Source of the DNA: Candidatus Woesearchaeota archaeon
GTDB lineage: Archaea > Nanobdellota > Nanobdellia > Woesearchaeales > ARS49
DNA: 64,000 nt
Assembly: GCA_038868995.1 (NCBI GenBank)
Contig: JAWCRZ010000001.1
Coordinates: 34,269-98,268, forward strand
Direction: 5' to 3'
Shown here: positions 1-64,000 of the stretch, in pieces
How the letters are laid out: each line of letters starts with the position of its first letter
Position numbering within the stretch: position 1 is the first letter of the stretch
Position numbers and translations under genes: made by a program
The notes under the pieces: model-generated
Database searches by the model: none
Seen by the model: only the letters and a program-made list of their open reading frames with translations
Told to the model about the DNA's origin: nothing

Positions 1-2
1 AA

Positions 3-44
3 ACAGTGCGGGAGATTGTTGAATGGTTTCAGAAATACCTGTAG
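3..44 (+). CDS. C-terminal end of a gene entering from the left (TVREIVEWFQKYL*)
   Basis: Open frame from base 3 to TAG at 42-44; too short to identify. Confidence 0.3.
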   Translation, partial: TVREIVEWFQKYL

Positions 45-190
45 GCAGGATAAATATTGTTGTTAAACCATCACAAAGAAAAACGAGCTTCTTGGTTTTG
101 TTGCCGGATTGTCATCAAAACAGAAAATCTTGTACATCTTGTAATTCTTCCAATTTTTAAACCGATGCAAATATTAAGCGCCAAAATCTT

Positions 191-445
191 GTGTTGTGTA
201 TGTCTTACGTGCATTTGTTTATCGTAAAGGATGACTGTGTTTATCTTGCCAGCGTTCATTACAGGACTGCGATGAAACTTTTGGAAAAAGGCGTTAACAA
301 TATATTACCGTTGTTGAAATCGCGTTTTTTGGATGCTGGTTACCTGGTGTTGGATATTAACCGCCAGATTGTTGTGAATGGGCAGTCCGCATTTCATCTA
401 AGCAAAGTGCTTGGAAAAAAAGACGTATACGTGGTCGAGACATAA
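191..445 (+). CDS. Hypothetical small protein
   Basis: 84-aa ORF with GTG start and protein-like composition; no recognisable motif; start uncertain. Confidence 0.4.
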   Translation: MLCMSYVHLFIVKDDCVYLASVHYRTAMKLLEKGVNNILPLLKSRFLDAGYLVLDINRQIVVNGQSAFHLSKVLGKKDVYVVET

Positions 446-446
446 G

Positions 447-454
447 TTTTTAAG
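447..454 (+). promoter_or_regulatory. TATA box for Tyr-rich gene 1
   Basis: TTTTTAAG ending 27 nt before the ATG at 482. Confidence 0.55.
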
Positions 455-481
455 CTTCTCTACGTTCACAAAGCAAAAAAT

Positions 482-871
482 ATGGTGCAGAAGACTGTTA
501 TTGCGCTTGTCGTCATTGTATTGCTTGTCGCTGTAATTGTAAGCGCGGCCTACCGCTATACTTATTGGCCGCCGAGATATCGTTATTATTACACTTATTA
601 TCCTGTACAGTATTATCCTTATCCTGTATCATATCCTTTGTATATGTACCCGTATTATTATTCGCCTTTGTCGGCTGAGTATATGTTCCGGTATGGAACT
701 CCTGAAGTTCAGGTGTCTTATCCTGCAGCAGTTCAGGAAACTGCTCCCCGTGGCTCTGTTGGCCAGTTGTGCGGCCTTGTTGACAGCAAGGCGTACGGCT
801 GCTATTATGGGATGGTTTGTGACTATACTGCCACTGGAAAGCCAGGCATCGGCGTCTGCACCAGCCAATAG
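482..871 (+). CDS. Secreted or membrane-anchored Tyr/Pro-rich protein with C-terminal 4-Cys module, paralog 1
   Basis: MVQKTVIALVVIVLLVAV hydrophobic N-terminus; 25 Tyr in 129 aa; C-terminal GQLC-x9-C-x5-C-x12-C. Confidence 0.85.
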   Translation: MVQKTVIALVVIVLLVAVIVSAAYRYTYWPPRYRYYYTYYPVQYYPYPVSYPLYMYPYYYSPLSAEYMFRYGTPEVQVSYPAAVQETAPRGSVGQLCGLVDSKAYGCYYGMVCDYTATGKPGIGVCTSQ

Positions 872-872
872 A

Positions 873-880
873 TTTTTAAA
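873..880 (+). promoter_or_regulatory. TATA box for Tyr-rich gene 2
   Basis: TTTTTAAA ending 26 nt before the ATG at 907. Confidence 0.55.
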
Positions 881-906
881 GGCGTAAATGCTTTTTCTGG
901 CAAAAG

Positions 907-1281
907 ATGGTGAAGAAAACAGTTATTGCAATTGTGCTTGTTGTCCTTCTTGTCGCGGTATTTGCCGCTGCTTCTTACAGATACGGCGGCTATCTTCCAT
1001 ATCAGTCGTATTACGGGCCTAAAATGGCATATCCCAGATACGTTTCGTATCCGGGCTTTCCGTATCCAACTTATCAGCCGCCTTCGTATGTTTATCCGTA
1101 TTATGTTCCTGTTGGCGCATATCCTGAGCGGTATCCGGTGCAGACGCCGTGGACGTTTACCGGCGTTGTCCCGCCTCCAAAGGAAGGCCAGTTGTGCTCG
1201 GACGGATGCGCCCCTGGACTGGTGTGTGATTATTCACGTACTTCACAGCCAAATGTTGGCGTGTGTGCGCGCTGGGCATAA
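907..1281 (+). CDS. Secreted Tyr/Pro-rich protein with 4-Cys module, paralog 2
   Basis: MVKKTVIAIVLVVLLVAV N-terminus; YP-rich middle; GQLC-x3-C-x5-C-x12-C. Confidence 0.85.
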   Translation: MVKKTVIAIVLVVLLVAVFAAASYRYGGYLPYQSYYGPKMAYPRYVSYPGFPYPTYQPPSYVYPYYVPVGAYPERYPVQTPWTFTGVVPPPKEGQLCSDGCAPGLVCDYSRTSQPNVGVCARWA

Positions 1282-1282
1282 G

Positions 1283-1290
1283 TTTTTATA
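1283..1290 (+). promoter_or_regulatory. TATA box for Tyr-rich gene 3
   Basis: TTTTTATA ending 26 nt before the ATG at 1317. Confidence 0.55.
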
Positions 1291-1316
1291 GAAAAAAGAG
1301 TCATGTGTGAAAAAAG

Positions 1317-1829
1317 ATGGTGAAGAAAACAATTATTGCAATTGTGCTCGTTGTCCTTCTTGTCGCTGTTTTTGCCGGGGCGGCAAGCAAATGGGGCTAT
1401 ACTCGTTATGGCGCAATTTATTACGCAGGTGTGCCTTCTTACAATTATTATCCTGTTTATCATGATTACCCTATTGAGAGTATGTATTTTCCGTATGGCT
1501 TTGGTGTTTATTATCCTTATATGTATGATGGGTATTTCCCCGCTTCTTATACTCCTCAGATGAATTACCCGCTTGGCCCTTCATCGCAGGAGAGGCGTTT
1601 TGTGTACACGCCTGCAGAATATCCTACAATGATGGCGCCGATGAGTGCAGAAGGCCAGCTGTGCGGCGTGATTAACAGCAGGCAGTACAGTTGTCGGTAT
1701 GGGTTGACGTGTGATTATACAAAGACAGGCACGACTGGTGTTGGCATATGTGCAAAGCTGCCAATGGATTCCACGACATATCCATACCAGGTTTACGGAA
1801 TTTCCCAGAATTTCCCGTATTACGGCTGA
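1317..1829 (+). CDS. Secreted Tyr/Pro-rich protein with 4-Cys module, paralog 3
   Basis: MVKKTIIAIVLVVLLVAV N-terminus; Tyr-rich; GQLC-x9-C-x5-C-x12-C plus a Tyr-rich tail. Confidence 0.85.
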   Translation: MVKKTIIAIVLVVLLVAVFAGAASKWGYTRYGAIYYAGVPSYNYYPVYHDYPIESMYFPYGFGVYYPYMYDGYFPASYTPQMNYPLGPSSQERRFVYTPAEYPTMMAPMSAEGQLCGVINSRQYSCRYGLTCDYTKTGTTGVGICAKLPMDSTTYPYQVYGISQNFPYYG

Positions 1830-2449
1830 ATGTTGCTGAGTTTTGGCATTTCTTCTAAAAGTTTGTTTTCAAGTTCGCTCTTGCAGCGTGCATGGAAGGG
1901 TTCTCCTGCCCTAACCCACACATGCGTTTTTCCGTGTAACTCTTTGATTTCAAGTCCTACGGAAACATTTGGAATCGGCTTTTCAAATGCACCATTTTCC
2001 TGCGCACACAGTATTTGTTCAGCCACCCAAAGTTTGAATGGGGTTCTTATTTTTCCTGGAGAGCGGGTACCTTCCGGAAAGCTGACAACCGGTTCTTTTA
2101 GTTTTAGGCGCGACAAGGCATAATCAGCCGCTCGTTTGTTTTGCTGGTTTGCTTCCATTCGTGAATAGCCGGTTTTTGCAAAGTCTTTTGACCTCACCAC
2201 CATTATGCCTCCAATTGGCCTGAGGGCATAATTTAGGATTCCAAAATCGCGCATTATGTAAGTTGCAAGTTTTTTCTGGCTGTAAAGCATGACTCCTATG
2301 AAAAATTGGTCCATATTGCCTATGTGCTTTGAATAAATCAAGCATGGACCTTCGGGGAATTTGCCTTTGTAATGAACAGAGTATTTCTTTTCGAGGTATG
2401 CTTTCACAAGGGGTTGCGCAAGGTGGCATAGAAAGTCAAGGCGTGTCAT
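1820..2449 (-). CDS. PlsC/LPLAT-family (lyso)phospholipid acyltransferase
   Basis: HxxxxD motif (KHIGNMD) and FPEGTRS motif; start reassigned to ATG at 2449 (MTRLDFL), overlapping the nucS stop. Confidence 0.8.
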   Translation of the reverse strand: MTRLDFLCHLAQPLVKAYLEKKYSVHYKGKFPEGPCLIYSKHIGNMDQFFIGVMLYSQKKLATYIMRDFGILNYALRPIGGIMVVRSKDFAKTGYSRMEANQQNKRAADYALSRLKLKEPVVSFPEGTRSPGKIRTPFKLWVAEQILCAQENGAFEKPIPNVSVGLEIKELHGKTHVWVRAGEPFHARCKSELENKLLEEMPKLSNIQP

Positions 2450-3182
2450 AATAATCAAGTCGTGACTGTTTTTTTTCGTATTCTTCAAGATATTTTGGTG
2501 GCTTTATCGAAACAAACTCAAACCCCCAGTCATTGAGCATGCGTGCTGCATTCTCTGTTATTTTTGGCGCCGCAAGAATTCCTCTCACTCGCGTTATTCC
2601 TTTGCTCACCATTATTTTTTCTACATACCTGCGTAATTGAGTGACTGCCGACAGCTCGGCGCAGTACCTTTTGCACTCAACAACCGTCAAAACTCCATTT
2701 TTGTCAACACCGAGAACGTCTATGAAGCCATATTTGGTTTGCTCTTCCTGCGATACCGGCTTGAAGCCGTCTTCTATTAGTTCCGGGTTTTTGTAAATCA
2801 TGTCGCTCATGTCATCTTCTGTTCCCGCAATGCTGATAACCTGCCCGTCTTCCAGTTTATGGCTGTTGAAGAAGTGTATTTTGTCTATTGTGATGTCTAT
2901 GCGTTCTTTCTGTACGAGGTTTTGGCTTTTCAGAAGAAGTGTATCGTTTTCAACTTTTATTGTATGCGTTGTGCCGGGCTTCATGTAGTTGATCGGCGCG
3001 TTTCCAGTTGGCTGGTGAACGAGCAGTGCCCCGTCTGATTTTATAATTATTACCCTGTCTCCCCTGCCAAGATAGCTTTCTGCTCTTCCCGAATAGCGTA
3101 TTGTACAGCTGCATGAGAACACAATTGTTTCATTCCGCGATAGCGCATCGTTGAGCAATGTGCAGTAGTCATCCGGATTCAT
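2436..3182 (-). CDS. nucS: Endonuclease NucS/EndoMS (mismatch-specific)
   Basis: YSGRAES, IIIKSDGALLVH, E...YGFIDVLGVD...VVECKR and QLRRYV motifs typical of NucS. Confidence 0.93.
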   Translation of the reverse strand: MNPDDYCTLLNDALSRNETIVFSCSCTIRYSGRAESYLGRGDRVIIIKSDGALLVHQPTGNAPINYMKPGTTHTIKVENDTLLLKSQNLVQKERIDITIDKIHFFNSHKLEDGQVISIAGTEDDMSDMIYKNPELIEDGFKPVSQEEQTKYGFIDVLGVDKNGVLTVVECKRYCAELSAVTQLRRYVEKIMVSKGITRVRGILAAPKITENAARMLNDWGFEFVSIKPPKYLEEYEKKQSRLDYYDTP

Positions 3183-3211
3183 AAAAAGGAAAACGCAAAG
3201 CAGGTATATAA

Positions 3212-4255
3212 TTACATTTTGGCGTATTTTTCAATCTCGTCCTGTACAACTTCCAGTTTGACTTTTGCGTCTTTGAATATTTCGCGGGTGTATGCTGCTC
3301 CGTGGTATTTTTTCATGCAAACTACTCTGGTTATGCCTGAGTTTACAATCATTTGCGCGCATTTGTAGCATGGCTCCATCTTGCAGTATAGTGTTGAGCC
3401 ATTGACTGATATGCCGTGGCGTGCAGCTTGTGCAATAGCATTTGTTTCTGCGTGCGTTGTTCTGATGCAGTGCTGGGATGTCGTTCCGTCAGGGTTTTGA
3501 ACTGTATGCATGAGATGTCCTGCTTCATCGCAGTGTGCCAGCCCGACAGGCGCACCAACATAGCCGGTTGATATAATGCGCTTGTCTTTGACTATAACGC
3601 ATCCACTTTTTCCCCTGTCGCAGGTCGCTCGCTTGCCTACTTCTAATGCTAAATTTAGGAAATATTTGTCCCAGCTCGGGCGCACATCTCCTAGTTTGCG
3701 TTTCCATTCTTTCAGTATTTTTAGTATTTTCTTCTTCAGTTCGTCACGTGTACCATCATTTGTTACAATAATGTCTGCCATTGACATTACGGCTGATACT
3801 TGCTGCTTTGTCGGATCAGTGCTGGTTGATTCCTGTTCTTCCCATTTTTTGAATTCTTCAAAGGTTTGAAGGTCATCATTTCGTTTTTCTGTTGCTTGTC
3901 TTTGCTGCATCCTGTTCCATCTGGTTTTTTGGGATGCAGTTACGTTTATAAGCGCAAAATTTGGTTTTGTCCTGAGTATTTCTACCTCAACAGGGTTTCT
4001 GACGCTTGTTACAACGTAGCTTTTGTCCCATTCCATTCTCTGTAAAGCCCATCTTGCCAGAATTCCACTGCCGTGTTTTTTCCTTAGTTCATTGCCAAGG
4101 TTGATGAGATTTTCCCTTGTGTCCTTTATTTTGCGCTTTTTTGCCTCTTCGCGAATAAAATCAGAAAGTGAAATTTGGTGGAATCGTTCTTCCTTGAGAA
4201 TTTCTGCGACTGTGTCTTTTCCGGCGGCAAGGTGCCCTGTAACTCCCAGTATCAT
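3212..4255 (-). CDS. P-loop nucleotide-kinase-like domain fused to dCMP deaminase
   Basis: N-terminal GVTGHLAAGKDT Walker A; C-terminal RPSWDKYF, HAETNAI and PCYKC zinc-deaminase motifs; start at MILGVTG. Confidence 0.88.
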   Translation of the reverse strand: MILGVTGHLAAGKDTVAEILKEERFHQISLSDFIREEAKKRKIKDTRENLINLGNELRKKHGSGILARWALQRMEWDKSYVVTSVRNPVEVEILRTKPNFALINVTASQKTRWNRMQQRQATEKRNDDLQTFEEFKKWEEQESTSTDPTKQQVSAVMSMADIIVTNDGTRDELKKKILKILKEWKRKLGDVRPSWDKYFLNLALEVGKRATCDRGKSGCVIVKDKRIISTGYVGAPVGLAHCDEAGHLMHTVQNPDGTTSQHCIRTTHAETNAIAQAARHGISVNGSTLYCKMEPCYKCAQMIVNSGITRVVCMKKYHGAAYTREIFKDAKVKLEVVQDEIEKYAKM

Positions 4256-4402
4256 GGCACGGATATTCCTCAAGACCTATTTAAAATTTCATGAACTCCA
4301 GTAGCATGATTGCAGTTATCACATTGCAAACAGTAGATGGCGTGCCATAAATGAATTTAAATCAGCTGCCTATTGCATCTGCATCCGTGGAGAAAAGAGG
4401 TG

Positions 4403-4420
4403 ATTCCCCTTCGGGGGAAT
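4403..4420 (+). other. Perfect 7-bp hairpin with c(UUCG)g tetraloop
   Basis: ATTCCCC-TTCG-GGGGAAT. Confidence 0.7.
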
Positions 4421-4423
4421 TAA

Positions 4424-4525
4424 TCAGCTGATTGCTTCTTCTGCGTTCTGGTCATCTGCATCGCGGAAGAAAGAGCCAAGGTCTTTGTTTTTTAATTTCT
4501 CTTTGTAATTTACTGCTACTGCCAA
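4424..4525 (-). CDS. Small 33-aa ORF MAVAVNYKEKLKNKDLGSFFRDADDQNAEEAIS (not in ORF track)
   Basis: TTG start 6 nt after GAGGTG RBS; TTTAAATA box upstream at 4586-4593 (minus strand). Confidence 0.55.
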   Translation of the reverse strand: MAVAVNYKEKLKNKDLGSFFRDADDQNAEEAIS

Positions 4526-4656
4526 TCATACCACCTCTTTTGGTAAAAAACTTGTCGTCGTCCAAAAAAAATTTAGGCAGATTCATATTTAAAGAGTGTT
4601 GTAAATGAAAATATATTCCGCACTATACAGAGTGACAACAGTGTACTGAAAAGAAA

Positions 4657-5151
4657 TCACGCAAATTCTGCCAAGCTTTGCATATTGTGCTTGAAGATGT
4701 TTCCAGTTTTTGCGTTGATTTTGATGTTTATCGTCTTCAAGCTCTGCGTAAAATAAGTTATGTTGAAAATAGCGTGTCCTTCAGCGTGCTGGATGATGAA
4801 AAACTCTTTCAGTGGTTTTTCTCCTCGATAATTTTGTTCAAGGCACTGTCTTGCCGTTGATAGCGCACTTTCAATTGAAAGCGTTACGTCTTCCGGCTTC
4901 AATGGATGAATGTCTGCTTCCGACTTGAGCACTTCCTGTTCTTCTGTGTGCTTTATTTCTTTGTCTGAAACAACAAAAGTTACCATGCGCTCTTTATCTG
5001 GATTGTAAAAGCCAATCTGCCAAGTTCCTTTGTTGGCTTCGTCCAGCATTACAAACGCATGCGCAAGAAAATAGGCAGTATTTTCCTTGCGCCATTCCTT
5101 GAAAACAGAATTTCTGGTCAGTTTGGCAAAAGTTTCATGCAGGTCCATCAT
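4657..5151 (-). CDS. Hypothetical protein, possibly PepSY-like beta fold
   Basis: Real start probably MMDLHETF at 5151 (ATGA overlap with the MFS stop); the upstream part of the track ORF overlaps the MFS gene. Confidence 0.7.
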   Translation of the reverse strand: MMDLHETFAKLTRNSVFKEWRKENTAYFLAHAFVMLDEANKGTWQIGFYNPDKERMVTFVVSDKEIKHTEEQEVLKSEADIHPLKPEDVTLSIESALSTARQCLEQNYRGEKPLKEFFIIQHAEGHAIFNITYFTQSLKTINIKINAKTGNIFKHNMQSLAEFA

Positions 5152-6449
5152 TTCACCAGTCCATTTGCCAAGCGTTTGACAACCTGTATCCCGTGTATGA
5201 TTCCCTTGTTGCTGTGGAAATGCATTGCTTCTCTGAAGACATAAACAAGCGGGTATTCTTTTTTCGCCCGCGGCTCTGTGATTTTGAACAAAAGCAGCGT
5301 GCTGAGGAATCTGAAAATGCTGCTTATTACAAATATAAGTGGTATTCCTGTCAGGATGATTGTGACGTTTTCCGTTATCCATCCGCCAAGGATTGGAGCT
5401 ATGATGAGTGGTATTGCGCAGTACAAATTGTATTCTGCTATCTGCATGGCTCGTTTGCGCGGATCTGCAAGCCCGACCAAAAGATTGAATCGCGAGATGT
5501 CTGCTGCTGCCCAGGCGATTCCGCTGAATATTTGAACTGGTATTATTAGCCAGAGCGATTGTTTCGTGACTGCAAGCCATACAAGTGGTACTATTGCAGT
5601 TCCGATGTGCCCCCATACCGCAATCGGCTTGTCACCGTATTTGTCGGTTAGTCCTCCTATGTAATGTGACGATAGCACTTGGGCGAGTGTTGATATCGCA
5701 ACTGCTATGCCGAAGTACTCATAGCTGATTTCAAGTGTTTTAAGCATGTAAACTGTAAAGAATGGCGAAGCCAGCATGAACGCGAAGTTGAACGCTACTC
5801 CAAATTTGACAAGATGCCTTAGTGGGCCGTCTATTGTGAAGAATTCTTTTATTGCATGGTGGTCGTGGTCTTTGTATTCAGGCTCTTTGATGCGCCCTAT
5901 CACAAGTGTTGAAAAAACTGCGAGAATTGCCCCAAGTGCAAACATTATTGCAAATCCAACCGGGCTTTCCTTTGGGAATATTTTTAGCCAGAATCCTCCC
6001 GCTACAATTGCAATCATTCCGAATGCGGCTATAAGACGGTATCTTTGGCTGTTAAAGTCACCAAATGTTTTTCTCGGAACAACATCTGCCAGCAGGGAAG
6101 TATATGCAGGGTCTGTTATCGTTTCTCCAAGCTTTACAGCAAGGTAGAATAATACAATGAAGACAATGGGCGAGGAGAACAGGAAAGGCGTCAATAGTAT
6201 TGGAATCCAGAACACTCTTCCAAAAAGTGCGAAAAATATGTAGATGTGTTTGCGGTGGAAGTGCTGTGATAATTCCGAGCCGGGAATTTGTGTTATAATG
6301 CTGGCAAGCCAAGGTAGAGCGCCGAGAATGCCTATTACTTCGTTTGATGCTCCAAGCGCGAGTGCGAATGCTGCAAGGTATGCCGCGGTAAATCCGTCAT
6401 ACGCTGCCCAGAGTGCGCTTTGCACGAGCAGTATGCGCTTGCTGCTCAT
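5148..6449 (-). CDS. MFS transporter
   Basis: About 12 hydrophobic segments; GGLTDKYGDKP motif-A-like loop. Confidence 0.9.
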   Translation of the reverse strand: MSSKRILLVQSALWAAYDGFTAAYLAAFALALGASNEVIGILGALPWLASIITQIPGSELSQHFHRKHIYIFFALFGRVFWIPILLTPFLFSSPIVFIVLFYLAVKLGETITDPAYTSLLADVVPRKTFGDFNSQRYRLIAAFGMIAIVAGGFWLKIFPKESPVGFAIMFALGAILAVFSTLVIGRIKEPEYKDHDHHAIKEFFTIDGPLRHLVKFGVAFNFAFMLASPFFTVYMLKTLEISYEYFGIAVAISTLAQVLSSHYIGGLTDKYGDKPIAVWGHIGTAIVPLVWLAVTKQSLWLIIPVQIFSGIAWAAADISRFNLLVGLADPRKRAMQIAEYNLYCAIPLIIAPILGGWITENVTIILTGIPLIFVISSIFRFLSTLLLFKITEPRAKKEYPLVYVFREAMHFHSNKGIIHGIQVVKRLANGLVK

Positions 6450-7057
6450 AGTTTGAACACCATTCCCTCTGGCCCAGGGTTGCAGATAATTGTCTTCCCT
6501 TCTTTGTATTTGACTCCAAAGTTTTCATGCAAGTGGCCTGATAGTGCAAGCACCGGCTTGTATTGCTTGATAAATTCGGCATAGCTTGCGCATCCTGCGT
6601 GGTCGTCCATCCAATTGAGATAATCAAGTTTGGTATACCCTGGAGGTGCGTGCGTAATCAGTATTATCTTGTTTTTTAGCTTTTTCTTGTTTTCTTTCAC
6701 GAATCTTTCAAAGTCCTTGTCTCCGGAGAGTTTTCCCTGTCCGTAAAATCCTCCTCCTCCGTGTGCAACAAGAGTATAGTTTTCTAAGGGAACGACCATG
6801 CGGTGCACATAGTGCATATTTGGATATCTTTTGCAGAGTTTTTTGACTATTACATCTGTTTCGTGGTTGCCGTGTATTATGTAAACCGGCTTCTTTAGCT
6901 CTGCAATTTTTCTGATTACTGCTTCTATGTTTTGTTCGAATATGGTAAAGTCGCCGAGGCAGAATATGTAGTCCGGTTTTTCTTTTCTGATTTTCTCCTG
7001 TATTCTCTTGTAAGCGGTCACGCCGGCATGCAGGTCTGTGAAGGCGAGTATTTTCAT
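6446..7057 (-). CDS. Calcineurin-like metallophosphoesterase
   Basis: TDLH, LGDFT, HGNHE, THAPP and SGHLHE motifs; start MKILAF at 7057. Confidence 0.92.
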   Translation of the reverse strand: MKILAFTDLHAGVTAYKRIQEKIRKEKPDYIFCLGDFTIFEQNIEAVIRKIAELKKPVYIIHGNHETDVIVKKLCKRYPNMHYVHRMVVPLENYTLVAHGGGGFYGQGKLSGDKDFERFVKENKKKLKNKIILITHAPPGYTKLDYLNWMDDHAGCASYAEFIKQYKPVLALSGHLHENFGVKYKEGKTIICNPGPEGMVFKL

Positions 7058-7185
7058 GGCCTTTTGTCTATTGCTTGTCTTTTTAAGCATTATGATATTC
7101 GGCAAACTCGCCAGACTGAAAGGACTTCAGAGGGCAAGTGAGAAGTGTTTTCTTGCAATAGAGATGTGAAGAATATTTTGATGTA

Positions 7186-8043
7186 TTATCTGGGGAATGC
7201 TATATTGATGATTGTTCTGTACACGTCAAAGTTGCCAAGGACGTACGTTTCCACCAGCATGCCTATGGCAAGTACGCCTATGGCTATGAGTAGCAGTATT
7301 AGGTTGTATTTGAAAATCACTCCCATATTCTTTGACAGAAGTTTTTCCTTGACAATGCCGTCCGAGAGCGTTGTGCCTGATATTGTTGAGAGCATATAGC
7401 TGAGCCCTTCGAGAAAGGTATGAGGGAACACGCTTAGTATTACGAGTAGGAAAAGGATGAACGGGTTTGCGGTTGTAACAAGCCCTGCTGTTTTTGCAAG
7501 GTTGCCGAAGACTGTTCCCCAGACGCTGGCATTCCAAGCGATGAAAAGTATGGCGCCGTTTCCTGCTATTAATGACAGAAGGAAGCAGAGTCCGAGCACC
7601 TGCATGTTCCAGGTGAACAAGTCCCACCATAGGGGCCAGCTGAATTTTGCCGCCTGTCCGGTTGCCCTGCCGCTTACAACATCAAGCTGAACGTTGAAAA
7701 GGTGTCCTGCCGCAAGTTTTGGCAAAATGATTGAGAAGAATGCAAACGTGAAGAATATGCCGAAAAAGATAGCGATGTAGACCTTGACATGAGGCAGTGT
7801 TTCTTTTAGGTATGCTTTGAACGATGGCACTTTTCTGCTGGTGATTTCAGCGCTGTCGGTCAAATCGGATAGCGATGGAATCAGGAAAAGCGCTGTTATG
7901 CCGATGGCAATGAGTGCTGGGTCGCTTGGGAATATCATCAGGGCAATGAATATGCCAAGCACGGTGTACCCAATACCAAGAAGGAATCCATACCATGGGT
8001 GGTCGTGCAAAAATTCTGCCGAATACAGGCGCTCGAAGACCAT
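7186..8043 (-). CDS. SpoIIM/DUF95-like integral membrane protein
   Basis: Multi-TM; WN...L, AWNASVWG and FPHTFLE motifs typical of the family. Confidence 0.75.
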   Translation of the reverse strand: MVFERLYSAEFLHDHPWYGFLLGIGYTVLGIFIALMIFPSDPALIAIGITALFLIPSLSDLTDSAEITSRKVPSFKAYLKETLPHVKVYIAIFFGIFFTFAFFSIILPKLAAGHLFNVQLDVVSGRATGQAAKFSWPLWWDLFTWNMQVLGLCFLLSLIAGNGAILFIAWNASVWGTVFGNLAKTAGLVTTANPFILFLLVILSVFPHTFLEGLSYMLSTISGTTLSDGIVKEKLLSKNMGVIFKYNLILLLIAIGVLAIGMLVETYVLGNFDVYRTIINIAFPR

Positions 8044-8096
8044 GTTTCTATTGAAAACTTGGAGTTTTTTAAATATGAGTGGTAATTGCTGAGTGA

Positions 8097-9320
8097 TTAC
8101 CGTACAGCATAATAATCTTCCAGCACTATGTTCCCAACAGCGTCAAGGTCTTTTGCCTGGGAGAATCTTCCTTCTCCGATTTTGGTTATTTGTTTTGCAA
8201 GGTCGATTCCTGCGTTGTCGAGTTGTATGCCTACCAGCGAAATAGTAATGCCGGCGCTGCGTGCAGCACTGACTGCTTTTAATGTCTCAAGTTCCGGTTC
8301 TTTGCCCACGGTTGGAAGCGCATCCGTTAGGATTATCAAATGCTTGGTTTCGCCGGATGGAGGGAACAGTTCAATGCTTTTTGAAATCATTGCTGCAAAG
8401 TCGGTCTGCCTGCTTGCTTTGATGCGTGAGATTGCCTGCAGTAATGCTGAAAAGTCCCTTGTTGGTGGAAGTGACTGTTTTATCTCACTGCCAAATACGA
8501 CAAGACCGACATCATCTTTGTCTTGTATTGCATTATAGGCAAGTGCAATTCCTGCTTTCTTGCTTGTTTCCAGTTTTTTTCCTTTCATGCTTGCTGAAGC
8601 GTCAAGTGCAAATATGAGTGACACCCTTCCTCGTCCTTCTCGTTCTGATGTTATCAAATCATGCGTGTGCAAACTCCTGTGCTGCCTTCTTATTGCCATA
8701 TGCACTGATTTTTTGACATTTATGTCTTTATACCGGTCTCCTTTACGGTAATTTCGGCTTCCTGCCTTTTCGCCATAGTGTTTTGCTTGTTTGTTTATTT
8801 TCTCCCCCATTCTGTCTTTTGTGATGAATTTGTCCAGTTCTTTTACAAGAACAAGCGCTGCAAGTTCATTTCCTTTTCCTGTTATAATTCCTTCAGTATC
8901 AAGCAAATTTTCGTCTTTTAGCTTGCCTATGTTTTCATATAGTGCTTTTTGCAATTCTTTTCTGAACTCTGGTATTTTCAAATTTTTCTCAATGTAATTT
9001 GGGTCATACCCTGTAAGCAGCCGCAATAATTTTTGCCCATACAATTGTTTTGCAATGGAGAAATTTTTTGTCATGCTTGCAAATAGCAAATCTGGTGTAA
9101 AAGCCCCAATTCCTCTGTTGGTTGCTTCTTGTATCATCTCGGCATGCTCGACTGTTTTTTTGTCTCCTGCCAGCGCAGAATTCATCAATTTGTCTTCAGT
9201 GTATTGCTTATGGAGTTTGCCTTCAGCGGCTTCTCCTTGGGAGATGTCTTTTACTTCCTGCTCGAGGTCAAAGGCCACCACCACCGGCAAGCTCAGGGTG
9301 TTGCCCTGAGAACGCGTCAA
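8097..9320 (-). CDS. vWA (MIDAS) domain protein, ChlD-like C-terminus
   Basis: ALDASASM (DxSxS), RQTD and ILTDALPT; start uncertain, probably a GTG near 9280. Confidence 0.88.
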   Translation of the reverse strand: MTRSQGNTLSLPVVVAFDLEQEVKDISQGEAAEGKLHKQYTEDKLMNSALAGDKKTVEHAEMIQEATNRGIGAFTPDLLFASMTKNFSIAKQLYGQKLLRLLTGYDPNYIEKNLKIPEFRKELQKALYENIGKLKDENLLDTEGIITGKGNELAALVLVKELDKFITKDRMGEKINKQAKHYGEKAGSRNYRKGDRYKDINVKKSVHMAIRRQHRSLHTHDLITSEREGRGRVSLIFALDASASMKGKKLETSKKAGIALAYNAIQDKDDVGLVVFGSEIKQSLPPTRDFSALLQAISRIKASRQTDFAAMISKSIELFPPSGETKHLIILTDALPTVGKEPELETLKAVSAARSAGITISLVGIQLDNAGIDLAKQITKIGEGRFSQAKDLDAVGNIVLEDYYAVR

Positions 9321-10284
9321 ACTGCTCTTTGATGAACTCTTCGTTCGTCTGCAGGTATCTGACGCTTGGCTTCAGCTCTATGCGGTGAGCGAGGACTGAG
9401 ATTAGTGCTTCTGCAAGATCTTCTGCAGTCACTGTTTTTCTTTTTGCCAGGTATGCGTTTGCCTGTGCTCTTTCGTAGACGCCGAGCGATGCCCTGACTG
9501 ATGGTTTTTTGAGTATGTTTTTGTGCTCGCGCAATGTCCTGACAAACAATATTCCTACTGACAGAAGGTCGTCTTCAAATTCTATTGGGAGTTTTTGCCC
9601 TTTGCCCAGAACTATTCTTTTTTCAATATCCAGGCTTTCAGGGTATCCCATATGAACAATGTCAAACCTGTCGAGAAATACATCTGATAATTTTTCTGTT
9701 GCAGCTGTCTCTTCAGGGTTCATTGTGCCGATAAAAATAAAGTTTGCCGGCAGGTCAACAGTGTATGCTCCCAGTGTTGATTTTCCTTCTTCAAGTACCT
9801 GCAAAAGTGCATTCTGTAACTTTTCAGGGCACCTGTTCAATTCATCAAAGAATAGTATGCCTTGGTTTGCCTTGAATATTTTGCCTGGCGTGAATGCTTG
9901 TATGCTTGTTGGTCCAAATTGCAGTGCCTTGACAGGATCTATATCTCCAAGCAAATCCTCTACTGTCAGGTCGGGGCTTCCTTGAACTCGCACAAATCTT
10001 TCCTCACCAGCCACCTTTTTTGTTTTTGGCTTTTTAACCTTGCATTCTGGGCAAAGCGGATTCTTTGGGTCGCAGTTGTACTGGCAGTCGTTGACTGTGA
10101 GTGCTGGCAACAGGCGTGCAATGTTTTTTGCAAGTGTTGTCTTGCCTATGCCTGGCGGACCGAGAATTATCAAATGCCTGTCCATCAGTAAAGCGCTTTT
10201 CAGCTGTTGTTTTGTTTTTTCCTGGCCGAGTATGTCTGTGAACGGATCTGACTGTAAAAAGACCTTTTGGAAGTGTTCTCTCAT
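9268..10284 (-). CDS. AAA+ ATPase, ChlI/MoxR-like
   Basis: GPPGIGKT Walker A, LFFDELNR Walker B, GTMNPEE, DRFD; CQYNCDP..LCPEC insert as in ChlI. Confidence 0.9.
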   Translation of the reverse strand: MREHFQKVFLQSDPFTDILGQEKTKQQLKSALLMDRHLIILGPPGIGKTTLAKNIARLLPALTVNDCQYNCDPKNPLCPECKVKKPKTKKVAGEERFVRVQGSPDLTVEDLLGDIDPVKALQFGPTSIQAFTPGKIFKANQGILFFDELNRCPEKLQNALLQVLEEGKSTLGAYTVDLPANFIFIGTMNPEETAATEKLSDVFLDRFDIVHMGYPESLDIEKRIVLGKGQKLPIEFEDDLLSVGILFVRTLREHKNILKKPSVRASLGVYERAQANAYLAKRKTVTAEDLAEALISVLAHRIELKPSVRYLQTNEEFIKEQFDAFSGQHPELAGGGGL

Positions 10285-10318
10285 GGGCTTTAGAAAGACG
10301 CACGCTTGCTTTAAATAC

Positions 10319-10594
10319 TTACCGCCTGCGGCGTTTTTTGATGCGCTGTGCTGCCTTTTTGAGAAGTGGCTTGGCTTTTTTGATTCCGCGCTTTAGTTCC
10401 TGTTTTGCGAACTGTTTGATACGCTCTTTTTCTGCCTTTATTTCAGACATTATTCCGCTCATCAGCTTGCGTGATTCTGCCTTGCTGATGATGCCCGATT
10501 TGACCAGTCGTCCTATGTCTTTTTCCAATCTTCTTTTTGCCGCAGCCGCCATGCGTGCGCCGAATTTCACCGCTTTTTTAATTTTTTTTGCCAT
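10319..10594 (-). CDS. Phasin-like basic amphipathic protein
   Basis: Helical, I.RLVKSGIISKAESRKL pattern; directly downstream of a UbiB-family kinase, a recurring gene pair. Confidence 0.55.
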   Translation of the reverse strand: MAKKIKKAVKFGARMAAAAKRRLEKDIGRLVKSGIISKAESRKLMSGIMSEIKAEKERIKQFAKQELKRGIKKAKPLLKKAAQRIKKRRRR

Positions 10595-10633
10595 GGTCCC
10601 CTCCGTGGATTCTTATTATTTAAATTTTATTCA

Positions 10634-12265
10634 CTAATCGTGCGGGTCATACGGTGTTGTATGCTCGCGTGTGATTGAAATGAAGAGTATTATTACAAAT
10701 ACACTTGCTACCGTCAGGCTTGCAAGCGAGATGATGCTGTAATCAGCTATTTTCGGCCCGATGTTTATCATCAGGCTTCCTGCAAGTATGCAGGCTGCCG
10801 CTATTAATGCATAGCTGAGCCGGTTGCTTGACAAGTTCAGGTCTTTGCCAATGTGCCTGAACTGGGTGTCTTTCAAGCTGACTGTTACGCCGTATTCTCT
10901 GAGTCGGTCAATGGTGTCAAGCGTTCTGGCAGGAAGCTCTGAGATTGCTTCCGCGAAAAGGCGCGCCCGCTCGGCAAAATGCTTGATTTCTTTTTGGGGA
11001 GCATGTTGTTTTTTTAGCAATTGCGTAATCCGCGGTTGTGAATATGTAACAAGGTTGAAATGCGGGTCAAGCAGGTGCGCTGTTGCTTCTACAGTCATCA
11101 TTCCTTTGCCGAGCAGAATGGTATCTGCTGGCATTCTTATGTGGTGCTTTGCGCAAAGTATGAATAGTTTGTGCAATAATTGTGATATTTTTCTTTTTTC
11201 TGGGTTTGATTCCCACCAGGAATAGACCAGTTCTCCTACATTCTCAACAAATGTGTTGATGTCTGTTTTGCTGCTTGGCGTGCCGTACTTCAAGAGTATT
11301 TGAGCGATATGCCGTGGGTCACGTTCAAGTACGGCGAGATAGAGTTCAAGCCCGAGTTTTCTTGTTCGTGTATCAAGGTGCCCTACAATGCCAAAATCGA
11401 GCAGACCTACTTTGTTGTTTCCCATCAAAAGGACATTGCCAGGGTGCAGGTCGGCGTGGAACGTGCCGCACGTGAATAATTGGTCAACAAAGGCGTCAAC
11501 TATTGCTTTTGCTGCATGCGGTTTGTCTGTTATTTTCATTTCAGAAAGCTTGGTGCCCTCGAGGTATTCCATTGCAAGAACTCTTTCAGTCGTGTAGGGC
11601 CAAAAAACCTTTGGAATGACAACGTTTCTTGTCTTTACACAGGAGCATATTTCTGAAATATGACTTGCTTCAATTGTGAAATCAAGTTCTTTTTTGGTGT
11701 AACGTTCGAACTCGTCGACAATTTGTGCTATGTTGATGTTGTTGTGAAGGTGTTTCTGGAGTTTTTGTCCGATATAACGGATAATTGCAATGTCTGTTGA
11801 GAATTTTTGGTGCACGTCTTGGCGCTGTACTTTTATGGCGACAGCTTTCCCATTTCTCAGGCGTGCCTTGTGTACTTGGGCTACGCTGGCGCTTCCTAAT
11901 GGCCGCGGATCGATGTGTGTGAAGATAGCTCGCCAGGGCTTTCCAAATTCCACTTCAATTGTTTTTTCAACTGCCGAAATTGGCTCTGGAGGTACTTCGT
12001 CCTGCAGTTTGGCAAATTCATCGCAGTATTCCTGAGGGACAAGATCCGGTCTGACGCTGAGCAGCTGACCGAGTTTTATGTAAGCGCCGCCAAGCTCTTC
12101 CATTGACATGCGCAGACGTTTCGGCATGTCTTCGGGAAGTTTTGCGCTTCGCTTGAAGATTGGCACATACCATGCAAATCCGTATGTGCTGAGAATTCCA
12201 CCAAGGCCATGTTTGGCGAGAACAGTGATGACTTGCTTGATGCGTACAACATCCTCTTTTTGCAT
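10634..12265 (-). CDS. AarF/ABC1/UbiB-family atypical kinase
   Basis: YIKLGQLLSVRPD, ASVAQVH, VAIKVQR, HADLHPGN, LDFG; two C-terminal TM helices. Confidence 0.93.
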   Translation of the reverse strand: MQKEDVVRIKQVITVLAKHGLGGILSTYGFAWYVPIFKRSAKLPEDMPKRLRMSMEELGGAYIKLGQLLSVRPDLVPQEYCDEFAKLQDEVPPEPISAVEKTIEVEFGKPWRAIFTHIDPRPLGSASVAQVHKARLRNGKAVAIKVQRQDVHQKFSTDIAIIRYIGQKLQKHLHNNINIAQIVDEFERYTKKELDFTIEASHISEICSCVKTRNVVIPKVFWPYTTERVLAMEYLEGTKLSEMKITDKPHAAKAIVDAFVDQLFTCGTFHADLHPGNVLLMGNNKVGLLDFGIVGHLDTRTRKLGLELYLAVLERDPRHIAQILLKYGTPSSKTDINTFVENVGELVYSWWESNPEKRKISQLLHKLFILCAKHHIRMPADTILLGKGMMTVEATAHLLDPHFNLVTYSQPRITQLLKKQHAPQKEIKHFAERARLFAEAISELPARTLDTIDRLREYGVTVSLKDTQFRHIGKDLNLSSNRLSYALIAAACILAGSLMINIGPKIADYSIISLASLTVASVFVIILFISITREHTTPYDPHD

Positions 12266-12360
12266 GTATGCCTTGACGGCTGATTTATTTAAATACCTTG
12301 TGCCAACGCATATATATAGTATCCGAACATTTAAAAAGGGTTGGCTATCTTCAAAGCTAA

Positions 12361-14568
12361 ATGTACGAACTTATCATTACGGAGAAGCCAAACGCAAGCA
12401 AAAAGGTGGCTGAGGCATTGGGAAAGCCGGTGAAAAAGGACATCAAAGGCGTGCCTTATTATGTTGTTTCGCACGGCCGCAGGGAAATTGTTATCGGCTG
12501 TGCGGTTGGTCATTTGTTCGGGCTTGCTGAGAAAAAGAAGTCAAAGGGATTTGCTTATCCTGTTTTTGACATTGAGTGGGTTCCTACTTTTGAGATTTCC
12601 AAGGGTGCTTCTTTTACCAAAGCGTATTTTGAAGCGCTGAAAAAATTGTCCAAGGAGGCAAATTCGGTGACTGTTGCAACCGACTACGATGTTGAGGGTG
12701 AGGTTATTGGCTTGAACGTCGTGCGTTACATTTGCAATCGTAATGATGCCAAACGTATGAAGTTCTCGACTTTGACCAAAGATGAGCTTGTTGAATCATA
12801 CGAAAAAGCATCGTCTCATCTCGACTGGCCACAGGCAGAGGCGGGTGAAACGCGCCATTTTCTTGATTATTTCTATGGAATTAATCTGTCTCGCGCATTG
12901 ACACATGCAATCAAAAGCGCGGGTATGTTCAAGATTTTGAGCACAGGTCGCGTGCAAGGTCCTGCTTTGAAGATTGTTGCCGACAGGGAGCGTGAAATCA
13001 AGGCATTCAAGCCAGCTCCTTATTGGCAGATTGAGCTTCGGGCGAAAGTGAAGGATGGAAACTTTGTTGCCTGGCACGAGGCTGACAAGTTCTGGGAGAA
13101 AGACAAGGCAGATGCTGTTATGGATGCTCTGAAGGGTAGGAAAAAGGGAATAGTTAAGGAAGTTTCCAAGGGACAGTTCAAGCAGAATCCTCCTGTGCCT
13201 TTTGACCTTACCAGTTTGCAGACAGAGGCATATAGGTGTTTTGGAATTAATCCCAGTGTTACGCTTGCCATTGCGCAGGATTTGTACACAAATGGGTGGA
13301 TTTCCTATCCTCGTACAAGTTCGCAGCAGTTGCCTCCAAGCATCAACTTTCACAAGATTTTGAAGGATTTATCAAAGCAGTCCGCCTATAAAGAATTGTC
13401 AGGAATGCTTCTGCAAAAAGCAAAGCTGGAGCCCAACAATGGAAAAAAGACGGATCCGGCGCATCCCGCATTGTATCCAACAGGAATAGCGCCGAAATCT
13501 TTGGAGGCAAGGCAGGCGAAGGTGTATGATCTTATCGTTAAGCGCTTTTTCGCTACATTTGGAGAGCCGGCAGTGCGTGAGACGGTGATTGCAAAAATAG
13601 ATGTTAATAAGGAAATTTTTGTTTCAAAGGGGACGCGCACTGTCGTGCCTAACTGGCACGTGTTTTACGCACCTTATGTGAAGCTTGAGGAGGAGGAGCT
13701 TCCGGAGATGAAGCAGGGTGAGGATGTTTTAGTAAAGGAGATAATTCAGCATGCTGAAGAGACAAAACCTCCCAAAAGGTATACCCCTGCCTCTCTAATT
13801 CGTGAGCTTGAAAAACGCAATCTTGGTACAAAGGCGACGCGTGCTGAGATTGTTGAGACATTGCGAAAGCGCAATTATGTTCAGGGTGAAGCGATTGCCG
13901 TTACTGAATTGGGGATGGAAATTATTTCCATTCTTGAGAAATATTCCCCTAAAATACTTGATGAAGAACTGACTCGGCATTTTGAGCTTGATATGGAGCT
14001 TATCCGTGAGAACAAGAAGCGGCGTGATGAGATTTTGCAGGAGGCAAAACACGTGCTTACCGACTTGTGTGCCGAATTCAAGTCAAAAGAAAAAATGATT
14101 GGCGAGGAGCTGAAAAAGACATTTACTGAAACACGTGCTGCCATGACCACTGTTGGCAAGTGCTTAAATTGCAAGCAGGGGATGTTGATTTTGCGCACTG
14201 GTAAGTTTGGCAGGTTTATTGCGTGCGACAAGTATCCTGACTGCAAGACAACGTTCAAGTTGCCTGCTTCGGGTCTGGTTGAGGTTACTCAGAACACCTG
14301 CCAGCACTGCCATTTTCCCATTGTTAAAATGATCAGGAAGGGCAAGCGTCCTCAGGAGGTCTGCATTAACGTTGACTGCCCGAGTAAGACAGTTCCTGAG
14401 ATTGCCGAAAAGACCTGCAAGAAGTGCGGGGAGGGCAAGATGATTTTACGCAAGAGCGTCTATGGCGCATTCCTTGCCTGCAACAGATTCCCAAAATGCC
14501 GGATGATTGAGAGAATCCCCGGCCAGGATGCGGCAAAGAAAAGCAGGGAACAATCACAAAGTTCTTAA
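12361..14568 (+). CDS. topA: DNA topoisomerase I (type IA) with C-terminal Zn ribbons
   Basis: TEKP, ATDYDVEGE, STGRVQGP, ISYPRT (catalytic Tyr), LGTKATR; CxxC repeats at C-terminus. Confidence 0.97.
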   Translation: MYELIITEKPNASKKVAEALGKPVKKDIKGVPYYVVSHGRREIVIGCAVGHLFGLAEKKKSKGFAYPVFDIEWVPTFEISKGASFTKAYFEALKKLSKEANSVTVATDYDVEGEVIGLNVVRYICNRNDAKRMKFSTLTKDELVESYEKASSHLDWPQAEAGETRHFLDYFYGINLSRALTHAIKSAGMFKILSTGRVQGPALKIVADREREIKAFKPAPYWQIELRAKVKDGNFVAWHEADKFWEKDKADAVMDALKGRKKGIVKEVSKGQFKQNPPVPFDLTSLQTEAYRCFGINPSVTLAIAQDLYTNGWISYPRTSSQQLPPSINFHKILKDLSKQSAYKELSGMLLQKAKLEPNNGKKTDPAHPALYPTGIAPKSLEARQAKVYDLIVKRFFATFGEPAVRETVIAKIDVNKEIFVSKGTRTVVPNWHVFYAPYVKLEEEELPEMKQGEDVLVKEIIQHAEETKPPKRYTPASLIRELEKRNLGTKATRAEIVETLRKRNYVQGEAIAVTELGMEIISILEKYSPKILDEELTRHFELDMELIRENKKRRDEILQEAKHVLTDLCAEFKSKEKMIGEELKKTFTETRAAMTTVGKCLNCKQGMLILRTGKFGRFIACDKYPDCKTTFKLPASGLVEVTQNTCQHCHFPIVKMIRKGKRPQEVCINVDCPSKTVPEIAEKTCKKCGEGKMILRKSVYGAFLACNRFPKCRMIERIPGQDAAKKSREQSQSS

Positions 14569-14577
14569 ACCATTCTT

Positions 14578-16374
14578 TTGTTATTCGCGATGATGAAATG
14601 GGTGATAATATTCCTGTTGGTTTGCGCTTCAGTAAGCGCGCAGGAGGTTTTGAATAAAGGTAACATCACTTTGCTTGCGCTGGTTGAGAACGGTACAAGC
14701 AAATCAGGCAGCGTTGCATCTTTGCAGTTGGAATTGCGCCCGGGAAGCGAGCGCGTGTTTCTTGAAACATTCCCGATGACAAAGGTTACCACGCAGGCGT
14801 CTTTGCGTTTTGCCCAGCAGATTGCGTGCAAGCAACTTGATATCGACTGCTCTAATTATGATTTCCTGTTTACTCTGCACGCATTGCCTGGTATTGTTGG
14901 CGGTCCAAGTGCTGGAGGCGCGGCTGCATTGCTTGCGTCTGCATTGCTTCTGAATAAGACCCTGCCTCCTGATGTTGCAATGACAGGCACTATTAACAGC
15001 GGTGGTATTATTGGCCCTGTTGGTGGCTTGCAGTTCAAGATTGATGCTGCTGGAAAGAATGGAATTAATACCGTATTGCTTCCTAAAGGCACTGTTGAAG
15101 TGAAGGAGGGTAATAAGACAATTAACCTGGTTGAATACGGCAAAAAGTTCAATTTGACTGTGCGTGAAGTTGCGACTCTAGGCGAAATAATGGAGCAGGT
15201 GCTTGGAGTTCCGCAGGAGATTTCTACTGAAGAATTGCGTATTGAGGGTAGGTATCAGCGGATTATGAAAGAGGTTTCTGACGATTTGTGCCGGCGCAGT
15301 TCTGAGTATTTCTCAGTGCCGCTGAGGGATAATTTGACCCAGGCATTGAATTTCACTAAACGGGCTGTTGCAGACCAGGAAAAAGGCGCATATTATGCAG
15401 CCGCTTCTTATTGTTTCAGGGCGAATGTTGAATACCGTAGCGAGTGGTATCGCGAGCAGAATTTTACCAGGGAGGAGCTTGAGAAAAGGGTGGCAAAGCT
15501 GAATGAGGAAGCTGATAATGTAAAGAGCGGAGTTGAGTCACGCAACATTACCACTTTGACTGATTTGCAGACATTTATGGCCGTGATGGAGCGTATTGAT
15601 GAAGCCAAGGATTTGCTGCAGGATGTGTCTGACGACTTGAAGAGCAACAGGACTGACAGCGCAGGGACTGTTGGCTTTGCTGAGGAGCGTTTGTTTTCAG
15701 GTATTACCTGGTCAAGATTCTTTAACGGGCAGGATAAAACGGTAATTATTGATGCTCCTTCTTTGCAGTCGGGCTGTGTTGAGAAGATTTCAGAGGCGGA
15801 AGAGCGTTACAATTATGTTAAGAGCGTTATTCCAGAGGCGCTTGACGCGACTCGTGAAGACATTGACAAGGCGTATAATCTGCTTTCTAATGGGAAGTAC
15901 ATTATGTGCATTTACACTGCAGCAAAAGCAAAGTCAGAAGCAGACGTGCTGCTCAGCTTGATGGGTGTTGAGGAGCAGCGCTTTAATGAGGTTATTGACC
16001 TGAAATTGCAGGTCGCGCGTAATGCGTTGATGAAAGCCCAGCATAAGAATGTGTTTCCGATTATTGCATATAGCTATTATGAATATGCAAACTCCCTCCG
16101 TGATTTTGACAGGGTGTCTTCCTTGTTGTTTGCGGAGTATTCTCTTGAGCTGTCAAATCTTGACTTGTATTTTGAAGAAAAGGCGCCTGTTGCAAGGCCT
16201 GTTGTGCCAAAGATTCCTGCCCAGTTTTTTGCATTTCTTGCTGGAATGGTCACCGGCGCGGTTATAATCTGGATTATTGCGCGCCAGATTGCCAGAAGGA
16301 GCGTTTCATCTGCTGGCAAGTTTCAAACCCTGCAAGCGCCGCGTAAGCGACGCCTGCGAGGGAAAAAGAGGTGA
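14578..16374 (+). CDS. Secreted, membrane-anchored Lon-like (S16) serine protease without an ATPase domain
   Basis: Signal peptide; GGPSAGG, MTGTI..GG.IGPVGG...K Ser-Lys dyad; C-terminal TM. Confidence 0.88.
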   Translation: MLFAMMKWVIIFLLVCASVSAQEVLNKGNITLLALVENGTSKSGSVASLQLELRPGSERVFLETFPMTKVTTQASLRFAQQIACKQLDIDCSNYDFLFTLHALPGIVGGPSAGGAAALLASALLLNKTLPPDVAMTGTINSGGIIGPVGGLQFKIDAAGKNGINTVLLPKGTVEVKEGNKTINLVEYGKKFNLTVREVATLGEIMEQVLGVPQEISTEELRIEGRYQRIMKEVSDDLCRRSSEYFSVPLRDNLTQALNFTKRAVADQEKGAYYAAASYCFRANVEYRSEWYREQNFTREELEKRVAKLNEEADNVKSGVESRNITTLTDLQTFMAVMERIDEAKDLLQDVSDDLKSNRTDSAGTVGFAEERLFSGITWSRFFNGQDKTVIIDAPSLQSGCVEKISEAEERYNYVKSVIPEALDATREDIDKAYNLLSNGKYIMCIYTAAKAKSEADVLLSLMGVEEQRFNEVIDLKLQVARNALMKAQHKNVFPIIAYSYYEYANSLRDFDRVSSLLFAEYSLELSNLDLYFEEKAPVARPVVPKIPAQFFAFLAGMVTGAVIIWIIARQIARRSVSSAGKFQTLQAPRKRRLRGKKR

Positions 16375-16546
16375 TATTGAAATTACAGTGTTAAGTGAGC
16401 ATAAGATGTTTTATCGCCCCTTACACCCCCTGTTACTACTCATTTATAGTATAGAAATATATAAATCTTTCGTTTTTCGACTACTTAAAAGTAACAACAA
16501 GATAAGCTGGAAAGAGTTTATAAATAGCAGGAGATGAAGTTTATAA

Positions 16547-17425
16547 ATGAAACAGGCAGTGCTGTTCCTTGTTTTAGCCGGCTGTACGACAGGGTTGTTT
16601 ACAGCTGTTCCTGAGGAAACCGGCACGATTGATGTGTTTTTCTGCGACAAGGTTGATTGTGCTCAGGTTTTCGCGGAAAGGGCGGAGCATGCCAGCGAGA
16701 TCGCGTGCGCAATGTACCACGCCGACAGGCTGTTTTTGGGGATTCTTGAGGGCAAACAAAGCAGAATGATTGTTGATGAAGGTCACCCTTGGCCTGGTGC
16801 AGTGGTTGAATCCGGCAATGGCCTGATGCATAACAAGTTTTGCGTTTTTGATGGCGAGTTCGTCTTGACTGGCTCCTGGAATCCTGCTCAGGGGATGTCA
16901 ATCCCAAATAATGTTGTGTTTGTGCAAAGCAGGACGCTTGCCGCTGCATACCTTGCAGAGTTTGAGGAAATGTACCGTGGTCGGTTCCACGGGGGGCGTC
17001 CAAATCCTGGCATTGTAAAGCTGAACGGGCAGCTGGTGGAGGCGTATTTCTGCCCTGAGGACCAGTGCCAGAAAAAGGTTCTTGATGCACTGCGTTCTGC
17101 TGAAAAATCAATACACTTTATGACATTTGCTTTTACTGATGATGAAATCGGAGACGTTCTTCTGGAGAAAAAAAGAACTGGTGTTGATGTTCAGGGAGTT
17201 TTTGACCCGCGAAAGGATAAATACAGCGAATATGAAAAGCTGAAGGATGTGTCGGTTGTTGCCAAGGTGCACCATAAGGTGTTTATAGTGGATGGCTCCA
17301 CCGTCATCACAGGAAGTTATAACCCTTCAAGAAATGCGGATGAGCGGAATGATGAAAACATCATTATTATCCGCGACCCCGCTATTGCACGGCAGTATGA
17401 GAATGAGTTTGCACGGTTTATTTGA
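16547..17425 (+). CDS. Phospholipase D-family lipoprotein with two HKD motifs
   Basis: LAGC lipobox; HNKFCVFD..TGSWN and HHKVFIVD..TGSYN. Confidence 0.9.
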   Translation: MKQAVLFLVLAGCTTGLFTAVPEETGTIDVFFCDKVDCAQVFAERAEHASEIACAMYHADRLFLGILEGKQSRMIVDEGHPWPGAVVESGNGLMHNKFCVFDGEFVLTGSWNPAQGMSIPNNVVFVQSRTLAAAYLAEFEEMYRGRFHGGRPNPGIVKLNGQLVEAYFCPEDQCQKKVLDALRSAEKSIHFMTFAFTDDEIGDVLLEKKRTGVDVQGVFDPRKDKYSEYEKLKDVSVVAKVHHKVFIVDGSTVITGSYNPSRNADERNDENIIIIRDPAIARQYENEFARFI

Positions 17426-17828
17426 TTAGTTCATGCTTCTTCAGAATGGTTTTCATTTTTTCAAAATTTTCTGATTGCCTGAACTGGCGTAATTGTTCAT
17501 CTGGTAACTGGCGTATAATGTTGAGGGTTATTTTTGATATTTCTTTTATGTCTGTTTTGGTGTCTTCTACTGCCATTTTCATGCGCATAAGCTCTTCATG
17601 AGGTGGCTCTTCCCTTTTGAAGAATTTGGTGAGCATGCTGTCTTTTCGCTTGTTCTCAGGCGCTTTTTCGTGGTATACTTCCACTTCTTCATGCAGCTCA
17701 ATGTGCTCAGGTACTTTCTTTTTTGGTATGATTTTCTGTACTAGTTCATTTAGCTTTTTGAGATTTATGCCGGCACGTTTGCGCGCGCGTAAATATTCTT
17801 CCATATCTTTGTCGAATTCGCGTGACAT
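17418..17828 (-). CDS. Hypothetical charged protein
   Basis: Start reassigned to MSREFDKD; the track's N-terminal extension runs through a repeat element. Confidence 0.65.
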   Translation of the reverse strand: MSREFDKDMEEYLRARKRAGINLKKLNELVQKIIPKKKVPEHIELHEEVEVYHEKAPENKRKDSMLTKFFKREEPPHEELMRMKMAVEDTKTDIKEISKITLNIIRQLPDEQLRQFRQSENFEKMKTILKKHELIK

Positions 17829-17871
17829 AATCTGGTTGAGCGGAAGGTCGTTTAAAAAGTTATCTATAGAA

Positions 17872-17997
17872 GGGTGCTGCCAACTTAATGGTGCCGCGCT
17901 GGCCTGACTTTTCTTCTCTCCTTGCACTTGCAAGGGGAGAAAATTCACCTCGACAACGTCGAGGCAGCACGGCCAGCACCAGAGAGTTGACTTAACC
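17872..17997. repeat. Dispersed palindromic element, copy 1 (core inverted relative to flanks)
   Basis: GGGTGCTGCCAACTTAA-TGGTGC...GCACCA-GAGAGTTGACTTAACC; matches 49048-49186 and 61700-61830. Confidence 0.9.
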
Positions 17998-18501
17998 CTA
18001 TAGCAGTTTCTTGAGCATATTAAAATCCTTTTTCATCCTTTCTGCCATTTTGGTGAATCGCATTGCTGCAGAAGGGTGTACTGTAACCATTATGTGTTTG
18101 GCAGAAATATGCGGTTTTATGCATTCTGCTGTTTTCCCGAGAAGTACTACAATCTCTGGCTTTACTATATTAAGTTGCCTTAGCAGGTATGGCCTGCACG
18201 CGTGTATTTCTTTTTCTGTCGGCGCCCTGTTTTTTGGAGGGAAATGTTTGACTGCGCTGGTTATAAACACATCTTCTCTTTTGAGTCCAATGGATTCTAT
18301 CATTTTTGTAAGGTATTTTCCTGCTCTGCCGACAAACGGTCTTCCTGTTCTGTCTTCGTTGGCGCCTGGCGCTTGCCCGATAAAGAATATTCGCGCATTG
18401 GACGGACCTTCTCCAGGCACGCCGTGCAACGAATGCTTGTATAGAGGACATTTTGTGCATTTTGAAACTTCCTCTGCTATAATTTTGAGTGAATCGTTCA
18501 T
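17998..18501 (-). CDS. Uracil-DNA glycosylase, family 4-like
   Basis: CTKCPL, GQAPG..ED..GRPFVGRAG, HPSA motifs. Confidence 0.92.
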   Translation of the reverse strand: MNDSLKIIAEEVSKCTKCPLYKHSLHGVPGEGPSNARIFFIGQAPGANEDRTGRPFVGRAGKYLTKMIESIGLKREDVFITSAVKHFPPKNRAPTEKEIHACRPYLLRQLNIVKPEIVVLLGKTAECIKPHISAKHIMVTVHPSAAMRFTKMAERMKKDFNMLKKLL

Positions 18502-18532
18502 ACGTGACAGGAATGCAGAACAGCTTTAAAAT

Positions 18533-19429
18533 TTACCTGTAGAATACTTCCTCAGTTGGAATTTCTTCTTTGCTGCGGTGTTTGACGTCGACATCACGAA
18601 CTTTGTTTGCCACAAGTTCTAGGTATTCATTGCGCGACAGTAACTGGTTTCCTTTTTTGGTGTCTGCCTGCATTATAAGTCCTGTGCCTGGGTCTATGCT
18701 AAGCTCGAGCGCTGGGTTTGTTTCAAAGCGTACAAATACGCTTGCACGCCCTTTGACGTAATATTTGTTTGCTTCAACCTGGTTTGGTTCTTTGTCAAGG
18801 TTTGAAAGCAGCCAGTCCTCCGGAAGGATTATGTCATAATTTTTGAACTCGACTGGATATGCAAGGTCATAAAGCTTTAGGCCATAGCATTGGGCGTTTA
18901 CGTGGCTTTTGTGCCCCTCGCAGAATGCTGTTGCTGTTTTTGTTGCTCGATCAACATACACAGTATCATAATAGAAAAGTGGTACGGGCATTTCACCGAA
19001 ATAGACGTGCTTTAGGGTTACTGGAGAATCAAGAATTACTTTATATCTTGTCCCTTTTACATTGTATATGTTGCCCTTGTGCTTGAAAGAGTAGCTTTTG
19101 ACGTTTTTTGCAAAGGTGTCGAGGAATTGATACATTTTTGTGCGTGTTTGCGCAGGAGTAATTGTTTCCTCAAGAACGTCTTTTGCCAGTGTATGTTTGA
19201 GAGCTTCTGTTGGTTCTGGAGTTGGTTCTGGAGTTGGTTCATCTGTTGTTTGCAAGGTCTTTTCAATTGGCTGTTCAATTGTCTGCTCTATCTTCGGCTC
19301 TGCAGCTTGCTGTTCCGCCTGTTTTTTCAGTTCTTCGGCGATTTGTTTTGCTTCGCTTGGTCCTGAAGGGGTTGGAGCGCATGCTGCCAGAATTAGTAAC
19401 GAGAAAAGTGTAAACGCTATGTATTTCAT
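18533..19429 (-). CDS. Hypothetical lipoprotein with PTPE linker
   Basis: LAAC lipobox; 12-bp tandem repeats encoding PTPEPTPEPT. Confidence 0.8.
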   Translation of the reverse strand: MKYIAFTLFSLLILAACAPTPSGPSEAKQIAEELKKQAEQQAAEPKIEQTIEQPIEKTLQTTDEPTPEPTPEPTEALKHTLAKDVLEETITPAQTRTKMYQFLDTFAKNVKSYSFKHKGNIYNVKGTRYKVILDSPVTLKHVYFGEMPVPLFYYDTVYVDRATKTATAFCEGHKSHVNAQCYGLKLYDLAYPVEFKNYDIILPEDWLLSNLDKEPNQVEANKYYVKGRASVFVRFETNPALELSIDPGTGLIMQADTKKGNQLLSRNEYLELVANKVRDVDVKHRSKEEIPTEEVFYR

Positions 19430-19505
19430 AGCGAAACGCTACCCGCTTGGTTATTTAAGCTTTGTTGTGGCAGTGTTTATATAGTGCAAAATTGCATACT
19501 GGAGT

Positions 19506-19922
19506 ATGAAGGTAAGAAGCGCGGGTGTTGTGCTGTTTCGCGAAGGAAAAAAGAGGGAATATTTGCTGTTAAAGTATGGATTGGGCCATTGGGACTTGCC
19601 TAAAGGCATTCTGGAGAAAGGGGAGAATTTGTTGGATGCTGCATTGCGCGAGCTGAAAGAGGAGACGGGAATTTCCAAAGCAACAATTATTCCCGGCTTT
19701 AAGCAAACTGTGAGCTATATGTATACATGGAAAGGGAAAAAATTTTTGAAGTTCGTTGTTTTTTATCTTGCAAAGACAAGGCAGAAAAAAGTGAAATTGT
19801 CGTTTGAACATACTGACTTTGCATGGCTGCAGTTTAAGGAGGCTGTGAAGCAAGCTACGTTTGATAATACGAAAAATGTGTTGCGGAAAGCGGAGTGCTG
19901 GTTGAATGTCAAAAAATCGTGA
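19506..19922 (+). CDS. Nudix hydrolase, Ap4A hydrolase-like
   Basis: HWDLPKG and Nudix box G.LE.GE...AALRELKEETG. Confidence 0.92.
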   Translation: MKVRSAGVVLFREGKKREYLLLKYGLGHWDLPKGILEKGENLLDAALRELKEETGISKATIIPGFKQTVSYMYTWKGKKFLKFVVFYLAKTRQKKVKLSFEHTDFAWLQFKEAVKQATFDNTKNVLRKAECWLNVKKS

Positions 19923-21621
19923 AATTGCTGATATGTTCTATGAAATGGCTGACGTCCTTGAAATGCAGGGCGTTGACTGGAAGCCAAACGCTTACCGGAA
20001 GGCGGCAAGAGCGCTTGAAACCTTGAGCGAGCCGGTTGAGAAGGTCTATGCGCGCGGCGGCTTAAAGGCATTGATGGAAATTCCCGGAGTCGGGCAGAGC
20101 CTTGCAGCTAAGATTGAGGAATTCTTGAAGACAGGAAAAATGAAGGAATTCAGACAGCTTGTTAGCAAGATTCCGCGCGGCGTTGAGGAAATGATGCATG
20201 TTCCAGGTCTTGGTCCGAAAAAAGTTATGAAGCTGTACAAAAAGCTGAAAATTGCAAGTTTGGCGCAGTTGGAAGCTGCTGCAAAAGCCGGAAAATTGAG
20301 GAAGATTGAGGGCTTTGGAGTGAAAAGCGAGCAGGATATTTTGCGCGGTCTTGGGATTCTGAAGCAGGGTGCTGAGCGTGCACTTCTCGGCATTGCACTG
20401 CCGTTGGCGCGCGAGTTTGCTGTACGCTTGTCAAAGGTTGATGGCGTGAAAAAGGCAGAGCCGGCAGGCAGTTTGCGCAGGATGAAGGAAACTGTTGGAG
20501 ACATCGATATTCTTGTCATAAGTTCTAAACCGTCAAAAGTAATGAACATGTTTACTTCAATGCCTGAAGTTCAAACTGTTCTTGCGCAGGGATTGACAAA
20601 GAGCACCGTTATTCTGAAAGATGGTATTCAGGCAGACGTTCGCGTGCTTGAGGAGCAGTCGTTTGGTGCTGCATTGCAATACTTTACTGGCAATAAGGAC
20701 CACAATGTCGCGCTCCGCCAGATGGCTATCAAGAAGGGCTATAAATTGTCAGAGTATGGTTTGTACAAAAATGAAAGATATGTTTGCGGCAGGACTGAGA
20801 AGGAAATTTACGCAAAGCTTGGCTTGCCATTTATTGAGCCCGAATTGCGTGAGAATCAGGGCGAGATTGAAGCTGCAAAAAAACATAAACTGCCAAAAAT
20901 AATTCCATATAATTCAATCAAAGGCGATTTGCACATGCACAGCAATTGGAGTGATGGCTTGCATTCTGCTGAGCAGATGATTAAGGCGGCGCAGGACCGC
21001 GGCTACAAATACATCGCCATGACCGACCATTCCAAGAGCGAGCGAATTGCAAATGGTATGGATGAAAAAAGATTGGTCAAATATATTGAAGAGCTTGACA
21101 AGCTGCAGCGCAAATTCAAGATAACCATTCTGAAGGGTTCGGAGGTCGACATTCTGCCGGACGGCTCGCTTGACTTTGATAACAAATATCTGAAGCAGCT
21201 TGATTTTGTGCTTGCTGCCGTGCATTCGCGTTTCAAATCTTCCAGGCAGGATATGACAAAGCGTATTTTGAAGGCGTTCGATAATCCTTACGTCAATGTG
21301 CTTGCGCATCCGACCGGAAGATTGATTGGCAAACGTGAGCCATATGACTTTGATTTTGAGAGGATTGCGCAGGCGGCAAAAGACAGGGGCATTGCATTGG
21401 AATGCGATGCTTATCCTACAAGATTGGACCTCAAAGATACGCACATCAGGACTGCAATAGAAATTGGCTGTAAGATTACTATCGATACCGACAGCCACGC
21501 TATTGACCAGTTGCGCTTTATGGAGTATGGTGTTGCGCAGGCAAGGCGGGGCTGGGCTGAGGAAAAGGATGTTATTAATACGTGGCCGCTTGGCAAATTG
21601 CAAAAGTTTTTAAGAAGATAA
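19906..21621 (+). CDS. polX: DNA polymerase X with PHP domain
   Basis: AYRKAA, HhH motifs, [18 protein letters not shown]; PHP DLHMHS, TDHS, AHPTGR. Confidence 0.95.
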
Positions 21622-21636
21622 ACTGATGTGTTTTGT

Positions 21637-21912
21637 ATGGCAGTTAAAGATGATTTGTTGAAAAAAGTTCCTGATTTTGTCAAGGCAACTCCTGAATGGA
21701 CTGTTTTTTTGAAATGGCTGAGTCAGAACGAGATTGAGACGCGCGACCAGTTGATTGCTGTTTTGAATGAGCAGATCAAGTTTTATCAGGATTTTGTTAC
21801 CAAGAATCAGGAGGGCTCGCGCGAAGGAACGAACACGAGAAAAGTCCGTGAATATGCAAAAACGCTTGATTTCCTGAAGCTTGCAAAGGAAAAGATTGTG
21901 AAATACGTGTAA
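21637..21912 (+). CDS. Hypothetical protein
   Basis: ORF coupled between polX and the DUF192 gene (TAATG overlap). Confidence 0.65.
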   Translation: MAVKDDLLKKVPDFVKATPEWTVFLKWLSQNEIETRDQLIAVLNEQIKFYQDFVTKNQEGSREGTNTRKVREYAKTLDFLKLAKEKIVKYV

Positions 21913-22259
21913 TGCCCATCATTAACAAGACAAAAAATAGTGTACTTGCTGATTCTTTTGAAGAGTGCGTAACCTTTTGGCAGCAGACGCGCGGCATGAT
22001 GTTCAGGAAAAAAGTGGTGCCTCTGGTCTTCAAATTTCCAAAGGAGCAGAAGGTAAAATTGCATTCTTGGTTTTGCCCTGGAAATATTGATTTGGTTTTT
22101 CTTGATGAGAACTGGGAGGTTGTTGAGACGTTTCCTGAATGGGAGCCGGGAAGCAGTTATGAATCAAAGCGTCCGTGCCTTTTCTTGCTCGAACTGCCTG
22201 CCGGAACTATTTTTAGAACTGGCACACAGGCTGGCGATGTGGTGCATATACTAAACTAG
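21912..22259 (+). CDS. DUF192-family protein
   Basis: RGMMFRK, IDLVFLD and LELPAG motifs. Confidence 0.85.
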   Translation: MPIINKTKNSVLADSFEECVTFWQQTRGMMFRKKVVPLVFKFPKEQKVKLHSWFCPGNIDLVFLDENWEVVETFPEWEPGSSYESKRPCLFLLELPAGTIFRTGTQAGDVVHILN

Positions 22260-22296
22260 CAAAAAACACTTAAATAACGAAGTGCTTCTGGAGTGT

Positions 22297-23331
22297 ATGA
22301 GAAAGGTTTCTGTGTTTTTGATGCTGTTTCTGGTTGCGTGTGTTCAAGTTGCTGAAGAGAAGACAAAGGTTGGTGTTATTCTGCCTTTGACAGGTCCGTT
22401 TGCATTTTATGGTGAGGACGGGCGCATCGCAATGGAGCTAGCTTTGGAGGATGTTGGTGATAAAATCGAGATTATTTATGAGGATAGCGGTGGAGAAAAT
22501 ACAAAAGCTGTTGCTGCATTCAACAAGATTGTTAATGTTGATGGTGCAAAAGTCGTAATTACATCAACGAGCTGGATTAGCAATGCAGTGTACTCTCAAG
22601 CGGCTGATGCAAATATTTTTCAGGGTATTATTGCCAGCGCTGCGTTCAAGCGCACTCGTGAAGACAAGGCAGTGAGGTTTACAGTAGATGTAGCCGATGA
22701 AGCACAGTATATTATTGATTATTTGGAACAGTTCAACAGGATTGCCATATTGCACTTGGATAATGATTACGGGAAAGGGTGGGCTGAAGAATTAAAACAG
22801 AAGTTGTCCGATAAAGTTGTTGCTGTTGAGAAATACGCTCCAACAGATATTGACGTGAGTGTTCAGCTTTCAAAGATTAAAGCGGTAAATCCTGATGTTC
22901 TTGTTTTGGCAAGCACTGCCAAGGAAGGTGGCTTGTTTGCGCGTAAGTCAAAAGAACTTGGAATTGACGCGCAATTGGTTAGCATGAGACCTATACAAAA
23001 TCCGCAGCTGTTTGAAGAAACCGAAGCCGTGGAGGGATTGGTGTATTCCTATCCGAAACATAATCAAAACCACTCTTTCATTTCCAGATATATTGCAAAG
23101 TATGGAAAGGAGCCCACAGTGTTTGCTGTAGAGGCATACGATGCTGTTATTGAAATTGCACGTGCTGCCGAGAAATGCAATGCTGATACCAAATGCATGC
23201 ATCAGTCGTTTGTGAATAACGAATATTATGGCGCATTGGGCCATGTTAAATTTGATGCGAAAGGCGACGCGCACTATCCATTTGTGCTGAAGCAGGTCAG
23301 GGACGGCAAGTTTGTCTTATTTGAGAAATAA
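22297..23331 (+). CDS. Type I periplasmic-binding protein (LivK/Leu-Ile-Val-like), lipoprotein
   Basis: LVAC lipobox; KVGVILPLTGP.AFYG; YDAV; GALG.VKFD.KGD. Confidence 0.88.
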   Translation: MRKVSVFLMLFLVACVQVAEEKTKVGVILPLTGPFAFYGEDGRIAMELALEDVGDKIEIIYEDSGGENTKAVAAFNKIVNVDGAKVVITSTSWISNAVYSQAADANIFQGIIASAAFKRTREDKAVRFTVDVADEAQYIIDYLEQFNRIAILHLDNDYGKGWAEELKQKLSDKVVAVEKYAPTDIDVSVQLSKIKAVNPDVLVLASTAKEGGLFARKSKELGIDAQLVSMRPIQNPQLFEETEAVEGLVYSYPKHNQNHSFISRYIAKYGKEPTVFAVEAYDAVIEIARAAEKCNADTKCMHQSFVNNEYYGALGHVKFDAKGDAHYPFVLKQVRDGKFVLFEK

Positions 23332-23332
23332 G

Positions 23333-23405
23333 TGGGGACGGCGGGATTTGAACCCGAATTAGCCGGGTTGGAGCCGGCCGTTCTACCAGGTTGAACTACG
23401 TCCCC
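23333..23405 (-). tRNA. trnW: tRNA-Trp(CCA), intronless, CCA end not encoded
   Basis: Reverse complement folds as a cloverleaf: GGGGACG/CGTCCCC acceptor, GTTC/GAAC D stem, GCCGG-CTCCAAC-CCGGC anticodon arm, TTCAAAT T loop. Confidence 0.95.
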
Positions 23406-23496
23406 TTTGGTTCTTTCGTCGATTATAACGTTATTTAAACATTTCGTCCATATGTTTTAAAAACAGAAACTATTCAGGTTACCAAAAAGAGGCTGC

Positions 23497-24630
23497 ATGA
23501 AAAAACCTTTGGCATATTACGAAGCAATAGCCACGCTGACTGGCTGTATTATTGGCGCTGGTATTCTTGGAATTCCGTATGTTGTTGCACGTGCCGGCTT
23601 CTGGACAGGAATGCTTGTTATTGTTGGCTTGGGTCTTGTTACTTTGTTGGTGCATTTGCTGATTGGCGAGATAACATTGAGAACGAATAAGTGCATGCAG
23701 CTTGCCGGGTATGCTGAGAAATATCTTGGCTGGAAGGGCAAGTATTTGATGACCACTTCTATGGTCATAGGTATTTATGGCGCTTTGATTGCCTACACCA
23801 TTGGGATTGGGCAGAGCGTTCAGGCAATTCTCGGAGGTAATTACTGGCTTTGGGCTTTATTGTTTTATGCTATGATGGGTTGGTTGTTGTATGGAGGAAT
23901 TGGGATGCTTGCACAGTCGGAATTGTTGATGGAAACAGTTAAGTTTTTGATTTTTACTGCTATTCTGGTTATGCTGTTTTCTTCCCCTCATTTTTTTGCT
24001 GAGAGGTTTGTCGGGTTTGCCTGGGAAAGGTTATTGTTTCCGTTTGGAGTTGTTTTGTTTGCCTACATAGGCACTGCTGCTATTCCGGAAATTCGGGAGG
24101 AGATGAAAACGTGTAAATTGTTTACAAAACGCGCAATTATTATCGGTTCTTTGATTCCGATTTTTGTTTATGCTTTGTTCACAGCAGCCGCTGTTGGTGT
24201 CACTGGAATTGGCACAACTGAGGTTGCAACCATTGGGCTGGGAATGGTTATTGGTGGGTTTGGGTCTGTGCTTCTGTATGCATTTGCAATCCTTGCAATG
24301 GGAACTTCTTTTCTCGCGTTGGGATACGCATTGAAAGAAATGTATGTTGTTGATTTCCAGCTTAAGCATTTTGAGGCATGGGCGTTGACTTTAGCTGTGC
24401 CTTTGTCATTGCTTGTTGCTGGTGTGCAGTCGTTTGTGAAAACTTTAGAGGTTGCTGGGGTTTTCGCAGGTGGGATTGCAGCCATTACTGTTGTTTTTAT
24501 GCATATAAAGGCGAGGAAGCGTTCTGAGAGAAATCCGGAATTTATTGTTAGAATTAATTGGCTCGGATATGGTGCTGTTATTGCCGTTTTTGCAATCGGC
24601 ATAGTATACGAATTATTTCTTTTTCTGTGA
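23497..24630 (+). CDS. Amino-acid permease (aromatic amino acid / APC superfamily)
   Basis: GCIIGAGILGIPY; about 11 TM segments; FAY...AIPEI. Confidence 0.88.
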   Translation: MKKPLAYYEAIATLTGCIIGAGILGIPYVVARAGFWTGMLVIVGLGLVTLLVHLLIGEITLRTNKCMQLAGYAEKYLGWKGKYLMTTSMVIGIYGALIAYTIGIGQSVQAILGGNYWLWALLFYAMMGWLLYGGIGMLAQSELLMETVKFLIFTAILVMLFSSPHFFAERFVGFAWERLLFPFGVVLFAYIGTAAIPEIREEMKTCKLFTKRAIIIGSLIPIFVYALFTAAAVGVTGIGTTEVATIGLGMVIGGFGSVLLYAFAILAMGTSFLALGYALKEMYVVDFQLKHFEAWALTLAVPLSLLVAGVQSFVKTLEVAGVFAGGIAAITVVFMHIKARKRSERNPEFIVRINWLGYGAVIAVFAIGIVYELFLFL

Positions 24631-26967
24631 GCGGATGCTCCAGACAATCAAAATGAGGGCTGCAATTGCAACTGCAAGCGCAATGGTCGGCTGTATGCGT
24701 GGCGGTATCAAATGTTTCTGAACCCTGAGCAGTACTGTGTTGCTTGCTACGAATCCGCCTTTGCCGTCGTCTGCGCCAAATTTGACGCGCTCTTCGCCTG
24801 TCCAGCCTGTTTTAGGCGTCATGAAAACAGTGCTGCCGATAATGTCTATTGAAACGTGTTCTGTTTTTGACACTGTGAATGTCAGTTTGTCGCCGTCCGG
24901 GTCTTTGAAATAATTGCCGAGGTCAAGTGTGTGCACGTGGTCTTGCTGCCATACTTGCGGTGGAATGCCGTGCGCGATGGTGCCGTGCGATGGAATGAGG
25001 GCTATGGCAACGGCCATGAGCAGGCCGACGCCGATAAATCCCCAGAAAGGTTTGTCTGTTGGCAGTTGTTGCACGCGTGCATAAATGCTGTACGTGCCGT
25101 GCCGGTCTATGTCTGCTGTAATGTATATTGAGTTCTTGTCTTCGCCTGATTTTTTGAATGGAACTGTGCTCCAGGTCTGGTTTGCGTAGCGTGCCAGTCG
25201 GAAATCATCAAGCGCAACCTGTTTTCTTGAAAGCCATTTCTTTGGTATGCTGAACGTTGCCCTTATTGATGTGACATCCTCAGTGACGTTTGTCTTGATG
25301 TGCATTGTTTGGTATACTGCCGCTGATGGGGCGACACGTGCGCGTGCTTTCCTTATCTGCAGCTTGAGATTTTTGATTGATTTTTCTGGCGTGATTGTGA
25401 GCAGTGTCAATCCCTTTTTCCAGCCGTGAACGGTTAGCGCGTGTTTTTCTATTGCATTCTTCCAATGAATCCTTATAACTCGCGAGCGTGCGGCCTTTTT
25501 GGCAAGGAAAATAACGGCTAATATTCCTATGCCAAGCAGGACGTATGCGCCGTTTGGAGCGATTATCGCCCATAATGATGCAAGAAGTATAATCACAATG
25601 ATGCCAAGTATGAGCATGCCGATTTTTGCGCGTGGGGCCTTCTTCTTGCCAATTACCAGGTCTTTCCTGGCGACCATATGGTAGTCCTTTTTGATTTCTT
25701 TTTCTGCCTTGCGTTGCATTTGTTTTTTGATGCGTTCTATCTCTGCACGCTTCCGCTCTGCTGCTTTGCGCTGCAGCTCAAGTTTTTTTCTGAGAAGTTC
25801 CGCGCGCTTTTGTTCGCGTGCTTTTTTGCGCGCTTCGCGTTTTTCTCTCATTTTGCGCATTTTTTCCTTGAATGCCGGGCTTCTGATGTATTTTACAAAA
25901 TAGTATGCCCCGACGATTGCTGCTGCAATTACTACAATGCTTCCGATGAAGAGTGCAGGGTTGCGCTCAAAGAGTGTTGCCGGCTTGAGGATAATTATGA
26001 TGTCTTTGCTGTATTGGATGCCTGTCTGTTCAACAGTTGCAACAAGTGTTGCCGTGTATGTTCCTTTTCGTATTTTTTCTGTTGGCATTAGGCGCAGTGA
26101 AAGTGTTTTTTTCTGGCCTGGGTTTAATGATACTTTTTCTGGTGAAATGCTTGCCCATGGGACTCCTTCAACTGATACTGTGTATCGTGTTATCCTGTCT
26201 CCTGTGTTCTCAAGTGTTATCTCTGCTGTGCTGTCGACATAGTCGGTTCTTATCCTGTTTACTCCTTCTGCGAGAATTGGAATGTCTGTTGCCTTTATGA
26301 TAAGTTCAAGTGCGACTTCTTTTTTCTGGTTTGACTTGTCTGCTTCTACTGAAACAGTAAGCGGGAAAGTACCTGACTCTGTGCAGTCGTCTGGGGTAAC
26401 AGATACTATAATGTCTTTGCGCTCATTACCTTGGAGGACAGCTGTTTTCTCGCTGACGTGAATGTTAGGATGGCCTTTTGCCCGTATGTTGTATATTTCG
26501 GTAAAATTGAGCGGGTTTTGAAGGGATAATGTGTAACCTGCTGTTTCGCACGGCGCGATTACTGCGCTCGTTTGTGAAATTGTGAGGTTGAGGTTGTCCG
26601 GCACTGCAACGATGACTTCCTGGATGAGTTGTTTTTCAACTTCCCCGTCGCTGAAGAACAGTTCTGTTGCATATGTGCCTGTCCTTACGTCGCAGGGTAT
26701 GTTGTAATAGGTGTTTACTATAGCGCTTTGCATCGGCTGCAGCGTAAAACTTATGGCTGAGAATGTGACGTAGTTGCTTGCGTCTCCGTCAACGCTTAAT
26801 GTGAATGTTGACGCAACATCCCTTGTGTTTTGGATTGTGACGTTGCGAACTGCAGAACCGCATGGCACAACATTGACCGTCATGTCGCCGAACGCATTGA
26901 AGTCCTGAGCGCTGACGCTCAGCAGAAATAAGGAAGCAATTAGCAAAAAAATGATTGTGCGCTGCAT
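24613..26967 (-). CDS. Multi-pass surface protein: Ig-like repeats, K/R coil, PGF-pre-PGF-like domain, cadherin-like domain
   Basis: Signal peptide; repeated 'TL.N.G....Y...V.G..W' Ig-like units; FSIPKKWL...RLARY..WSTVP; YFKDPDGDKLTF; five hydrophobic segments. Confidence 0.75.
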   Translation of the reverse strand: MQRTIIFLLIASLFLLSVSAQDFNAFGDMTVNVVPCGSAVRNVTIQNTRDVASTFTLSVDGDASNYVTFSAISFTLQPMQSAIVNTYYNIPCDVRTGTYATELFFSDGEVEKQLIQEVIVAVPDNLNLTISQTSAVIAPCETAGYTLSLQNPLNFTEIYNIRAKGHPNIHVSEKTAVLQGNERKDIIVSVTPDDCTESGTFPLTVSVEADKSNQKKEVALELIIKATDIPILAEGVNRIRTDYVDSTAEITLENTGDRITRYTVSVEGVPWASISPEKVSLNPGQKKTLSLRLMPTEKIRKGTYTATLVATVEQTGIQYSKDIIIILKPATLFERNPALFIGSIVVIAAAIVGAYYFVKYIRSPAFKEKMRKMREKREARKKAREQKRAELLRKKLELQRKAAERKRAEIERIKKQMQRKAEKEIKKDYHMVARKDLVIGKKKAPRAKIGMLILGIIVIILLASLWAIIAPNGAYVLLGIGILAVIFLAKKAARSRVIRIHWKNAIEKHALTVHGWKKGLTLLTITPEKSIKNLKLQIRKARARVAPSAAVYQTMHIKTNVTEDVTSIRATFSIPKKWLSRKQVALDDFRLARYANQTWSTVPFKKSGEDKNSIYITADIDRHGTYSIYARVQQLPTDKPFWGFIGVGLLMAVAIALIPSHGTIAHGIPPQVWQQDHVHTLDLGNYFKDPDGDKLTFTVSKTEHVSIDIIGSTVFMTPKTGWTGEERVKFGADDGKGGFVASNTVLLRVQKHLIPPRIQPTIALAVAIAALILIVWSIRSQKKK

Positions 26968-26996
26968 AGTCCCCCCGAACTAATTGAGTGAATCCC

Positions 26997-28220
26997 TTAG
27001 TAATACGTATCGGCTTGTTCCTTGCCGCGCAGGTGTCCAATGCCGATGATAATGCCAAGGATAACGAGCAGGACAACAAGCACTATTAGGATCACCTCAA
27101 ACACGCCTTTTGCTTTTGACTGCTGTGCTACGACATTCGCGGTCAGGGTGAGTTCCTGGCGATGGTCTCCTGACGCAACTGTTGCAATCAATGAGTGTGC
27201 GCCGCTTGGTGCATCCTTGCTGACCTGGACATTTACAAAAACGGTTTGTGTCTGGCCGGCTGGCACAACAAGCATACTGGTTGGTGTGATTGACACCGCT
27301 GCCCAGTCGGTACTTGGCACAATGACTGTGAATGTCTTGCTGGTTTTTCCTGCGTTCGTTACGGTAATGGGGAAAATGGCTGTCTGGCCACTGGCAACGC
27401 TCTGCATCTGGTTGCCCAGGGTGATGCTTGACTGCTGCCTGCTGTCTTCATTGCAGGTTTCATCCTCAAGAACGGTGATTGTGCGCCGTTCACTGACTTT
27501 TCTCTGCCGTTGTGAAAACTCAACATCTATAACTGCTTCATAATTGCCAGGTTTTGCGCATTTCGGTATTCTTATGAAAATCTCTTCCGTCTCCTCTTCT
27601 TCATCACCGTTGTCTATTTCATCGATGAAGTCACTGCCGCTTACTCCCAGTGCAGGAATTCCCACGGTGACTTTTACGTCATTCTGCCGCTTTTCACCCT
27701 TGTTTTCAACGCGGACTGTTGTCAGAAGCGCACTGCCTGCTCTGACAGCATTGTTCGGGCTGAAGACAACGTCATCAATTCGGAGCGCGTTGCGTGGAAC
27801 ATCAATTTTGAGGTTGTAGTTCGCAATGCGCTCGTCCCCAAAGCGGTCTGATATGATAACACGAAGTTTGTAATTGTCTTCATCGACGTTATCTGGAATA
27901 GTGATGTGGAGTTTCTTTACATAGGTGACGTTTGCGTCTGCGTCAAAAACAGGTGTTTTGTCTTCAATGTCGTCTATGTCATTGAATTCATAGCCAGAAA
28001 TGAACACGCGAACTTCTGCATTGTCAATATCAAATGTTGGTGTGAACTTGACACGTATTTCATATTCTTTCCCGCGTTCGAGTGATAGCCGGTTGATGGC
28101 ATTTTCATCAAGCGTTGTATCGTCAATTTCAACTTCGTCAAGCACTACTGGTAATGCTGTCGCTGATGCAATAACTGTCAGGAATAATGCCATTGCAATA
28201 AGTGCGTGTCTTGCCTTCAT
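26997..28220 (-). CDS. Secreted Ig-like-repeat (S-layer/CARDB-like) protein with C-terminal membrane anchor
   Basis: Signal peptide MKARHALIAM; three beta-sandwich-like units (VENKG, VTNAG); C-terminal TM. Confidence 0.8.
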   Translation of the reverse strand: MKARHALIAMALFLTVIASATALPVVLDEVEIDDTTLDENAINRLSLERGKEYEIRVKFTPTFDIDNAEVRVFISGYEFNDIDDIEDKTPVFDADANVTYVKKLHITIPDNVDEDNYKLRVIISDRFGDERIANYNLKIDVPRNALRIDDVVFSPNNAVRAGSALLTTVRVENKGEKRQNDVKVTVGIPALGVSGSDFIDEIDNGDEEEETEEIFIRIPKCAKPGNYEAVIDVEFSQRQRKVSERRTITVLEDETCNEDSRQQSSITLGNQMQSVASGQTAIFPITVTNAGKTSKTFTVIVPSTDWAAVSITPTSMLVVPAGQTQTVFVNVQVSKDAPSGAHSLIATVASGDHRQELTLTANVVAQQSKAKGVFEVILIVLVVLLVILGIIIGIGHLRGKEQADTYY

Positions 28221-28334
28221 TCTTATAACCCCCACATCTGTTTGCAGGACAATATCCTGCTATTAAAGTTTTTCTATTCTGGAGTAGTTTTACTATGTTA
28301 CTACCAAATAGTAAATACTATTATATAAATCTTT

Positions 28335-29402
28335 CTATTGGAAGATGACTTCCACATACCTGTGCTTGACACGGTGCAAGCTTCCGGAATCGATTGTTAT
28401 GCGAACAGGGTATTCCCCCGGCTGCGTGTCTTCTGGAAGGTCTACATAAATTGTTTTGCTGATGCGTTTGCCGACTGAAACGTCTTCTATCGGCCCTACG
28501 CTTGCGCGTACGCCTAAGTCGGGTATCGCGACAGCTGCTTCCAGGTTTTCTAGCTTCTCGTCACCATTGTTTTTGAATGAGATGGTCACTGGAACAACAT
28601 CACCTGCAAGAGCATCATATGCATTCGGTATTATAATTGCGCCGATGTGTATGCTGAGGCCGTCACCGTCATCTTCATCACTTTGACTGGGTGCCGGCGC
28701 TCCTCTTTCAACGACGTGCAGCAAAAAGCTTTCTGGCACGCCATTGCAGGTTACAATAACTTCCTCTGTTCCGGTAAAACCTGGGTTGAGGTCAAATATT
28801 CTGATATCGTCAGCTATGAAAAACAAATTGTAATGTGGTGAGGAACTGGCTATTGCAAAAACCAGTTCATCGCTGTCAGGGTCTGAGCATTTGTCAAACA
28901 CGTTTTCTTGTACAAGTGTTCCTGATGGGCTCCCTCTGAGTATTGTTACGTCTGAAAGGTCTTCCCATACCGCGTCATGTTCTGATGGGAATCCAGGTCC
29001 TGGTCCTGGTGTTGGCCCGCCTGGTATGCCTCCGCCCGGGAATCCTGGGAATCCACCATCGAAGCTGCTCCCTGTGCTGTCGCCGAATGAACCGGGTATG
29101 CCGGTTCCGGCGGGCGTTCCGCCGCTGAATGCGCTTGGGTCTGTGCCGGCTGACGTGCCGCCTGAGAATGCACTTGGGTCAACTCCGCCAAACGAGCCGC
29201 CTGAAAATCCACTTGGGTCAACTCCGCCAAACGAGCCGCCTGAGAAGCTGCCTGGGTCGGTGCCACCGAATGAGCCGCCGCTGAATCCGCTGCCGTCAAA
29301 TCCGCCGAATGAGCCGCCTTCAAATGCAACAATAAGCGGCGCTGCTATCAGCGCGGCTATAACGATGAGAGAAACAAACGGTAGTGTTTTGCTTGGTTTC
29401 AT
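28335..29402 (-). CDS. Secreted protein with Gly/Ser/Phe 13-aa repeats, cadherin-like and CARDB-like domains
   Basis: GSFGGxDPSxFSG repeats (39-bp unit); DPDSDELVF; SFKNNG..LENL C-terminal domain. Confidence 0.8.
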   Translation of the reverse strand: MKPSKTLPFVSLIVIAALIAAPLIVAFEGGSFGGFDGSGFSGGSFGGTDPGSFSGGSFGGVDPSGFSGGSFGGVDPSAFSGGTSAGTDPSAFSGGTPAGTGIPGSFGDSTGSSFDGGFPGFPGGGIPGGPTPGPGPGFPSEHDAVWEDLSDVTILRGSPSGTLVQENVFDKCSDPDSDELVFAIASSSPHYNLFFIADDIRIFDLNPGFTGTEEVIVTCNGVPESFLLHVVERGAPAPSQSDEDDGDGLSIHIGAIIIPNAYDALAGDVVPVTISFKNNGDEKLENLEAAVAIPDLGVRASVGPIEDVSVGKRISKTIYVDLPEDTQPGEYPVRITIDSGSLHRVKHRYVEVIFQ

Positions 29403-29436
29403 GGTGTTCCCTTTTTGTTAACTTTAAATAAAAAAA

Positions 29437-30447
29437 TTAATCCTCGACAAATGTGTCGATGTCATTTAGGTCTTTCTTCTTTTTCTTTTCTGCAGCGGCT
29501 TTTTCTTCAGCTGCCTTCTTCTCAGCGGCAGCCCTCTTTTCTGCAGCGGCTTTTTCTTCAGCTGCCTTCTTCTCAGCAGCTGCCTTTGCTTCCGCTTCTG
29601 CCTTTGCAGAATCATCGGCTTTTGATGGTGCAGCACTTTCTTTCTTGTCTTCCTTTATTGTTGGCTCAAGGGTGTTCATCTTGTAGAGAACTGCTGCCCT
29701 GATTACTTTGCCCTTTGAAAGTCCTTCTGTGTAGCGTCTTTCTGATATGCTGTCAACAGAGTTTGAAAGCTCTTTTGTGCCGTCTTCGCGTGCCGGAAAA
29801 TACTTTGCCAGCTTTTCCGGATTGTCAATCCATGTCACACTGTCGTACAGCTCGCGCTGTTTTTCAGGAGTGTCGAGTTTTGTTTCACGCTTGTAGCCCC
29901 AGCTGTCCTTGGTTACGCGTTTTGCAAATGCCTTGTTCGCGTCAAAGCCGAGTTCTTTTGCATGTTCTGTAAGCTTTCCTTCAAGCTTCATGTGGTCGTT
30001 TTCGTAGACGCCAAACACTCTTATGCTTGATGCCGGGTTGCCTGGCTGTTCCTGCCAGACAACAATTGCATATGCTTCCAGCTGATTGCTGTTTTTCAGG
30101 TCTGCAATGTATTTTTTGCCTTCTTTTGCAATTGCTGTTGCTTCTGCATTCACTGCTTTGCTGATTATATCTTCTCCTGTAACTGCTTTTGCAAGTTCTT
30201 CTGCGCGTGCAACAGTTGTTTCAATTGTGGAAATTTCATCAGGGTTCAGAATACCGTCTTTCTTGACGTTGTTTAATTGTTCACGAAGGTAGACCGTTTT
30301 TTCTTGGTTTCCCTTGCATGCATAGTCGTCTTTTGCCGTGCAAACTTTGTCTTCAAGTTTAGAATCTTTTTTTGCAATTGGCACACAACCAGTGATACCT
30401 GCTGCGTAAATAAGTCCTGCTGCAATTGCACCATAAATTCCTTTCAT
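29437..30447 (-). CDS. Lipoprotein with C-terminal AAEKK (TolA-like) repeats
   Basis: Start MKGIYG after GGGGGG RBS; ITGC lipobox; AAAEKKAAEEKAAAEKR repeats. Confidence 0.8.
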   Translation of the reverse strand: MKGIYGAIAAGLIYAAGITGCVPIAKKDSKLEDKVCTAKDDYACKGNQEKTVYLREQLNNVKKDGILNPDEISTIETTVARAEELAKAVTGEDIISKAVNAEATAIAKEGKKYIADLKNSNQLEAYAIVVWQEQPGNPASSIRVFGVYENDHMKLEGKLTEHAKELGFDANKAFAKRVTKDSWGYKRETKLDTPEKQRELYDSVTWIDNPEKLAKYFPAREDGTKELSNSVDSISERRYTEGLSKGKVIRAAVLYKMNTLEPTIKEDKKESAAPSKADDSAKAEAEAKAAAEKKAAEEKAAAEKRAAAEKKAAEEKAAAEKKKKKDLNDIDTFVED

Positions 30448-30512
30448 TGTAATCCCCCCGATATGAGCGTCAAACGCTTTATATCTACTGTAGAGTGGCA
30501 CTAATATTTAAA

Positions 30513-30554
30513 CCTTGCGAAGCGTGCTTCGCAAGGCCCGCCAAGCTTTGCTTG
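30513..30554 (-). terminator. Double hairpin downstream of the beta-barrel-like gene
   Basis: CCTTGCGAAGC-GT-GCTTCGCAAGG (11 bp) and CAAGC-TTT-GCTTG; on the minus strand followed by TTTAAAT. Confidence 0.55.
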
Positions 30555-30567
30555 ACACATTGGTTTG

Positions 30568-31677
30568 CTAAAAGTCAAACTTGATGACTATGCCGCCAGC
30601 AATGCCGCCTTTTGTTTTGTCTTTGTCAATGTTTTGACCGGGATCATCGATTCTTTGCTCATTGCCCTGATAACCTACAGTGCCTGAAATGCTGAAATTC
30701 CTGCATGGAGAGTATGTTAAAATTGCGCCTGCGCCCAATGTTTGAGTTCTTGTTTCTCTCAGCGATATGCCACTTTCAGTATTCAGTACTTTGTATGCGA
30801 CATATGGAGTTAAACTCCAGATGTTTCCCCTCCCGTTTTCATCGCGGTTGTTCAGGGTGAAAGACGGCCCAATTCTGAATTGGAGAGTGTCATCTGTTTC
30901 AAGCTTGCCAAATTTGTTTCTGTTCCAGTAAGCTTCTGCAAGCAGGTCGACGATGAATTCTGCATCTCTTTCGTCCTGCCGCCTGTCGAATTCAAGCAGC
31001 CCTGACTGCTTTGCTTTTTCGCGGTGCAGTGCAACTCTTCCTTCAATTCCTGCAAAAGTCGTGTCATAGTTGCCGTCAATTTCGAAGCCGGAAAGCAGTT
31101 CTCCGTCGAATTTTCCGCTTCCTTTGTAGAATTTTCCGAGCAGTTTGTAGCCGTGCTCGCGTGACGCAACTCCTAATTCAGCTCCATAGATAAAACGGTG
31201 TGCATCCATATCGATTTCTTCCTTGAATGTGCTGTGCTCGTAGCCGAGTACCGGCCTCAGGAAAAGCTCAAATTCTCTGTTGCTCAGCGCATACCATCCA
31301 AGTGCTGCTATGCCCCTGATTGAATTGACTTCAAGTTCGCTTCCGTCAATGTTGTCCCATTTTTCGAAGACATCCTGAATGCCAAAATAAGGCCTCAGGT
31401 TTCCGGTAATATACTCAAATTGTGCGCTGCCTGAAAATCTGTCAGCCAATGGCTCGTGCTCTGCTTTTATCTGAAGCGAGCCGCGCAGTATGTCGTCAAG
31501 CTTTCGTGAAACTGCTGCGCCGTCGTCAGCAAGGGAAACGCTTTTTTTCTCTGTCTTTTCAGCGGAAGCCGGTTTGTCGTCCTCATTGAAGCGGTCTTGT
31601 GCGTATGCCTGTGATGCAAAAAAAGAACCAAGAAGTGTTGCGCCTGTAAGAATTGTTTTCTTGAAAATGTTCATCAT
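30568..31677 (-). CDS. Secreted protein with outer-membrane beta-barrel-like sequence
   Basis: Sec signal ending AYA; many amphipathic alternating strands; terminal GGIVIKFDF. Confidence 0.65.
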   Translation of the reverse strand: MMNIFKKTILTGATLLGSFFASQAYAQDRFNEDDKPASAEKTEKKSVSLADDGAAVSRKLDDILRGSLQIKAEHEPLADRFSGSAQFEYITGNLRPYFGIQDVFEKWDNIDGSELEVNSIRGIAALGWYALSNREFELFLRPVLGYEHSTFKEEIDMDAHRFIYGAELGVASREHGYKLLGKFYKGSGKFDGELLSGFEIDGNYDTTFAGIEGRVALHREKAKQSGLLEFDRRQDERDAEFIVDLLAEAYWNRNKFGKLETDDTLQFRIGPSFTLNNRDENGRGNIWSLTPYVAYKVLNTESGISLRETRTQTLGAGAILTYSPCRNFSISGTVGYQGNEQRIDDPGQNIDKDKTKGGIAGGIVIKFDF

Positions 31678-31818
31678 AACCCCCATTATATAATGTATTT
31701 CATCGTCTTAGCATTGGTGATATTTAAAACTTTCTGTCTGTTGCTATTCTGCAGTAGCAACTTAAAGAGCGCGTTGCATTGCACAAACTTTTTAAGCAGT
31801 GCTCAGGTTGAGCACGTC

Positions 31819-34800
31819 ATGGAAGAGCAGAGTGGGTCTGGGCAGGGTTCTCATCACATAGCGCAACATATATCTACCGCAAAGAAAGCGGTTGAATTTG
31901 CCAAAAAGCATGCATTTGTATTGACCCTATTGTTAGTTCTGGCTTTGCAGTTTGTTCCGAGCCCGCATGGCAATTATCCGTGGGGCGGTATATGGCTTCG
32001 TTTGCAGCCAAAGGATTTGCCGATTGCTGATTCTGCTGCTGCATCGAGTGTTGAAAATTTTGTTCGCCAGCAGGCATCCATCATTGCAAACCAGCAGTAT
32101 CCAAATCTGCCTGACGAGAACAAGAAGAAAGTTGTCAACGATTTGATGAAGAAGTTGAAGGAAGAGGGCAGGGACCAGCTTGCTGTCGAGGAGAGAAAGC
32201 TTGCTCAGCAGATACGCGACCATTACCAGTACGAATCTGATGGCAGGAAATTCCCGTATATGCCTGATATTGATCCATATTTCTATTTGAGGTATGCGCG
32301 TAATTTGGTTGAGAAAGGCCATACATACGATATCATCAAAGATGGTGTTCCGTGGGATAACCACATGATTGCTCCTTTGGGGACTGTTGCTGATAAGAAC
32401 TGGCACCCGTATGTTGCTGTTATAATGTTCAGGATTGCCAGGATTTTTGACAGTGGCATCACTTTGATGCAGTCGTCTAATTATTTTCCGATTGTGTTTA
32501 TTTTTTTCTCGCTTATTTTTGTATTCCTAATCGCGCAGAAGGTTTCGGGCAACATTGGCGGGTTTTTTGCGGCAACTGTGCTGGCTGTTCTTCCCGCAGT
32601 GATGGGAAGGACTCCTTGGGGTCATTTTGATACTGATGCGTATAACGTTTTTTTCCCGGCTGTTGTTGTTTATTTGCTGATTGTTGCCCTAAGTGCATCA
32701 ACGATGAAACGGCAGGCATTGTTCGGAGCGTTCACTGGTCTCGCTATCGCAATCTATGCAAACTTGTGGTCTGGCTGGTGGTTCTTGTTTGATTTTGTGC
32801 TTGGCGCGTTTGCTGTCGCTGTTGTTTTTGAAATTGCGCTACATTTGCGAGCGGGTGTAAAAACGCTCTGGCGGAATTCGCGGATGAAGAAGTTTGTTGT
32901 TGTCGGCACTGCCTTTTTCTTTTCTTCAGCGGTTTTCTGCTCACTGACAATAGGGTTTGGTATTTTTGCGGAAAGCGCGTTTTTTAGCGCCTTGGGATTT
33001 ACATTGATTAAGAGCGCTGCCTTGCCAAACTTGTGGCCGAATGTTTACACGACCGTTGCTGAGCTGAATCCTGCTGATTTCAAGCAGGTTGTTGCTTCTG
33101 TTGGTGGAACACTGCCTTTTGTCGTCGCAATTATAGGAATTATCCTGCTTTTGTTCAGACGTGACGAGCATGGAAAGATTGATATCACATATAGTGCATT
33201 GCTCGCGCTGTGGTTTGTCGGCACGATTTATGCCTCTTTGAAAGGATTGCGTTTCACTTTGCTTCTCGGTCCTGCTTTTGCTGTTGCGTTTGGTGCTGCT
33301 GCCGGCTTGCTTGCGCAGCGCGTTGGTTCTTTTGGAGAGAGAAGTTTGCATATGAGCAAAACAGTTACTAATATTATCGTGATTGTTGTTATGGGCGTGA
33401 TTATTGTTAATCCTGCTTCTGTGGGCGCTCATATGGTGCAGAATTCTTATGGCGCTGTTGTTAACGATGTTCCTATTATGAACGATGCTTGGTGGAATGT
33501 TTTGACGAAAATTCGTGATAACAGTCAGCCAAATGCTATTGTAAACTCCTGGTGGGACTTTGGCCATCATTTCAAATATGTTGCTGACCGTGCAGTAACT
33601 TCTGATGGCGCAGTGCAGAATTCTCCGCAGGCGCACTGGGTTGGTCGCGTTCTTCAGACGTCTGACGAGAAGGAAGCGGTTGCCATTTTGCGCATGCTTG
33701 ACTGCGGCGCGAACAGTGCGTATGATTTTGCGCTGAATTCTACTCAGGACCCTGTTGTGTCTTTTAAGCTGGTTAAGCAGATTATAATGGAGGATCGAGA
33801 TGCTGCCGCTCAGACCGCAAAGACAGCTGGTGTGTCTGAGGAGATTTTGAAATATACACATTGTGAACCGCCTGAGAACTTCTTTATTGTTAGTGCCGAC
33901 ATGATTGGCAAGGCGGGTGTCTGGTCGCATTTCGGGCTTTGGACTTTTGATAAGGCAGAAGTGTGGCAGAAATGGAAGAATCTTCCGGAAAGCGAAGCCG
34001 TACCGCAGATGGCAAGACGCTTTAACTGGACTGAAGATGAGGCAAAGCGCATTTATAACGAGGCGAACGCGCTCGCGTCAGAAGAGGCAGCGAATGCATG
34101 GATCAGCCCATGGCCTGGATATGTTGCAACTGATACCAGTCCTTGTTCTGTTTCAGGTGATACAGCAAAATGCGGCAACATTGCTGTGAATTTGACAAGC
34201 AAACGCTCGGAGGTTCGCTTGCCGCAGGGTGTTGCTCCCGCTGGCAAGCTTGTTATTTACAACCGGCAGGGGGACAAGCAGGTTGTTGAGCAGGCTGGAG
34301 GAAATCCTGGCTTGATGGTAGTTATGTGGCCGACTGGTGGTGGTGTAAGTGCGATTGCCGCTTCTGTTGAACTTGCTGACAGCATGTTTACAAGGATGTA
34401 TTTCATGAAAGGTCTTGGCTTGAGACATTTCAGGCCTTTTGCTGAAGATTATCAATTGATTGGGGGCAATATTTACGTGTACAAGGTTGACTGGGAGGGC
34501 GCTGAAAAGTATATTCCTGCTGGTCTTGAGCCGAAGAGCACTGTTGAGCCGGGCGCGCAGGTATTGCTTAGCTATATCGGTTGGACTGATGACTATAAGG
34601 TGTTTGATTCCAGCATTCCGCAATGGAGGGAGCTTGGAGTCACTCCTGATTCGCGGTTTGAGGATTATGAAGTTAGGCCGTTGCCGGTTGTTATCGGTCA
34701 GGGCAAGATTATTCCCGGCTTTGAGAAGCGTATTCAGGGAATGAAGAAGGGTGATGTTAAGACGATTGTAATTCCGCCTGAAGAGGCGTATGGCGTTGAT

Positions 34801-34866
34801 CCCGGAAAGCACGTTTTGGGCAACAAGACGCTTCACTTTAAGATTAAAATTGAAGATGTCCAATAG
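31819..34866 (+). CDS. aglB: Oligosaccharyltransferase AglB/STT3 fused to a C-terminal FKBP-type PPIase
   Basis: DIDPYFYLR, GHFDTD, TVAEL, WWDFG; C-terminal SYIG...FDSS...IGQGKIIPGFE..IQGMKKG..K.IVIPPEEAYG. Confidence 0.92.
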   Translation: MEEQSGSGQGSHHIAQHISTAKKAVEFAKKHAFVLTLLLVLALQFVPSPHGNYPWGGIWLRLQPKDLPIADSAAASSVENFVRQQASIIANQQYPNLPDENKKKVVNDLMKKLKEEGRDQLAVEERKLAQQIRDHYQYESDGRKFPYMPDIDPYFYLRYARNLVEKGHTYDIIKDGVPWDNHMIAPLGTVADKNWHPYVAVIMFRIARIFDSGITLMQSSNYFPIVFIFFSLIFVFLIAQKVSGNIGGFFAATVLAVLPAVMGRTPWGHFDTDAYNVFFPAVVVYLLIVALSASTMKRQALFGAFTGLAIAIYANLWSGWWFLFDFVLGAFAVAVVFEIALHLRAGVKTLWRNSRMKKFVVVGTAFFFSSAVFCSLTIGFGIFAESAFFSALGFTLIKSAALPNLWPNVYTTVAELNPADFKQVVASVGGTLPFVVAIIGIILLLFRRDEHGKIDITYSALLALWFVGTIYASLKGLRFTLLLGPAFAVAFGAAAGLLAQRVGSFGERSLHMSKTVTNIIVIVVMGVIIVNPASVGAHMVQNSYGAVVNDVPIMNDAWWNVLTKIRDNSQPNAIVNSWWDFGHHFKYVADRAVTSDGAVQNSPQAHWVGRVLQTSDEKEAVAILRMLDCGANSAYDFALNSTQDPVVSFKLVKQIIMEDRDAAAQTAKTAGVSEEILKYTHCEPPENFFIVSADMIGKAGVWSHFGLWTFDKAEVWQKWKNLPESEAVPQMARRFNWTEDEAKRIYNEANALASEEAANAWISPWPGYVATDTSPCSVSGDTAKCGNIAVNLTSKRSEVRLPQGVAPAGKLVIYNRQGDKQVVEQAGGNPGLMVVMWPTGGGVSAIAASVELADSMFTRMYFMKGLGLRHFRPFAEDYQLIGGNIYVYKVDWEGAEKYIPAGLEPKSTVEPGAQVLLSYIGWTDDYKVFDSSIPQWRELGVTPDSRFEDYEVRPLPVVIGQGKIIPGFEKRIQGMKKGDVKTIVIPPEEAYGVDPGKHVLGNKTLHFKIKIEDVQ

Positions 34867-34914
34867 TATTTGCCGTTCTAAACCTTTATAAAGGTAAAAG
34901 TTTGTTCGTTACAT

Positions 34915-35589
34915 ATGAATGTTTGGATAGTCATCGCCGCGTATAACGAGGAGCATAGCATAGGGTCTGTTCTGAGGGAGCTTTCAAAAGCCGGCTATAA
35001 GAAGGTGGTTGTTGTGGATGACGGTTCTTCAGATGATACTTATAGGATTGCCAGGCAGTATACAAAGCATGTTGTGCAGCACGTCATTAATAGAGGCCAG
35101 GGCGCTTCGTTGAAAACAGGAATTGATTATGCTTTGCAGCATGGTGCCGATATTGTAGTGACTTTCGATGCCGATGGGCAGCACCGTGTTGAGGATATTC
35201 CGGCATTAATTGCCCCTGTTAAAAGCGGCGAGTTCGATGTGGCATTGGGAAGCCGTTTTTTGAAAGACGGTTCAAACGTGCCGTTCATTCGCAAAATAAT
35301 GCTTAAAGGCGGCATTCTTATGGTCTGGCTTTTTTATGGGATTAAGCTTACTGATGTGCATAACGGCTTCCGCGCTTTTTCGCGCGAGGCAGCTGAAAAA
35401 ATAGAGATAACCATGGACCGAATGGAGCATGCGAGCGAGATTTTGTCTGAGATTAAGCGGCAGAAATTGAAATATGTGGAAGTGCCGGTTGTTATCAGGT
35501 ATACAGAGTACAGCAAGGCGCACGGTCAGAGCAGTTTGAATGCGTTCAAGATATTTTATAAAATGGTTGTGCATAAGTTTACAAAATGA
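34915..35589 (+). CDS. GT2 glycosyltransferase (polyprenol-phosphate glycosyltransferase, DPM1-like)
   Basis: AAYNEE, VDDGSSD, NRGQG, TFDADGQH, GSRF, DVHNGFRA. Confidence 0.92.
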   Translation: MNVWIVIAAYNEEHSIGSVLRELSKAGYKKVVVVDDGSSDDTYRIARQYTKHVVQHVINRGQGASLKTGIDYALQHGADIVVTFDADGQHRVEDIPALIAPVKSGEFDVALGSRFLKDGSNVPFIRKIMLKGGILMVWLFYGIKLTDVHNGFRAFSREAAEKIEITMDRMEHASEILSEIKRQKLKYVEVPVVIRYTEYSKAHGQSSLNAFKIFYKMVVHKFTK

Positions 35590-35909
35590 TGCAGCCGATA
35601 CAGATTGTTGCTTTGCTCGTTGCAGTGATTCACATAGCACGGCTGCTGGCATTATGGAAAAACAAGAAGATTCCAGGCAAAACCGCCTTGTTATGGTTTT
35701 TCATCTGGGCTGCTGTTCTGTTTGTTGTTTTTTTCACTCCAGTAATCGATGCTTTATCACGCCCGATTGGAGTGGGCAGGGGCATCGACATGGTCGTGTA
35801 TCTTTCAGTTCTTGCATTGTTTTATTTCGTGTTCCAGCTGCATATGAAGATTGACAAGCTTGAAAAGGAGATTACCCGGCTGGTGAGGGAGATTGCCCTG
35901 AAAAAATGA
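35586..35909 (+). CDS. DUF2304-family membrane protein
   Basis: Three TMs; GVGRGIDMVVY; ITRLVREIAL tail; usual partner of GT2. Confidence 0.85.
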   Translation: MMQPIQIVALLVAVIHIARLLALWKNKKIPGKTALLWFFIWAAVLFVVFFTPVIDALSRPIGVGRGIDMVVYLSVLALFYFVFQLHMKIDKLEKEITRLVREIALKK

Positions 35910-36967
35910 AGATAGTGGTTTTTTCATCCTATTTTTTGCCGCATAAGGGTGGTGTTGAAAATTATGTTCACAATACTGGAAAGCGTTTGGTAAAGCGTGG
36001 GCATAAGGTTTGGGTTGTCACTTCCCGCCTTAAAGGCATGAAAGCTGAGGAGACAATTGACGGAATGAAAGTGCTGCGTTTCCCAGCGATTGAGCCGCTT
36101 CCCGGCAGGATGGCTGTGCCTTTTGCCGTGAACGCTCTTGAGAAGATTGGCCGGCCTGATGTTATTGTGACGCACACGCGTTTTTATCCTTTGTCTGTTG
36201 CTGGTGGAATGATTGCAAAGTCAAAAGGAATTCCCTGGCTACACGTTGAGCATGGCACTGCCCAGGTGAGTTATGCCAATCCTCTGGTTGACATTGGGGC
36301 GAAGGCATTTGACGCTACTGCTGGCAGGTGGATTTTAAGAAATGCTGTTGTTGCCGGTGTTTCTGGCGCGTCGTGTGCTTTTGCAAAACGGCTTGGCGCG
36401 AAAAATTGCATGGTGTTGTACAACGGTGTTGACACCCGGTTTTTTGACGGAAAGAAAAAGAAGCATAAGGACATTCAGATTGTGTATGTTGGCCGGCTGA
36501 TCAGGGAGAAGGGTGTGCAGGATTTGCTGAAGGCGGTCAGGGGAATGCCTGTTAATGTAGTTATTATTGGCAAGGGCCCTTATGAAAGCGAGCTGAAAAA
36601 GCTTGGAGGCAGGTTTGTTGGTGAAAAGGATTTTGCCGGGGTTAAAAAAATCCTTGCCAATTCTGATATTCTTGTGAACCCTTCTTATGGTGAGGGAATG
36701 CCTACAGCTGTTTTGGAGGGGGGCGCTATGGGTTTGGCTGTTGTGGCGACCGATGTTGGCGGTACTGACGAGATTGTTATCGATGGGAAAAACGGTTTTC
36801 TTGTGCATCCTGGTAATGTACGAGAGTTGCGTGAAAGGATTGGTGTCCTGCTGAAGGACGCGAAACTGAGAGAGAAGTTTGGAAAATCCTTGCAGAAAAC
36901 TGTCCGGAGTAAATTTGATTGGGATAAAATCGCTGACAAGTTTGAAAAGGTGCTGAAGTCGTTATGA
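35906..36967 (+). CDS. GT4 (GT-B) glycosyltransferase
   Basis: PHKGGVE, VGRLIREKG, EGMPTAVLEG. Confidence 0.92.
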   Translation: MKIVVFSSYFLPHKGGVENYVHNTGKRLVKRGHKVWVVTSRLKGMKAEETIDGMKVLRFPAIEPLPGRMAVPFAVNALEKIGRPDVIVTHTRFYPLSVAGGMIAKSKGIPWLHVEHGTAQVSYANPLVDIGAKAFDATAGRWILRNAVVAGVSGASCAFAKRLGAKNCMVLYNGVDTRFFDGKKKKHKDIQIVYVGRLIREKGVQDLLKAVRGMPVNVVIIGKGPYESELKKLGGRFVGEKDFAGVKKILANSDILVNPSYGEGMPTAVLEGGAMGLAVVATDVGGTDEIVIDGKNGFLVHPGNVRELRERIGVLLKDAKLREKFGKSLQKTVRSKFDWDKIADKFEKVLKSL

Positions 36968-38076
36968 AAAAGATATTAGTGTTCACATTGGCGTATTTTC
37001 CCTTCGTGGGAGGTGCAGAAGTTGCATTGCGCGAAGTTATGAATCGTCTTAAGAATAAATATGATTTTCAGGTTGTGACTGCGCGCATGAAAATGCTGCC
37101 TTCAACTGAGATTATCGATGGTATCCCGGTTCATCGCATGGGCTTTGGAATCGGGTGGCTTGACAAATTGCTTTTCCTGCCTTGCTTAATTTTGTATGGA
37201 TTATTTCATAAGGCAGATGTTGTTTTTGGTTTGTTGGAAAATCAGGCAGCGCTTGCAGCCCGTGTTGTTGCACGAATGCAGGGCGCCAAATGTGTTATCA
37301 ATCTGCAAAGCGGCGATACTGAGGAATGGATTAAGGAAAAATTGGGTATTTTTTATTTTTTGTACAATTGGGTGTATGGCAAAAAGCCGCAGTATGTTGT
37401 GCTGAGCAGGTATCTTAAAGACAGGGCAATCCAGCACGGAGTTCCCGCTGACCACATTAAGATTATTCCAAATGGTGTTGACACAAAACTATTTACGAGA
37501 AAGGGGGTTGATGTTAAGAAAGTGCGCCGTGAATTGGGCGTTGGAAAGAAAAAAGTCATCATTACGGTTTCTCGTTTGACTTTAAAGAACGCTGTTGATG
37601 ACCTTATCAGGGCGTTTGCGCTTTTGCGAAAAGACGTGCCTTCCATATTGGTTATTTGCGGAACAGGCGAGGATGAGGAAAAATTGAAAGAGCTTGCGCG
37701 GGGGCTTGGTGTTATTGACGATATCCGTTTTATGGGGCTTATACAGCATAAAGAGCTGCCAAAATACTTGAGTTCTGCAGACGTATTTGTCCGCCCGTCG
37801 CTGAGCGAGGGTTTTGGTAACAGTTTTGTCGAGGCGCTGGCTTGCGGCGTTCCTATAATTGGCACTCCTGTTGGAGGCATTCCTGATTTTCTTGTTGACA
37901 GAAAGACAGGATTGTTCTGCAAGGCAAGGAATCCTGAAGACCTTGCTGACAAGATTAAATTGCTTTTGAGGAACAAAAAGCTTGCCTCAGCGATAGCAAA
38001 AAATGGGCGGAAGATGGTTAAAGAGCGCTATGAATGGGACATCATTGCAACTCAGTTTGATGAGGTGCTGAAGTGA
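36964..38076 (+). CDS. GT4 glycosyltransferase
   Basis: GGAE, VSRLTLKN, EGFGNSFVEALACG. Confidence 0.92.
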   Translation: MKKILVFTLAYFPFVGGAEVALREVMNRLKNKYDFQVVTARMKMLPSTEIIDGIPVHRMGFGIGWLDKLLFLPCLILYGLFHKADVVFGLLENQAALAARVVARMQGAKCVINLQSGDTEEWIKEKLGIFYFLYNWVYGKKPQYVVLSRYLKDRAIQHGVPADHIKIIPNGVDTKLFTRKGVDVKKVRRELGVGKKKVIITVSRLTLKNAVDDLIRAFALLRKDVPSILVICGTGEDEEKLKELARGLGVIDDIRFMGLIQHKELPKYLSSADVFVRPSLSEGFGNSFVEALACGVPIIGTPVGGIPDFLVDRKTGLFCKARNPEDLADKIKLLLRNKKLASAIAKNGRKMVKERYEWDIIATQFDEVLK

Positions 38077-39170
38077 AAATCACTATTGCAACAGGGATTT
38101 ACCCTCCTGATATTGGGGGTCCGGCGACGTTTTTGCGTGAGTTTGTGCCTTTTTTGAGGAAGAACGGCTGGAAAGTGGAAATTATCACGTATGGCGAGCC
38201 GAGAAAGGACGCGGTCGCCATTTCGCACGATAACCCGGTTAAATGGTGGTCGTTTTATCGTGCTGTGCTGAAATCCGCGCGTGATTCTGATGTTATTTTT
38301 GCAACTGATACCTTTAGCGCCGGCTGGCCTGCTTCGCGCGCGGCAATTAAATTGAGAAAAAGGTTGGTAGTGCGTTTTGTTGGTGATGCCGCCTGGGAGA
38401 TTGCACGTTCAAACGGCTGGACCGATGACCCATTTGAGGTTTTTCAGAAGAAGAAATACGACTGGAAGATTGAATGGTTGCGCAGGGTGCAGAGAAAGGT
38501 GCTTTACAGGGCTGACGTGATTACTGTGAGCCATTTTCTTGAATCCATCCTTAAAAAGTGGGGAATTAAAAGTGTTGTTGTTCCAAATGCCGTTTCACCT
38601 GTCAATCTGCCTTCAAAAAAAATTCTTAGAAAGAAGTTCGGATTTGATAATAAGTTTGTCGTGCTGAATGTTGGGCGGATTACTCGGTATAAAGGGGTTG
38701 ACAAGATTATTCGTATGTGTGCGAAACTGCGCAAGGATATTCCTGAGTTGTTGCTTGTTGTAGTTGGCGATGGTCCTGCATTTTTTGATGCGCAGAAGGC
38801 GGCACACGAGGAGAACGTTTCACATATTGTGCGATTTGAAGGCATAAAAAATGAGAATGAGACCCGTGCACTTATGAAAGCGGCTGATGTCCTTGTGCTT
38901 AACAGTGAATATGAGGGAATGTCGCATACTTTGCTTGAGGCGATGTCTGTTGAGTTGCCAATTATTGCGTCTGACGTCTGCGGCAATCCTGAGTTGGTTA
39001 AAAACCGCGGCTTGCTGTTTGAGTATAATAATATGGACGCATTGAAGGAGTGCATCCTAAAGTATTACAAGGACCCTGAGTTGGCGAAAAAGTTTGTTGC
39101 AAAATACAAGCAGCTTCCACCGCGCGAGGAAATCGACAAAAAGTATCTTGCGTTCTTGAAGAAGGTTTAA
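38073..39170 (+). CDS. GT4 glycosyltransferase
   Basis: YPPDIGGPA, VGRITRYKG, EGMSHTLLEAM. Confidence 0.92.
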   Translation: MKITIATGIYPPDIGGPATFLREFVPFLRKNGWKVEIITYGEPRKDAVAISHDNPVKWWSFYRAVLKSARDSDVIFATDTFSAGWPASRAAIKLRKRLVVRFVGDAAWEIARSNGWTDDPFEVFQKKKYDWKIEWLRRVQRKVLYRADVITVSHFLESILKKWGIKSVVVPNAVSPVNLPSKKILRKKFGFDNKFVVLNVGRITRYKGVDKIIRMCAKLRKDIPELLLVVVGDGPAFFDAQKAAHEENVSHIVRFEGIKNENETRALMKAADVLVLNSEYEGMSHTLLEAMSVELPIIASDVCGNPELVKNRGLLFEYNNMDALKECILKYYKDPELAKKFVAKYKQLPPREEIDKKYLAFLKKV

Positions 39171-39195
39171 ATAGCCAAATGAGGAAAAAAGAATT

Positions 39196-40320
39196 ATGCA
39201 CGTATTGATGATTGGCTTGGACAACACTGTTTTCACTCAGGAAGGAAGAGGGGATTTGGCTAACCGCCTAAAAAAGTATGCAGAGCATGTTGATTTCATT
39301 TCTTTGGTAATCTACACACAGGATAAAGGTTTCAAGCCGGTGAATATTGCCGATAACGTTATGGCATACCCGACAAATTCTAAATATCAGTTCCGTTTTC
39401 CGTGGCAGGCGGCTAAGATTGGGGCGGAAATTCACAAAGAACGTCCTGTTAATCTTGTTACAACGCAGGACCCGTTTGTCTGCGGCTACGCCGGTTGGCT
39501 TATGAAGAAAAGATTTGGAATTCCGTTAGTTGTTAATATTTTTTCCAGCTTCTTTGATGACCAATTTTGGAAGAGGGAAGATTGGAAAAACCCTTTTTTC
39601 AATATTTTTGGCAAGTGGTTGATTAAGAAAGCTGATGGCGTGCGTGTTGAGTGCGATACAGAGCGTGAAAAAGTTATTTCTCTGGGCGTTTCTGCTGAAA
39701 AAGTAAAGGTGGCGCCTGTTCTTGTTGACCTGAAGAAGTTTTCCGATGAAAAGGGAAGCGTACGGGAGAAGTACATTGATGGTTATGACCGCATTGTTTT
39801 GTTTATAGGCCGCTTGTCAGTTGAAAAGAACGTTGGCCTGCTTATCAAGGCGGCGAAAGTGGTCGCGCAAAAGCGGCCGAAAACCTTGTTTTTGATTGTT
39901 GGCGGTGGAAAAGATGAAATTAACCTGAAATCCATGGCTGCTGACTGCAAAAACATTCTTTTCACGGGCAGGATTCCTCACGCTGACATTCCAAAATACC
40001 ACAAGGCAGCCGATGTTCTTGTCTTGCCGTCATTTTACGAGGGAATCCCACTGGTTGTCGTTGAAGCTGCCGCTGCCGGTTTGCCTGTTATCTGCACTGA
40101 CGTTCGTGATGCGAAAGATGTAATTATTGAAGGGAAATCTGGCTTTATTGTTCCAAAGGACAATCCAGATATTCTTGCATTGAGGATTTTGGATGTTCTT
40201 GAAGACCCTAAAAAAGCTAAGGAAATGGGTAAGATTGGGCAGAAGCTTGTCATGGAGAAGTTTGACCCTGAGAAAAACTTGAAGGACTGCCTTGACTTAT
40301 GGAGGCAGGTAGCGAAATGA
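39196..40320 (+). CDS. GT4 glycosyltransferase
   Basis: IGRLSVEKN, EGIPLVVVEAAAAG. Confidence 0.92.
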   Translation: MHVLMIGLDNTVFTQEGRGDLANRLKKYAEHVDFISLVIYTQDKGFKPVNIADNVMAYPTNSKYQFRFPWQAAKIGAEIHKERPVNLVTTQDPFVCGYAGWLMKKRFGIPLVVNIFSSFFDDQFWKREDWKNPFFNIFGKWLIKKADGVRVECDTEREKVISLGVSAEKVKVAPVLVDLKKFSDEKGSVREKYIDGYDRIVLFIGRLSVEKNVGLLIKAAKVVAQKRPKTLFLIVGGGKDEINLKSMAADCKNILFTGRIPHADIPKYHKAADVLVLPSFYEGIPLVVVEAAAAGLPVICTDVRDAKDVIIEGKSGFIVPKDNPDILALRILDVLEDPKKAKEMGKIGQKLVMEKFDPEKNLKDCLDLWRQVAK

Positions 40321-41414
40321 AGCTTGTTTATGTTCTGCCGAAGTACGACGAAACAGCAGGTGAGCATTTTGTGCATATTTACAAGTTGTTGGGCGAGCTT
40401 GGCAAAAGGACAAAACTTGCTGTGGTGATAGAAAAAGCAAGAGGCATTCCCAGATTGTCAAACGTGCAGCACATCGATGTAATAAGTGCAAAATTATTTG
40501 TTCCGCGTTTTTTTGAAACTCTTACGCGTCTTGCTGCTTTGCGCTTGCAGGGCTACGACACTTTTTATGTTCATTACAGCTTTTTTGGAGCTATTGCCGC
40601 TTCTTTGATAGGAAGATTCAGCAACGGCAAAGTGTTTTACTGGAATTGCGGTTTGCCTCATTTGTTTTTTAAATCTATTTTTGAAAAAGGCTGGCTGCAG
40701 TCAAAGATAAATGATGACTGGCCGCTAAGATTGTCATTGAAAATGGTTGATTTTCTTGTTACCGGCACGCCGCGGATGAAAAAGTATTATCATCACCAGT
40801 TCGGCGTGCCTTTGAGGAAGATTCTTGTTGTTCCTAACGAAATTGACCTTTCACGATTTAAGGTGGCGAAGAAAAGCAACAAGATTCCCCAGATTTTGTT
40901 TGTTCATAGAATATCTGAGCGCAAGGGGGCGCATTATATTGTGCCGATTGCTGAAAGAGTTTTGAAAAAGGCGAAAGCGAATTTTATAATTGCGGGTGAC
41001 GGCCCTTATTTGTCAACTTTACAAACCCAGATTAAGAAAAAGAAGCTCGGCAGATACATTAAAACGCTTGGCAGTGTTCCAAATAAGGAAATTATGAAGT
41101 TGTATTCACAATCTGATGTTTTTTTGATGCCGTCTGACGAGGAGGGCTTTCCGAGAGTGTTGTTGGAGGCTATGGCTACCGGCACTTCTTTTGTCGCGTC
41201 TGATGTTGGCGGAGTTCGTGACATTGTCGCAAAATCAGCTCAGGAGTTTGTTGTTGATAGAGGCGACGTTGACGCTTTTGCAAATAAACTCATTCAGTTG
41301 CTTTCTGACGATAAATTGCGTGACAAGCTTTCAAAAGATGGCTTGCGGCATGTCAAGCAGTATGATTTAAAGAAGGTTGTTCCGTTGTTGGTGAGAACTT
41401 TAAGGAATGCTTAA
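40317..41414 (+). CDS. GT4 glycosyltransferase
   Basis: VHRISERKG, EGFPRVLLEAMATG; start MKLVYV (ATGA overlap). Confidence 0.92.
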   Translation: MKLVYVLPKYDETAGEHFVHIYKLLGELGKRTKLAVVIEKARGIPRLSNVQHIDVISAKLFVPRFFETLTRLAALRLQGYDTFYVHYSFFGAIAASLIGRFSNGKVFYWNCGLPHLFFKSIFEKGWLQSKINDDWPLRLSLKMVDFLVTGTPRMKKYYHHQFGVPLRKILVVPNEIDLSRFKVAKKSNKIPQILFVHRISERKGAHYIVPIAERVLKKAKANFIIAGDGPYLSTLQTQIKKKKLGRYIKTLGSVPNKEIMKLYSQSDVFLMPSDEEGFPRVLLEAMATGTSFVASDVGGVRDIVAKSAQEFVVDRGDVDAFANKLIQLLSDDKLRDKLSKDGLRHVKQYDLKKVVPLLVRTLRNA

Positions 41415-41581
41415 TTTTTTTTCTTAATCCATTTTCTGACAGGACCGTATCCCAGAAGACCAAGCCCTATTAAGATTAGAATAATACCTTGCACAAAAGG
41501 CAGGAATAAGCCAGCAATGCCAATTAGAATACATATTATGCCTGCAATGATGCGAAGTTGCGTCCAGAAGAGTTTTTTCAT
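41411..41581 (-). CDS. Small two-helix membrane protein, 56 aa (not in ORF track)
   Basis: MKKLFWTQLRIIAGIICILIGIAGLFLPFVQGIILILIGLGLLGYGPVRKWIKKKN; ATGA overlap with the acetyltransferase stop. Confidence 0.7.
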   Translation of the reverse strand: MKKLFWTQLRIIAGIICILIGIAGLFLPFVQGIILILIGLGLLGYGPVRKWIKKKN

Positions 41582-42153
41582 TCTTGATTTTTTCGGCTTT
41601 TTATCTTCTTAGCCGGCACTCCCGCGATGATGTCAAATTGGGAGAATTTCTTGGTGACTACGCTTCCTGAGCCAACTACCGAGTTGTCTGCAATGTCTGT
41701 TAGAATGATGCTTCCTGCGCCTATCCAGCAGTCCTTTCCTATAATTATGTGTTCTACTTTGCCTTCCTGTAGGCGCATTGGGATGTCAAGGCGTGTTGTG
41801 CCATGCTGTGCTCCTCCGCTTAGCACTAAAACATATCCTGAAAGCATTGTGTCGTCTCCTATGTCTGCCCAGCCCACAAATGTGTTCACGCCGACATAGA
41901 CATCGTTGCCGACTTTGCTTTTTGGAGTTCTCATAACACCCATGAAATCGACTGTAAAGTTCTTTCCGCATTCTGCAAGCGTGCATTTGTACCAGACCCT
42001 TCTTAGCATTATGCCAAAAAAGCCTGGAATCAAGCTCAATAACTGAGAGCTGGACAGGAATGCAAATATGCGGATGCGATAGAGTATGAATAAAGGTATC
42101 AGAAGTACAAAACAGATAACCGACATTATTGCCTTGATAATTTCTTTTATCAT
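41578..42153 (-). CDS. Hexapeptide-repeat (LbH) acyltransferase
   Basis: IGKDCWIGAGSII, VVGSGSVVTK, AGVPAKKI. Confidence 0.9.
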   Translation of the reverse strand: MIKEIIKAIMSVICFVLLIPLFILYRIRIFAFLSSSQLLSLIPGFFGIMLRRVWYKCTLAECGKNFTVDFMGVMRTPKSKVGNDVYVGVNTFVGWADIGDDTMLSGYVLVLSGGAQHGTTRLDIPMRLQEGKVEHIIIGKDCWIGAGSIILTDIADNSVVGSGSVVTKKFSQFDIIAGVPAKKIKSRKNQE

Positions 42154-43280
42154 AGTATCTCGTGCAAAGCGTCTGAGACATATTTGATGTCTATTTTCTT
42201 TAGTTGCGGATATAAAGGCAATGCTAATGTTTGATTGAAATACTCTTCTGCGACTGGGAAGTCCCCTTTTTTGTATTTTAAGTATTTGTAAGCTGGATGA
42301 TAATGTATTGGAATAAAAAATACCGATGTGCCTACATTATATTCTTTGAGTCGTTCAATGACTTTTGCCCTGTCTGCATTTTTGACTTGTATCGGATATA
42401 TGTGCCATACTTTGCCTGGTTTGTTTTTAGGTAGGATGAGCGGCAAATCTTTGAGTAGTTTTGCATATGTATCAGCTGCTTCTTGTCTTTTCTTGCAAAA
42501 CTTGTCCAGCTTTTTCAATTGCACAAGCCCAAGAGCGGCATTCACATCTGTCATGTTGTCTTTCCAGCCCGGCTCGACAATTTCATAATACCAGCTGCCT
42601 GACAAGGTGTATCTTTTCCACGCGTCTCTGTTCATTCCATGCAATCTAAGTATTTTTAGCCGTGCTGCAAGCGCATCATCATTTGTTGTAACCATTCCAC
42701 CCTCGCCTGTTGTCATGTTCTTTGTTGCATAAAAGCTGAATGATGTCAAATTTCCCAGTGAGCCCATTTTTTTCTTGCCGTCATAGCTTCCGCCGACTGA
42801 GTGCGCGGCGTCTTCAATGATTTGCAGGTTGTTGTCTTCTGCTATGTCCATTATTGCTTTCATGTCGCAGGGGTTGCCGGCAAAGTGCACTGGAACTATT
42901 GCTTTTGTTTTTTTGGTTATTGCCGCTTGTATTTTGTCTGGGTCAATGCATTGAAATTCCTTGTCTATATCGACAAGTACTGGTTTTGCTCCTACGTGTA
43001 TTATCATGTTTACTGTGGCCGCAAACGTAATCGGGCTTGTAATGACTTCGTCTCCTGGATTTATACCTGCTGCAATATAGGACAAGTGCAGTCCTGCCGT
43101 GCAGGAGTTGACAGAAATTGCATGTTTTACTCCAGAGTATTTTGCAAATGCTTCTTCAAACTTGTGGACTTTTGGTCCCATTGTCAGCCAGCCGCTTCTG
43201 ACTGTTTCAACCACGGCTTTAACTTCTTCTTTGCCGATGCAGGGTGGGCAGAATGGAAGAAACTCACTCCTTTTTTTCAT
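42150..43280 (-). CDS. DegT/DnrJ/EryC1/StrS PLP-dependent sugar aminotransferase
   Basis: NSCTAGLH, PVHFAG, EDAAH, SFYATKNMTTGEGG; start MKKRSEF. Confidence 0.95.
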   Translation of the reverse strand: MKKRSEFLPFCPPCIGKEEVKAVVETVRSGWLTMGPKVHKFEEAFAKYSGVKHAISVNSCTAGLHLSYIAAGINPGDEVITSPITFAATVNMIIHVGAKPVLVDIDKEFQCIDPDKIQAAITKKTKAIVPVHFAGNPCDMKAIMDIAEDNNLQIIEDAAHSVGGSYDGKKKMGSLGNLTSFSFYATKNMTTGEGGMVTTNDDALAARLKILRLHGMNRDAWKRYTLSGSWYYEIVEPGWKDNMTDVNAALGLVQLKKLDKFCKKRQEAADTYAKLLKDLPLILPKNKPGKVWHIYPIQVKNADRAKVIERLKEYNVGTSVFFIPIHYHPAYKYLKYKKGDFPVAEEYFNQTLALPLYPQLKKIDIKYVSDALHEIL

Positions 43281-44239
43281 CTGACTTTGGTCCACTCCTC
43301 TGAGCGGTAGCTGGTGTACCATTCGATGAATTCCTTGATGCCCTGCTCAAAACTGTATTCTGGCTTGAATCCAAGGAGTTCTTTAGCGCGTGAAATATCT
43401 GCGATTAAATGTTCAACTTCTCCTGGTCTTGGCGCTACGTGCACTGGCTTCAAATCTTTTTTGAACAGTTTGATTATTTGTTCGGCAATGGTCTTTATCT
43501 TTAGGTCGCGTCCTGTTCCGAAGTTTATTGGGATTCCAGCTATTTTGTTTTTTGAGTTCAGTATCAAATCATACGCTCGCACGGCGTCTTTGACATACAA
43601 GTAGTCGCGTGTCTGTTCGCCAGTTCCATAAATTATGGGAGGCAGGTTATTCATTACTCGCCGTGTGAATATTGAGATTACTCCGCCATATCCTGTGTCT
43701 TTCTGCTTTGGTCCGTACATGTTAAAGCAGCGTGTGATGTATACAGGCATTCCGTATGTTTGGTGGTATGCAAAGCACATTCTGTCTGCTGCTATTTTGC
43801 TCGCGCCGTAAGGATGCGGAGCGTCTAAAGGATGCGTTTCCGGCATTGGTGACAGTTGTGCAGTGCCGTATACTTCTGATGTTGATGCATGTATGACTTT
43901 TCCAACGTCATGAAGGCGTGCGAGTTCGAGAACGTTCAGTGTGCCAAGCACGTTGACTTCATAGGTGAATTCAGGGTCAACTAGCGACTTGTCAACGTGG
44001 ATTTGCGCTGCCAGATGCATTATTGCATCGCATCCCGGAATAACTTTTTCAAGGAGTTTTTTGTCGCGTACATCGCCGTGTATGAATTTGAAGTTTTTCT
44101 TTGCGATTAAGGCGCGTACGTTTTGTAAATCGCCGGTTGAAAGGTTGTCAAAGCAGACGACAGTATGCCCGTCATTGACGTATTTCTCGCATAAGTGGCT
44201 TCCCAGGAATCCTGCTCCTCCTGTGATGAGTATTTTCAT
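43277..44239 (-). CDS. NAD-dependent nucleotide-sugar epimerase/dehydratase (SDR)
   Basis: TGGAGFLGS, HLAAQ, STSEVYG, YGASK, RDYLYV. Confidence 0.95.
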   Translation of the reverse strand: MKILITGGAGFLGSHLCEKYVNDGHTVVCFDNLSTGDLQNVRALIAKKNFKFIHGDVRDKKLLEKVIPGCDAIMHLAAQIHVDKSLVDPEFTYEVNVLGTLNVLELARLHDVGKVIHASTSEVYGTAQLSPMPETHPLDAPHPYGASKIAADRMCFAYHQTYGMPVYITRCFNMYGPKQKDTGYGGVISIFTRRVMNNLPPIIYGTGEQTRDYLYVKDAVRAYDLILNSKNKIAGIPINFGTGRDLKIKTIAEQIIKLFKKDLKPVHVAPRPGEVEHLIADISRAKELLGFKPEYSFEQGIKEFIEWYTSYRSEEWTKVR

Positions 44240-44278
44240 GTGCTTCGCCTCTTTGAGATCTCTTTATTAAATTTATGA

Positions 44279-44383
44279 TTACGCGATAAATACGGTCCGT
44301 CCGCTAATTATTAGGAATGCCGCGAATATCAGCATTACTGCGATTATGCTTGCAACTGCCAGTCCGACATGTAATTTTTCCAT
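44279..44383 (-). CDS. Single-TM micropeptide, 34 aa (not in ORF track)
   Basis: MEKLHVGLAVASIIAVMLIFAAFLIISGRTVFIA; TAATG overlap with the DHH stop. Confidence 0.55.
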   Translation of the reverse strand: MEKLHVGLAVASIIAVMLIFAAFLIISGRTVFIA

Positions 44384-45459
44384 TAGGTTAATCTCTGTTT
44401 GAATGTTTTTAAATATTTCTTGGGGAATCCTGCGCCTGCTGCAGGTGCGTGCCCTCCTGCGTTGCTGTTTGGTATTCCTTTCACTGCTTTTTCAAGCAGG
44501 TTGTTCACCGCTGTTTTTTTGTCGCCTCTGCGTGCGCTGACTGATATCTGGGGGCTTGTCTTATTAATAATAATGATGGTTTTGTGTGGGTATTTTAGGC
44601 CCAGTATGGTGCTGAGTGGAGAGTGCACGCGGTATTTTGAAGTTAGTTCATAAATTAGCATCTCTTCGCGTTTTTCTGCTTTTTTTTCGAACAGTTTTAA
44701 GTGCTTGTCGAGCTCTTTGTCTATTATTTTTTTGTATTTGCCGAATGGCGAGTTTAGAATGTCCTTTGGCTTTTTTGCCCTGTAGAATATGTCAAAGCAT
44801 TTTGGCACGAGTTTTGAGTTATATACCTCTGTGCTGCTGATTGTGGCTGCCACTTGTCCTATTTCCGTCTGGAAAGGGTTTTTGTTCTGCTTTATTTTGT
44901 ATTTTTTGAATACTTTTGCCAGCCAGTCCTTCCAGGGCGCTGTTGCGATGTCTGCAATGCAGGCAGCCGCTGCTATCCAGTCGAGGTCGTTTACATCTGT
45001 TACCCTATTGGCTGCGTCATACGCCAATTTGCCTGTACAGTACGTGCTTGGCTCTATCGTTGTGAAGTATTGGGGCTTGCATAGTATTGTTTTTTGGCTT
45101 TGATAGTCGGCATATAGCTTGTGATGGTCTATGACGAGTATGTCTGCTTGTTTTTCTATCTCCTTCAGTGCTGGCAAGTTGTGTTCTGCGCTGAAATCTG
45201 TTGTGATGAGCTTTGTTATTTTGTGCTGTTTGATTTTTTTGAGCATGTCTTTCGTCAGCCCGTATTGTTTTTTGTCCAGAGGTATTCTCAAATCTATTTT
45301 CCTGCCGCGCAGTCGTTCAATGCATTTTGCCATGATGACTGCTGAACACACTCCGTCCGGGTCTGTGTCGTGGATTATGCATATTTTGTCCTGCGGAGTA
45401 ATGTCTAAAAGAAATCTGTCAACGCGTTTGAGGAATGCTTCGTTTGTCATTATTTCCAC
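44383..45459 (-). CDS. DHH/DHHA1 phosphoesterase (RecJ-like)
   Basis: HDTDPDG, TTD, DHH, IAD, SARRG and GGHAPAAG motifs. Confidence 0.9.
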   Translation of the reverse strand: MEIMTNEAFLKRVDRFLLDITPQDKICIIHDTDPDGVCSAVIMAKCIERLRGRKIDLRIPLDKKQYGLTKDMLKKIKQHKITKLITTDFSAEHNLPALKEIEKQADILVIDHHKLYADYQSQKTILCKPQYFTTIEPSTYCTGKLAYDAANRVTDVNDLDWIAAAACIADIATAPWKDWLAKVFKKYKIKQNKNPFQTEIGQVAATISSTEVYNSKLVPKCFDIFYRAKKPKDILNSPFGKYKKIIDKELDKHLKLFEKKAEKREEMLIYELTSKYRVHSPLSTILGLKYPHKTIIIINKTSPQISVSARRGDKKTAVNNLLEKAVKGIPNSNAGGHAPAAGAGFPKKYLKTFKQRLT

Positions 45460-45481
45460 CCTTCACAGTAGCTCAGGTTAA

Positions 45482-45671
45482 AAATGGCGCGAGAAAAAGA
45501 TTGGGGCGCGCCATTTGGGTTTTGGGGGTGTTGCATATAGTCAAAAGGTGGCAGGTCCGCGAGGACCTGCCCTGTGAGTGATGCGGCAACTTTCGTTGCG
45601 TATCTTTCGGTTTTCTATGCCCTGAAAAGCGTAGCTTTTCTGGGCTGTGTTGTAATACGCCAGTATTACAA
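45482..45671. ncRNA. Candidate structured RNA with five consecutive hairpins
   Basis: Stems at 45482-45516, 45550-45571, 45580-45604, 45619-45645 and 45650-45671, within a divergent intergenic gap. Confidence 0.45.
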
Positions 45672-45748
45672 ATGTATCCTGGCAAAAGATTTATATATAC
45701 TTATGGTACTGAATGTACGATAGTACGGCATTGTAAAGAGGTGTTGCT

Positions 45749-46669
45749 ATGATTATTCGCAGGTTGGTGAAAGCAGGACAGGCATCGCATACTATTTCTC
45801 TTCCTAAAGAATGGCTTGATCGTCATAAGTTAAAGAAGGGCGACTTGGTTTATTTGTATGAGAAAGGTGATAAGGAGCTTATCATTACGCCTGAGAGCAA
45901 GGCAGAAGAGGGAGTTCCTCAGAAAGAAATCACTATTTCTATTGATGGAAAAGATTTGAGCACGATTCAACGCGAAATTACCAGTGCTTATATTAACAAT
46001 TACAACACTATTGTTTTGAACGGTCAGACCATTACAAAGCAGACAAAAGAAATTCGCAAAATGCTGCATGACTTTGTTGCATTGGAAGTTGCTGACCAGA
46101 CGGCAAACAGCATCATAGCAAAGGATCTTTTGAACTTAAAGGAAATCAGCATTGACAAAACCCTCCGCCGAATGGACATGCTGGTTAGAAGCATGATTCA
46201 GGATTCCATTGCAGCATTGGACAATGCCGATCTCGCCCAGAGCGTACAGGTGAGGGATTACGAAGTAAATCGCGCTTATTTCCTGTTAATGCGTTTGTTG
46301 AAGAGTTCTCTTGCCAATAAGCAGATTGCTGATTTTTTCCAGTTGTCAAACGAAAAGGTGTTAAGCTATTATTATCTGACGATTAACTTGGAGAATTTTG
46401 CTGATTGTGCAAAGCAGTTGTCGGAATACTTGGCAAAGGAGAAGAAGAAGGATAAGCTTAAGGCCGTCTTCCAGAATGTTGAGAAGAATTATCTGGAAGT
46501 TATGAAAGCTTACTTTACAAAGGATAAGAAGCTTGCTGATGGTGTTGCATTGCAGCGAGAGGACTTGCTGAAAGAAGCGAGTGAGTTGCCTGCCGGAACT
46601 GCAGAACTCTTCAAGACGATGGTTACGTTGACAAATAATGTTGCCCGTTTGGTTATGGACGAGCAGTAG
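45749..46669 (+). CDS. AbrB-PhoU phosphate-uptake regulator
   Basis: RRLVKAGQAS.TISLPKEW AbrB head followed by PhoU-like helical repeats; GAGGTG RBS. Confidence 0.88.
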   Translation: MIIRRLVKAGQASHTISLPKEWLDRHKLKKGDLVYLYEKGDKELIITPESKAEEGVPQKEITISIDGKDLSTIQREITSAYINNYNTIVLNGQTITKQTKEIRKMLHDFVALEVADQTANSIIAKDLLNLKEISIDKTLRRMDMLVRSMIQDSIAALDNADLAQSVQVRDYEVNRAYFLLMRLLKSSLANKQIADFFQLSNEKVLSYYYLTINLENFADCAKQLSEYLAKEKKKDKLKAVFQNVEKNYLEVMKAYFTKDKKLADGVALQREDLLKEASELPAGTAELFKTMVTLTNNVARLVMDEQ

Positions 46670-47005
46670 TCAGATGGAGGATCCTTCTGTCACGACTCGG
46701 TCTCTCTGCCACATGTGCTCTTGGCCAAGTTCTTGAAGGGTTTTGCGCCTTAGGCACATAAAGCCGATTCTGCCTGATGGATGGAAGCTGTCGGGCGCCA
46801 CTTCGTAGCCGACCGGCACGAAGCCTGCCTGTTCCCACATGGCTTCTGCGCGCTGTTTTTCTTCAAGGGTCCTGTAGAATGCATAGGTTCGTTCTGCGCC
46901 GCAGTTGGGTGTTTTTGGTATGTTGCCGGTTATGGTGTCTGCTGTTATGACTGCAAGTGTGCTTACGAGGAAAATAGAAAAGAGAATGAAAAAATAAAAC
47001 CGCAT
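46670..47005 (-). CDS. Small secreted or membrane protein, paralog of next gene
   Basis: Hydrophobic N-terminus; C..xTYAF-x17-GFVPVG...CL motif. Confidence 0.65.
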   Translation of the reverse strand: MRFYFFILFSIFLVSTLAVITADTITGNIPKTPNCGAERTYAFYRTLEEKQRAEAMWEQAGFVPVGYEVAPDSFHPSGRIGFMCLRRKTLQELGQEHMWQRDRVVTEGSSI

Positions 47006-47496
47006 TACTTGTTCAAACTTGCCGGGTATGGATAGTTTGGTGGACTTGTAACATCCACTGGCATTTTTCCTATGTACGGCGCTGGGGAGTCGACATACAT
47101 CGGTGATGGGACTCCTGGTTCCCTGCCAGACAATGGCGTGCCATATACGATTTGTGCATGTTCAGGTGTTGCCTGGAATGGGCTGACCATTGGTGGGCAG
47201 AGGCACTGTCCGAAGAGAGGGTAGTTGTCTGCGATGTAGGTAAGTCCTACCTGTCCGACTGGTACAAAGCCGCGTGCCATGAAGCGCTGTGTCTGCATTG
47301 CAACTTCTGCTTGTGATGCTCCGAATGCAAACGTGCACGGGCTGTCGCAGAATCCTGATGGAGCGTCTCCGATAAGGGTTGGTACTGCTCCTGCGCTTTT
47401 TTTTGCGCCTGAGAACATGAGTACAAGCCCGATGACCGCAATAATTGCTATGATTCCAAGAATGACGAGTGCTATTCCTCGGTGTTGTTCTTCCAT
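47005..47496 (-). CDS. Membrane-anchored protein with class III-like signal peptide
   Basis: RG|IALVILGIIAIIAVIGLVLMF; CTFAF-x17-GFVPVG...CL; GAGGTG RBS. Confidence 0.75.
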   Translation of the reverse strand: MEEQHRGIALVILGIIAIIAVIGLVLMFSGAKKSAGAVPTLIGDAPSGFCDSPCTFAFGASQAEVAMQTQRFMARGFVPVGQVGLTYIADNYPLFGQCLCPPMVSPFQATPEHAQIVYGTPLSGREPGVPSPMYVDSPAPYIGKMPVDVTSPPNYPYPASLNK

Positions 47497-47595
47497 GACG
47501 TAATCACCTCATTTGAATATAATAGCCATTCTTAACTGCTTCTAATATATAAATGTTACTAAAACGTATACTGGCGCTTTTTTGGCATCGTAGGT

Positions 47596-47976
47596 CTATT
47601 TCCTTCCCTTTTTGAGCCGTTCAAAGCTTTCAGCCACGTCTATGACATATTTGCCTTCTTCCAGTTTGAATATGAGCGGTGCTCCTTTGAACAACTGCAC
47701 AAGGTCCAGTTCGTATTTGCCCGGCTCAATCACCCTGATTGATTCAAAGTCGAGTACCACAGGCAAATCTTCTTTGTAGCCTACAAGGTTGAGCACATCC
47801 TGTTCTATTTGTTTTTTTTGCTCTGGAAGCAGGTCTGCTGGCAGTGTTTTCTTTGCCGCTTCCAGTTTTTCTTTTTTGATGAAGAAGAACAGACGCGCGC
47901 CGCAGGGGCATCCTTTAAGTATTTCCTGTGCGCCGTCTTCATAGAAAGTGCTGCATCTGACGCACTGGTGTGGCAT
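47596..47976 (-). CDS. oapC: Zn-ribbon protein (OapC/DUF2072-like)
   Basis: MPHQCVRC...GCPCGARLFFF; ESIRV..PGKYELDL; GKYVID. Confidence 0.85.
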   Translation of the reverse strand: MPHQCVRCSTFYEDGAQEILKGCPCGARLFFFIKKEKLEAAKKTLPADLLPEQKKQIEQDVLNLVGYKEDLPVVLDFESIRVIEPGKYELDLVQLFKGAPLIFKLEEGKYVIDVAESFERLKKGRK

Positions 47977-47980
47977 TGCG

Positions 47981-48358
47981 CTAACGCTTGCGCGCCTCCT
48001 TGGTGAGCAGTTCAATCTTGTTTGGGTCTTTCTTGATGCTTTTGACAATGCTGCTTGGCCCTATTATTGTTAGTCCCTGTGTGTCTCCAAAGAGTGTGTT
48101 CATCATGCTGTACTTGAATTTCTGGAAGCCGTCCTGTGCGGTCTGTGCAGGGTTGATCACTGCCAGTTCAATACCTTTGAATTTTTTGTCAATTTCTTCC
48201 ATTGTTGTCTTGATTAGCTCCGCTTCCTCTTCTTTTCGCAATCTTCCTTGAAGCAGGACTATCTTGTTCATTTTTGCAATGTTTAGAAGTTTTCTTATTC
48301 TGCCCAATCCGCTTAGTCCTTCGATTTCAGTGTAGGGGACAAATTGTATTGTTACCAT
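47981..48358 (-). CDS. oapB: DUF2073-family protein (OapB-like)
   Basis: RIRKLL...IVLLQGRL..EEA.LI..TM; GLTIIGP. Confidence 0.85.
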   Translation of the reverse strand: MVTIQFVPYTEIEGLSGLGRIRKLLNIAKMNKIVLLQGRLRKEEEAELIKTTMEEIDKKFKGIELAVINPAQTAQDGFQKFKYSMMNTLFGDTQGLTIIGPSSIVKSIKKDPNKIELLTKEARKR

Positions 48359-48988
48359 TTATTTCCTCGCAAGTTCGAACAGTTTTTCGTAGAGCTTATC
48401 AACGCCCTTGCCGTATTTGGCGCTTATGCCCATGACCTCATATTGTGGGAATGCTGCTTGGACTTTTTTGACTTTACATTTGCGCAGGTCTGCCTTGTTT
48501 GCAACTATCAAAACTGGAATGTTGCGCGCTGCAAGGTTGCCTATAATTGTTACATTTACCTGGGAATACGGGTCTTCAGTGCCATCGAGAACGACAAGAA
48601 CCGTGTCGACTTCGTCCAGCCATTTTATGCTTTCAATTACGCCTTTGGTTGCCTCTCTTGCACGTTTTTTTGCCTGGCTTGCCGACATGCCTGTTTTCAT
48701 AAAATCCTCATAATCTATTTTGGTGGCAATGCCGGGTGTGTCGACAAGGTTAAAAGTAAGTTCCTGCCCTTTTTTTCCTTTGATTGTAATTTTTTCTTTT
48801 ACATTCACTTCGCGCGTTTCGTGGGCAATCGGAGAGACCTTTCCCATTTCTTCACCGAGCCAGTCGAGGCAGATTTTGTTGGCAAGTGTCGTCTTGCCGG
48901 AGTTTGGCGGCCCGTAAAGACCGAGCTTGAAGTTTTGTTTCGGCCCGTTGAGAAAATACATGAAAAAATTTTTTATTTTTTTTAGCAT
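48359..48988 (-). CDS. oapA: Era-like small GTPase (OapA-like)
   Basis: GPPNSGKT, HETRE, DTPG, NKAD, SAK motifs; clustered with the two genes above. Confidence 0.88.
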   Translation of the reverse strand: MLKKIKNFFMYFLNGPKQNFKLGLYGPPNSGKTTLANKICLDWLGEEMGKVSPIAHETREVNVKEKITIKGKKGQELTFNLVDTPGIATKIDYEDFMKTGMSASQAKKRAREATKGVIESIKWLDEVDTVLVVLDGTEDPYSQVNVTIIGNLAARNIPVLIVANKADLRKCKVKKVQAAFPQYEVMGISAKYGKGVDKLYEKLFELARK

Positions 48989-49047
48989 ACACCCACCTTT
49001 TTCAACAATTTGTCCGCTCAGTTAGTATATATAGCTTTCGTTGCTGC

Positions 49048-49186
49048 GGGTGCTGTCAACTTAATGGTGCTGGCCGCTCTGCCTCGGCTTCGCTGAGGTC
49101 ATTTTTCTCTCCTCCGCACCTGCGAGGAGGGGAGAAAAATGAGTCCAGAGGACCAGAGCAGTCAGCACCAGAAACTTGACTTAACC
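49048..49186. repeat. Dispersed palindromic element, copy 2
   Basis: GGGTGCTGTCAACTTAA-TGGTGCTG...CAGCACCA-GAAACTTGACTTAACC. Confidence 0.9.
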
Positions 49187-49231
49187 GTTACTGCGCAAGA
49201 TTTATAATGGATTCGTGCATATGCCAGGTCG

Positions 49232-49420
49232 ATGAAAAAAGAAGTGCGAAAGGCAATGGAGAAAGCAAAAGAGCTGGAAAAAATTCCATTACCCAGCAAA
49301 CAAGAAATAACGACAATTTACAAGGAAGGAATGCAGGAAGCTGAAAAGCTCAGAAAATTGCTCAAGCCGGCATGGTTTATGCACGACACCGGCGTGAAAA
49401 AGCGCAGGCGCAAAAAATAA
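49232..49420 (+). CDS. Small basic hypothetical protein
   Basis: 62-aa helical ORF with a TTTATAAT box upstream (49200-49207). Confidence 0.5.
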   Translation: MKKEVRKAMEKAKELEKIPLPSKQEITTIYKEGMQEAEKLRKLLKPAWFMHDTGVKKRRRKK

Positions 49421-49573
49421 TTCTTCCAACATATCGACGGAAAACCACATTTCCACCGTCGAGGAAAAAGAAAACTTTATAAAGAACCACGCATTTCAGA
49501 AAAAAGTCAAAAATAGACGGGGGGACGGTTTCAAAGGTTGAACCACACCTTCTAAAAAAGACGGAGGAAAAAA

Positions 49574-49804
49574 ATGGCAGAAAAAGTTGCAAAAGTTGGC
49601 GTCAAGAAAGCAGACGGCTATCTCTACTTTGTAGACAAGCAGGGAGATGTTTCCCGTGCAAAGATGGCACGCGGCCGCAAGGGCAAAGCCGGCAAAGCCG
49701 AAAAGGTTGCAAAAGTCGGTGTCAAGAAAGTTGCAGGATACTTGTACTTCGTTGACAAGTCCGGCGATGTGTCACGCGCAAAGATGGCACGCGGCGGCAG
49801 ATAA
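49574..49804 (+). CDS. Cc1-like small chromatin protein with an internal tandem duplication
   Basis: Two near-identical units KVAKVGVKK..GYLYFVDK.GDVSRAKMARG; GGAGG RBS; family call from memory. Confidence 0.65.
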   Translation: MAEKVAKVGVKKADGYLYFVDKQGDVSRAKMARGRKGKAGKAEKVAKVGVKKVAGYLYFVDKSGDVSRAKMARGGR

Positions 49805-49887
49805 AATATTTTTTATTTTCAGATTTTTGATTTCTATTTTCCACTTACACAAATAATATATAGCGCAAGGATTCGAGTTTTCTCGTC

Positions 49888-51387
49888 GTGACCAAAGGGT
49901 TGATTATTGGGGGAGAGTTTGGCAATATTCTTGTTAGGCAGAAGACGGATGAGGCGCTTGAGCTGGGCGAATTGCTGATTGCTGATACAAAAAATGGGCA
50001 GATGTTGTTGCAAGTTTTTGATTTGTTGTATGGCTCTCAGCTTACACAGCAGCACATTGAACTTATTTCCGGCATGAAGTTGGAAGAGGATGACAAGCTT
50101 GAGTTGATGGATTCGAAACTGCGCACCTATGTTCTTGCTCGTTTGAAGAATCTGGCATTTGTTGCGAACAATTATGCAAGAAGTGCAAAGACGTTGCCTA
50201 CTTTTTTTACAAAAGTGCGCGAGATTGTTGCAAGTGATGTTTCTTTCCTTACAACTCCACCCGACCCTTTGCTTTTGGGAAAGCTGAGAAGCGGTTCGAG
50301 GGAATTGGAAGTGCCGGTTTCAATTAACGGCCGTCTTGCATTGAGCCATCACGTGCTTATTGCCGGTACTACTGGTCGTGGCAAGAGTGTTTTGATGACG
50401 AATATTTTGTGGGACACGCTTGGCAAGGGTTATTGCTCAATGTTGGTGCTTGACCCGCATGATGAATATTATGAAAAATTGCAGAAGCATCCTGATGCGC
50501 GTGATAAAGTTGTGTATTATACCCCTCATAATCCGCCGCCTGGGACAAGAACGCTGAAAATTCATGTTGGCCAGCTTGCGCCCAAACATTTTGATGGAGT
50601 GGTCGACTGGAGTGATGCGCAGCAGCAGGCGTTGTATGCATATTATCAGAAATACAGAGATGCATGGATCGAAGCGATTCTGCGCGACCATGAGATTCAC
50701 GGCTTTATGGAGGGCACTCTTGCCGTCATCAAAAGGGTTCTTATGCTCCTGTTGCGGATTGATGTCGATGATGAGCAAAACATTTTGTGCAGAGGAATTT
50801 TTGACACAACTGCCGGCGAAACAACAATTCCGGATATCGTCAGTGCATTGCAGCAGGGAAAAACGGTTATTATTGACACCAGCGGCTTTCACGGCAATGT
50901 GGAGATTCTTGTAGGCAGTATGATTGCGCACATGGTGCTTGAGCGCCACAAGACGTATTCTTTGCAGGAGATGAAATCAAAACCTGTTGTGAGCATTGTC
51001 CTCGAGGAAGCGCCGAGAGTTCTTGGAAAGGATGTTCTTGAGCGTGGTCCGAATGTTTTTTCCACGATTGCAAGGGAAGGCAGGAAGTTTAATGTTGGCT
51101 TGCTCGCAATTACTCAGCTTCCTTCCTTGATTCCGCGCGAGGTGCTTGCAAACATAAACACTAAAATTATTCTTGGGATAGAATTAAAGCCTGAACGCCA
51201 GGCAATTATTGAGAGTGCTGCGCAGGACTTGAGCAGCGATGAAAGAATGATTGCTTCTCTTGACAAGGGAGAGGCGATTGTTACAAGCAATTTTTTGAGC
51301 TTTGCCATGCCGATAAAAGTGCGGCATGAAGAGCATAAAGCTGCTGCAAAACCTCGCCAGAGTTTTGGAGGATTAAAGTTGTCATGA
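49888..51387 (+). CDS. herA: HerA-like (DUF87) helicase/ATPase
   Basis: N-terminal HAS-barrel-like region; [29 protein letters not shown]. Confidence 0.88.
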
Positions 51388-52583
51388 AGTTTGCACATTT
51401 GTCTGACTGCCATTTGGGAGCGCATCGGGATCTTAAATTAAGAGATGCTAATACAAGGTCTTTTATTATGGCAATTGACAAATGCATGGAGGAAAAAGTT
51501 GATTTTGTTCTTATTGCAGGTGACTTGTTTGATACTGCGGTGCCGGTAATTGATATTCTTAAAATAGCCATGAAACAGCTTAAACGATTGAAAAACGCCA
51601 AGATACCTGTTTACTTGATAGCTGGAAGCCATGATTTTTCACCGAGTGGAAAAACAATGCTGGATATTCTTGAAGAGGCGAATCTTGCGGTGAATGTAGC
51701 ACGATGCGAACCTTTGCCTAATGATAAAATCAAGCTTCTTTTTACGATTGATGAAAAAACCGGTGCCAAAATTACTGGAATACCTGGAAGAAAAGGGGGT
51801 CTTGATAAGGCATACTACTACCACATAGCAAGAGAATTCTTGGAAAAAGAGCAGGGATTCAAGATTTTTATGTTCCACGGAACTATAGACGAATTGAAGA
51901 CAAGGAAATTCCAAAAAGTTGAGGGTATGGCGCTTTCTTTGATGCCGGAAGGATTTGATTATTATGCAGGCGGGCATTTGCATTTTGTCAGAAGAGATTC
52001 ATTTGGAAAATACAAAAATGCGGTATATCCGGGTCCAATTTTTCCAAACAGTTTTGATGAAATAGAGGACTTAAAACATGGAAGTTTCGCAATTTTTGAG
52101 GATGGCAACATTAAAATTGTAAGCTTGCCTGTTAATCCGGTTGTTTGCATAACTGTCGATGCTGAACAAAAAACTCCATCTGAAGTTGAAGCCATGATTA
52201 AAAAGCAATTGTCGGAAAATGATTTAACTGATGCAATTGTAGCCATTCGTGTATTCGGATGTTTGAGACAAGGCAAAACTGCCGATATAAGATGGAATGA
52301 TATCTATCACGATTGCTATTCAAAAAAAGCATTTTGTGTAAAGCATAATGCCAACGCATTGACCAGCAGGGAAATGGAAGTTATCATGGTCAAGGAGGCG
52401 AATGTTGAGGAAGTTGAGGATTCACTTCTCAAACAGCACGCAAGTCAGTTCAAATTGTCGACTAATGATGTCGAGCTCGCAAAAAAGCTGATGCATTGCT
52501 TGTCGGCAGAGAAAGCTGAAGGGGAAAGAAACGCTGATTTTGAGGCAAGGGTGCATTCCGAGTTGGATAAGCTGTTTGGGTAG
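51384..52583 (+). CDS. mre11: Mre11/SbcD nuclease
   Basis: SDCHLG, AGDLFD, AGSHD, FHG and GGHLH motifs. Confidence 0.88.
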
Positions 52584-52630
52584 TACTTTCGTACCAAATC
52601 CTAATATATTCCGTGGGTTCTGTTTTTTGC

Positions 52631-52996
52631 ATGCATCCGATTGAAGTCATTGCTGCATTTGGAGCGGTTTTCATTCTTGTGAAAATACTTCTTGTGCTTT
52701 TAGCCAGAAATACCATGTTTTCTTTTGCAAATAGCATGATTGATTCTGCAAACCTGTTAAGGTGGGCATATCTTGCTCTGGCTTTACTTCTTGGTTACTT
52801 TGTCGTTCAGAGCGTTGGAATTGTGGTTCTTTTTGCCGCGGGAATTGTGGGCGCATTGGCTTTTGATTTTATTCTGCTCAAATACAAGAAAACAATGAAA
52901 GTCATGCTGAAGGAAGCGTTCGAGACAACTGATTTGTTTGGTTATGCTTTTTTTGCAATTATTGCAATATGGGTTTTGTGGACTTTGTTTGGCTGA
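52631..52996 (+). CDS. Hypothetical membrane protein (about 4 TM)
   Basis: Hydrophobic ORF; start MHPIE. Confidence 0.7.
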   Translation: MHPIEVIAAFGAVFILVKILLVLLARNTMFSFANSMIDSANLLRWAYLALALLLGYFVVQSVGIVVLFAAGIVGALAFDFILLKYKKTMKVMLKEAFETTDLFGYAFFAIIAIWVLWTLFG

Positions 52997-54370
52997 TTAT
53001 TTAAGCAGCCCTTTCAGCAATTCCTGTACCACTTGTGCTGATGCGGTTCCTTTTGATGCCCGCATGACTTGTCCTACGAGGAACATTAGCGATTTCTGCT
53101 CGCCTTTTTTGTAATCTTCAACTGCTTTTTGATTTTTGGAAATAACATCCTTGCAGATGCTTTCAAGTGCTTCTTCATCCGTTACCATTGTCAAACTCTT
53201 TTCCTTGACATAAGCTGAAGGTGAGAATTTCTTTTCTGCAAGTTGTTCTATAAGCCGTTGTGCCACGCGATTGTTTATTTTTTTGTCAGCGAACAGCTTG
53301 AGTAATTCAATTAATCCTTCCGCATCAAATGCCGTTTCTTTAAGTGATTTTTTCTTGTCATTCAGCAATCTTAGAACTTCTCTTCTTACCCATCGTGACG
53401 CCAATATCGGATCGACTTTTTTTGCTATTTGTTCGAACAACACTGCAACTTCAAGGTCTGCTGCAATAATTCTAGCATCATTTTCATCTATTTTCCATTC
53501 TTTTACCCAGCGCAGTGCGCGTTGTTCTCCAAGCTCAGGTATGCTTTCCTGCACTTTGCGTATCCATTCCTTTGAAATCTCGAAAAGCGGCAGATCTGGC
53601 TCCACTATGTAGCCGTAGTCCTCTTCCTGCTCTTTGCTGCGCATGTGAAATGTTATCCCTTTGTCCGCATCCCATCCGCGCGTCTCTCTTTTGACTTCCT
53701 GCTGTTTCTGTCTTTGGACTTCATAGTTCAAGGCTCTTTCAATTTCTTTGAATCCAGTTATGTTTTTTATCTCAACACGCGCGTAATTTCTTTCTTTGAT
53801 GGAAACATTTGCGTCCGCCTTGATTATACAAGTATTTTCGTCAAAAATGCCGAGATAGCCGAGAACATTCATTAGTTTTTTCATGAATTCGCGTGCTTCT
53901 GCCGGCGAGCTCATGTCAGGCAGGGTAACTATCTCGCATAGTGGAATTCCGCTTCTGTTGTAGTCAATAAGGGAGCTTCCTGCTTCGTGTATTAATGCGC
54001 CTGGGTCTTCTTCTATGTGTACGCGTTGTATTCTGATGACTTTTTTGTTGTCAAGCACGATTTGCCCGTTGCTGCCGAGCGGGACTTCATACTGTGTTAT
54101 TTGGAAATTTTTGGCAAGGTCTGGATAGAAGTATGTTTTTCGTGAAAAAACTACTGTAGGGGAGATGCTGCAGCCGAGTGCGAGTGCGAGCTTTGTTCCG
54201 TATTCAAGTGCTGCTGCGTTTAATACGGGTTTGCTTCCAGGATGTCCTAAGCATGTCGGGCAGATGGCGGTATTTGGCTCTGTTGTTTCTGTCGGGCAGC
54301 TGCAGAATAGTTTGGTTTTTGTTTTCAACTGCACATGGATTTCCAGTCCGATGACTACGTCATTTTCCAT
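52997..54370 (-). CDS. gatB: Asp/Glu-tRNA amidotransferase subunit B
   Basis: IGLEIHVQL..TKLFC, RKTYFYPDL, EEDPG, NRSGIPLCEIV; YqeY-like tail. Confidence 0.97.
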   Translation of the reverse strand: MENDVVIGLEIHVQLKTKTKLFCSCPTETTEPNTAICPTCLGHPGSKPVLNAAALEYGTKLALALGCSISPTVVFSRKTYFYPDLAKNFQITQYEVPLGSNGQIVLDNKKVIRIQRVHIEEDPGALIHEAGSSLIDYNRSGIPLCEIVTLPDMSSPAEAREFMKKLMNVLGYLGIFDENTCIIKADANVSIKERNYARVEIKNITGFKEIERALNYEVQRQKQQEVKRETRGWDADKGITFHMRSKEQEEDYGYIVEPDLPLFEISKEWIRKVQESIPELGEQRALRWVKEWKIDENDARIIAADLEVAVLFEQIAKKVDPILASRWVRREVLRLLNDKKKSLKETAFDAEGLIELLKLFADKKINNRVAQRLIEQLAEKKFSPSAYVKEKSLTMVTDEEALESICKDVISKNQKAVEDYKKGEQKSLMFLVGQVMRASKGTASAQVVQELLKGLLK

Positions 54371-55769
54371 GTGCTTTTGCCACCTGTATGATTTTTTGTT
54401 CCGCAAAATGCGGGCCTGTTATCATCATGCCCACGGGCAATCCATTGCTTTCTCCGCATGGGATTGAAATGTGAGGCAGTCCTGCTAAGTTTGGTGATAC
54501 TGTAAGAATGTCCATGGCATAATTCTGCAAAGGCGTTAACTTTTTTATCTCTTCAAATGTAGGTGCTGTAATGGGCATTGTTGGCGTGATTAAAACGTCA
54601 ACTTGTTTGAATGCGGCCGCGTATTCTTGAAGTATTTTTGTCCTGATTTGTGCTGCTTTTTTGTAGAATGCGTCTCTGTATCCAGCCATTCTTGCAAAAG
54701 TGCCGAGCAATAATCTTCTTTTTGCCTCTTCGCCGAAATTGTTTGTGCGCACTCGTGAAAAATATTCATTATATGTTCCTGTCAGCTGTTCTGACGCGCC
54801 GTATCTGATGCCGCAGTATTTTGCAAGGTTGGTGCTTGCTTCGGTCATTGCAAGGGTATAGTATGCTGCCAGTCCGTATTTCATTGAAATTGGCAAGCTT
54901 ATTTCAATTCTTCGCGCTCCTTTTTGCTCCAGCTGGTAGATTGCTTCGAGAACGTTTTTTCTGACTTTGTTGTCTATGCCTTCCGCAAACGCTTCCTTAA
55001 CAATGCCGATTTTAAGCCCATTAATGGCACCGGGCGTGTCGAGCGCTGGAACTGGCAGTTCTGCTGATGTGCTGTCGTGTGCGTCTTTTCCTGAGATTAT
55101 TTCCAATAATAGTGCTGCATCATCAACCGTGAGCGCCATCGTGCCGATTTTGTCCAAGCTGTTTGCGTAATCAATTAGGCCATAGCGCGAAACGCGGCCG
55201 TAGGTTGGGCAGATTCCTACGACACCGCAGAATGCTGCAGGGTCTGCTATGCTGCCGCCTGTGCTTTCTGCCAATGCAAGATGTGGAAATGTTGCTTTTT
55301 TTGTTAGTCCTGCTGCTCCTCCTGAGCTGCCTCCGGTTGCTCTTTTTCTGTCAATCGGGTTTAATGGTTTTTCATATCCCTTTCCTACATTGGTTGAAAA
55401 TCCTCCAAATCCGAATTCGTCCTGTACTGTCTTGCCGAGAATTATGGCGCCTTCGCGCAGGCATTTTTCTACTGCTGTTGCGTTAAACACTGGCTTGTAT
55501 GTTTTCAGTATTGCGCTGCTTGCCGTGCTTTCTATATTTTTAACGCAGATGTTGTCTTTCACCGAGATAAGCACGCCGAATAATCTGCCGTGTGCAGTGC
55601 CTTTCTTTACTTGTTCTTGCAGTTCTTTTGCGCGCTCTGCTGCGTCTGCAAATGATGAGATGTAGCGGTATTCTTTGTTGATTTTTTCTGCTTCTTCGAG
55701 CGCTTTTTCTGTGTGTGTTACTATGTCAATCTTTCCTGCTATTGCGTCTTTGACGAATTGTTTTATCAT
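54360..55769 (-). CDS. gatA: Amidotransferase subunit A
   Basis: SVKDNI, GGSSGG, TGGSI amidase signature; RRLLLGTF. Confidence 0.95.
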   Translation of the reverse strand: MIKQFVKDAIAGKIDIVTHTEKALEEAEKINKEYRYISSFADAAERAKELQEQVKKGTAHGRLFGVLISVKDNICVKNIESTASSAILKTYKPVFNATAVEKCLREGAIILGKTVQDEFGFGGFSTNVGKGYEKPLNPIDRKRATGGSSGGAAGLTKKATFPHLALAESTGGSIADPAAFCGVVGICPTYGRVSRYGLIDYANSLDKIGTMALTVDDAALLLEIISGKDAHDSTSAELPVPALDTPGAINGLKIGIVKEAFAEGIDNKVRKNVLEAIYQLEQKGARRIEISLPISMKYGLAAYYTLAMTEASTNLAKYCGIRYGASEQLTGTYNEYFSRVRTNNFGEEAKRRLLLGTFARMAGYRDAFYKKAAQIRTKILQEYAAAFKQVDVLITPTMPITAPTFEEIKKLTPLQNYAMDILTVSPNLAGLPHISIPCGESNGLPVGMMITGPHFAEQKIIQVAKAHGK

Positions 55770-56056
55770 AGTACTTTTGGTCCTTTGAAGTACGTGTTTT
55801 TTTTGTGAGGAGTGAGAGAAAGTGCTTTTTCCCTGTCAAGGCATTGCTCTGGCTTGTCTTCGCGTGCTACATTTTTGACTGGGATTGGGTGGAAGCTTGG
55901 CTCTACATTTGTCGTCTCAACTTCTGCGAGTTTTTCAAATGCTGCGAGAATGTCTTTCATTTCTGCTGCAAATTTTTTTATTTCCTCTTCTTTCAGGTTG
56001 AGACGTGCGTTTGCAGCTACTCTTTTTACCAGTTCGGGAGTGATATCCATAACCAT
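55766..56056 (-). CDS. gatC: Amidotransferase subunit C
   Basis: VAANARLNL..EE...F..EM..IL; YFKGPKVL. Confidence 0.92.
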   Translation of the reverse strand: MVMDITPELVKRVAANARLNLKEEEIKKFAAEMKDILAAFEKLAEVETTNVEPSFHPIPVKNVAREDKPEQCLDREKALSLTPHKKNTYFKGPKVL

Positions 56057-56099
56057 GACAGCGGGATTGGGAGGTGTAGTCCCCTTCGGTATGCAATGA

Positions 56100-57872
56100 C
56101 TATTGTTTTTTTGCTATGTCAAGCTTGAGGTGCAGCTCTTTGAGGAAGTCATCCGTCCATTCCTGCGGGCTGCCGTCAAGTGGGTTTTCTGATGCTTTGT
56201 TGCGTGGGAAGGCAATTGCTTCGCGTATGTCATTTAGTCCGCACATTAGTGCAACTAACCTGTCAAAGCCGAGTGCGATGCCGCCGTGTGGCGGCGCGCC
56301 GTATTTGAATGCCCTCATTAAAAAGTCAAATCTTTTTTCTGCTTCTTCGTATTCAAGTCCTACGACGTGCAGTACTCGTGCTTGTACGTCTTTTCTGTGG
56401 ATTCTTATGCTCCCGCCGCCCAATTCCACTCCGTTTAATACGCAGTCGTATGCTTTTGCCCTGACTTTTCCGGGCGCTGTTTCAAGCTTGTCCATATCCT
56501 CATCTTTTGGGCTTGTAAAAATGTGATGGCGTGCCTGCCAGCTGCTGGTTTCTTCGTTCCACTCATAGAGTGGGAAGTCAATTATCCAGAGGAAATTGTA
56601 CGTGCCTTCTTTGATTAACCCTAATTTTTTTCCGATGTGTAATCTAACTTGGCCGAGCCCGTTTGCTGCTTTTTCAAATTCGTCTGCTGCAAATAGTAAA
56701 AGGTCTCCTTCCTCTGCTCCTGTTGCTGTTATTAGTTGTGCCTGAACGTGTTGAGAGAAGTATTTGACTATGCTGCTTTCAAGCAGATTTTTGCCTGCCA
56801 CTTTCATCCATGCAAGCCCGGGAAGCTTATACAATTTTGCAATTTCAATGAGTTCTTCTATTTCTGTGCGGGTGAATTTTCCTGCACCTTTGGCATTTAA
56901 ACAGAACACTTTTCCTTTTTTGTCTAATACCGACTTGAATACCCCGAAATCAGAGTGTTTTACAATGTCAGATACATCCGCAAATTCAAGCCCGAAGCGT
57001 ACATCTGGTTTGTCACTGCCATACCTGCTCATTGCCTCGTGGAACGTCATTCTTGGAAATGGTGTTTGTATATCTATGTTCAAAACTTTTTTGAAGATGT
57101 GCTTGAGCAGTCCTTCCACAATTGTTTGGACGTCTTTTTCTTCAACAAAACTCATTTCAAGGTCTATTTGTGTGAATTCTGGTTGCCTGTCTGCACGCAA
57201 ATCTTCATCGCGCAGGCAGCGTGCGAGTTGGAAATATCTGTCACAGCCGGAGACCATAAGCAGTTGTTTGTAAATTTGCGGTGATTCTGGCAAGGCGAAG
57301 AATTTTCCCGGGTGCACTCTGCTCGGCACTTTGAACACGCGTGCTCCTCCTGGTGTTGTTTTTACGAGCATCGGTGTCTCTATTTCCATAAATTTCTGGC
57401 TTGTGAGATATTCGCGTGTTGCCTGCGCTGCTGTATGCCTCATCAGCAGGCGTTGTTGCATTGTTGGCCTGCGCAAATCGAGATATCTGTATTCCAGCCG
57501 CATCTCTTCATTTGCAACAGTCCTGTCATCAACTTCAAAGGGCGGTGTTTCTGCCTGGTTTAGCACTTCTAAGCTGTCAGAAATTACTTCAATCTCACCG
57601 GTCACAATTTTTTTATTCTCCATCCCTTGCGGCCTTAATCGCACGTGACCCGTGACTTGCAATACCCATTCCCTGCCAATGTGCTGTGCTTTTTCGTGTG
57701 CCTGCTTGTTGTGGGACGGGTCAAAAACAACTTGTGTTATGCCGTATCTGTCGCGCAGGTCTATGAAAATGAGCCCTCCATGGTCTCTGCGCGTGTGTAC
57801 CCAGCCGCAGAGAACCGCCTCTTTCTGAAGGTCTTTTTTCGTTAGTTCCCCGCAGGTATGCGTTCTTTTCAT
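56100..57872 (-). CDS. aspS: Aspartyl-tRNA synthetase, bacterial-type with GAD insertion, probably non-discriminating
   Basis: RTHTCGEL, RRDHGGLIFIDLRD, CLRDEDLRADRQPEFTQIDLEMSF, GAPPHGGIALGFDR; 590 aa. Confidence 0.95.
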   Translation of the reverse strand: MKRTHTCGELTKKDLQKEAVLCGWVHTRRDHGGLIFIDLRDRYGITQVVFDPSHNKQAHEKAQHIGREWVLQVTGHVRLRPQGMENKKIVTGEIEVISDSLEVLNQAETPPFEVDDRTVANEEMRLEYRYLDLRRPTMQQRLLMRHTAAQATREYLTSQKFMEIETPMLVKTTPGGARVFKVPSRVHPGKFFALPESPQIYKQLLMVSGCDRYFQLARCLRDEDLRADRQPEFTQIDLEMSFVEEKDVQTIVEGLLKHIFKKVLNIDIQTPFPRMTFHEAMSRYGSDKPDVRFGLEFADVSDIVKHSDFGVFKSVLDKKGKVFCLNAKGAGKFTRTEIEELIEIAKLYKLPGLAWMKVAGKNLLESSIVKYFSQHVQAQLITATGAEEGDLLLFAADEFEKAANGLGQVRLHIGKKLGLIKEGTYNFLWIIDFPLYEWNEETSSWQARHHIFTSPKDEDMDKLETAPGKVRAKAYDCVLNGVELGGGSIRIHRKDVQARVLHVVGLEYEEAEKRFDFLMRAFKYGAPPHGGIALGFDRLVALMCGLNDIREAIAFPRNKASENPLDGSPQEWTDDFLKELHLKLDIAKKQ

Positions 57873-57911
57873 GGGAATGAGGCGAGAATGGTGCTTTATA
57901 AACTTTTAGCG

Positions 57912-58490
57912 TTATTTCTTGAACTTAATCTTGAGTGCCAGGTCTTCCAATTTCTCAAGTCCGTATTTTATGGCGTCGAACTTTTTCCTGACTGGCGTGT
58001 TTCTCCAGTCGAACAGCATTAGTTCCTCATAGAGCTCATTGACGAAATCCTTTATGCCAAGTGCCGACTTGTAGTCGCCTTTTATGCTGCTGTTGACTGC
58101 TTTTCTGACCAATTCTCCAACTACATCAGAAAGTGCTGATAGGTAAATTTCCACGTCAATGCCAAGCTGTTTTGCTGTTGGGATATTGCCGTTTTTCAGG
58201 TAGTGCACATAGCATGCTGCTTCGGAATATTCTTCCATAGCATCCGAGTATGCTCCTGTGCTTGCTGCGAGATGCGGGTCTTTTTTGAGAAGGTTGTCGA
58301 TTTTCCTTATAGATGCTTTTGCTTCTGCAAGGAGCTTGTCTGCTTCTTTCATGTCGTTTCTGTGCGCGGCATATATGGCTGCCTTGCTTGACTTGAGAAC
58401 TACCCTGCTGTCCGCTATAAGTTGCTCTCGCTGCTTGTCAAATGCTTCCATATAGTAGCGCATCTCTGCAAAGTCCTTCTTATTGAGCAT
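57912..58490 (-). CDS. Translin/TRAX (C3PO)-like protein
   Basis: REQLI..SR, AMEEYSEA, YLSALSDVVGEL.R and RKKFD motifs. Confidence 0.85.
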   Translation of the reverse strand: MLNKKDFAEMRYYMEAFDKQREQLIADSRVVLKSSKAAIYAAHRNDMKEADKLLAEAKASIRKIDNLLKKDPHLAASTGAYSDAMEEYSEAACYVHYLKNGNIPTAKQLGIDVEIYLSALSDVVGELVRKAVNSSIKGDYKSALGIKDFVNELYEELMLFDWRNTPVRKKFDAIKYGLEKLEDLALKIKFKK

Positions 58491-58650
58491 GCCTTCTCCC
58501 GACTCGTCGACATTTATAAATATTCCTATGTCGAAAAAAGTGGTTTTTTGATGTCATCCAAAGCGTTTATTGACGATACCCGTGCTTTGTCTGTACAGAA
58601 AGCTTTATATAAGCACAAAGTCCCTTTGTCAATGAAAAGAGTGTGAATTA

Positions 58651-59205
58651 ATGGCTGAGACAGTACTGGGCGGCGTGTTGGATTTCTTCAGGGAATTGGG
58701 CATTTATGACGTTGTCCTGCCTTTTATTTTGGTCTTTACGATTATGTTCGCCATTCTCGAGCGGACGAAGATTTTTGGCACTGAAGGTGAGAAGAAGTAC
58801 ACCAAGAAGAACCTTAACGCAATGGTTGCGTTTGTTGTTGCATTCCTTGTGGTTGCTTCATCGAAGCTTGTTGAAGCTATTACCAAGGTCAGCAGTGAGA
58901 TTATTGTCTTGCTTCTGCTGATTGTCTTTTTCCTGATGCTTGTTGGCACGTTCTACACGACTGAGGAGATTGAGAAGAAAGGTGTTTCTTTGGAAGGTCC
59001 CTGGCGGCTCGGCTTTATGATTTTTATTGCGATTGCCATTTTGTTTATCTTTTTGGACGCGATTACAACAGAGGATGGCAGGACCTGGCTTGAGGTATTT
59101 TGGGATTGGCTGTCCCAGTTTTACACGAATACTGCTGTTGCTGCGATAGTTTTAATAATCGCAGTTATTATATTTGTATACTTCGTTACAAAAGGCAAGG
59201 ATTGA
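58651..59205 (+). CDS. Multi-pass membrane protein, paralog 1 of 4
   Basis: DVVLPFILVFTIMFAIL ... N..VA.VVA. Confidence 0.8.
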   Translation: MAETVLGGVLDFFRELGIYDVVLPFILVFTIMFAILERTKIFGTEGEKKYTKKNLNAMVAFVVAFLVVASSKLVEAITKVSSEIIVLLLLIVFFLMLVGTFYTTEEIEKKGVSLEGPWRLGFMIFIAIAILFIFLDAITTEDGRTWLEVFWDWLSQFYTNTAVAAIVLIIAVIIFVYFVTKGKD

Positions 59206-59218
59206 AAAGGAGGTTAAT

Positions 59219-59815
59219 ATGCTGTTCCAGTATTACCCGACATATACATCAGGTACAGGCAGAAGTGTTTTTCAAACGTTGGCCGACTGGGGTTTTGTTG
59301 ACGCCATTCTGCCGTTTATTCTGATTTTCGTTCTTGTTTTTGCCATCTTGCAGAAAATTGGCATGTTCAAAGACGACAAGGGCAAGCCTGACAGAAAGAT
59401 TAACGGCTTGCTCGCATTGGTGATTGCTGCCTTGGTTGTCGTGCCTCACGTTGTGCAGCTTTACCCTCCTGACCAGGACCCTATTAACATTATAAACCAG
59501 TTTCTGCCAAGCACTGCAGTGATTTTGGTGGCGATTTTGGCTGTTATTCTTTTGTTGGGCCTTGCCGGCGCTGAAATTCCTAGTGTTCTTCAGTGGCTGA
59601 TTGCTTTGTTCGCTCTTGGTTTTCTTATAGTTATGATTTTGATGGCAGTCATTCCTGGCTTTTTCCCTACTTTCTACTGGCTTCAGGATCCTGCCATTCA
59701 GGCATTGCTTATTATTCTGCTCGTGATGGCTTTGGTCGCGTGGTTTGTTATCAGGGAGCCTGGCGAGGGCGACTTCAAGGGATGGATTAAGGATTGGCTG
59801 GGCGAGATCAAGTAA
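59219..59815 (+). CDS. Multi-pass membrane protein, paralog 2 of 4
   Basis: DAILPFILIFVLVFAIL; RKING.LAL; GGAGG RBS. Confidence 0.8.
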   Translation: MLFQYYPTYTSGTGRSVFQTLADWGFVDAILPFILIFVLVFAILQKIGMFKDDKGKPDRKINGLLALVIAALVVVPHVVQLYPPDQDPINIINQFLPSTAVILVAILAVILLLGLAGAEIPSVLQWLIALFALGFLIVMILMAVIPGFFPTFYWLQDPAIQALLIILLVMALVAWFVIREPGEGDFKGWIKDWLGEIK

Positions 59816-59816
59816 A

Positions 59817-60452
59817 ATGCCTTTTCAGCAAGCACCAAGTGGCGGACAGTTGCGTGGAGTTTTTCAGTACTTGGTGGATTTTGGTTTTCTTGACCTTGTC
59901 TTGCCGTTTATCCTGATTTTTACTCTTATTTTTGCAATTTTGCAGATGACCAAGGTGTTTAAGATAAAGAAGAAGGTCAAGATTGGCGGTCAGGAGCAGG
60001 AAGTTGAGGTTGGTGACCGCAAGATCAACTCTCTTATCGCCTTGGCAATTGCTGCAATGCTGGTTATTCCTCATGCGATTGGAATGTATCCTCCTGAGAT
60101 GGACCCGATTGCATTGATGTCAAGCTTCCTCCCCAGCACGGTTGTCGTGCTTGCTGCTGTTTTTGTTGTCATGTTGCTGTTGGGCTTTGCCGGCGCTGCT
60201 GAAAAGAGCGCTTTGCAGCTGCTGATTGCCGCGATTGGCGTTGGCTTGCTGGTGTTTTTGTTCGTCTTGAACATGTTTCCGCGCACGTTCCCGGCGTTTT
60301 ACTGGCTGGCCGACCCTACTATACAGGCGGTTTTGTTTGTTTTCCTGATTATGGGCTTGATTGTGTATTGGGTGATGAAGCCAGAAAGCGCAAAGCCCTT
60401 GCCGAAATCATTGAAAGAGTGGATGCTTGAGCGCCATCCGCCGAGGACATGA
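59817..60452 (+). CDS. Multi-pass membrane protein, paralog 3 of 4
   Basis: DLVLPFILIFTLIFAIL; RKINS.IAL; shares DPI and F.WL.DP.IQA with paralog 2. Confidence 0.8.
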   Translation: MPFQQAPSGGQLRGVFQYLVDFGFLDLVLPFILIFTLIFAILQMTKVFKIKKKVKIGGQEQEVEVGDRKINSLIALAIAAMLVIPHAIGMYPPEMDPIALMSSFLPSTVVVLAAVFVVMLLLGFAGAAEKSALQLLIAAIGVGLLVFLFVLNMFPRTFPAFYWLADPTIQAVLFVFLIMGLIVYWVMKPESAKPLPKSLKEWMLERHPPRT

Positions 60453-60997
60453 TGGCTACCCCGCTTGATGTTACAGCTTTGCAGCAGTTCAGCGGTATTT
60501 TTCCGTTTTTGCTGACGTTAGTGCTGGTTTACGCTATTCTGTCAATGACTGCCTGGTTTAAGGACAAGAAGACCTTGGCTGCATTGATTGCAATCATCGC
60601 AGCGTTTATTACCCTGTTGAGCCCGATTGCAATTAAGACAATTAATTTGATGGCTCCTTGGTTTGTTTTGTTTGTTATTTTCGCAATTTTGTTTGTGCTT
60701 GCTTTTATGCTGTTTGGTTTCGAGCAGAAGGCGTTTACTGACTTTATTATTAGTGGTGAGTATGGTGTCGGTACTTGGATTATGGCGATTATGCTTATTA
60801 TTGGAATCGGCTCACTTGTGTATGTAGTGAATGAGGAAAGGGGCTTTGCCGAGTTGACTGCTGAGAATGTAAGCGCTGTGAAACCTTCTGAGTCATATGG
60901 TTTCTGGCAAACGTTGTTTCACCCTAAGGTTTTGGGAATGGTGTTGGTACTGCTTGTAGCTTTGTACACTGTCAAGCAGATGACAAAGTCAGAATGA
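60449..60997 (+). CDS. Multi-pass membrane protein, diverged paralog 4 of 4
   Basis: IFPFLLTLVLVYAIL; APWFV. Confidence 0.75.
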   Translation: MMATPLDVTALQQFSGIFPFLLTLVLVYAILSMTAWFKDKKTLAALIAIIAAFITLLSPIAIKTINLMAPWFVLFVIFAILFVLAFMLFGFEQKAFTDFIISGEYGVGTWIMAIMLIIGIGSLVYVVNEERGFAELTAENVSAVKPSESYGFWQTLFHPKVLGMVLVLLVALYTVKQMTKSE

Positions 60998-60998
60998 C

Positions 60999-61640
60999 TT
61001 ATTTTTTTGCTGATTTGGTTATTCGGGAGAGCTCTTGAATGTTTCCTGTTAGTTCCGGAAGAACTTTCTGGAAGACCTTTTCCATCGCTTTTATTTCTGT
61101 TCCTACGTCCATCAGGGTTTTGTCATATTCACCTATACGTGCCACGATTGCCTTGTGCAGTCCATCGAGGTCTGCCCGTATGTCTGTCATGCTTTGCTCA
61201 AGCTTGTCTATGCGTGAGGTTAGAAGGTCTTTCCATTCGTTGACTTTGGCAACGTCTTTTTGCAACTCGTGCCATTTTTCCTCTATGATTTGCTCAACTA
61301 GTGCTTCTGATTCAGGGTGTGCCGGTGCTTTTATTTCGCTGCGGGGTGGCATTTCTCCTGGCGCTTCCATTGGCTCTATTGTCTTTTTGACTTCTGCTTG
61401 TGCTAATGCGTCGTAGATTTGTGTTGGCTGGTAGCCCTGTCTTTGTAATGTTTGTATGATTTGGTTGTTTGTCAGTCCTTGTGACTGCATGCTGACAACT
61501 TGCGCTATTGGAACTTCAGAAGGCAATGGAGGGGGTTGTGTGCCGGGCATTGGGGGCGCTCCTGGTGGCATTTGCCCTGTAGGCATTGGATAGGGTGTTT
61601 CTATGTCTTTTTTCTTTTTGAAGATGTCCATTAATGCCAT
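60999..61640 (-). CDS. Hypothetical protein: Pro-rich N-terminus, small helical domain, coiled coil
   Basis: PMPTGQMPPGAPP; QGLTNNQIIQTLQRQGY; heptad-rich C-terminus. Confidence 0.8.
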   Translation of the reverse strand: MALMDIFKKKKDIETPYPMPTGQMPPGAPPMPGTQPPPLPSEVPIAQVVSMQSQGLTNNQIIQTLQRQGYQPTQIYDALAQAEVKKTIEPMEAPGEMPPRSEIKAPAHPESEALVEQIIEEKWHELQKDVAKVNEWKDLLTSRIDKLEQSMTDIRADLDGLHKAIVARIGEYDKTLMDVGTEIKAMEKVFQKVLPELTGNIQELSRITKSAKK

Positions 61641-61699
61641 CGTATCAACCTTTTTTTATTCGTTGAAGAATTAATGATTTTTAAAGGTTTGTATTAGGA

Positions 61700-61830
61700 G
61701 GTCAAGTCAAGTTTCTGGTGCTAACTTGCCTTGGTCCTCTGGACTCATTTTTCTCTCAGGTGCGGAGGAGGGAAAATTGACCTCAGCGAAGCCGAGGCAG
61801 AGCGGCCAGCGCCATTAAGTTGACAGCACC
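61700..61830. repeat. Dispersed palindromic element, copy 3 (reverse orientation of copy 2)
   Basis: Reverse complement reads GGTGCTGTCAACTTAA-TGGCGCTGG...TAGCACCA-GAAACTTGACTTGACC. Confidence 0.9.
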
Positions 61831-61833
61831 GTA

Positions 61834-62304
61834 TTAGGATGGGCTGTCGTAATTTGGCTTTTCTGTTTCTTCGTGCTTGCCGAGTTTTTCGTCAATTATT
61901 TTCTCGATTCTGTCTGCAGTTACGAATTTGACCGGGTCCCAGAGTTCAAGGTAGCGCTTCATGACGTCAATGTCTTCTTTGCGCGCAGCTAGCCGGAGTT
62001 CTTTGATTATGGTTATTATCTTGTCCTCGACTGCTTGTATTGTACGACGCATTTCCGTAACGTCATTTTGGAGTAATTTTATTTCTGCCATTGCTTTTTT
62101 GTGGTTTGATAGCATGTTTTGTTCCACAAGAAGCAGTTTTTTGCGGAGTTCTGAGTAGCGTTCTTCGCTAATGCGCACTCTTGCAGCCATCAGGTTGAGC
62201 TGTTCTGTTGTGCCGCTTATGTCATGCTCTATTGCTTGTTTTGGCGCTCCAAATGCGCTTTTTGCCGGTATCGGCGGCTCTATTGCATAGGTTTCTTCTG
62301 GCAT
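61834..62304 (-). CDS. Hypothetical coiled-coil protein
   Basis: Heptad-rich 156-aa ORF, co-oriented with 60999-61640. Confidence 0.75.
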   Translation of the reverse strand: MPEETYAIEPPIPAKSAFGAPKQAIEHDISGTTEQLNLMAARVRISEERYSELRKKLLLVEQNMLSNHKKAMAEIKLLQNDVTEMRRTIQAVEDKIITIIKELRLAARKEDIDVMKRYLELWDPVKFVTADRIEKIIDEKLGKHEETEKPNYDSPS

Positions 62305-62390
62305 GCTAAATGTTTATATACCCTCATAATTTAAGTGTCGGTGAACATCATAAATTTGCGTGACTCTAGGTTAGTGGTAAAAGAGGGGAT

Positions 62391-64000
62391 ATGGCAGCGT
62401 GTGGGAAATATGACATAATTCGTGAAGGGGAGGACATCATTCTCAGGGTTGACTGCGAGGGCTGCCCTTTCTTTCCGAGTTTGGAGGATGAGCCGCGCTT
62501 GATGTCCATTACCATGGACATTCTGGCTGAGGCGGGCACTATTACTAAGATTGTTTATGTTCAAAAGCGCGATTTTGAGTACGATGAAGCACAGGTTGCA
62601 ATGCTGTCCGAGCTTGCTGCCATTTACAAGAGCTTGGTTGCGCAGAAGTTTTCTTACGGACTGCTTGCAAAGCCGGCTTGCGCACGCTGGGTTAATCCGA
62701 GATACGTGCAGATACAGGAGATTTTGTATCGTTTGTTCAAGCAGGACCCGATTGCTGCCTATGTTGATTTGATACGGCTTGCAAGAGAGGAAAAGAGGCA
62801 GATTGATGCAGGATTGACCACGCAGGAGGGTGTGCAATGCTTGCAGAATTATTTCAAATTATTGCAGGAAGCGGTTAACATGCTTGAGCAGACAAGGATG
62901 ATTAAGCTTGCCCAGCCGTATCTGCCCGGCTTCCAGCCGGGCGACAGGGCTATTTACCGCCGCTTGTTTTCTCCAACCATTAAGCCGGATTTCATGTTTA
63001 CCAAGCTGATGGCTTCTTTTCCTTCTGAAGGCGAGGAGCTGGCGAGTTATCAGGTTGGCGAGACGGAAATTACTGTTTTCCAGTTGCCCGAGACAGTGCA
63101 GTATCTTTACCATATGGTGCCTGCTGAGTTCAAGCTGAATGAGGAAAAGTATGAATTGCTTGATGCCGCTCGGAAGATTATGGCTGAACACAAGCCGAAG
63201 CGTTCTGAGTTTGTTGACCCTGAACGTATGCGGCAGGTTTTTGCTTCTGTTGGAACTGATTTGCTTGAGGAGCTTGCGAATAGTCGTGGAATGCATTTGC
63301 GTGTGAAGGACCGTGAGGAGCTTGCTGATATTCTTGTGCGCTACACTGTCGGATTTGGGCTTGTTGAAGTGCTGTTGCAGGATGACAATGTGCAGGACAT
63401 TACTATTAACTCTCCTATGGGACGGATCCCGATGTTTATCGTGCATAATGAGTTTGGCGATTGCACTACAAACATTATTCCGACTGCTCCTGAAGGTGAG
63501 AGTTGGGCGTCCAAGCTGAGGATGATTTCAGGGAGGCCCCTTGATGAGGCAAATCCTATTCTTGATACAGAGCTTGTTTTGCCTTCCGCGCGTGCAAGAG
63601 TTGCCGCGATTACCTCTCCGTTGAATCCAACTGGCTTGGCGTACTCATTGCGCCGTCATCGTGACAAGCCCTGGACTTTGCCTTTGTTTATGAGCAACCG
63701 TATGTTGACACCTTTGGCTGCTGGCGTTTTGAGCTTTTTGATTGACGGTAGTAGGACTATGCTGATTGCCGGTACAAGGAGTTCTGGAAAGACCTCTTTG
63801 CTTGGAAGCGTTATGGTTGATATTATGCGCCGTTCCAGAATCATCACTATTGAGGATACTTTGGAATTGCCTGTTGACGCGTTGAGAAAGCTGAATTACA
63901 ATATTCAGAGCATGAAGGTTGCTTCTGCTTTGACTCGCGGGACTACTGAAGTTAGTGCTGATGAGGGCATTAGAACGACTTTGCGCCTTGGCGATTCCAG
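62391..64000 (+). CDS. Type II/IV secretion or pilus ATPase (TadA/VirB11/FlaI-like), 5' partial, runs off the window; absent from ORF track
   Basis: GAGGGG RBS then MAACGKYDII...; translated by hand: LLQDDNVQDITINSP, AGTRSSGKTSLL (Walker A), ITIEDTLEL; no stop seen. Confidence 0.88.
   Translation, partial: MAACGKYDIIREGEDIILRVDCEGCPFFPSLEDEPRLMSITMDILAEAGTITKIVYVQKRDFEYDEAQVAMLSELAAIYKSLVAQKFSYGLLAKPACARWVNPRYVQIQEILYRLFKQDPIAAYVDLIRLAREEKRQIDAGLTTQEGVQCLQNYFKLLQEAVNMLEQTRMIKLAQPYLPGFQPGDRAIYRRLFSPTIKPDFMFTKLMASFPSEGEELASYQVGETEITVFQLPETVQYLYHMVPAEFKLNEEKYELLDAARKIMAEHKPKRSEFVDPERMRQVFASVGTDLLEELANSRGMHLRVKDREELADILVRYTVGFGLVEVLLQDDNVQDITINSPMGRIPMFIVHNEFGDCTTNIIPTAPEGESWASKLRMISGRPLDEANPILDTELVLPSARARVAAITSPLNPTGLAYSLRRHRDKPWTLPLFMSNRMLTPLAAGVLSFLIDGSRTMLIAGTRSSGKTSLLGSVMVDIMRRSRIITIEDTLELPVDALRKLNYNIQSMKVASALTRGTTEVSADEGIRTTLRLGDS

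Follow-up and report, generated by a model that had tools for sequence, protein, structure and literature searches.

Here we describe an undescribed protein family, confined to a single taxonomic family of the Nanoarchaeota (DPANN), in which a predicted Sec-type signal is followed by a Tyr/Pro-rich segment predicted to be disordered and by a conserved module with four cysteines. We put at about one half the probability that these are exported, non-enzymatic components of an envelope, a matrix or an adhesion system, the Tyr/Pro segment acting as a sticky spacer and the four-Cys module as a binding knob. Three members lie in tandem near the start of the window, the 64,000-nucleotide stretch of DNA analysed here, which belongs to the 0.94-Mb, 98.6%-complete genome (1,071 ORFs) of a tiny, symbiont-type archaeon.

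A tandem gene trio and its family

The three genes are found at positions 482–871 (gene 1, 129 aa), 907–1,281 (gene 2, 124 aa) and 1,317–1,829 (gene 3, 170 aa), all on the + strand, and these ORFs coincide exactly with the tandem paralogues of the initial annotation. Pairwise BLASTP between the paralogues gave E values of 1e-8 to 3e-16, and comparison of the modules alone, with the low-complexity filter on, 1e-7 to 2e-14. The aligned proteins begin with an invariant MV(K/Q)KT and a hydrophobic run, continue with a poorly alignable middle and end in GQLC-x9/x3/x9-C-x5-C-DY-x10-C, so that the shared N-terminus and the GQLC-x(3-9)-C-x5-C-DY-x10-C tail first read from the sequence are both recovered. 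The middle had been called hypervariable; it is indeed Tyr/Pro-rich and hard to align, but short conserved motifs interrupt it: [KR]WGYTRYGA directly follows the signal, P-R-G/S precedes the module, and SPLSSEYMYRYG-P is a third.

Tyrosine makes up 19.4%, 14.5% and 16.5% of proteins 1, 2 and 3, respectively (about 19% had been noted for the first), against a genome mean of 3.2%. The paralogues occupy ranks 1–3 for Tyr among the 1,071 ORFs, and the content is about 15–22% in every family member. Judging by their sequences, the three paralogues represent three older subtypes (B, A and C for genes 1, 2 and 3) rather than recent duplicates; no species of the genus lacks subtype C, and subtype A has orthologues in two congeners.

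A separate TATA box precedes every copy at the spacing typical of this genome, in which TTTAWA shows a maximum 28–32 nt 5' of start codons. The TATA-like box of gene 1 (TTTTTAAG, 447–454, +) begins 35 nt 5' of the ATG, that of gene 2 (TTTTTAAA, 873–880, +) lies directly 3' of the gene 1 stop codon, and that of gene 3 (TTTTTATA) is at 1,283–1,290 (+). Orthologues in other species keep the layout stop-TTTTTAAA-about 22 nt-GAAAAAG-ATG. From these elements, the three small genes appear to be transcribed separately and strongly promoted. An Rfam search of positions 1–5,000 returned nothing.

The family comprises about 55 clusters and, in a phylum-wide sample of 401 genomes, is confined to four genera, all of one taxonomic family. 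It is present in 14 of 14 congeneric genomes, each a different species, at one syntenic site with the order TFS–small ORF–[1–3 copies]–(acyltransferase)–NucS. The copy number is one, two or three within the genus, and a distant member carries an independent tandem pair. In the annotated frame pN/pS is 0.31–0.52, with synonymous sites saturated. The individual TATA boxes, the syntenic presence in all 14 genomes and these pN/pS values together support the conclusion that the genes are real and under purifying selection.

Two neighbours were considered as possible parts of the system and rejected. The small ORF upstream (203–445, +; 80 aa) is conserved and cytoplasmic-looking, and had no match in Pfam, NCBIfam or PHROG; it adjoins the family in the genus, but 13 of 47 genera have it, often without the family, and in one genome (G018) it lies 480 kb away from it, which argues against an obligate partner and for a syntenic neighbour. 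A signal peptidase I gene (TIGR02228, 77.9 bits), also syntenic, lies two to three genes upstream and is regarded as housekeeping synteny. Outside the genus, the family has unrelated neighbours, and none that is conserved points to a pathway.

Searches of Pfam, NCBIfam and PHROG gave no real match for any of the paralogues, and 36 members are likewise without a curated match. Every homologue in the databases is unnamed, and a literature search brought up no earlier account of one like it. The initial impression that this was not a described archaeal family therefore holds, and the family is lineage-specific.

Signal, Tyr/Pro-rich segment and four-Cys module

The available evidence supports an architecture of signal, disordered Tyr/Pro region and 33-residue module, with a further Tyr/Thr/Pro tail in subtype C. 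In gene 1, the predicted signal or anchor covers aa 1–22/23 (nt 482–550), the Tyr/Pro-rich region aa 24–93 (from composition and AlphaFold2) and the module aa 94–126 (nt 761–859; from alignment and AlphaFold2). The module of gene 2 (aa 94–120, nt 1,186–1,266) has a shortened first loop (C-SDG-C). In gene 3 the module (aa 113–145, nt 1,653–1,751) is followed by the additional C-terminal tail (aa 146–170, nt 1,752–1,826), which terminates in YPYYG.

The N-termini of 58 members have the n-region, the h-region and the −1/−3 residues of a Sec-type signal peptide or signal anchor, in line with the signal or anchor foreseen in the initial annotation. By sequence-feature count, the n-region carries a charge of +2 in 50 of the 58, the uncharged run spans 14–22 aa (mean 18.7), and all 58 offer a site at which Ala occupies −1 and one of G/V/A/S/L/T/I occupies −3. 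A hydrophobic run of this length exceeds what is usual in signal peptides. The N-terminus is thus predicted to be a Sec-type signal that is either cleaved after Ala22/23 or retained as an N-in/C-out anchor.

If it were retained, the protein could be an uncleaved single-pass (type II) membrane protein, its N-terminal helix serving as an anchor or partner-binding element and its Tyr-rich region playing a structural part at the cell's own membrane/S-layer interface, with no contact with a host. About 19 residues suffice to cross a membrane, residues 2–27 of the gene 1 protein form one unbroken helix in the AlphaFold2 model (pLDDT 85–94), and Tyr and Trp generally favour membrane interfaces. The N-terminus is also as constrained as the module (pN/pS 0.33 versus 0.31), and MVKKT is almost invariant over the three old subtypes. 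However, the −1 Ala and a small −3 residue are kept throughout the 58 members, and in divergent ones the helix gives way to signal peptides that are unrelated yet canonical (for example ...AVYA|AD and ...TASA|QY), as fits a cleaved signal. Moreover, the signals of another exported protein of the genus look equally conserved by eye in ORF translations, so shallow divergence explains part of the N-terminal conservation. We regard a type II membrane protein as rather doubtful.

The middle region contains about 27% Tyr and 14% Pro, is nearly uncharged and contains YP, YPYY and RYG motifs; its length varies from 39 to 118 residues across the family. AlphaFold2 gives pLDDT <50 over residues 31–86 of the gene 1 protein, supporting the prediction that the region is intrinsically disordered. 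No positive selection was seen there (pN/pS 0.52, a value obtained with saturated synonymous sites and a poor alignment). The spacing of the aromatic residues did not differ from that of shuffled sequences (median z −0.6), and few members (6 of 55) contain an N-glycosylation sequon.

No substitution was seen among 36 homologues at the four Cys of the module (pN/pS 0.31), nor at its Asp and two of its Gly. A total of four Cys per protein is the rule; three members carry a fifth, within the N-terminal hydrophobic run. AlphaFold2 folds the module into a four-strand beta mini-domain with a pLDDT of about 89 (87–92). The four cysteines most likely form two disulfides, a metal-binding Cys4 site being a less probable use of them. 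The archaeon's own genome encodes DsbB and exported CPHC thioredoxin-like proteins; DsbB is absent, however, from 13 of the 14 congeners that carry the family, and a search for VKOR found none, so catalysed disulfide formation is not generally available and DsbB is weakened as support for the disulfides. We assume that the lineages carrying the family probably live in anoxic sediments.

An IGFBP-type Cys motif had been suspected in the module, and this idea finds weak support. With TM scores normalised to the 43-aa module, Foldseek comparison with SIBD-1 and the N-domains of IGFBP4/5/7 (structures compared include 3zxc, 8ivd, 1h59 and 2dsq) gave TM 0.56–0.68, with probabilities of 0.2–0.95 and E values of 0.16–3. 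Every fold neighbour (SIBD-1, IGFBP N-domains, colipase, MIT1 and asteropsins) is a secreted binder rich in disulfides, and none has a significant E value. Colipase was the top match for the domain-only query, and colipase- or knottin-type matches had E values of 0.16–7. A Foldseek search of BFVD yielded nothing significant, and the family profile against PDB sequences only noise (VirB8, E 0.55). This resemblance in fold is weak, and none of the 36 members matches PF00219 (IGFBP) even at E ≤ 10, nor does any member contain the GCGCC motif or the 12-Cys N-domain. By contrast, fungal repeat proteins with the module score 23–26.4 bits against PF00219, just under its gathering score of 28 bits. 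Two other assignments were discarded. A knottin or inhibitor cystine knot requires six Cys and three disulfides, and the module has four Cys. The fungal-type CBM1 was considered for what we take to be a similar 4-Cys spacing; there was no CBM_1 match in the 36 members and no CBM1 structure among 32 PDB matches.

The same module is found in tandem in chytrid and zoopagomycete proteins bearing signal peptides, and three times in a 602-aa dockerin protein (P0063/P0067) of an uncultured organism, with a cohesin gene adjacent; judging by the gene neighbourhood, this organism is bacterial. By hhalign, the archaeal and the fungal/dockerin modules align over 37 columns with 97.3% probability (E 2e-11). 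Since what they share is a short pattern rich in Cys and Gly, they may also have converged. By analogy with these proteins, the archaeal module is probably extracellular in nature.

Proposed role and competing explanations

We infer that the proteins act outside the cell, in binding and adhesion. There, the proline-stiffened Tyr-rich segment would form an extended sticky spacer, held to glycans, to protein lattices or to itself by numerous weak interactions (aromatic, cation-pi and hydrogen-bond), and two disulfides would staple the double beta-hairpin knob, whose target would be a single defined partner, either on the archaeon's own envelope or on a host. A sticky spacer joined to a binding knob would make an envelope, matrix or adhesion component rather than an enzyme. 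The pN/pS values (0.31 for the module versus 0.52 for the middle) and the variable length of the middle fit a fixed ligand combined with a compositionally selected linker, and the recurrent changes in copy number fit a surface or interaction role. Composition and architecture also suggest that the adhesive or coat function may serve attachment to a host.

Animal knottin and conotoxin precursors have conserved signal sequences and release their knot from a pro-peptide. The archaeal proteins could be read in the same way, with the Tyr/Pro stretch as a pro-region and the C-terminal Cys knot released as a toxin, an antimicrobial peptide, a protease inhibitor or a signal. Knottin toxins, asteropsins, MIT1 and the antimicrobial tachystatin are among the structural neighbours, a nearly invariant P-R-(G/S) lies 4–5 residues before the module as a possible processing site, and the genes are small, tandemly duplicated and, as predicted, strongly promoted. 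Here, however, it is the knot that is conserved and the supposed pro-region that varies, the reverse of arms-race toxins. The universal subtype C has a conserved Tyr-rich tail after the knot, the motifs and the extreme Tyr content of the middle persist throughout the family, unlike what a disposable pro-peptide would lead one to expect, and the conserved neighbourhood contains no immunity, transporter or protease gene. Such a precursor seems to us unlikely.

A bolder version of the envelope/adhesion reading, which we put forward as a speculation with low odds, is an enzyme-independent 'glue'. Through its Tyr/Pro/Arg segment the protein would associate with itself, or form a coacervate, on the surface of the ultra-small episymbiont, and the knob would dock it onto a specific ligand of the host envelope. 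The knob would then be an unnamed extracellular mini-domain common to DPANN archaea, a cohesin-dockerin-bearing uncultured bacterium and early-diverging fungi, and maybe an ancestor-like form of the 'C-x2-GL-x-C' sub-domain of animal IGFBP-N/CCN proteins.

The initial annotation had pointed instead to a covalent coat polymer whose dityrosine or DOPA cross-links would be made by an oxidase or peroxidase, on the model of chorion, cuticle and mussel adhesives. The extreme Tyr content of all members and their predicted export are what such a polymer would need, but enzymatic cross-linking is unsupported because no multicopper oxidase and no haem peroxidase turned up in the 98.6%-complete genome: searches with working controls for Cu-oxidase (PF07732) and haem peroxidase (PF00141) found neither. 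A search for tyrosinase, run with no positive control, likewise found nothing in the genome. Chemistry based on O2 or H2O2 would also be unlikely if the habitat is, as assumed, anoxic sediment. We therefore consider an enzymatically cross-linked coat very improbable, a host or environmental oxidant being a conceivable substitute for the enzyme.

Least of all do the proteins look like type IV pilin-like subunits, lipoproteins or RiPP precursors: the short basic N-terminus with its hydrophobic helix recalls pilins, but no [KR]-[GA] prepilin-peptidase (class III) site precedes the hydrophobic run (MVKK-T or MVQK-T in the window proteins, against K/R-G-Q/F/I motifs, of KRGQ or KKGL type, in pilin-like ORFs of the same genome), no lipobox Cys stands at the end of the signal (the Cys of three members lies within the hydrophobic run), and the conserved leader, variable core and tandem copies expected of RiPPs come with a 'leader' that is a hydrophobic export signal and with no modification enzyme, peptidase or transporter in conserved or divergent neighbourhoods.

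DPANN archaea need physical contact with other cells, and the molecules of this contact are mostly unknown. As a possible component of the surface or of such contacts, the family is well suited to experiment, because its genes are small, strongly promoted by prediction and universal in the genus, and encode the three most Tyr-rich ORFs of the genome. The four-Cys module is in itself a compact, confidently folding mini-domain that lacks a curated family, and since it recurs in fungi and in a protein of an apparent cohesin-dockerin system, naming it would annotate blank proteins in three domains of life. Should the proteins be only envelope filler, they would represent an ordinary lineage-specific secreted family.

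Comparison with known systems

The IGFBP N-domain and SIBD-1 (PF00219; 3zxc from Cupiennius salei, mini-IGFBP-5 1h59) share with the archaeal module a common G-x-x-C-G...C-x2-G-L-x-C logic, and both contain a small beta-hairpin sub-domain stapled by disulfides, which in the archaeal module are presumed. The latter has four Cys and lacks GCGCC, whereas the IGFBP N-domain has 12 Cys; we know of no IGF-like ligand in archaea. The colipase, Dickkopf and MIT1-prokineticin fold and the knottins (asteropsins, spider toxins) have in common with the module their size, an all-beta double hairpin and secretion, but colipase-type folds contain 6–10 Cys and knottins a three-disulfide knot, against at most two disulfides here.

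The fungal and dockerin proteins share the pattern EG-x-x-CG-x6-9-C-x2-GL-x-C-x9-14-G-x-C with the archaeal module. The fungal members are Blyttiomyces helicus RKO83678/RKO93686, Nowakowskiella KAJ3119943 and Syncephalis KAI8056143. All these proteins, the dockerin protein included, are uncharacterised and have a signal peptide, as is predicted for the archaeal family, but they carry three to six copies of the module, accompanied by short linkers or dockerin repeats, and have no Tyr/Pro-rich region.

In overall design, the closest parallels come from plants and animals. Plant extensin-lectin chimeras join a Tyr/Pro-rich extended glycoprotein segment to a Cys-rich hevein domain, and mussel foot proteins are Tyr-rich bioadhesives. 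Neither has any sequence relationship to the archaeal family, which differs from the extensin-lectin chimeras in having no Ser-Pro4 repeats and no evident hydroxylation, glycosylation or oxidase machinery. The design predicted for the family is nevertheless alike: an exported Pro/Tyr-rich segment coupled to a small disulfide-rich binding domain.

Three tandem genes and their predicted promoters

The three paralogous genes lie head to tail on the plus strand, separated by 35-nt spacers: gene 1 (482-871, 129 aa, subtype B), gene 2 (907-1281, 124 aa, subtype A) and gene 3 (1317-1829, 170 aa, subtype C). ORFs and alignment agree with the initial annotation, which had placed here three proteins with a shared N-terminus, a Tyr-rich middle and a Cys tail. 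The N-terminus comprises an invariant MV(K/Q)KT and then a hydrophobic run, the Tyr-, Pro- and Gly-rich middle aligns poorly, and the C-terminal module reads GQLC-x9-C-x5-C-DY-x10-C, with a first loop of x3 in gene 2. Tyr accounts for 19.4%, 14.5% and 16.5% of the products of genes 1, 2 and 3, respectively (proteome mean 3.2%), the three highest values among the 1071 ORFs of the genome. The paralogues match one another by BLASTP with E values of 1e-8 to 3e-16, and comparison of the modules alone, with the low-complexity filter on, gave 1e-7 to 2e-14.

A TATA-like box precedes each gene on the plus strand, 34-35 nt before the ATG: TTTTTAAG (447-454), TTTTTAAA (873-880) and TTTTTATA (1283-1290), the last two abutting the preceding stop codon. 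In the whole genome, TTTAWA peaks sharply 28-32 nt 5' of start codons; as a rule, transcripts should therefore be leaderless or nearly so, and the boxes of genes 1-3 are canonically placed. The arrangement stop-TTTTTAAA-about 22 nt-GAAAAAG-ATG is kept in the orthologues of other species, despite differing synonymous sites in the coding sequence. No RNA family match was found for the region of genes 1-3. Synonymous sites are saturated among ten subtype-C orthologues (pS 0.6-0.73) and pN/pS is 0.33 in the signal, 0.52 in the middle, 0.31 in the module and 0.49 in the tail, so the genes are under purifying selection in the annotated frame. On this evidence the three ORFs are real genes, each predicted to be transcribed separately.

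The first 66 nt of gene 2 (907-972) and gene 3 (1317-1382) are 89% identical in DNA, while the whole proteins are only ∼41% identical; the same stretch is 70-73% identical in gene pairs 1/2 and 1/3. Since the corresponding paralogues in another species carry many synonymous differences, this identity suggests that gene conversion has acted locally in this genome on the 5' part of genes 2 and 3 that encodes the signal.

Distribution and genomic context

The source assembly, from a DPANN archaeon, comprises 940 kb in 20 contigs and is 98.6% complete. The family is present in all 14 congeneric species representatives, in 2 of 22 further genera of their taxonomic family and in none of the 24 other families of the order. 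When the module profile was run against 401 high-quality genomes from 281 genera of the phylum, matches came from four genera only, all of one taxonomic family, and always from a Tyr-rich ORF of 130-180 aa. Protein databases contribute ∼55 clusters of the family, with lengths of 120-195 aa throughout and no name beyond 'hypothetical'.

Three old subtypes can be told apart: A (...SYRYGGYLP...) and B (...RLYAGYSPYRYYYTYYPV...), both with a short tail, and C (...KWGYTRYGA...), with an extra tail of ∼25 aa, TTYPYQVG-PSTTYPYYY. Every species of the genus has subtype C; two congeners combine it with A, and the source genome has B-A-C. In a distant member, two copies in tandem lie in another gene context, independent of this array. 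One metagenomic protein (P0060, 167 aa) has the usual signal and a Tyr-rich region including the S-RYIYRY-AP motif, with an unrelated C-terminal segment of ∼60 aa containing two Cys in place of the module, which reflects a domain swap or else a frameshift in the assembly.

The order in the genus is TFS, an 80-aa ORF, one to three family copies, an acyltransferase (some species) and NucS. Family orthologues are 33-70% identical between species, compared with 77-92% for the neighbouring NucS, so the family evolves fast. The acyltransferase gene (1820-2488, minus strand, PF01553) is convergent with gene 3, and their ends overlap by 10 nt. Several congeners have no copy here; where there is one, it is only 30-34% identical, against the same NucS values. 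The conserved 80-aa ORF (203-445, plus strand) lies directly 5' of the Tyr-rich genes throughout the genus, without a signal peptide or a Pfam, NCBIfam or PHROG match. It occurs in 13 of 47 related genera, some of which do not have the Tyr-rich family, and so counts as a separate, unknown small protein.

An archaeal signal peptidase I gene (G000:C1:32623-33303 of the source genome, G000; TIGR02228, 77.9 bits against a cut-off of 51.85; no Pfam match) lies outside the window, ∼1 kb before its first base. Its position two to three genes upstream of the Tyr-rich genes is kept in the congener examined (locus L022, homologue at 4706-5344) and in G025, a genome from another genus, and probably reflects housekeeping synteny. 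Elsewhere in the source genome, a small minus-strand ORF interrupted by a contig end (G000:C7:1-225) has a hydrophobic N-terminal segment, 12% Tyr and four Cys, and is not recognised by the family profile.

Architecture and possible roles

The analysis supports an exported, non-enzymatic modular protein: a signal or anchor comes first, then a disordered spacer rich in Tyr and Pro, then a conserved knob with four Cys, and subtype C adds a Tyr-rich tail. The spacer would act as a proline-stiffened sticky segment, and the knob would bind one particular partner, either in the envelope of the cell itself or on a host. We give a probability of about 0.5 to the family being envelope, matrix or adhesion components, a reading that fits a conserved knob with a variable spacer, the flux in copy number and the extracellular settings in which the module occurs in other proteins.

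The N-terminus is a predicted Sec-type signal, either cleaved or kept as an anchor. Fifty of 58 members have an n-region charge of +2. The uncharged run spans 14-22 aa (mean 18.7), and all 58 share a candidate cleavage site that has Ala at -1 and G/V/A/S/L/T/I at -3; divergent members have unrelated yet canonical signals, such as MKKALFIILILVTAMFAAAVYA/AD and ...LTASA/QY. For a signal peptide, the hydrophobic run is long; AlphaFold2 models a single helix over residues 2-27, and the N-terminus is constrained as strongly as the module. A kept type II membrane anchor whose role would be confined to the envelope is possible, though unlikely.

The middle (39-118 aa) consists of 26.9% Tyr, 14.3% Pro, 10% Ser, 7% Gly and 4.6% Arg, with Asp, Glu and Lys nearly absent. 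YP dipeptides are enriched 1.55-fold, the commonest tetrapeptides are YPYY, YRYG and PYYY, and AlphaFold2 pLDDT is below 50 throughout. N-glycosylation sequons occur in only 6 of 55 members and in none of the three window proteins. Conserved islands ([KR]WGYTRYGA, SPLSSEYMYRYG-P and P-R-G/S) lie inside this segment. The module modelled alone by AlphaFold2 reaches a pLDDT of 89.4 with four short strands. A pre-pro-peptide releasing a knottin-like effector seems rather improbable.

An enzymatically cross-linked Tyr polymer, the dityrosine or DOPA chemistry of the initial annotation, fares badly despite the Tyr content and is very unlikely: the source genome lacks multicopper oxidase (PF07732) and haem peroxidase (PF00141); the tyrosinase search had no working control. 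VKOR (PF07884) is likewise absent, and the controls of the multicopper oxidase, haem peroxidase and VKOR searches worked. For the four invariant Cys, disulfides are the likeliest state, judging by the fold class and by the eukaryotic homologues, which are secreted. The source genome encodes a DsbB-family protein (52.7 bits), whose gene overlaps that of an exported lipoprotein-like thioredoxin-fold protein (G000:C8:15871-16739 for the pair). The motif of the latter, FYGAYWCPHC, resembles VKOR-associated Trx domains, and a CLHC paralogue lies at G000:C5:1366-1746. DsbB is undetectable in 13 of the 14 family-carrying congeners and hence not a general requirement; in the source genome it may be a recent gain. 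Neither a class III (pilin) motif nor a lipobox was found in the family N-termini, and a pilin, lipoprotein or RiPP is scarcely credible.

Possible relatives of the 4-Cys module

The 43-column module alignment has seven invariant columns: C11, C21, G24, C27, D28, G38 and C40. Foldseek searches of the PDB returned only weak matches, among them colipase (1lpa), SIBD-1 (3zxc), IGFBP7 (8ivd), IGFBP-5 (1h59), MIT1, asteropsins and Dickkopf, with query-normalised TM scores of 0.57-0.68 and probabilities up to 0.95, but E values of 0.16-3; BFVD gave no significant match for the module. A profile HMM search of 1.84 billion representatives recovered, besides the family, distant proteins with 3-6 module copies. 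Among them are hypothetical secreted proteins of Blyttiomyces helicus, Nowakowskiella sp. and Syncephalis plumigaleata, and hhalign aligned the archaeal modules with the fungal repeats at 97.3% (E 2.3e-11, 37 columns). Two fungal proteins score 26.4 and 23 bits with Pfam IGFBP (cut-off 28), and no archaeal member matches it, even at E ≤ 10. The IGFBP-like Cys motif noted initially is thus apt for the fold class, not for family membership. The initial view that this is no described archaeal family holds: family and module are uncurated, and no description of either was found in the literature.

Four proteins of these early-diverging fungi (P0059, P0062, P0064 and P0066) are secreted, with 4-6 tandem modules, and appear from their sequences to form an unannotated fungal Cys-repeat family. 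A further locus reached by the profile search (L039:5001-7533) encodes a 602-aa protein with three dockerin repeats, three 4-Cys modules and two copies of another Cys-rich unit. A cohesin-like gene follows it, ATP-grasp and 7TM-transglutaminase genes precede it and T4SS-pilin-like genes lie nearby; the locus may be a cohesin-dockerin surface scaffold of an uncultured bacterium, perhaps of CPR type. An exported protein that joins a low-complexity aromatic/proline segment to a small Cys-rich binding domain is a familiar design, and it is also the layout of this archaeal family.

Follow-up and report, generated by a model that had tools for sequence, protein, structure and literature searches.

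The window, a 64,000-nt stretch of DNA from a Candidatus Woesearchaeota archaeon (JAWCRZ010000001.1:34269-98268 in GCA_038868995.1), holds three copies of a short element, and in one of them the core is the reverse complement of that in the other two, between ends that keep their order. The elements are non-autonomous mobile MITEs with IS1-like ends, and both orientation classes have transposed as units. Flips of the core are recurrent and inherited, with at least two events in this genome and at least two in a related family of a second Woesearchaeota genome. We put at roughly 0.75 the probability of the following account: the termini drive the movement of the MITE, the core has occasionally been flipped between its arms, and the T1 subfamily, which includes window copy 1, was amplified from one such flip. 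The flip looks like a heritable accident of copying or recombination and not like a working switch.

The genome (G000) is a MAG of Woesearchaeota type, 940 kb (0.94 Mb) in 20 contigs and 98.6% complete. Genome-wide pairing of the A and B ends gave 64 full elements of 121-142 nt, with fragments besides. The three copies reported in the preliminary description all exist, each with flank A (GGTGCTGYCAACTTAA) and flank B (GARASTTGACTTRACC) and each between 9-bp direct repeats; the starts of copies 1 and 2 shift by 1 nt (Table 1). Copies 2 and 3 read A-core-B, and copy 3 is over its whole length the reverse complement of copy 2 (window repeat families I1, I4 and I6). The ends are terminal inverted repeats, A (GGTGCTGTCAACTTAA) and B' (GGTTAAGTCAAGTTTC) matching at 10 of 16 positions before a near-perfect inverted repeat of 13-17 bp begins. 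From one end to the other, the element comprises terminus A (16 nt), an arm (13-17 bp), the core (about 65-75 nt), a second arm and terminus B (16 nt). Identical 9-nt flanks surround 30 of the 64 elements and flanks with one difference another 18; several of the remainder have apparent 8-bp duplications by eye. A comparison of filled and empty sites, suggested in the preliminary description, found the copy 1 site vacant in the congener G012, where the orthologous intergenic region has a single target 9-mer, CTATAACAG. The elements are short, non-coding and multi-copy. Terminal inverted repeats, 9-bp duplications, 64 copies and the empty site therefore identify them as mobile, TIR-bounded, non-coding elements, that is, as MITEs, which agrees with the earlier view of a non-autonomous mobile element. 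They are also structured, as had been claimed: copy 2 folds as DNA at -39.6 kcal/mol (z = -6.7), and the core has covariation support. The family would be a DDE-type MITE of a Woesearchaeota-like DPANN archaeon, whose insertions make a 9-bp duplication and lie just upstream of BRE/TATA promoters.

Table 1. Copies of the element and their parts in the window, followed by related and chimeric elements elsewhere in the genome (contig:positions). Gene calls are ORF-based.
Feature	Position	Strand	Remarks
Copy 1, flipped-core (T1) MITE	17873..17997	+	125 nt; A end left; A end 1 mismatch, B end 2 mismatches to consensus
Copy 1 left target-site duplication CTATAGAAG	17864..17872	.	flank comparison; single CTATAACAG at the G012 empty site
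Copy 1 terminus A GGTGCTGCCAACTTAA, candidate transposase end	17873..17888	+	fits GGnnnTG rule; aligns with E. coli IS1A IRL over GxTGCTGCCAACTTAxTGxT
Copy 1 internal inverted repeat, left arm TGGTGCCGCGCTG	17889..17901	+	4 nt shorter than right arm
Copy 1 flipped core interior	17902..17964	-	hairpin CCTCGAC-GTT-GTCGAGG adjoins B side; minus strand is the core sense strand, as defined by T2 and solo cores
Copy 1 internal inverted repeat, right arm CAGCACGGCCAGCACCA	17965..17981	+	window repeat family D7 and arm comparison
Copy 1 terminus B GAGAGTTGACTTAACC	17982..17997	+	T1-specific variant
Copy 1 right target-site duplication CTATAGCAG	17998..18006	.	includes stop codon of UDG-family gene 17998-18501 (-)
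TATA box TTTTTAAA, copy 1	17851..17858	-	14 nt from A end; drives leaderless gene 17418-17828 (-), start codon 44 nt from element
Copy 2, T2 MITE	49049..49186	+	138 nt; A 49049-49064, left arm 49065-49081, interior 49082-49153, right arm 49154-49170, B 49171-49186
Copy 2 left duplication GTTGCTGCG	49040..49048	.	flank comparison
Copy 2 right duplication GTTACTGCG	49187..49195	.	flank comparison
TATA-like box CTATATATAC, copy 2 A side	49025..49034	-	14 nt from A end; faces GTPase gene 48359-48988 (-)
TATA box ATTTATAA, copy 2 B side	49200..49207	+	13 nt from B end; faces ORF 49232-49420 (+)
Copy 3, T2 MITE	61700..61830	-	131 nt; B end 61700-61715, A end 61815-61830
Copy 3 left duplication GTATTAGGA	61691..61699	.	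flank comparison
Copy 3 right duplication GTATTAGGA	61831..61839	.	overlaps stop codon of gene 61834-62304 (-)
TATA box TTTAAAAA, copy 3	61678..61685	-	14 nt from B end; faces gene 60999-61640 (-)
T3 copies	C17:5420-5561, C2:7821-7961, C4:49199-49309, C20:8570-8679		
T3 copies, further	C10:29491-29611, C2:21673-21780, C2:38030-38134		
Chimera	C11:9697-9839		T3 left half and T2 B end
Chimeras	C13:1989-2118 and C15:1332-1455		T2 A end and T3 B-type end
Chimera	C14:13786-13900		T4 left half and T2 B end

Copies 1 and 3 are inserted exactly between the stop codon of one gene and the BRE/TATA of the next; the stop codons of the UDG-family gene (17998-18000) and of gene 61834-62304 (61834-61836) lie inside the 9-bp target duplications. 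At the position of the copy 1 target (window 17864-18006), the congener G005 (L086, on C103, ~542-617) has an unrelated 76-nt insert, AATTTTGATTTATAATG...CAAAGTCGT, with flanks CTATAGAG and CTATAATAG; G012 has the empty site. The different inserts in G000 and G005 suggest that this site beside the promoter is an insertion hot spot.

Among the 64 elements, 49 have the core arrangement of copy 2 (T2) and 15 the flipped one. In global alignment the T1 and T2 consensus cores score 47 when one is reverse-complemented and 15.5 in forward orientation, against -8.4 +/- 4.5 (maximum 9) in a shuffle control (n=2000); for copy 1 against copy 2 the scores are 31.5 and 17. That even the forward score lies above chance is due solely to the quasi-palindromic nature of the core. 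The forward fit is thus not an equal one, and the reading of copy 1 as a reverse-complemented core between unchanged A and B flanks is correct. A GC-rich diagnostic hairpin, CCTCGRC-loop-GYCGAGG, makes the same point, standing beside A in copies 2 and 3 and beside B in copy 1. The compensatory changes noticed earlier in this hairpin (CCTCGGC-TTC-GCTGAGG vs CCTCGAC-GTT-GTCGAGG) are real, and are backed by covariation in 20 related cores. An assembly artefact was considered and rejected: the 15 flipped loci lie on 13 contigs, each with unique flanks, and 11 of them have a 9-bp duplication with at most one mismatch.

The preliminary description had bounded the core by the inverted repeat TGGTGC/GCACCA. 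This repeat exists; it is just the outer part of the 13-17-bp repeat. Comparison of the T2 arms (TGGTGCTGGCCGCTCTG ... CAGAGCGGCCAGCACCA) with those of the flipped class (TGGTGCCGCGCTG ... CAGCGCGGCCAGCACCA) does not allow the flip breakpoints to be placed at the hexamer.

Orientation is inherited. Fourteen of the flipped copies, window copy 1 among them, form one clade, T1 (ultrafast bootstrap/SH-aLRT 93/84, in a core tree of ~108 columns of quasi-palindromic sequence). They have in common a 4-nt deletion in the left arm and a B-end variant of their own (GAGAGTTGAC vs GAAACTTGAC). Mean pairwise identity within the flipped class is 88%, and even a reverse-complemented T1 core shares no more than ~70-77% identity with the T2 consensus core. 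The clade, the shared arm deletion, the B-end variant and this divergence together indicate one old flip followed by amplification. The fifteenth flipped copy, C3:74637-74757, has exact T2-type termini, T2-type arms and the T2-type hairpin with its interior flipped, the asymmetric right arm GCGGCCAGCCAGCACCA still being on the right, and the core tree places it within the T2 clade (99/96). This T2 copy was flipped independently, with breakpoints inside the arms.

This pattern of inheritance bears on whether the core works as an active genetic switch, toggled at the TGGTGC-containing arms by a serine invertase or tyrosine recombinase with an effect on the adjacent promoter. The arms are inverted repeats with the right geometry, elements stand 14 nt from TATA boxes, flips recur, and one serine recombinase of 168 aa and two tyrosine recombinases are encoded elsewhere in the genome, all outside the window, which as previously stated contains no recombinase. 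We nevertheless hold such a switch to be very unlikely. Orientation tracks lineage in the T1 clade, the B-end variant and the arm deletion; amplification accounts for the 49:15 split; promoter polarity is independent of core orientation; and both core strands fold equally well, each with a hairpin and then a T run, so that a flip changes little. The serine recombinase (C12:17874-18380; L124 2875-3381, minus strand), the single one in the genome, has a complete catalytic domain but no C-terminal DNA-binding (HTH) domain. It lies beside P-loop and small genes of no assigned function, in what is possibly a small integrated element, and neither it nor the tyrosine recombinase genes adjoin an element copy. 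Of the 'invertible core' first proposed, inversion between the internal inverted repeats stands, with template switching or recombination there as its simplest route. Active inversion by a site-specific recombinase does not, orientation being a lineage trait (own B end, 70-77% core identity) and each copy having its own target duplication. JGI metagenome contigs, searched with exact 22-mers for evidence of mixed orientation, had 0 matches.

Flips are also found with another core. Within 401 class genomes the A-end pattern is essentially confined to G000, with 62 matches, and to G070, a Woesearchaeota genome of a different family in the same order, with two exact ones. G070 contains ~30 copies of a related MITE with the A end as in G000, nearly invariant 13-bp arms (GTGCCAATGCTGC/GCAGCATTGGCAC) and a core of ~77 nt that is unrelated to the G000 core and folds poorly. 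In 15 of the 22 copies read, the core has a long B-type end on its left and an A- or beta-type end on its right. Copies L054 and L075 have the opposite arrangement, with 9-bp direct repeats by eye (CTATCCAAG, and CTCAATTGC/CTCAATGGC), and the core of L054 is closest (91%) to a copy of majority arrangement. Flipping of an unrelated core in G070 implies that it goes with the stem-and-loop geometry and not with a particular core.

We propose that the arms form a long stem with the core as its loop, and that the core is for this reason inverted occasionally. This could occur by template switching within the hairpin during replication, or by arm-to-arm recombination or gene conversion, in one copy or between oppositely oriented copies. 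The molecular route is one that we infer; an intramolecular flip and gene conversion give the same product. A flipped product would keep intact termini and hence transpose normally; one flip would have founded T1 (14 copies), the others being singletons. On this account mobility and promoter docking both depend on the termini, and the flip is neutral for either. A Holliday-junction resolvase acting on an extruded cruciform was rejected as the cause of the flip, as such resolution yields hairpin-capped breaks and not inversion.

Hairpin-associated 'minute inversions' in plastids were reportedly described by Kelchner and Wendel in 1996. Small hairpin-loop inversions recur in plastid genomes without a recombinase (PMC12371153). 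As in these plastid and other quasipalindrome inversions, a loop bounded by an inverted-repeat stem flips here recurrently and homoplasiously, without a dedicated recombinase and with breakpoints hidden in the stem. The plastid loops are of 4-50 bp at fixed loci (PMC12371153), whereas the present loop of 63-77 nt lies in a mobile element and its flipped allele has been copied genome-wide. Correia elements (CREE) of Neisseria are MITEs with unequal TIR types, for which inversion is reported in a passage of PMC10969869 (ref. 52 there, Elbeyioglu et al. 2017). Like the present family they are MITEs of ~100-150 bp with two kinds of imperfect TIR giving subtypes, intergenic, promoter-proximal and strongly hairpin-forming, with an interior invertible between inverted repeats. 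CREE are bacterial, with a TA duplication and another transposase, whereas this family is archaeal with a BRE/TATA target. The inversion described for CREE turns the element at a locus, between its Correia repeats; in the present family the IR-bounded core alone flips, between fixed outer 16 nt. New with respect to known flipping elements are the amplification of the flipped form into a subfamily of its own, flips in two archaeal lineages, and a flip that reveals a determinant of polarity. Recurrent, heritable IR-bounded inversion within a mobile element, followed by amplification, generates MITE subfamilies; the classification of repeats and phylogenies drawn from alignments can go astray because of it.

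The core and the inner 9 bp of the arms form a separable four-way-junction module, which is also found free in congeneric genomes. BLAST matches of copy 2 in 40 relatives cover its positions 26-112 alone, to the exclusion of the termini. In G004, G006, G007, G011 and G012 the TIR-less unit consists of (tCC)GCCGCTCTG - hairpin 1 - long T/A-based hairpin - short hairpin - CAGAGCGGC(GGA), and folds into a four-way junction with zero unpaired junction nucleotides; the long helix contains several G-U pairs. Across 20 TIR-less cores 96.6% of cells are paired, against 41-54% with partners slid, and 16 of 30 pairs, across four helices, have changed on both sides; none of 500 shuffles reached any pairing or covariation measure. 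A covariance model built from these 20 cores has 79 matches in G004, 75 in G007, 21 in G012, 14 in G015 and at most 9 in each of six other genomes, counting both strands, and none in the other 30 relatives. The TIR-less copies in the relatives occupy tight intergenic gaps in either orientation, with neither duplication nor TIR around them, and their flanking genes (in ~1.5-kb flanks) are 10 (-,-), 5 (+,+), 4 divergent and 2 convergent. One such core is common to G007 and G011 at an orthologous site. In G000 no TIR-less core was seen, the module being present there only inside TIR-bounded elements.

Covariation across four helices, very stable folds (z ~ -6.5) and the G-U pairs of the long helix are what would be expected of a multi-copy structured non-coding RNA gene or cis-regulatory RNA, in which the inverted repeats are RNA helices and transposition has no part. 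The target-site duplications and the empty site speak against it, as do the occurrence of both orientations relative to genes and the lack of an own promoter. Neither strand is consistently preferred in folding, since the sense strand folds more stably in 9 of the 22 solo cores and in 16 of the 49 T2 cores, and for this reason the RNA-gene reading was dropped; we would give it hardly any credence. Rfam searches agree with the earlier failure to recognise the family, as no family matched the element at gathering or permissive thresholds: a tRNA is the sole match in the window at the gathering score, and five element-bearing loci gave nothing at E <= 1. On each strand a hairpin precedes a run of five T, and to judge from this sequence the module could terminate archaeal transcription in either orientation.

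The free module also raises the question of whether the two orientations were assembled independently. A free module could have been captured twice, in opposite orientations, between the same termini, or could twice have replaced the core of a shell by gene conversion via the palindromic outer stem. Such a module exists and abounds in congeners, and cores are exchangeable, since the G000 A end surrounds a wholly different core in G070. The modest identity of the T1 and T2 consensus cores would fit, and the tree puts two TIR-less cores (G006, G012) beside T2 and not T1 (94/80), although on ~108 quasi-palindromic columns. Yet T1 and T2 share an 8-bp arm extension of the shell and the junction GGCCA|GCACCA, which solo cores do not have; C3:74637 plainly derives from a T2 copy by a flip that left the T2 arms where they were; flips occur within one core family in G070; and a TIR-less core was not seen in G000. 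We therefore think independent assembly improbable, and prefer occasional flipping of a resident core.

It is conceivable, with the odds against it, that two independent selfish systems are joined in the element as a chimera, a DDE-type shell and a TIR-less four-way-junction cargo that propagates itself. The 16-nt termini of the shell alone would encode mobility and polar docking 14 nt upstream of BRE/TATA, and the cargo would be a repeat with neither duplication nor TIR and without an associated known transposase. If this were true, the cargo would be an undescribed class of archaeal structured mobile element, and the flips and swaps of cores among T1-T4 shells would be the trace of frequent recombination at the outer stem of the junction. 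The TIR-less core resembles REP/REPIN (RAYT) and the IS200/IS605-derived PATEs in being a short, GC-rich, structured palindromic repeat, intergenic in either orientation, in dozens of copies without duplication and patchy among close relatives. It differs from them in its archaeal host and in being a four-way junction, not a simple hairpin or a doublet of hairpins. Moreover, the Y1 (HUH) transposase domain Y1_Tnp, which the preliminary description had proposed looking for, is absent from G000, G004 and G007. 

Exchange between element copies is real in G000. A T3 family there has related termini (GGTGCAGTCAAGTTTTGTGTCTAA ... GGCAACATTGTCATTTAATTTGACAGCACC) and a diverged homologous core in the orientation of T1, and a T4 family has different termini (GGCTGTATTGAAAGG...). 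Chimeras of T3 with T2 and of T4 with T2 join left and right parts of these families (Table 1), and the two whose flanks were read (C11:9697-9839 and C13:1989-2118) have 9-bp duplications by eye. One chimeric element has two B-type ends. Further MITE families in the genome have unrelated termini (GGCTGTATTGAAAGGTTCAG...; GCGTTGAAAAAGTCCCG...), at C9:3983-4092, C4:54794-54902 and C3:16529-16611, and at C7:26630-26698. Their cores follow the design of the main family, hairpin / T-run / long hairpin / A-run / hairpin. The interiors of MITEs can thus be exchanged as modules in these DPANN archaea, and one such module, a conserved four-way junction, spreads by itself in sister species. What moves it there, and whether its hosts put it to use, perhaps as an insulator or a bidirectional T-run terminator, are questions that follow.

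Docking polarity follows the termini and not the core, and the A end is preferred at 14 nt from BRE/TATA in both classes. In 49 of the 64 elements the A end has a TATA-like 8-mer at a distance of 10-18 nt (mode 14), and in 23 the B end has one, against a background of 2% at random genome positions; ORF starts peak 44-45 nt from the element, as for leaderless genes. One-sided promoter contacts (TATA plus ORF start) are divided A 7 : B 2 in the flipped/T1 class and A 25 : B 9 in T2. The two classes do not differ (Fisher p = 1.0), and the flipped class is hardly compatible with polarity driven by the core (p = 0.002). Since T1 and T2 dock the same end towards TATA, the orienting asymmetry must sit in the outer 16-22 bp. 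The flipped subfamily is in effect a natural domain-swap experiment on docking polarity, and it narrows the search for how a transposase reads archaeal promoters. It had been stated that the same core strand is sense to the neighbouring gene in all three window copies. This is so provided that the B-side gene is chosen for copy 2, but it does not extend to the genome, where one-sided cases comprise 16 sense and 27 antisense. A fixed distance upstream of the core promoter and a preferred polarity are shared with promoter-targeting transposons (the TnGBS/ISLre2/ISKra4 group in bacteria, Ty3 in yeast). The present family differs from these in its archaeal host and BRE/TATA promoter.

A candidate source of the ends is the IS1 family. 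IS1-family elements have GGnnnTG ends and make 8-9-bp duplications (ISfinder family description). The A end, GGTGCTG, and the 9-bp (sometimes 8-bp) duplication fit this description, and the unequal ends resemble IS1 IRL and IRR; the B end, GGTTAAG, does not fit. The A end matches the left end of E. coli IS1A (from NC_000913) at 18 of 20 positions with a 3-nt gap allowed, a score reached by 0.02% of random G000 24-mers. IS1-family genes do occur in Woesearchaeota, in 5 of the 401 genomes of the class, but in none of the genus. The IS1 DDE domain (DDE_Tnp_IS1) is absent from G000 and 40 relatives, although a MAG may miss multi-copy IS. IS1 searches of G000, its relatives and the 401 class genomes found no autonomous element with the MITE ends. 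The Woesearchaeota IS1 elements examined have other TIRs (GGnnGTG...GACTGATA), with 8-bp duplications in the two copies checked. Across 32 IS1-family loci from public genomes the tips are GGTnGTG, with an (A/T)(C/A)TGAT or TAATGGT motif near position 17-23, and none of the 32 has the MITE ends. We know of no promoter-proximal targeting as an IS1 trait. On the evidence of the ends, the IS1 family is the best candidate source, and the missing transposase would be of IS1 type.

Intact IS1-family elements of Woesearchaeota were found at L079 1134-1918 (G366) and L080 1137-1918 (G145), of 782-785 bp, with overlapping insA/insB-like frames and 8-bp duplications. One of these duplications is ACTTTATA, followed by AAC, which places the insertion in a TATA-like sequence.

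Elsewhere in the window, positions 475-549, 900-974 and 1310-1384 are three tandem paralogous gene starts at a spacing of ~410-425 bp, with similar hydrophobic N-termini (repeat family D2). Positions 29104-29618 are coding-like and internally repetitive; the repeats there (families D1, D5 and D8) recur every 39 nt and every 15-21 nt.

Follow-up and report, generated by a model that had tools for sequence, protein, structure and literature searches.

Does the genome of a woesearchaeal archaeon encode a beta-barrel of the outer-membrane type and, if so, in which membrane would such a protein sit? Porin-type transmembrane beta-barrels are regarded as characteristic of diderm bacteria and of the organelles descended from them, with Omp85 as the universal insertase, and pore barrels of the Gram-negative outer-membrane type are not known from archaea. 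The question is raised by one gene in a 64,000-nucleotide stretch of Candidatus Woesearchaeota DNA (assembly GCA_038868995.1, contig JAWCRZ010000001.1), hereafter the window. A preliminary description of this DNA had proposed that the gene encodes a signal-bearing, outer-membrane-barrel-like protein with one of three fates: a porin-like protein for an unrecognised outer layer, an effector inserted into a diderm host by the host's BAM, or a self-inserting pore.

The predicted barrel

The gene and its parts have the following window coordinates:

31721..31728 (-): TTTAAATA box resembling an archaeal TATA box and preceding the barrel gene, found by eye
30568..31686 (-): barrel gene, 372 aa, coordinates including the stop codon (ORF list and translation)
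31600..31677 (-): predicted Sec-type signal peptide, residues 4-29, MMNIFKKTILTGATLLGSFFASQAYA, then QD
31489..31599 (-): charged N-terminal extension of the mature barrel, residues 30-66
30571..31488 (-): predicted 14-stranded beta-barrel domain, residues 67-372 (AF2 strands, Foldseek, belt statistics, Pfam)
30571..30603 (-): last strand (IAGGIVIKFDF), residues 362-372, resembling the bacterial beta-signal

The preliminary description began the protein at 31677 (MMNIF); its reading frame holds, and that start is one of three candidate ATGs, at 31686, 31677 and 31674. In the alignment, homologues begin with MSI..FFKK or MNIFKK, and the 16 close ones (47-100% identity) are about 370 aa long. 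The TTTAAATA box precedes the candidate ATGs by 35-47 nt, in a 132-bp divergent spacer common to aglB, and the GC content of the gene equals that of its surroundings. By eye, the signal peptide consists of KK, a hydrophobic core and the site AYA/QD. This n-h-c layout with an AxA-like site is kept across 39 sequences, bearing out the cleavable Sec-type signal described earlier. The 37-residue extension that follows is 48% charged. AlphaFold2 (AF2) gives a pLDDT below 50 for residues 1-47, with predicted disorder to about residue 47, and places a short helix at residues 56-66, directly before strand 1.

For the barrel domain of about 305 residues, AF2 predicts a closed barrel of 14 strands (pLDDT 75.5, pTM 0.75), built on an alignment of 16 sequences, with short loops on both faces. 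The best PDB matches of this model found by Foldseek are CymA, OmpG and FadL (E 6e-9 to 1e-6). The top matches are all 14-stranded outer-membrane proteins (OMPs) with probability 1.0; target-normalised TM-scores reach 0.61, and identities are 9-15%. At E <= 0.001 the model has 193 PDB matches, and all 50 of those listed are outer-membrane barrels. No soluble fold devoid of a hydrophobic belt was predicted, and the AlphaFold and Foldseek check suggested in the preliminary description came out on the side of a barrel. Searching PDB sequences with both barrel profiles (a narrow one of 16 sequences and a wide one of 37) returned nothing significant (E 0.45-0.49).

All 14 strands carry one 9-residue alternating hydrophobic window, at the end nearest the termini. 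The belt end is geometrically consistent in 14/14 strands, where 2000 shuffles gave 6.8 on average and at most 13, and the mean outward hydropathy of the windows is 1.96 versus 0.90 +/- 0.13 in shuffles, in a test that is independent of the closed-barrel model but takes its strand boundaries from AF2. The belt is about 9-11 residues high. Its outward positions (n = 75) have a hydropathy of +1.84 and are 3% charged, inward positions have a hydropathy of -1.05 and are 29% charged, and the crown, at the end opposite the termini, is polar and 39% charged. This pattern of belt, lumen and crown holds in the 37-sequence alignment (15-68% identity), in which the outward belt is less conserved (0.69) than lumen or crown, keeping its hydrophobic character and not its identity, and the crown loops are the best conserved part of the barrel. 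Sizeable charged segments are present on both faces: one face has loop 224-243 and the 37 residues at the N-terminus, the other the entire crown.

Every peptide that had been quoted as a strand in the preliminary description is present and overlaps, mostly exactly, the belt window of an AF2 strand: FSGSAQFEY (84-92), LFLRPVLGYEH (141-151), FIYGAELGV (165-173), FAGIEGRV (211-218), WSLTPYVAY (290-298), LGAGAILTY (317-325), FSISGTVGY (331-339) and GGIVIKFDF (364-372). The terminal strand ending in Phe likewise proved to be a family trait: the sequence closes with F or W in 32 of the 39 members, and the family has hydrophobic residues at -2, -4 and -6 and a polar one at -1.

Could the protein instead be soluble or wall-bound and merely beta-rich, with the barrel an AlphaFold artefact of a shallow alignment? 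The 16-sequence alignment and mean pLDDT of 75 would allow for this, as would the empty PDB sequence searches and the match of the query to Pfam OMP_b-brl (PF13505), which covers the last 110 residues only (E 8e-4) and at 20.1 bits stays below the cut-off of 28.7. Against it stand the belt, which is found in 14/14 strands, is charged at 3% of its 75 outward positions and is kept at 15-68% identity, the conserved terminal aromatic residue, the nine members that independently match OMP_b-brl, and the 193 structural matches, of which all 50 listed are outer-membrane barrels. We therefore consider over-prediction very improbable. All structural evidence on the barrel is prediction, and it points to a protein that is very probably a native membrane-type beta-barrel.

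Native origin and distribution

Pfam annotation of the neighbours agrees with the earlier placement of the gene, with aglB on one side and genes for surface proteins on the other:

24613..26967 (-): Ig-like surface and membrane protein with several domains (784 aa), closing the conserved block (Pfam, synteny)
26997..28235 (-): CARDB / NPCBM_assoc surface protein, S-layer-like and membrane-anchored at its C-terminus (Pfam)
28335..29402 (-): Gly-rich repeat protein with Ig-like (NPCBM_assoc) domains, conserved in position, next gene of the block (Pfam)
31819..34866 (+): AglB (STT3) oligosaccharyltransferase-FKBP fusion (Pfam STT3 7e-33, FKBP_C 1e-16)

The aglB gene diverges from the barrel gene and has glycosyltransferase genes next to it; the AglB-FKBP fusion also adjoins the barrel in the congeneric loci L001 and L004. 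N-glycosylation sequons number 0-0.6 per 100 residues in all block genes, a density that is uninformative. Gene order around the barrel is kept in 14 of 15 congeneric species, with shared neighbours in L001 (on a 160-kb contig), L004 and L022-L025, and the CARDB / NPCBM_assoc surface protein is present in 77/77 genomes of the taxonomic family. Contigs measure 160-336 kb for the sequence homologues of the barrel and up to 969 kb for loci with conserved flanking genes. Most of the nine loci examined from other genera show a barrel-like positional counterpart, then a lipobox gene, and where a profile match has a listed surface-protein locus, it lies 2-4 kb from that locus. Two apparent positional counterparts bear a lipobox of their own; one is supported by the profile, the other by position, belt count and C-terminus only. 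The barrel gene is a fixed component of an envelope cluster across the taxonomic family, a point absent from the preliminary description.

The narrow profile finds the barrel in 12 of 15 congeneric species, in 0 of 62 genomes from 28 other genera and in 1 of 301 genomes of the order. The wide profile finds it in 32 of the 77 genomes of the taxonomic family, which belong to 9 of its 29 genera (its own genus and eight others), and has no match elsewhere in the order. A genus-specific gene, as the narrow profile had indicated, was rejected as a sensitivity artefact. Only 27 clusters among 1.84 billion representative proteins matched the barrel (all 175-424 aa, 23 of them 330-424 aa); they include no bacterial family, and no bacterial relatives were found at profile level. 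OMP_b-brl is matched by 9 of 37 family members at E <= 0.01, one of them above the Pfam cut-off (33.5 versus 28.7 bits). In the whole genome, its only match is the barrel gene, which is single-copy, and among the control genomes it has matches in diderm bacteria only. As modelled, the barrel is natively archaeal, of the outer-membrane type and very distantly related to the bacterial OMP_b-brl superfamily. A literature search found no description of such barrel or lipoprotein proteins in Woesearchaeota.

A bacterial-type fold and C-terminal motif, together with two related MAG records oddly labelled Methanosarcinales, might raise the suspicion of contaminating or chimeric bacterial DNA, or of a porin gene acquired from a bacterium very recently. 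We regard the probability of either as negligible. The conserved gene order (14/15 congeneric species), the profile matches in eight other genera, the long contigs (160-336 kb for homologues and up to 969 kb for conserved flanks), the archaeal-type TATA box, the native GC content and the 27 clusters without a bacterial family all argue against them. The genome itself (0.94 Mb) is 98.55% complete with 0.21% contamination. Given the conserved synteny, contamination is refuted as far as assemblies can show; the preliminary description had argued against it from the neighbourhood of this one gene, and that argument is upheld by synteny across many genomes, with chimeric assembly excluded.

Partner lipoprotein and insertion machinery

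The gene that follows the barrel, and the intergenic segment before it, have these features:

29437..30447 (-): partner lipoprotein gene, 336 aa from the ATG at 30447 (homologues, alignment)
30505-30512 (-): second TTTAAATA box, downstream of the barrel stop codon and ahead of the lipoprotein gene, found by eye
30513-30536 (-): perfect 11-bp inverted repeat CCTTGCGAAGC / GCTTCGCAAGG, directly abutting the second TTTAAATA box, found by eye

The inverted repeat could terminate transcription of the barrel gene or serve as an operator over the BRE. The lipoprotein has the lipobox ITGC, three helices and an alpha/beta domain; it also has a long helix rich in Ala, Glu and Lys, and its tail, DIDTFVE, is conserved. 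AF2 models its core with a pLDDT of about 90 and a helical spacer of 45 residues, which is absent from the orthologues in L022 and L023; compared with PDB folds, the model has no match (best E 0.4). A lipobox gene follows the barrel in all congeners examined as well as in most loci of other genera. TolA, a candidate identity for the lipoprotein from NCBIfam, was rejected: 20 bits against a cut-off of 213 reflect low-complexity Ala/Glu/Lys matching and no homology. A TonB-like role has no support from the analyses run and is not claimed.

In the 17-kb conserved block, no genes evolve faster than those for barrel and lipoprotein (25-30% identity versus 59-84% for flanking genes), and the two diverge together. 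Neither this co-evolving lipoprotein partner nor the very fast evolution of the pair had featured in the preliminary description.

The search for Omp85/BamA that had been suggested there gave a clear outcome: PF01103 has no match at E <= 1 in the 98.55%-complete genome, and the control, Thermotoga BamA, was matched. For Skp/OmpH, the best score in the genome is 14 bits, below the cut-off, and MlaD and LptD_N were not found in it. Two weak scans of all genome ORFs, one for a terminal F/W, which missed the target barrel itself, and one for amphipathic belt counts, revealed no second signal-bearing barrel. One candidate, C3:22577-24514 (645 aa, ending WFIDLF), was discarded by eye as having the look of a transglutaminase-type enzyme with a hydrophobic tail. 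Without Omp85/BamA, Skp, MlaD, LptD_N or a second barrel, an outer membrane in this organism would contain a single barrel family and have no known way to be built.

Possible locations and known systems

Our best reading is that the protein is exported by Sec and serves, together with the lipoprotein, as a pore or anchor of the archaeon's own envelope. We favour it on account of the fixed locus across genera, the single copy, the two apparent counterparts with a lipobox of their own (one profile-supported) and the long helical spacer of the lipoprotein. Taken as a full statement, which includes the native membrane-type barrel, it is tentative and falls slightly short of an even chance. Following Sec export and cleavage after AYA29, the chain would fold as a barrel outside the cytoplasm, its belt embedded in a lipid layer that belongs to the archaeon's own envelope. 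The polar, Gly-rich lumen would form a water-filled channel in the size class of OmpG and CymA, which the N-terminal helix may gate. The lipoprotein, with a 45-residue helical spacer in many members and a conserved acidic tail, would be lipid-anchored at the cytoplasmic membrane and would dock, tether or help assemble the barrel, in a process presumably independent of Omp85/BAM. It is rather unlikely that, in addition, the whole taxonomic family builds a lipid-containing outer layer into which it inserts its single barrel without Omp85, with the lipoprotein as assembly factor or tether. If this were true, it would represent an independent, BAM-free route to OMP-type barrels in Archaea.

The rapid evolution of the pair counts against placing the barrel in the archaeon's own envelope; such speed is less usual in housekeeping pores than in proteins that face a host or a virus. 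So do the conserved crown loops, which are the reverse of the exposed loops of bacterial porins.

In another cell, the barrel would enter the partner's membrane at the contact site, its termini staying on the archaeon's side, for uptake of nutrients or lipids, and the lipoprotein would deliver or hold it. The divergence of barrel and lipoprotein, the fastest in the block, fits an arms race or host switching, the genome has no outer-membrane biogenesis genes or other barrels, and the best-conserved crown loops would sit beyond the target membrane. A 2025 paper discusses the porin-like family of a bacterial predator in a related context and notes that Altiarchaeales may have a PopA-like barrel relative (PMC12228718). 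However, the large charged segments on both faces would make unaided insertion from outside costly, the lipobox of the two apparent counterparts (one profile-supported) would tether them to their producer, and the gene lies among housekeeping envelope genes at a position fixed across genera. We consider such a host-directed pore less likely than not, yet a serious rival to the reading given first. Insertion by the host's BAM is the weakest of the three fates originally proposed, since BAM acts from the periplasmic side, both barrel faces carry charged segments and two apparent counterparts have a lipobox.

Alternatively, the belt might be covered chiefly by contacts between proteins in a surface lattice poor in lipid, an arrangement reminiscent of the toga of Thermotogae, with the lipoprotein helix as a spacer to the cytoplasmic membrane. 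Such a sheath would be consistent with a gene that adjoins S-layer-like CARDB proteins and N-glycosylation genes, with a partner that has a membrane anchor and a 45-residue helix, with one barrel family per genome, and with the finding of no second-membrane lipid-transport genes in this genome. The outward belt, however, is kept in hydrophobicity only (conservation 0.69) and not in identity, which fits lipid solvation better than a specific protein interface, and the helical spacer is missing in the orthologues in L022 and L023. We judge a pore in a protein sheath to be improbable.

A native, positionally fixed barrel in an archaeon that lacks Omp85 would mean either an unrecognised lipid layer and a new mode of barrel assembly in some DPANN, or barrels in another cell's membrane. 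If they do enter partner membranes, these proteins would open a molecular route to studying how these obligate symbionts draw on their hosts. Both barrel and lipoprotein are small and single-copy and should lend themselves to expression, refolding and bilayer tests, which makes the membrane question directly testable.

With CymA (4d5d), OmpG (2iwv, 2f1c) and FadL (1t16), the predicted archaeal barrel shares 14 strands, the overall barrel and a Sec signal, as well as a belt near the termini, strands reaching past the membrane on the far side and a terminal aromatic residue. It differs from all three in that sequence homology is undetectable (E 0.45-0.49 in a PDB profile search), in its far-side loops being the most conserved, in coming from an archaeon without BamA and in having a dedicated lipoprotein partner. 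In the AF2 model its loops are short on both faces, with no counterpart of the long gating loop L6 of OmpG. CymA and FadL carry an N-terminal plug or hatch; the archaeal barrel has the predicted helix 56-66 before strand 1. PF13505, the family of the membrane beta-barrel clan matched by 9/37 members (one above the cut-off), models small barrels of about 8 strands, whereas the archaeal family has 14. Beta-pore-forming toxins combine hairpins of several subunits and have a soluble state; the AF2 model depicts one chain with 14 strands and no soluble-domain scaffold.

Among archaea, we know of no beta-barrel porin demonstrated in Ignicoccus, Altiarchaeum or 'ARMAN', and the pore protein of Ignicoccus is small and helical. 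All three are listed as double-membrane archaea (PMC8871954) and provide precedents for a second layer. In a cultivated DPANN archaeon of another phylum, a relative of ARMAN, a supposed outer membrane proved to be an S-layer (PMC11329633). This finding counts against the reading of the barrel as a protein of the archaeon's own envelope.

A further comparison is offered by Thermotoga, which, unlike the archaeal genome, has BamA (the PF01103 control match). In the toga of Thermotogae, an outer layer that is largely protein, the porin Ompbeta and the coiled-coil anchor Ompalpha are encoded side by side. Ompalpha is otherwise anchored than the archaeal lipoprotein and has no lipobox. As in the Ompalpha/Ompbeta pair, the neighbour of the archaeal barrel gene encodes a protein that is anchored in a membrane and has a long helical spacer.

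Genomic setting of the barrel gene

The candidate barrel gene is flanked by a divergent aglB and by a gene for a lipoprotein, as follows.

Features of the barrel locus (window coordinates)
31819-34866, plus strand: AglB (STT3) with a C-terminal FKBP peptidyl-prolyl isomerase domain
31721-31728, minus strand: TTTAAATA box upstream of the barrel gene, within the 132-bp spacer common to the divergent aglB
30568..31686, minus strand: barrel gene, ORF of 372 aa (stop codon counted)
30505-30536, minus strand: TTTAAATA box for the lipoprotein gene and, immediately next to it where a BRE would be, an 11-bp perfect inverted repeat (CCTTGCGAAGC / GCTTCGCAAGG)
29437..30447, minus strand: lipoprotein gene, with its ATG at 30447 and its own TTTAAATA box

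The barrel gene has 3 candidate ATGs (31686, 31677, and 31674), and its homologues begin with MSI..FFKK or MNIFKK. At its N-terminus the product has a Sec-type signal (KK, a hydrophobic core, and AYA|QD), followed by a 37-residue charged segment and approximately 305 residues rich in glycine and aromatics, ending in GGIVIKFDF. The inverted repeat could be a terminator of the barrel gene or the operator of a regulator.

The window also encodes archaeal topoisomerase I (TIGR01057, 1e-220), PolX, and HerA-like ATPases, together with the AglB/STT3-FKBP fusion, a row of glycosyltransferases, and Ig-like (CARDB, NPCBM_assoc) surface proteins. The assembly (0.94 Mb in 20 contigs) is 98.55% complete with 0.21% contamination, and the GC content around the barrel gene is like that of the rest of the window. 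Contigs with the same arrangement include one of 160 kb from NCBI and one of 72 kb from Logan, the order being glycosyltransferases, AglB-FKBP, barrel, lipobox protein, Gly-rich protein, CARDB protein, 785-aa protein, and permease. Whole genomes of 4 more distant congeners keep this order as well, with a local inversion of aglB in one case. To the extent that assemblies can reveal it, this excludes contamination or chimeric assembly, bearing out the preliminary description, which had argued against simple contamination and whose quoted peptide strings are all found in the translated ORF.

Several features of the surroundings deserve mention in their own right. The AglB-FKBP fusion is kept in 2 congener loci (L001 and L004). 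In the Gly-rich surface protein (28335-29402, minus strand) and its orthologues in the more distant congener loci L022-L025, the N-terminal half is a repeat array with a species-dependent unit (GGSFGGxD in the window, WSGDSFAVDDNS or GGWNDEGWPAGNDA in other species), and the Ig-like C-terminal half is conserved. In many relatives (L025:10592-11671, L056-L061, L064, and L065), aglB and the barrel gene are separated by a gene for a geranylgeranyl-reductase-like FAD protein (MxxVVVGAGPAGS...), which is missing from this spot in the window. Elsewhere in the window of this archaeal genome, a bacterial-type AspRS (NF001750, 2e-249) sits beside GatA and GatB (52997-57872, minus strand).

Predicted fold and hydrophobic belt

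The barrel protein matches Pfam OMP_b-brl weakly (E 8e-4, 20.1 bits; cut-off 28.7), and a search of NCBIfam gave no match. OMP_b-brl is matched independently by 9 of 37 family members, one of them above the Pfam cut-off (33.5 bits). Across the whole genome the barrel gene is the only match to this model, which in control genomes finds diderm bacteria only and nothing in 4 archaea or in monoderm bacteria. An AlphaFold2 model from a 16-sequence alignment (mean pLDDT 75.5, pTM 0.75) has a short helix (56-66) and then 14 long strands (residues 67-371) connected by short turns, the sole long loop (224-243) being of low confidence. Foldseek against the PDB returned 193 matches at E <= 0.001, and the 50 listed are all outer-membrane barrels, with the 14-stranded channels CymA, OmpG, and FadL at the top (E 6e-9 to 1e-6, probability 1.0, TM-score on target <=0.61). 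Profile searches of PDB sequences with the family gave nothing significant, so that the resemblance to these channels is at the level of the fold.

To look for a membrane belt in the sequence, the alternating 9-residue window of highest mean hydropathy was located for each AlphaFold2 strand in a 37-sequence alignment. The best window lies at the termini-side end in 14/14 strands, i.e., at the start of odd and the end of even strands, which is the arrangement needed for one continuous belt; 2000 within-strand shuffles gave a mean of 6.8 consistent strands and a maximum of 13. Mean outward hydropathy of the belt is 1.96, versus 0.90 +/- 0.13 in the shuffles. Outward belt positions (n = 75) have a hydropathy of +1.84 and are 3% charged, inward positions (n = 61) average -1.05 with 29% charged, and the "crown", formed by the rest of the strands, has a mean of -1.49 and is 39% charged. 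These values point to a modelled barrel whose lumen is polar, with a termini-side belt approximately 9-11 residues high and a charged extension at the far end, and they are equal in the close and the wide (15-68% identity) alignments. Of 39 sequences, 32 end in F or W, preceded by a polar position at -1 and hydrophobic ones at -2, -4, and -6. A soluble fold lacking a hydrophobic belt, named in the preliminary description as an outcome that would refute the barrel, is not what the belt test showed.

Distribution and the lipoprotein partner

A word-indexed search found 16 barrel homologues of approximately 370 aa (47-100% identity), none with a Pfam annotation, and exhaustive HMMER searching of 1.84 billion representative proteins yielded only 27 clusters (175-424 aa, 23 of them at 330-424 aa), with no bacterial families among them. 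With a narrow profile the barrel appears genus-specific, an appearance dispelled by the 37-sequence profile, which has matches in 32 of the 77 genomes and 9 of the 29 genera of the taxonomic family and in none of 296 sampled genomes of the order outside it. In genomes with a listed CARDB locus, the matches are 2-4 kb away from it, with 2 weak exceptions on other contigs. The flanking CARDB gene is present in 77/77 genomes of the family. Of 9 loci examined in other genera, most have a signal-bearing ORF (306-406 aa) in the interval from aglB to the Gly-rich/CARDB genes, and in most cases a lipobox protein comes next; a clear barrel candidate is lacking in L065, and a lipobox was not detected in L063. 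In their number of amphipathic belt segments these ORFs equal the query (7 of them have 8-13, most neighbouring ORFs 0-7), and a wider HMM picks up 4 of them (36-69 bits). The patchy profile detection arises because the barrel diverges faster than its flanking genes.

Identity within the conserved block
Close congeners: flanking genes 70-88%; barrel 55-62%; lipoprotein 58-75%
Distant congeners: flanking genes 54-84%; barrel 25-30%; lipoprotein 24-30%
Other genera: flanking genes 26-67%; barrel lost to tblastn; lipoprotein almost lost (one partial match, 27% over 38%)

Within the 17-kb block, barrel and lipoprotein evolve fastest and diverge together, the exception being close congener L004, in which the identity of the lipoprotein (75%) comes close to that of the flanking genes. 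The lipoprotein carries the lipobox ITGC; its AlphaFold2 core (pLDDT approximately 90) consists of 3 helices and an alpha/beta domain, followed by an Ala/Glu/Lys-rich helix of 45 residues and a conserved C-terminal DIDTFVE. The model matched no PDB fold (best E 0.4), and the protein no Pfam family. A lipobox gene is kept at this position in each congener examined. In one of them (L022:10622-11200) the partner is shortened, at 192 aa, and a twin-arginine motif, RRDILKGAAAAG, precedes its lipobox, so that the export route of the partner seems to vary between Sec and Tat inside one genus. In 2 other genera the lipobox is on the barrel-like ORF itself (L064:9016-10128, AFGGC; L057:8919-9983, LALGGC), which would anchor the barrel to lipid at its N-terminus; the former matches the profile at 69 bits, and the latter (E 0.48, no profile support) is called barrel-like solely for its position, its belt count, and its C-terminus. 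Lipobox-type signals (...LLAAC, ...LLVAC, ...FLAAC) occur in many exported proteins across the contigs of the genome, an indication that lipid anchoring is heavily used for the surface proteins of this small genome.

Location of the barrel

The predictions firmly support a native, exported, membrane-type barrel of 14 strands that forms a module with the lipoprotein inside an envelope gene cluster. It may reside in the archaeon's own envelope, as suggested by its single-copy gene in a fixed, housekeeping-like position, by the lipobox on some apparent orthologues, and by a partner with a membrane anchor and helical spacer. A true second membrane becomes less likely a priori in view of a cultivated Micrarchaeon, albeit of another phylum, which has a single membrane and an S-layer (PMC11329633).

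Alternatively, the barrel may act in the membrane of a partner cell, as the very fast evolution of both proteins would suggest. Consistent with this, the genome lacks biogenesis genes and other barrels: the search for Omp85/BamA called for in the preliminary description found no match in the 98.55% complete genome, Skp gave nothing above cut-off, MlaD and LptD_N/OstA were not found, and neither a paralogue, a second OMP_b-brl match, nor a candidate from crude ORF scans was detected. Conservation is also highest in the far-side loops (0.90 versus 0.66 on the termini side), the reverse of what exposed loops of bacterial porins show. However, the large charged segments on both faces of the barrel argue against unaided insertion from outside. 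As a third possibility, the barrel might be part of a lipid-poor protein sheath like that of Thermotogae; this reading fits poorly, as the belt residues are conserved in hydrophobic character only.

Our full-text literature search turned up no account of porin-like barrels for Woesearchaeota or any other DPANN, except for a single sentence about a possible relative of PopA in Altiarchaeales (PMC12228718). To this, the present case adds a new barrel family, the constancy of its position next to AglB throughout a taxonomic family, a lipoprotein that co-evolves with it, and an inverted pattern of conservation.

Follow-up and report, generated by a model that had tools for sequence, protein, structure and literature searches.

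A conserved single-copy structured RNA between the genes of a RecJ-like DHH protein and a PhoU-type regulator in one DPANN family

The DHH-PhoU spacer and its hairpins

The stretch of DNA analysed here (the window, 64,000 nucleotides) is carried by an archaeal assembly (G000) of 940 kb that is 98.6% complete. Within it, a spacer of 289 nt (45460-45748) lies between a minus-strand DHH gene and a plus-strand PhoU gene. The DHH protein matched the NCBIfam RecJ models below their cut-offs, and its nearest solved structures were P. furiosus RecJ (5x4h) and GAN (5ghr). The features of the locus, in window positions, are:

44383-45450, minus: RecJ-like DHH/DHHA1 gene (Pfam DHH and DHHA1; ORF 44383-45459, probable ATG at 45450)
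45480-45484, minus: U5 run ending hairpin 1, probable 3' end of the RNA (oligo-U archaeal termination signal)
45482-45516, minus: hairpin 1, AAAUGGCGCG, 15-nt loop CCCCAAUCUUUUUCU, CGCGCCAUUU (arms 45482-45491/45507-45516, 10 bp, 100%)
45517-45549, minus: unpaired linker ACCUUUUGACUAUAUGCAAC, then C-run ACCCCCAAAACCC (family consensus YUUUAU...ACUCA...AACCCCCCUC)
45550-45571, minus: hairpin 2, GGCAGGUCC-UCGC-GGACCUGCC (arms 45550-45558/45563-45571, 9 bp, 100%; loop GCGA on the plus strand)
45572-45585, minus: conserved unpaired motif CGCAUCACUCACAG, between hairpins 3 and 2
45586-45599, minus: hairpin 3, GCAAC-GAAA-GUUGC, with a GNRA tetraloop on the minus strand
45600-45618: decayed remnant of a second inserted hairpin, beside hairpin 4
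45619-45645, minus: hairpin 4 (arms 45619-45630/45634-45645; 12 nt, 92%, 11 bp plus one mismatch)
45650-45671, minus: hairpin 5, probable 5'-terminal stem-loop, UUGUAAUAC-UGGC-GUAUUACAA (arms 45650-45658/45663-45671, 9 bp, 100%)
45690-45699, no strand assigned: TATA box TTTATATATA (invariant flanks, 45683-45706)
45749-46669, plus: AbrB(SpoVT)-PhoU fusion regulator gene (Pfam PhoU and MazE/AbrB-type domains)

The initial annotation had described five stems of about 9-11 bp packed into roughly 190 nt, and all five were present at 45482-45671. A repeat search returned four of them as inverted repeats (45482-45516, 45550-45571, 45619-45645, and 45650-45671), and the remaining one was found at 45586-45599 as the stem GCAAC-TTTC-GTTGC. 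The lengths first given held for the 10-, 9-, and 9-bp stems and for the 12-nt stem at 92%, but not for the fifth stem of 5 bp, for which a longer 10-bp form, probably the one first counted, requires a bulge and is not conserved. The GCGA tetraloop on the plus strand (45550-45571), the GAAA tetraloop on the minus strand (45586-45599), the minus-strand T-run at the leftmost stem (45480-45484), and the AT-rich TATA region (45690-45699), all noted at the same time, were likewise found in the sequence. In a comparison with 200 dinucleotide shuffles the fold of the spacer gave z-scores of -4.1 on the plus strand and -6.8 on the minus strand, and 0 of 200 shuffles folded as well on either strand.

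Scanning with Rfam 15 at gathering scores gave a tRNA at 23333-23405 as the sole match in the window. A permissive Rfam scan of 45350-45850 returned chance-level matches only (E 0.2-7), to eukaryotic miRNA and snoRNA models. The first impression that the region resembles neither tRNA nor SRP RNA nor RNase P RNA was thus borne out by the Rfam check, with no family matching in the spacer; the SRP RNA and RNase P RNA of this genome both lie elsewhere, on contig C6. An archaeal C/D box sRNA was rejected: the C box RUGAUGA is not conserved (AUGAUGA follows hairpin 2 only in G013, G061, and G081/L039), and there is no conserved D box CUGA. An archaeal H/ACA sRNA was also rejected, with uninterrupted stems and an ACA after hairpin 1 in a few genomes only. 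A search of the full-text literature on ncRNAs of DPANN archaea and Woesearchaeota found no description of the spacer RNA.

Conservation, covariation and distribution

Another 17 genomes, from the genus and the family, have the same order of DHH gene, spacer, and PhoU gene. When their spacers were aligned with MAFFT, the kept blocks were hairpin 1 (UGGCGCG...CGCGCCA), the C-run (minus sense), hairpin 2, the motifs GCAUCACUCAC and CUGGCGUAUCACAACAC, and the invariant BRE/TATA block. The hairpin 1 core, GGCGCG/CGCGCC, was almost invariant. The motif at 45572-45585 had an invariant CACTC with nearly invariant flanking AT and A in the spacer alignment (A2), and the hairpin 5 region carried the conserved motif CUGGCGUAUYACAACAC (45645-45663). 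The best-kept unpaired elements were AUCACUCA(C), UUUAU, AACCCCCC(UC), and the C-rich and U-rich loop of hairpin 1. The C-run and hairpin 1 were the most widely kept elements of all, present also in genera missed by the covariance models described below.

The hairpins differed in how far they were shared. Hairpin 3 was carried by about half of the aligned members, and in hairpin 5 the 3' arm and tail were conserved in sequence while the 5' arm was variable. Hairpin 4 and its decayed neighbour were seen only in the window, G003, and G004, among which hairpin 4 showed a compensatory change from G-C to A-U, so the two are a subclade-specific expansion. Other lineages had different additional hairpins at three insertion sites. 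Of the five hairpins, those conserved in relatives are hairpins 1-3 and, for hairpin 5, the 3' arm; hairpin 4 is a subclade insertion.

Homologues were collected, as the initial annotation had proposed, beginning with the spacers of the 17 relatives; covariation was examined with RNAalifold and with shuffles, and compensatory changes were found in the conserved hairpins. From the unfitted MAFFT alignment RNAalifold recovered both hairpin 1 and hairpin 2, and 6 of the 18 pairs showed double changes. In an alignment of 23 distinct sequences, which was fitted to the covariance model and so leans towards it, 89.3% of the cells paired as against 32-38% with slid partners, double changes occurred in 22 of 28 pairs, and 0 of 500 shuffles reached the observed values. 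By helix in this fitted alignment, 74% of the cells were paired in hairpin 5 (helix 1; double changes in 5/5 pairs), 96.6% in hairpin 3 (helix 2; 4/5 pairs), 90.9% in hairpin 2 (helix 3; 9/9 pairs), and 93.6% in hairpin 1 (helix 4), where AU/UA swaps were seen. Three outer pairs of hairpin 1 were swapped for C-G pairs in G091 (L056/L073). Distant members had a hairpin 2 that was wholly changed yet paired, for example GGGAGCCU/AGGCUCCC and GGGGCGCG/CGCGCCCC. A further helix, CAUCA/UGAUG around hairpin 2, paired in a few members only and without covariation, and was rejected.

Whole genomes were searched with a first covariance model (R1) and with a second one (R2). The spacer element gave one significant BLAST match in the 940-kb assembly, and again a single match with each model; it is single-copy in this genome and hence not a dispersed repeat or MITE. 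With R1, 29 of 77 genomes of the Woesearchaeales family each gave a single match. All of these matches adjoined the PhoU gene, and all except that in G075 lay in the DHH-PhoU spacer. Weak matches (E 1e-4 to 4e-3 per genome) fell in the same spacer and included genera in which PhoU is just 41-50% identical. Identity of the PhoU protein among RNA-bearing relatives was 73-94% in the closest genera and 41-62% in more distant ones. R2 extended detection to 55 of the 77, again at one match per genome; among the high-quality genomes the count was 40 of 51, and by genus it was 20 of 29. Of 150 genomes sampled elsewhere in the order, R2 matched a single one (G205, of another family), again just upstream of a DHH homologue; PhoU does not adjoin the element there. 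The genome tallies take in the unpublished genomes G009, G023, G081, G094, G095, G096, and G099, while the sequence arguments rest on none of them (for G081, the public record L039 has the identical sequence).

A second, divergent copy was found in G012 (L098 1578-1720; G012:C6:70477-70619; R2 33 bits), between convergent genes and with neither DHH nor PhoU adjoining. This assembly is 1.3 Mb with 5% contamination, and a second strain is a possible source of the extra copy. The 3' module (C-run, GGCGCG hairpin, and U-run) was also seen by eye in two genera that the models missed. G030 (L102 2594-2709, L096; G030:C11) apparently has two modules resembling hairpin 1, one directly upstream of DHH (R2 E 0.006) and one nearer PhoU, GGCGCG...CGCGCC followed by U5, recognized by eye only. 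In G017 (L095/L101; G017:C18) a GGDEF-like gene separates PhoU from DHH, and the RNA was not detected.

Taken together, this is a conserved single-copy structured RNA of about 190 nt, found in one DPANN family and outside the described RNA families.

Strand, ends and promoter region

Several features favour the minus strand, that of the DHH gene, as the RNA strand. Hairpin 2 of relatives has the loops cUUCGg, cUCCGg, or cGCAAg, and hairpin 3 has cGAAAg; these are special tetraloops on the minus strand only. Outside the genus, 14 of 15 members had at least four U's within about 8 nt past hairpin 1 (four to nine U's; 13 members with at least five); inside the window's genus the U-run was often lost. 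The alignment, fitted on the minus strand, held 37 G-U cells against 22 A-C cells, a weak indicator. The stronger minus-strand fold and the promoter geometry point in the same direction. From these data the RNA is probably about 190 nt long, running from about 45669 to about 45480. A promoter and terminator scan made for bacteria, which says little about an archaeal genome, passed over hairpin 1 owing to the 15-nt loop.

The TATA box lies within a block, AAAAGATTTATATATACTTATGG, that was invariant in 18 relatives. Within the genus, about 26 bp separate the centre of the invariant box from the beginning of hairpin 5, and the PhoU side has the mirror geometry, with about 26 bp to a predicted transcription start near 45720; this symmetry suggests one bidirectional TATA element. 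The flank AAAAGA, upstream of the box for PhoU, fits a BRE for the PhoU gene, and CCATAAG (minus sense), on the opposite side of the box, might be the BRE of the RNA. The link to PhoU suggested by the initial annotation is thus retained as far as the common TATA region and the conserved synteny go, but no other tie to PhoU was seen. Separately, a direct repeat GTACG-N4-GTACG (45715-45728) straddles the predicted PhoU transcription start, and (G)TACG repeats occur at the same place in relatives (L084 1266-1285; L095; L097). The repeat is a candidate operator, perhaps for autoregulation by AbrB-PhoU.

On the other side, the ATG of the DHH gene lies 31 nt past hairpin 1 in the window and 8-40 nt past it in most family members, often without a Shine-Dalgarno site. 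This leaves no room for a promoter, so in those genomes the RNA forms, physically at least, the 5' part of the DHH transcript. A TATA box in the hairpin 1 loop for a leaderless DHH mRNA was considered and rejected because its spacing to the DHH ATG is not constant, ranging between about 25 and about 45 nt. The arrangement is different in G075 (L084; G075:C51), where the RNA and a U7 run are followed by a convergent gene for a 480-aa protein, DHH is 2.7 kb away, and a TATA-like box belonging to the RNA precedes its core by about 25 bp. In the G018 clade, a U9 run and the DHH start are separated by about 85 nt that include a TATA-like box.

The initial annotation had offered a stand-alone RNA or a leader as alternatives. 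On the evidence of the U-run terminator signal and of G075, G012, and the G018 clade the stand-alone form is favoured, maybe with read-through into DHH. The proposed control of an operon of glycosylation genes was not supported, since these genes lie past a 144-nt gap after the DHH gene and the DHH gene itself is RecJ-like.

Proposed function and alternatives

We propose, with a probability of roughly 0.4, that the locus is a stand-alone minus-strand gene for a structured sRNA that ends at hairpin 1 and its U-run and acts in trans, with read-through feeding DHH. Transcription would probably begin about 26 bp from the TATA box common to the divergent PhoU gene, and would probably terminate at hairpin 1 (GGCGCG stem) and the U-run. 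The resulting RNA would be a row of hairpins, with the 5'-terminal hairpin 5 and an optional hairpin 4 followed by hairpins 3, 2, and 1. These hairpins would keep the conserved strands unpaired, namely AUCACUCAC, UUUAU, the C-run (AACCCCCC), and the C- and U-rich loop of hairpin 1. Through the C-rich strands, which are anti-Shine-Dalgarno-like, the RNA may pair with other transcripts and mask G-rich ribosome-binding sites. In our reading the best-kept unpaired strands, and likewise the motif CGCAUCACUCACAG, resemble the 3' tail of the 16S rRNA of G000 (contig C7), GGAUCACCUCCU. In compact genomes like this one, read-through of hairpin 1 would probably also supply the transcript of the RecJ-like DHH gene.

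Among the features expected of a trans-acting sRNA, a conserved unpaired C-run is present, a promoter and a terminator are predicted from the sequence, and no target stands out. When three unpaired motifs were run with RNAduplex against 1031 crudely defined translation-start regions, no outlier was obtained (best -22 kcal/mol, mean -8.3, sd 3.7). Six genes of G000 with a G6 Shine-Dalgarno site (mostly UCGGGGGGA) match the C-run perfectly:

24613-26967, minus, window: gene with a G6 Shine-Dalgarno site
29437-30447, minus, window: gene with a G6 Shine-Dalgarno site
C9:29660-30889, G000: gene with a G6 Shine-Dalgarno site
C3:2495-3457, G000: gene with a G6 Shine-Dalgarno site
C9:39252-40061, G000: gene with a G6 Shine-Dalgarno site
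C10:12245-12811, G000: gene with a G6 Shine-Dalgarno site

Their products are two Ig-like/CARDB-like surface proteins, two proteins without a Pfam match, TrmB, and TBP. Throughout the family the TBP gene has a G-rich Shine-Dalgarno site, equally whether or not the RNA was detected in a genus, so a match to the C-run does not discriminate. Complementarity of GCAACACC to the ribosome-binding site of the PhoU gene, GGUGUUGC, was rejected as a target site; it occurs only here and in a close relative (G014) and is not conserved.

The main alternative, somewhat less probable, is that the RNA is a leader or attenuator acting in cis on the RecJ-like DHH gene from its 5' side. Under this explanation the hairpins would sense a protein, a metabolite, or an RNA, and hairpin 1 with its U-run, directly before DHH, would be a conditional terminator just ahead of the start codon. 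The orientation beside DHH, kept across the family and in G205 of another family, is consistent with a leader, as are the short distance from hairpin 1 to the DHH ATG in most members, often lacking a Shine-Dalgarno site or room for a promoter, and the frequent loss of the U-run within the window's genus. However, no conserved alternative (anti-terminator) pairing was found in the aligned members; the one considered, between 5' UGGCG and the 3' arm of hairpin 1, gains no support from the G091 variant, in which UGGCG does not co-vary with the altered arm. The RNA also persists apart from DHH in G075 and as an unlinked second copy in G012, and it is without the multi-helix junction and conserved core typical of riboswitch aptamers.

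We consider it unlikely that the RNA is a protein-binding RNA, either a scaffold or a decoy, with the repeated AUCAC, the C-rich motifs, and the invariant GGCGCG stem as recognition sites. Possible partners would include an Sm-like protein, a factor recognizing the 3' tail of 16S rRNA, or the products of the flanking RecJ-like and PhoU genes. The invariant stem and the conserved loop and linker motifs exceed what pairing needs, but the motifs are short. The presence of AUCACCUC in the second copy of G012, matching the 16S 3' tail exactly, also speaks for protein binding. A more elaborate reading, which we hold to be quite improbable, would make the RNA a decoy or mimic of the 16S 3' tail, in which AUCAC(C)UC and the C-run titrate G-rich Shine-Dalgarno sites or a tail-binding factor, the bidirectional TATA element co-controls it with the PhoU-type regulator, and read-through gates the RecJ/Cdc45-like nuclease. 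If it were true, such an RNA would be a lineage-specific hub through which nutrient state is coupled to replication and to translation capacity in DPANN archaea that depend on a host.

That the palindromes act as DNA, whether by forming a replication origin or by serving the divergent promoter region as operators or cruciforms, is very unlikely. Their position between divergent genes and beside a regulator gene would suit such a role, but the five palindromes differ in sequence, the stems show compensatory substitutions and tolerate G-U, the tetraloops are of RNA type, and a U-run follows hairpin 1. The element is also present in G205, where PhoU does not adjoin it, and in G075, where DHH does not, and a replication origin was rejected with no turn in GC skew at 45.5 kb. 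A small protein, from a 70-aa minus-strand ORF (45473-45685) or from a plus-strand ORF, is scarcely credible: the 70-aa ORF does span the region, but it has a TTG start and no Pfam match, its reading frame is not conserved in relatives, where tblastn matches are short pieces in shifting frames, and the indels are not multiples of three and include hairpin-sized insertions.

Base-pairing sRNAs of the kind that cover ribosome-binding sites usually expose pyrimidine-rich strands beside a terminator hairpin, and the proposed trans-acting sRNA would be built in this way. The RsaE/RoxS-type C-rich-motif sRNAs of Firmicutes have several unpaired C-runs in loops and linkers and a terminator hairpin with a U-tail. 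The spacer RNA is like them in its unpaired C-runs followed by a terminator-like hairpin with a U-tail; in contrast, they are bacterial and unrelated in sequence, and the Rfam models gave no match. Among archaea, sRNA154 and sRNA41 of Methanosarcina mazei are intergenic sRNAs with anti-RBS sequences (PMC5867862). The spacer RNA shares with these an intergenic position, a structured form of about 100-200 nt, exposed pyrimidine-rich strands, and potential RBS masking, but it has no homology to them in sequence or structure, belongs to a different phylum, and borrows its proposed mechanism by analogy. sRNA132 of Haloferax volcanii is a genus-restricted intergenic sRNA whose target, the pst operon, was shown by experiment (PMC6560208). 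Both are intergenic and lineage-restricted in a phosphate/PhoU regulatory setting; for the spacer RNA, unlike sRNA132, the tie to PhoU is the common promoter region only.

The RNA family is new but of a generally known kind, and its confinement to a single DPANN family limits the weight of the finding for now. DPANN archaea have very small genomes and have not yet been grown alone, and to our knowledge almost nothing is known of their regulatory RNAs. The RNA sits between the gene of a RecJ/Cdc45-like nuclease and that of a PhoU-type regulator. As a single-copy RNA well supported by covariation and retained in most of the family, it offers a concrete target for metatranscriptomes and a defined family for Rfam.
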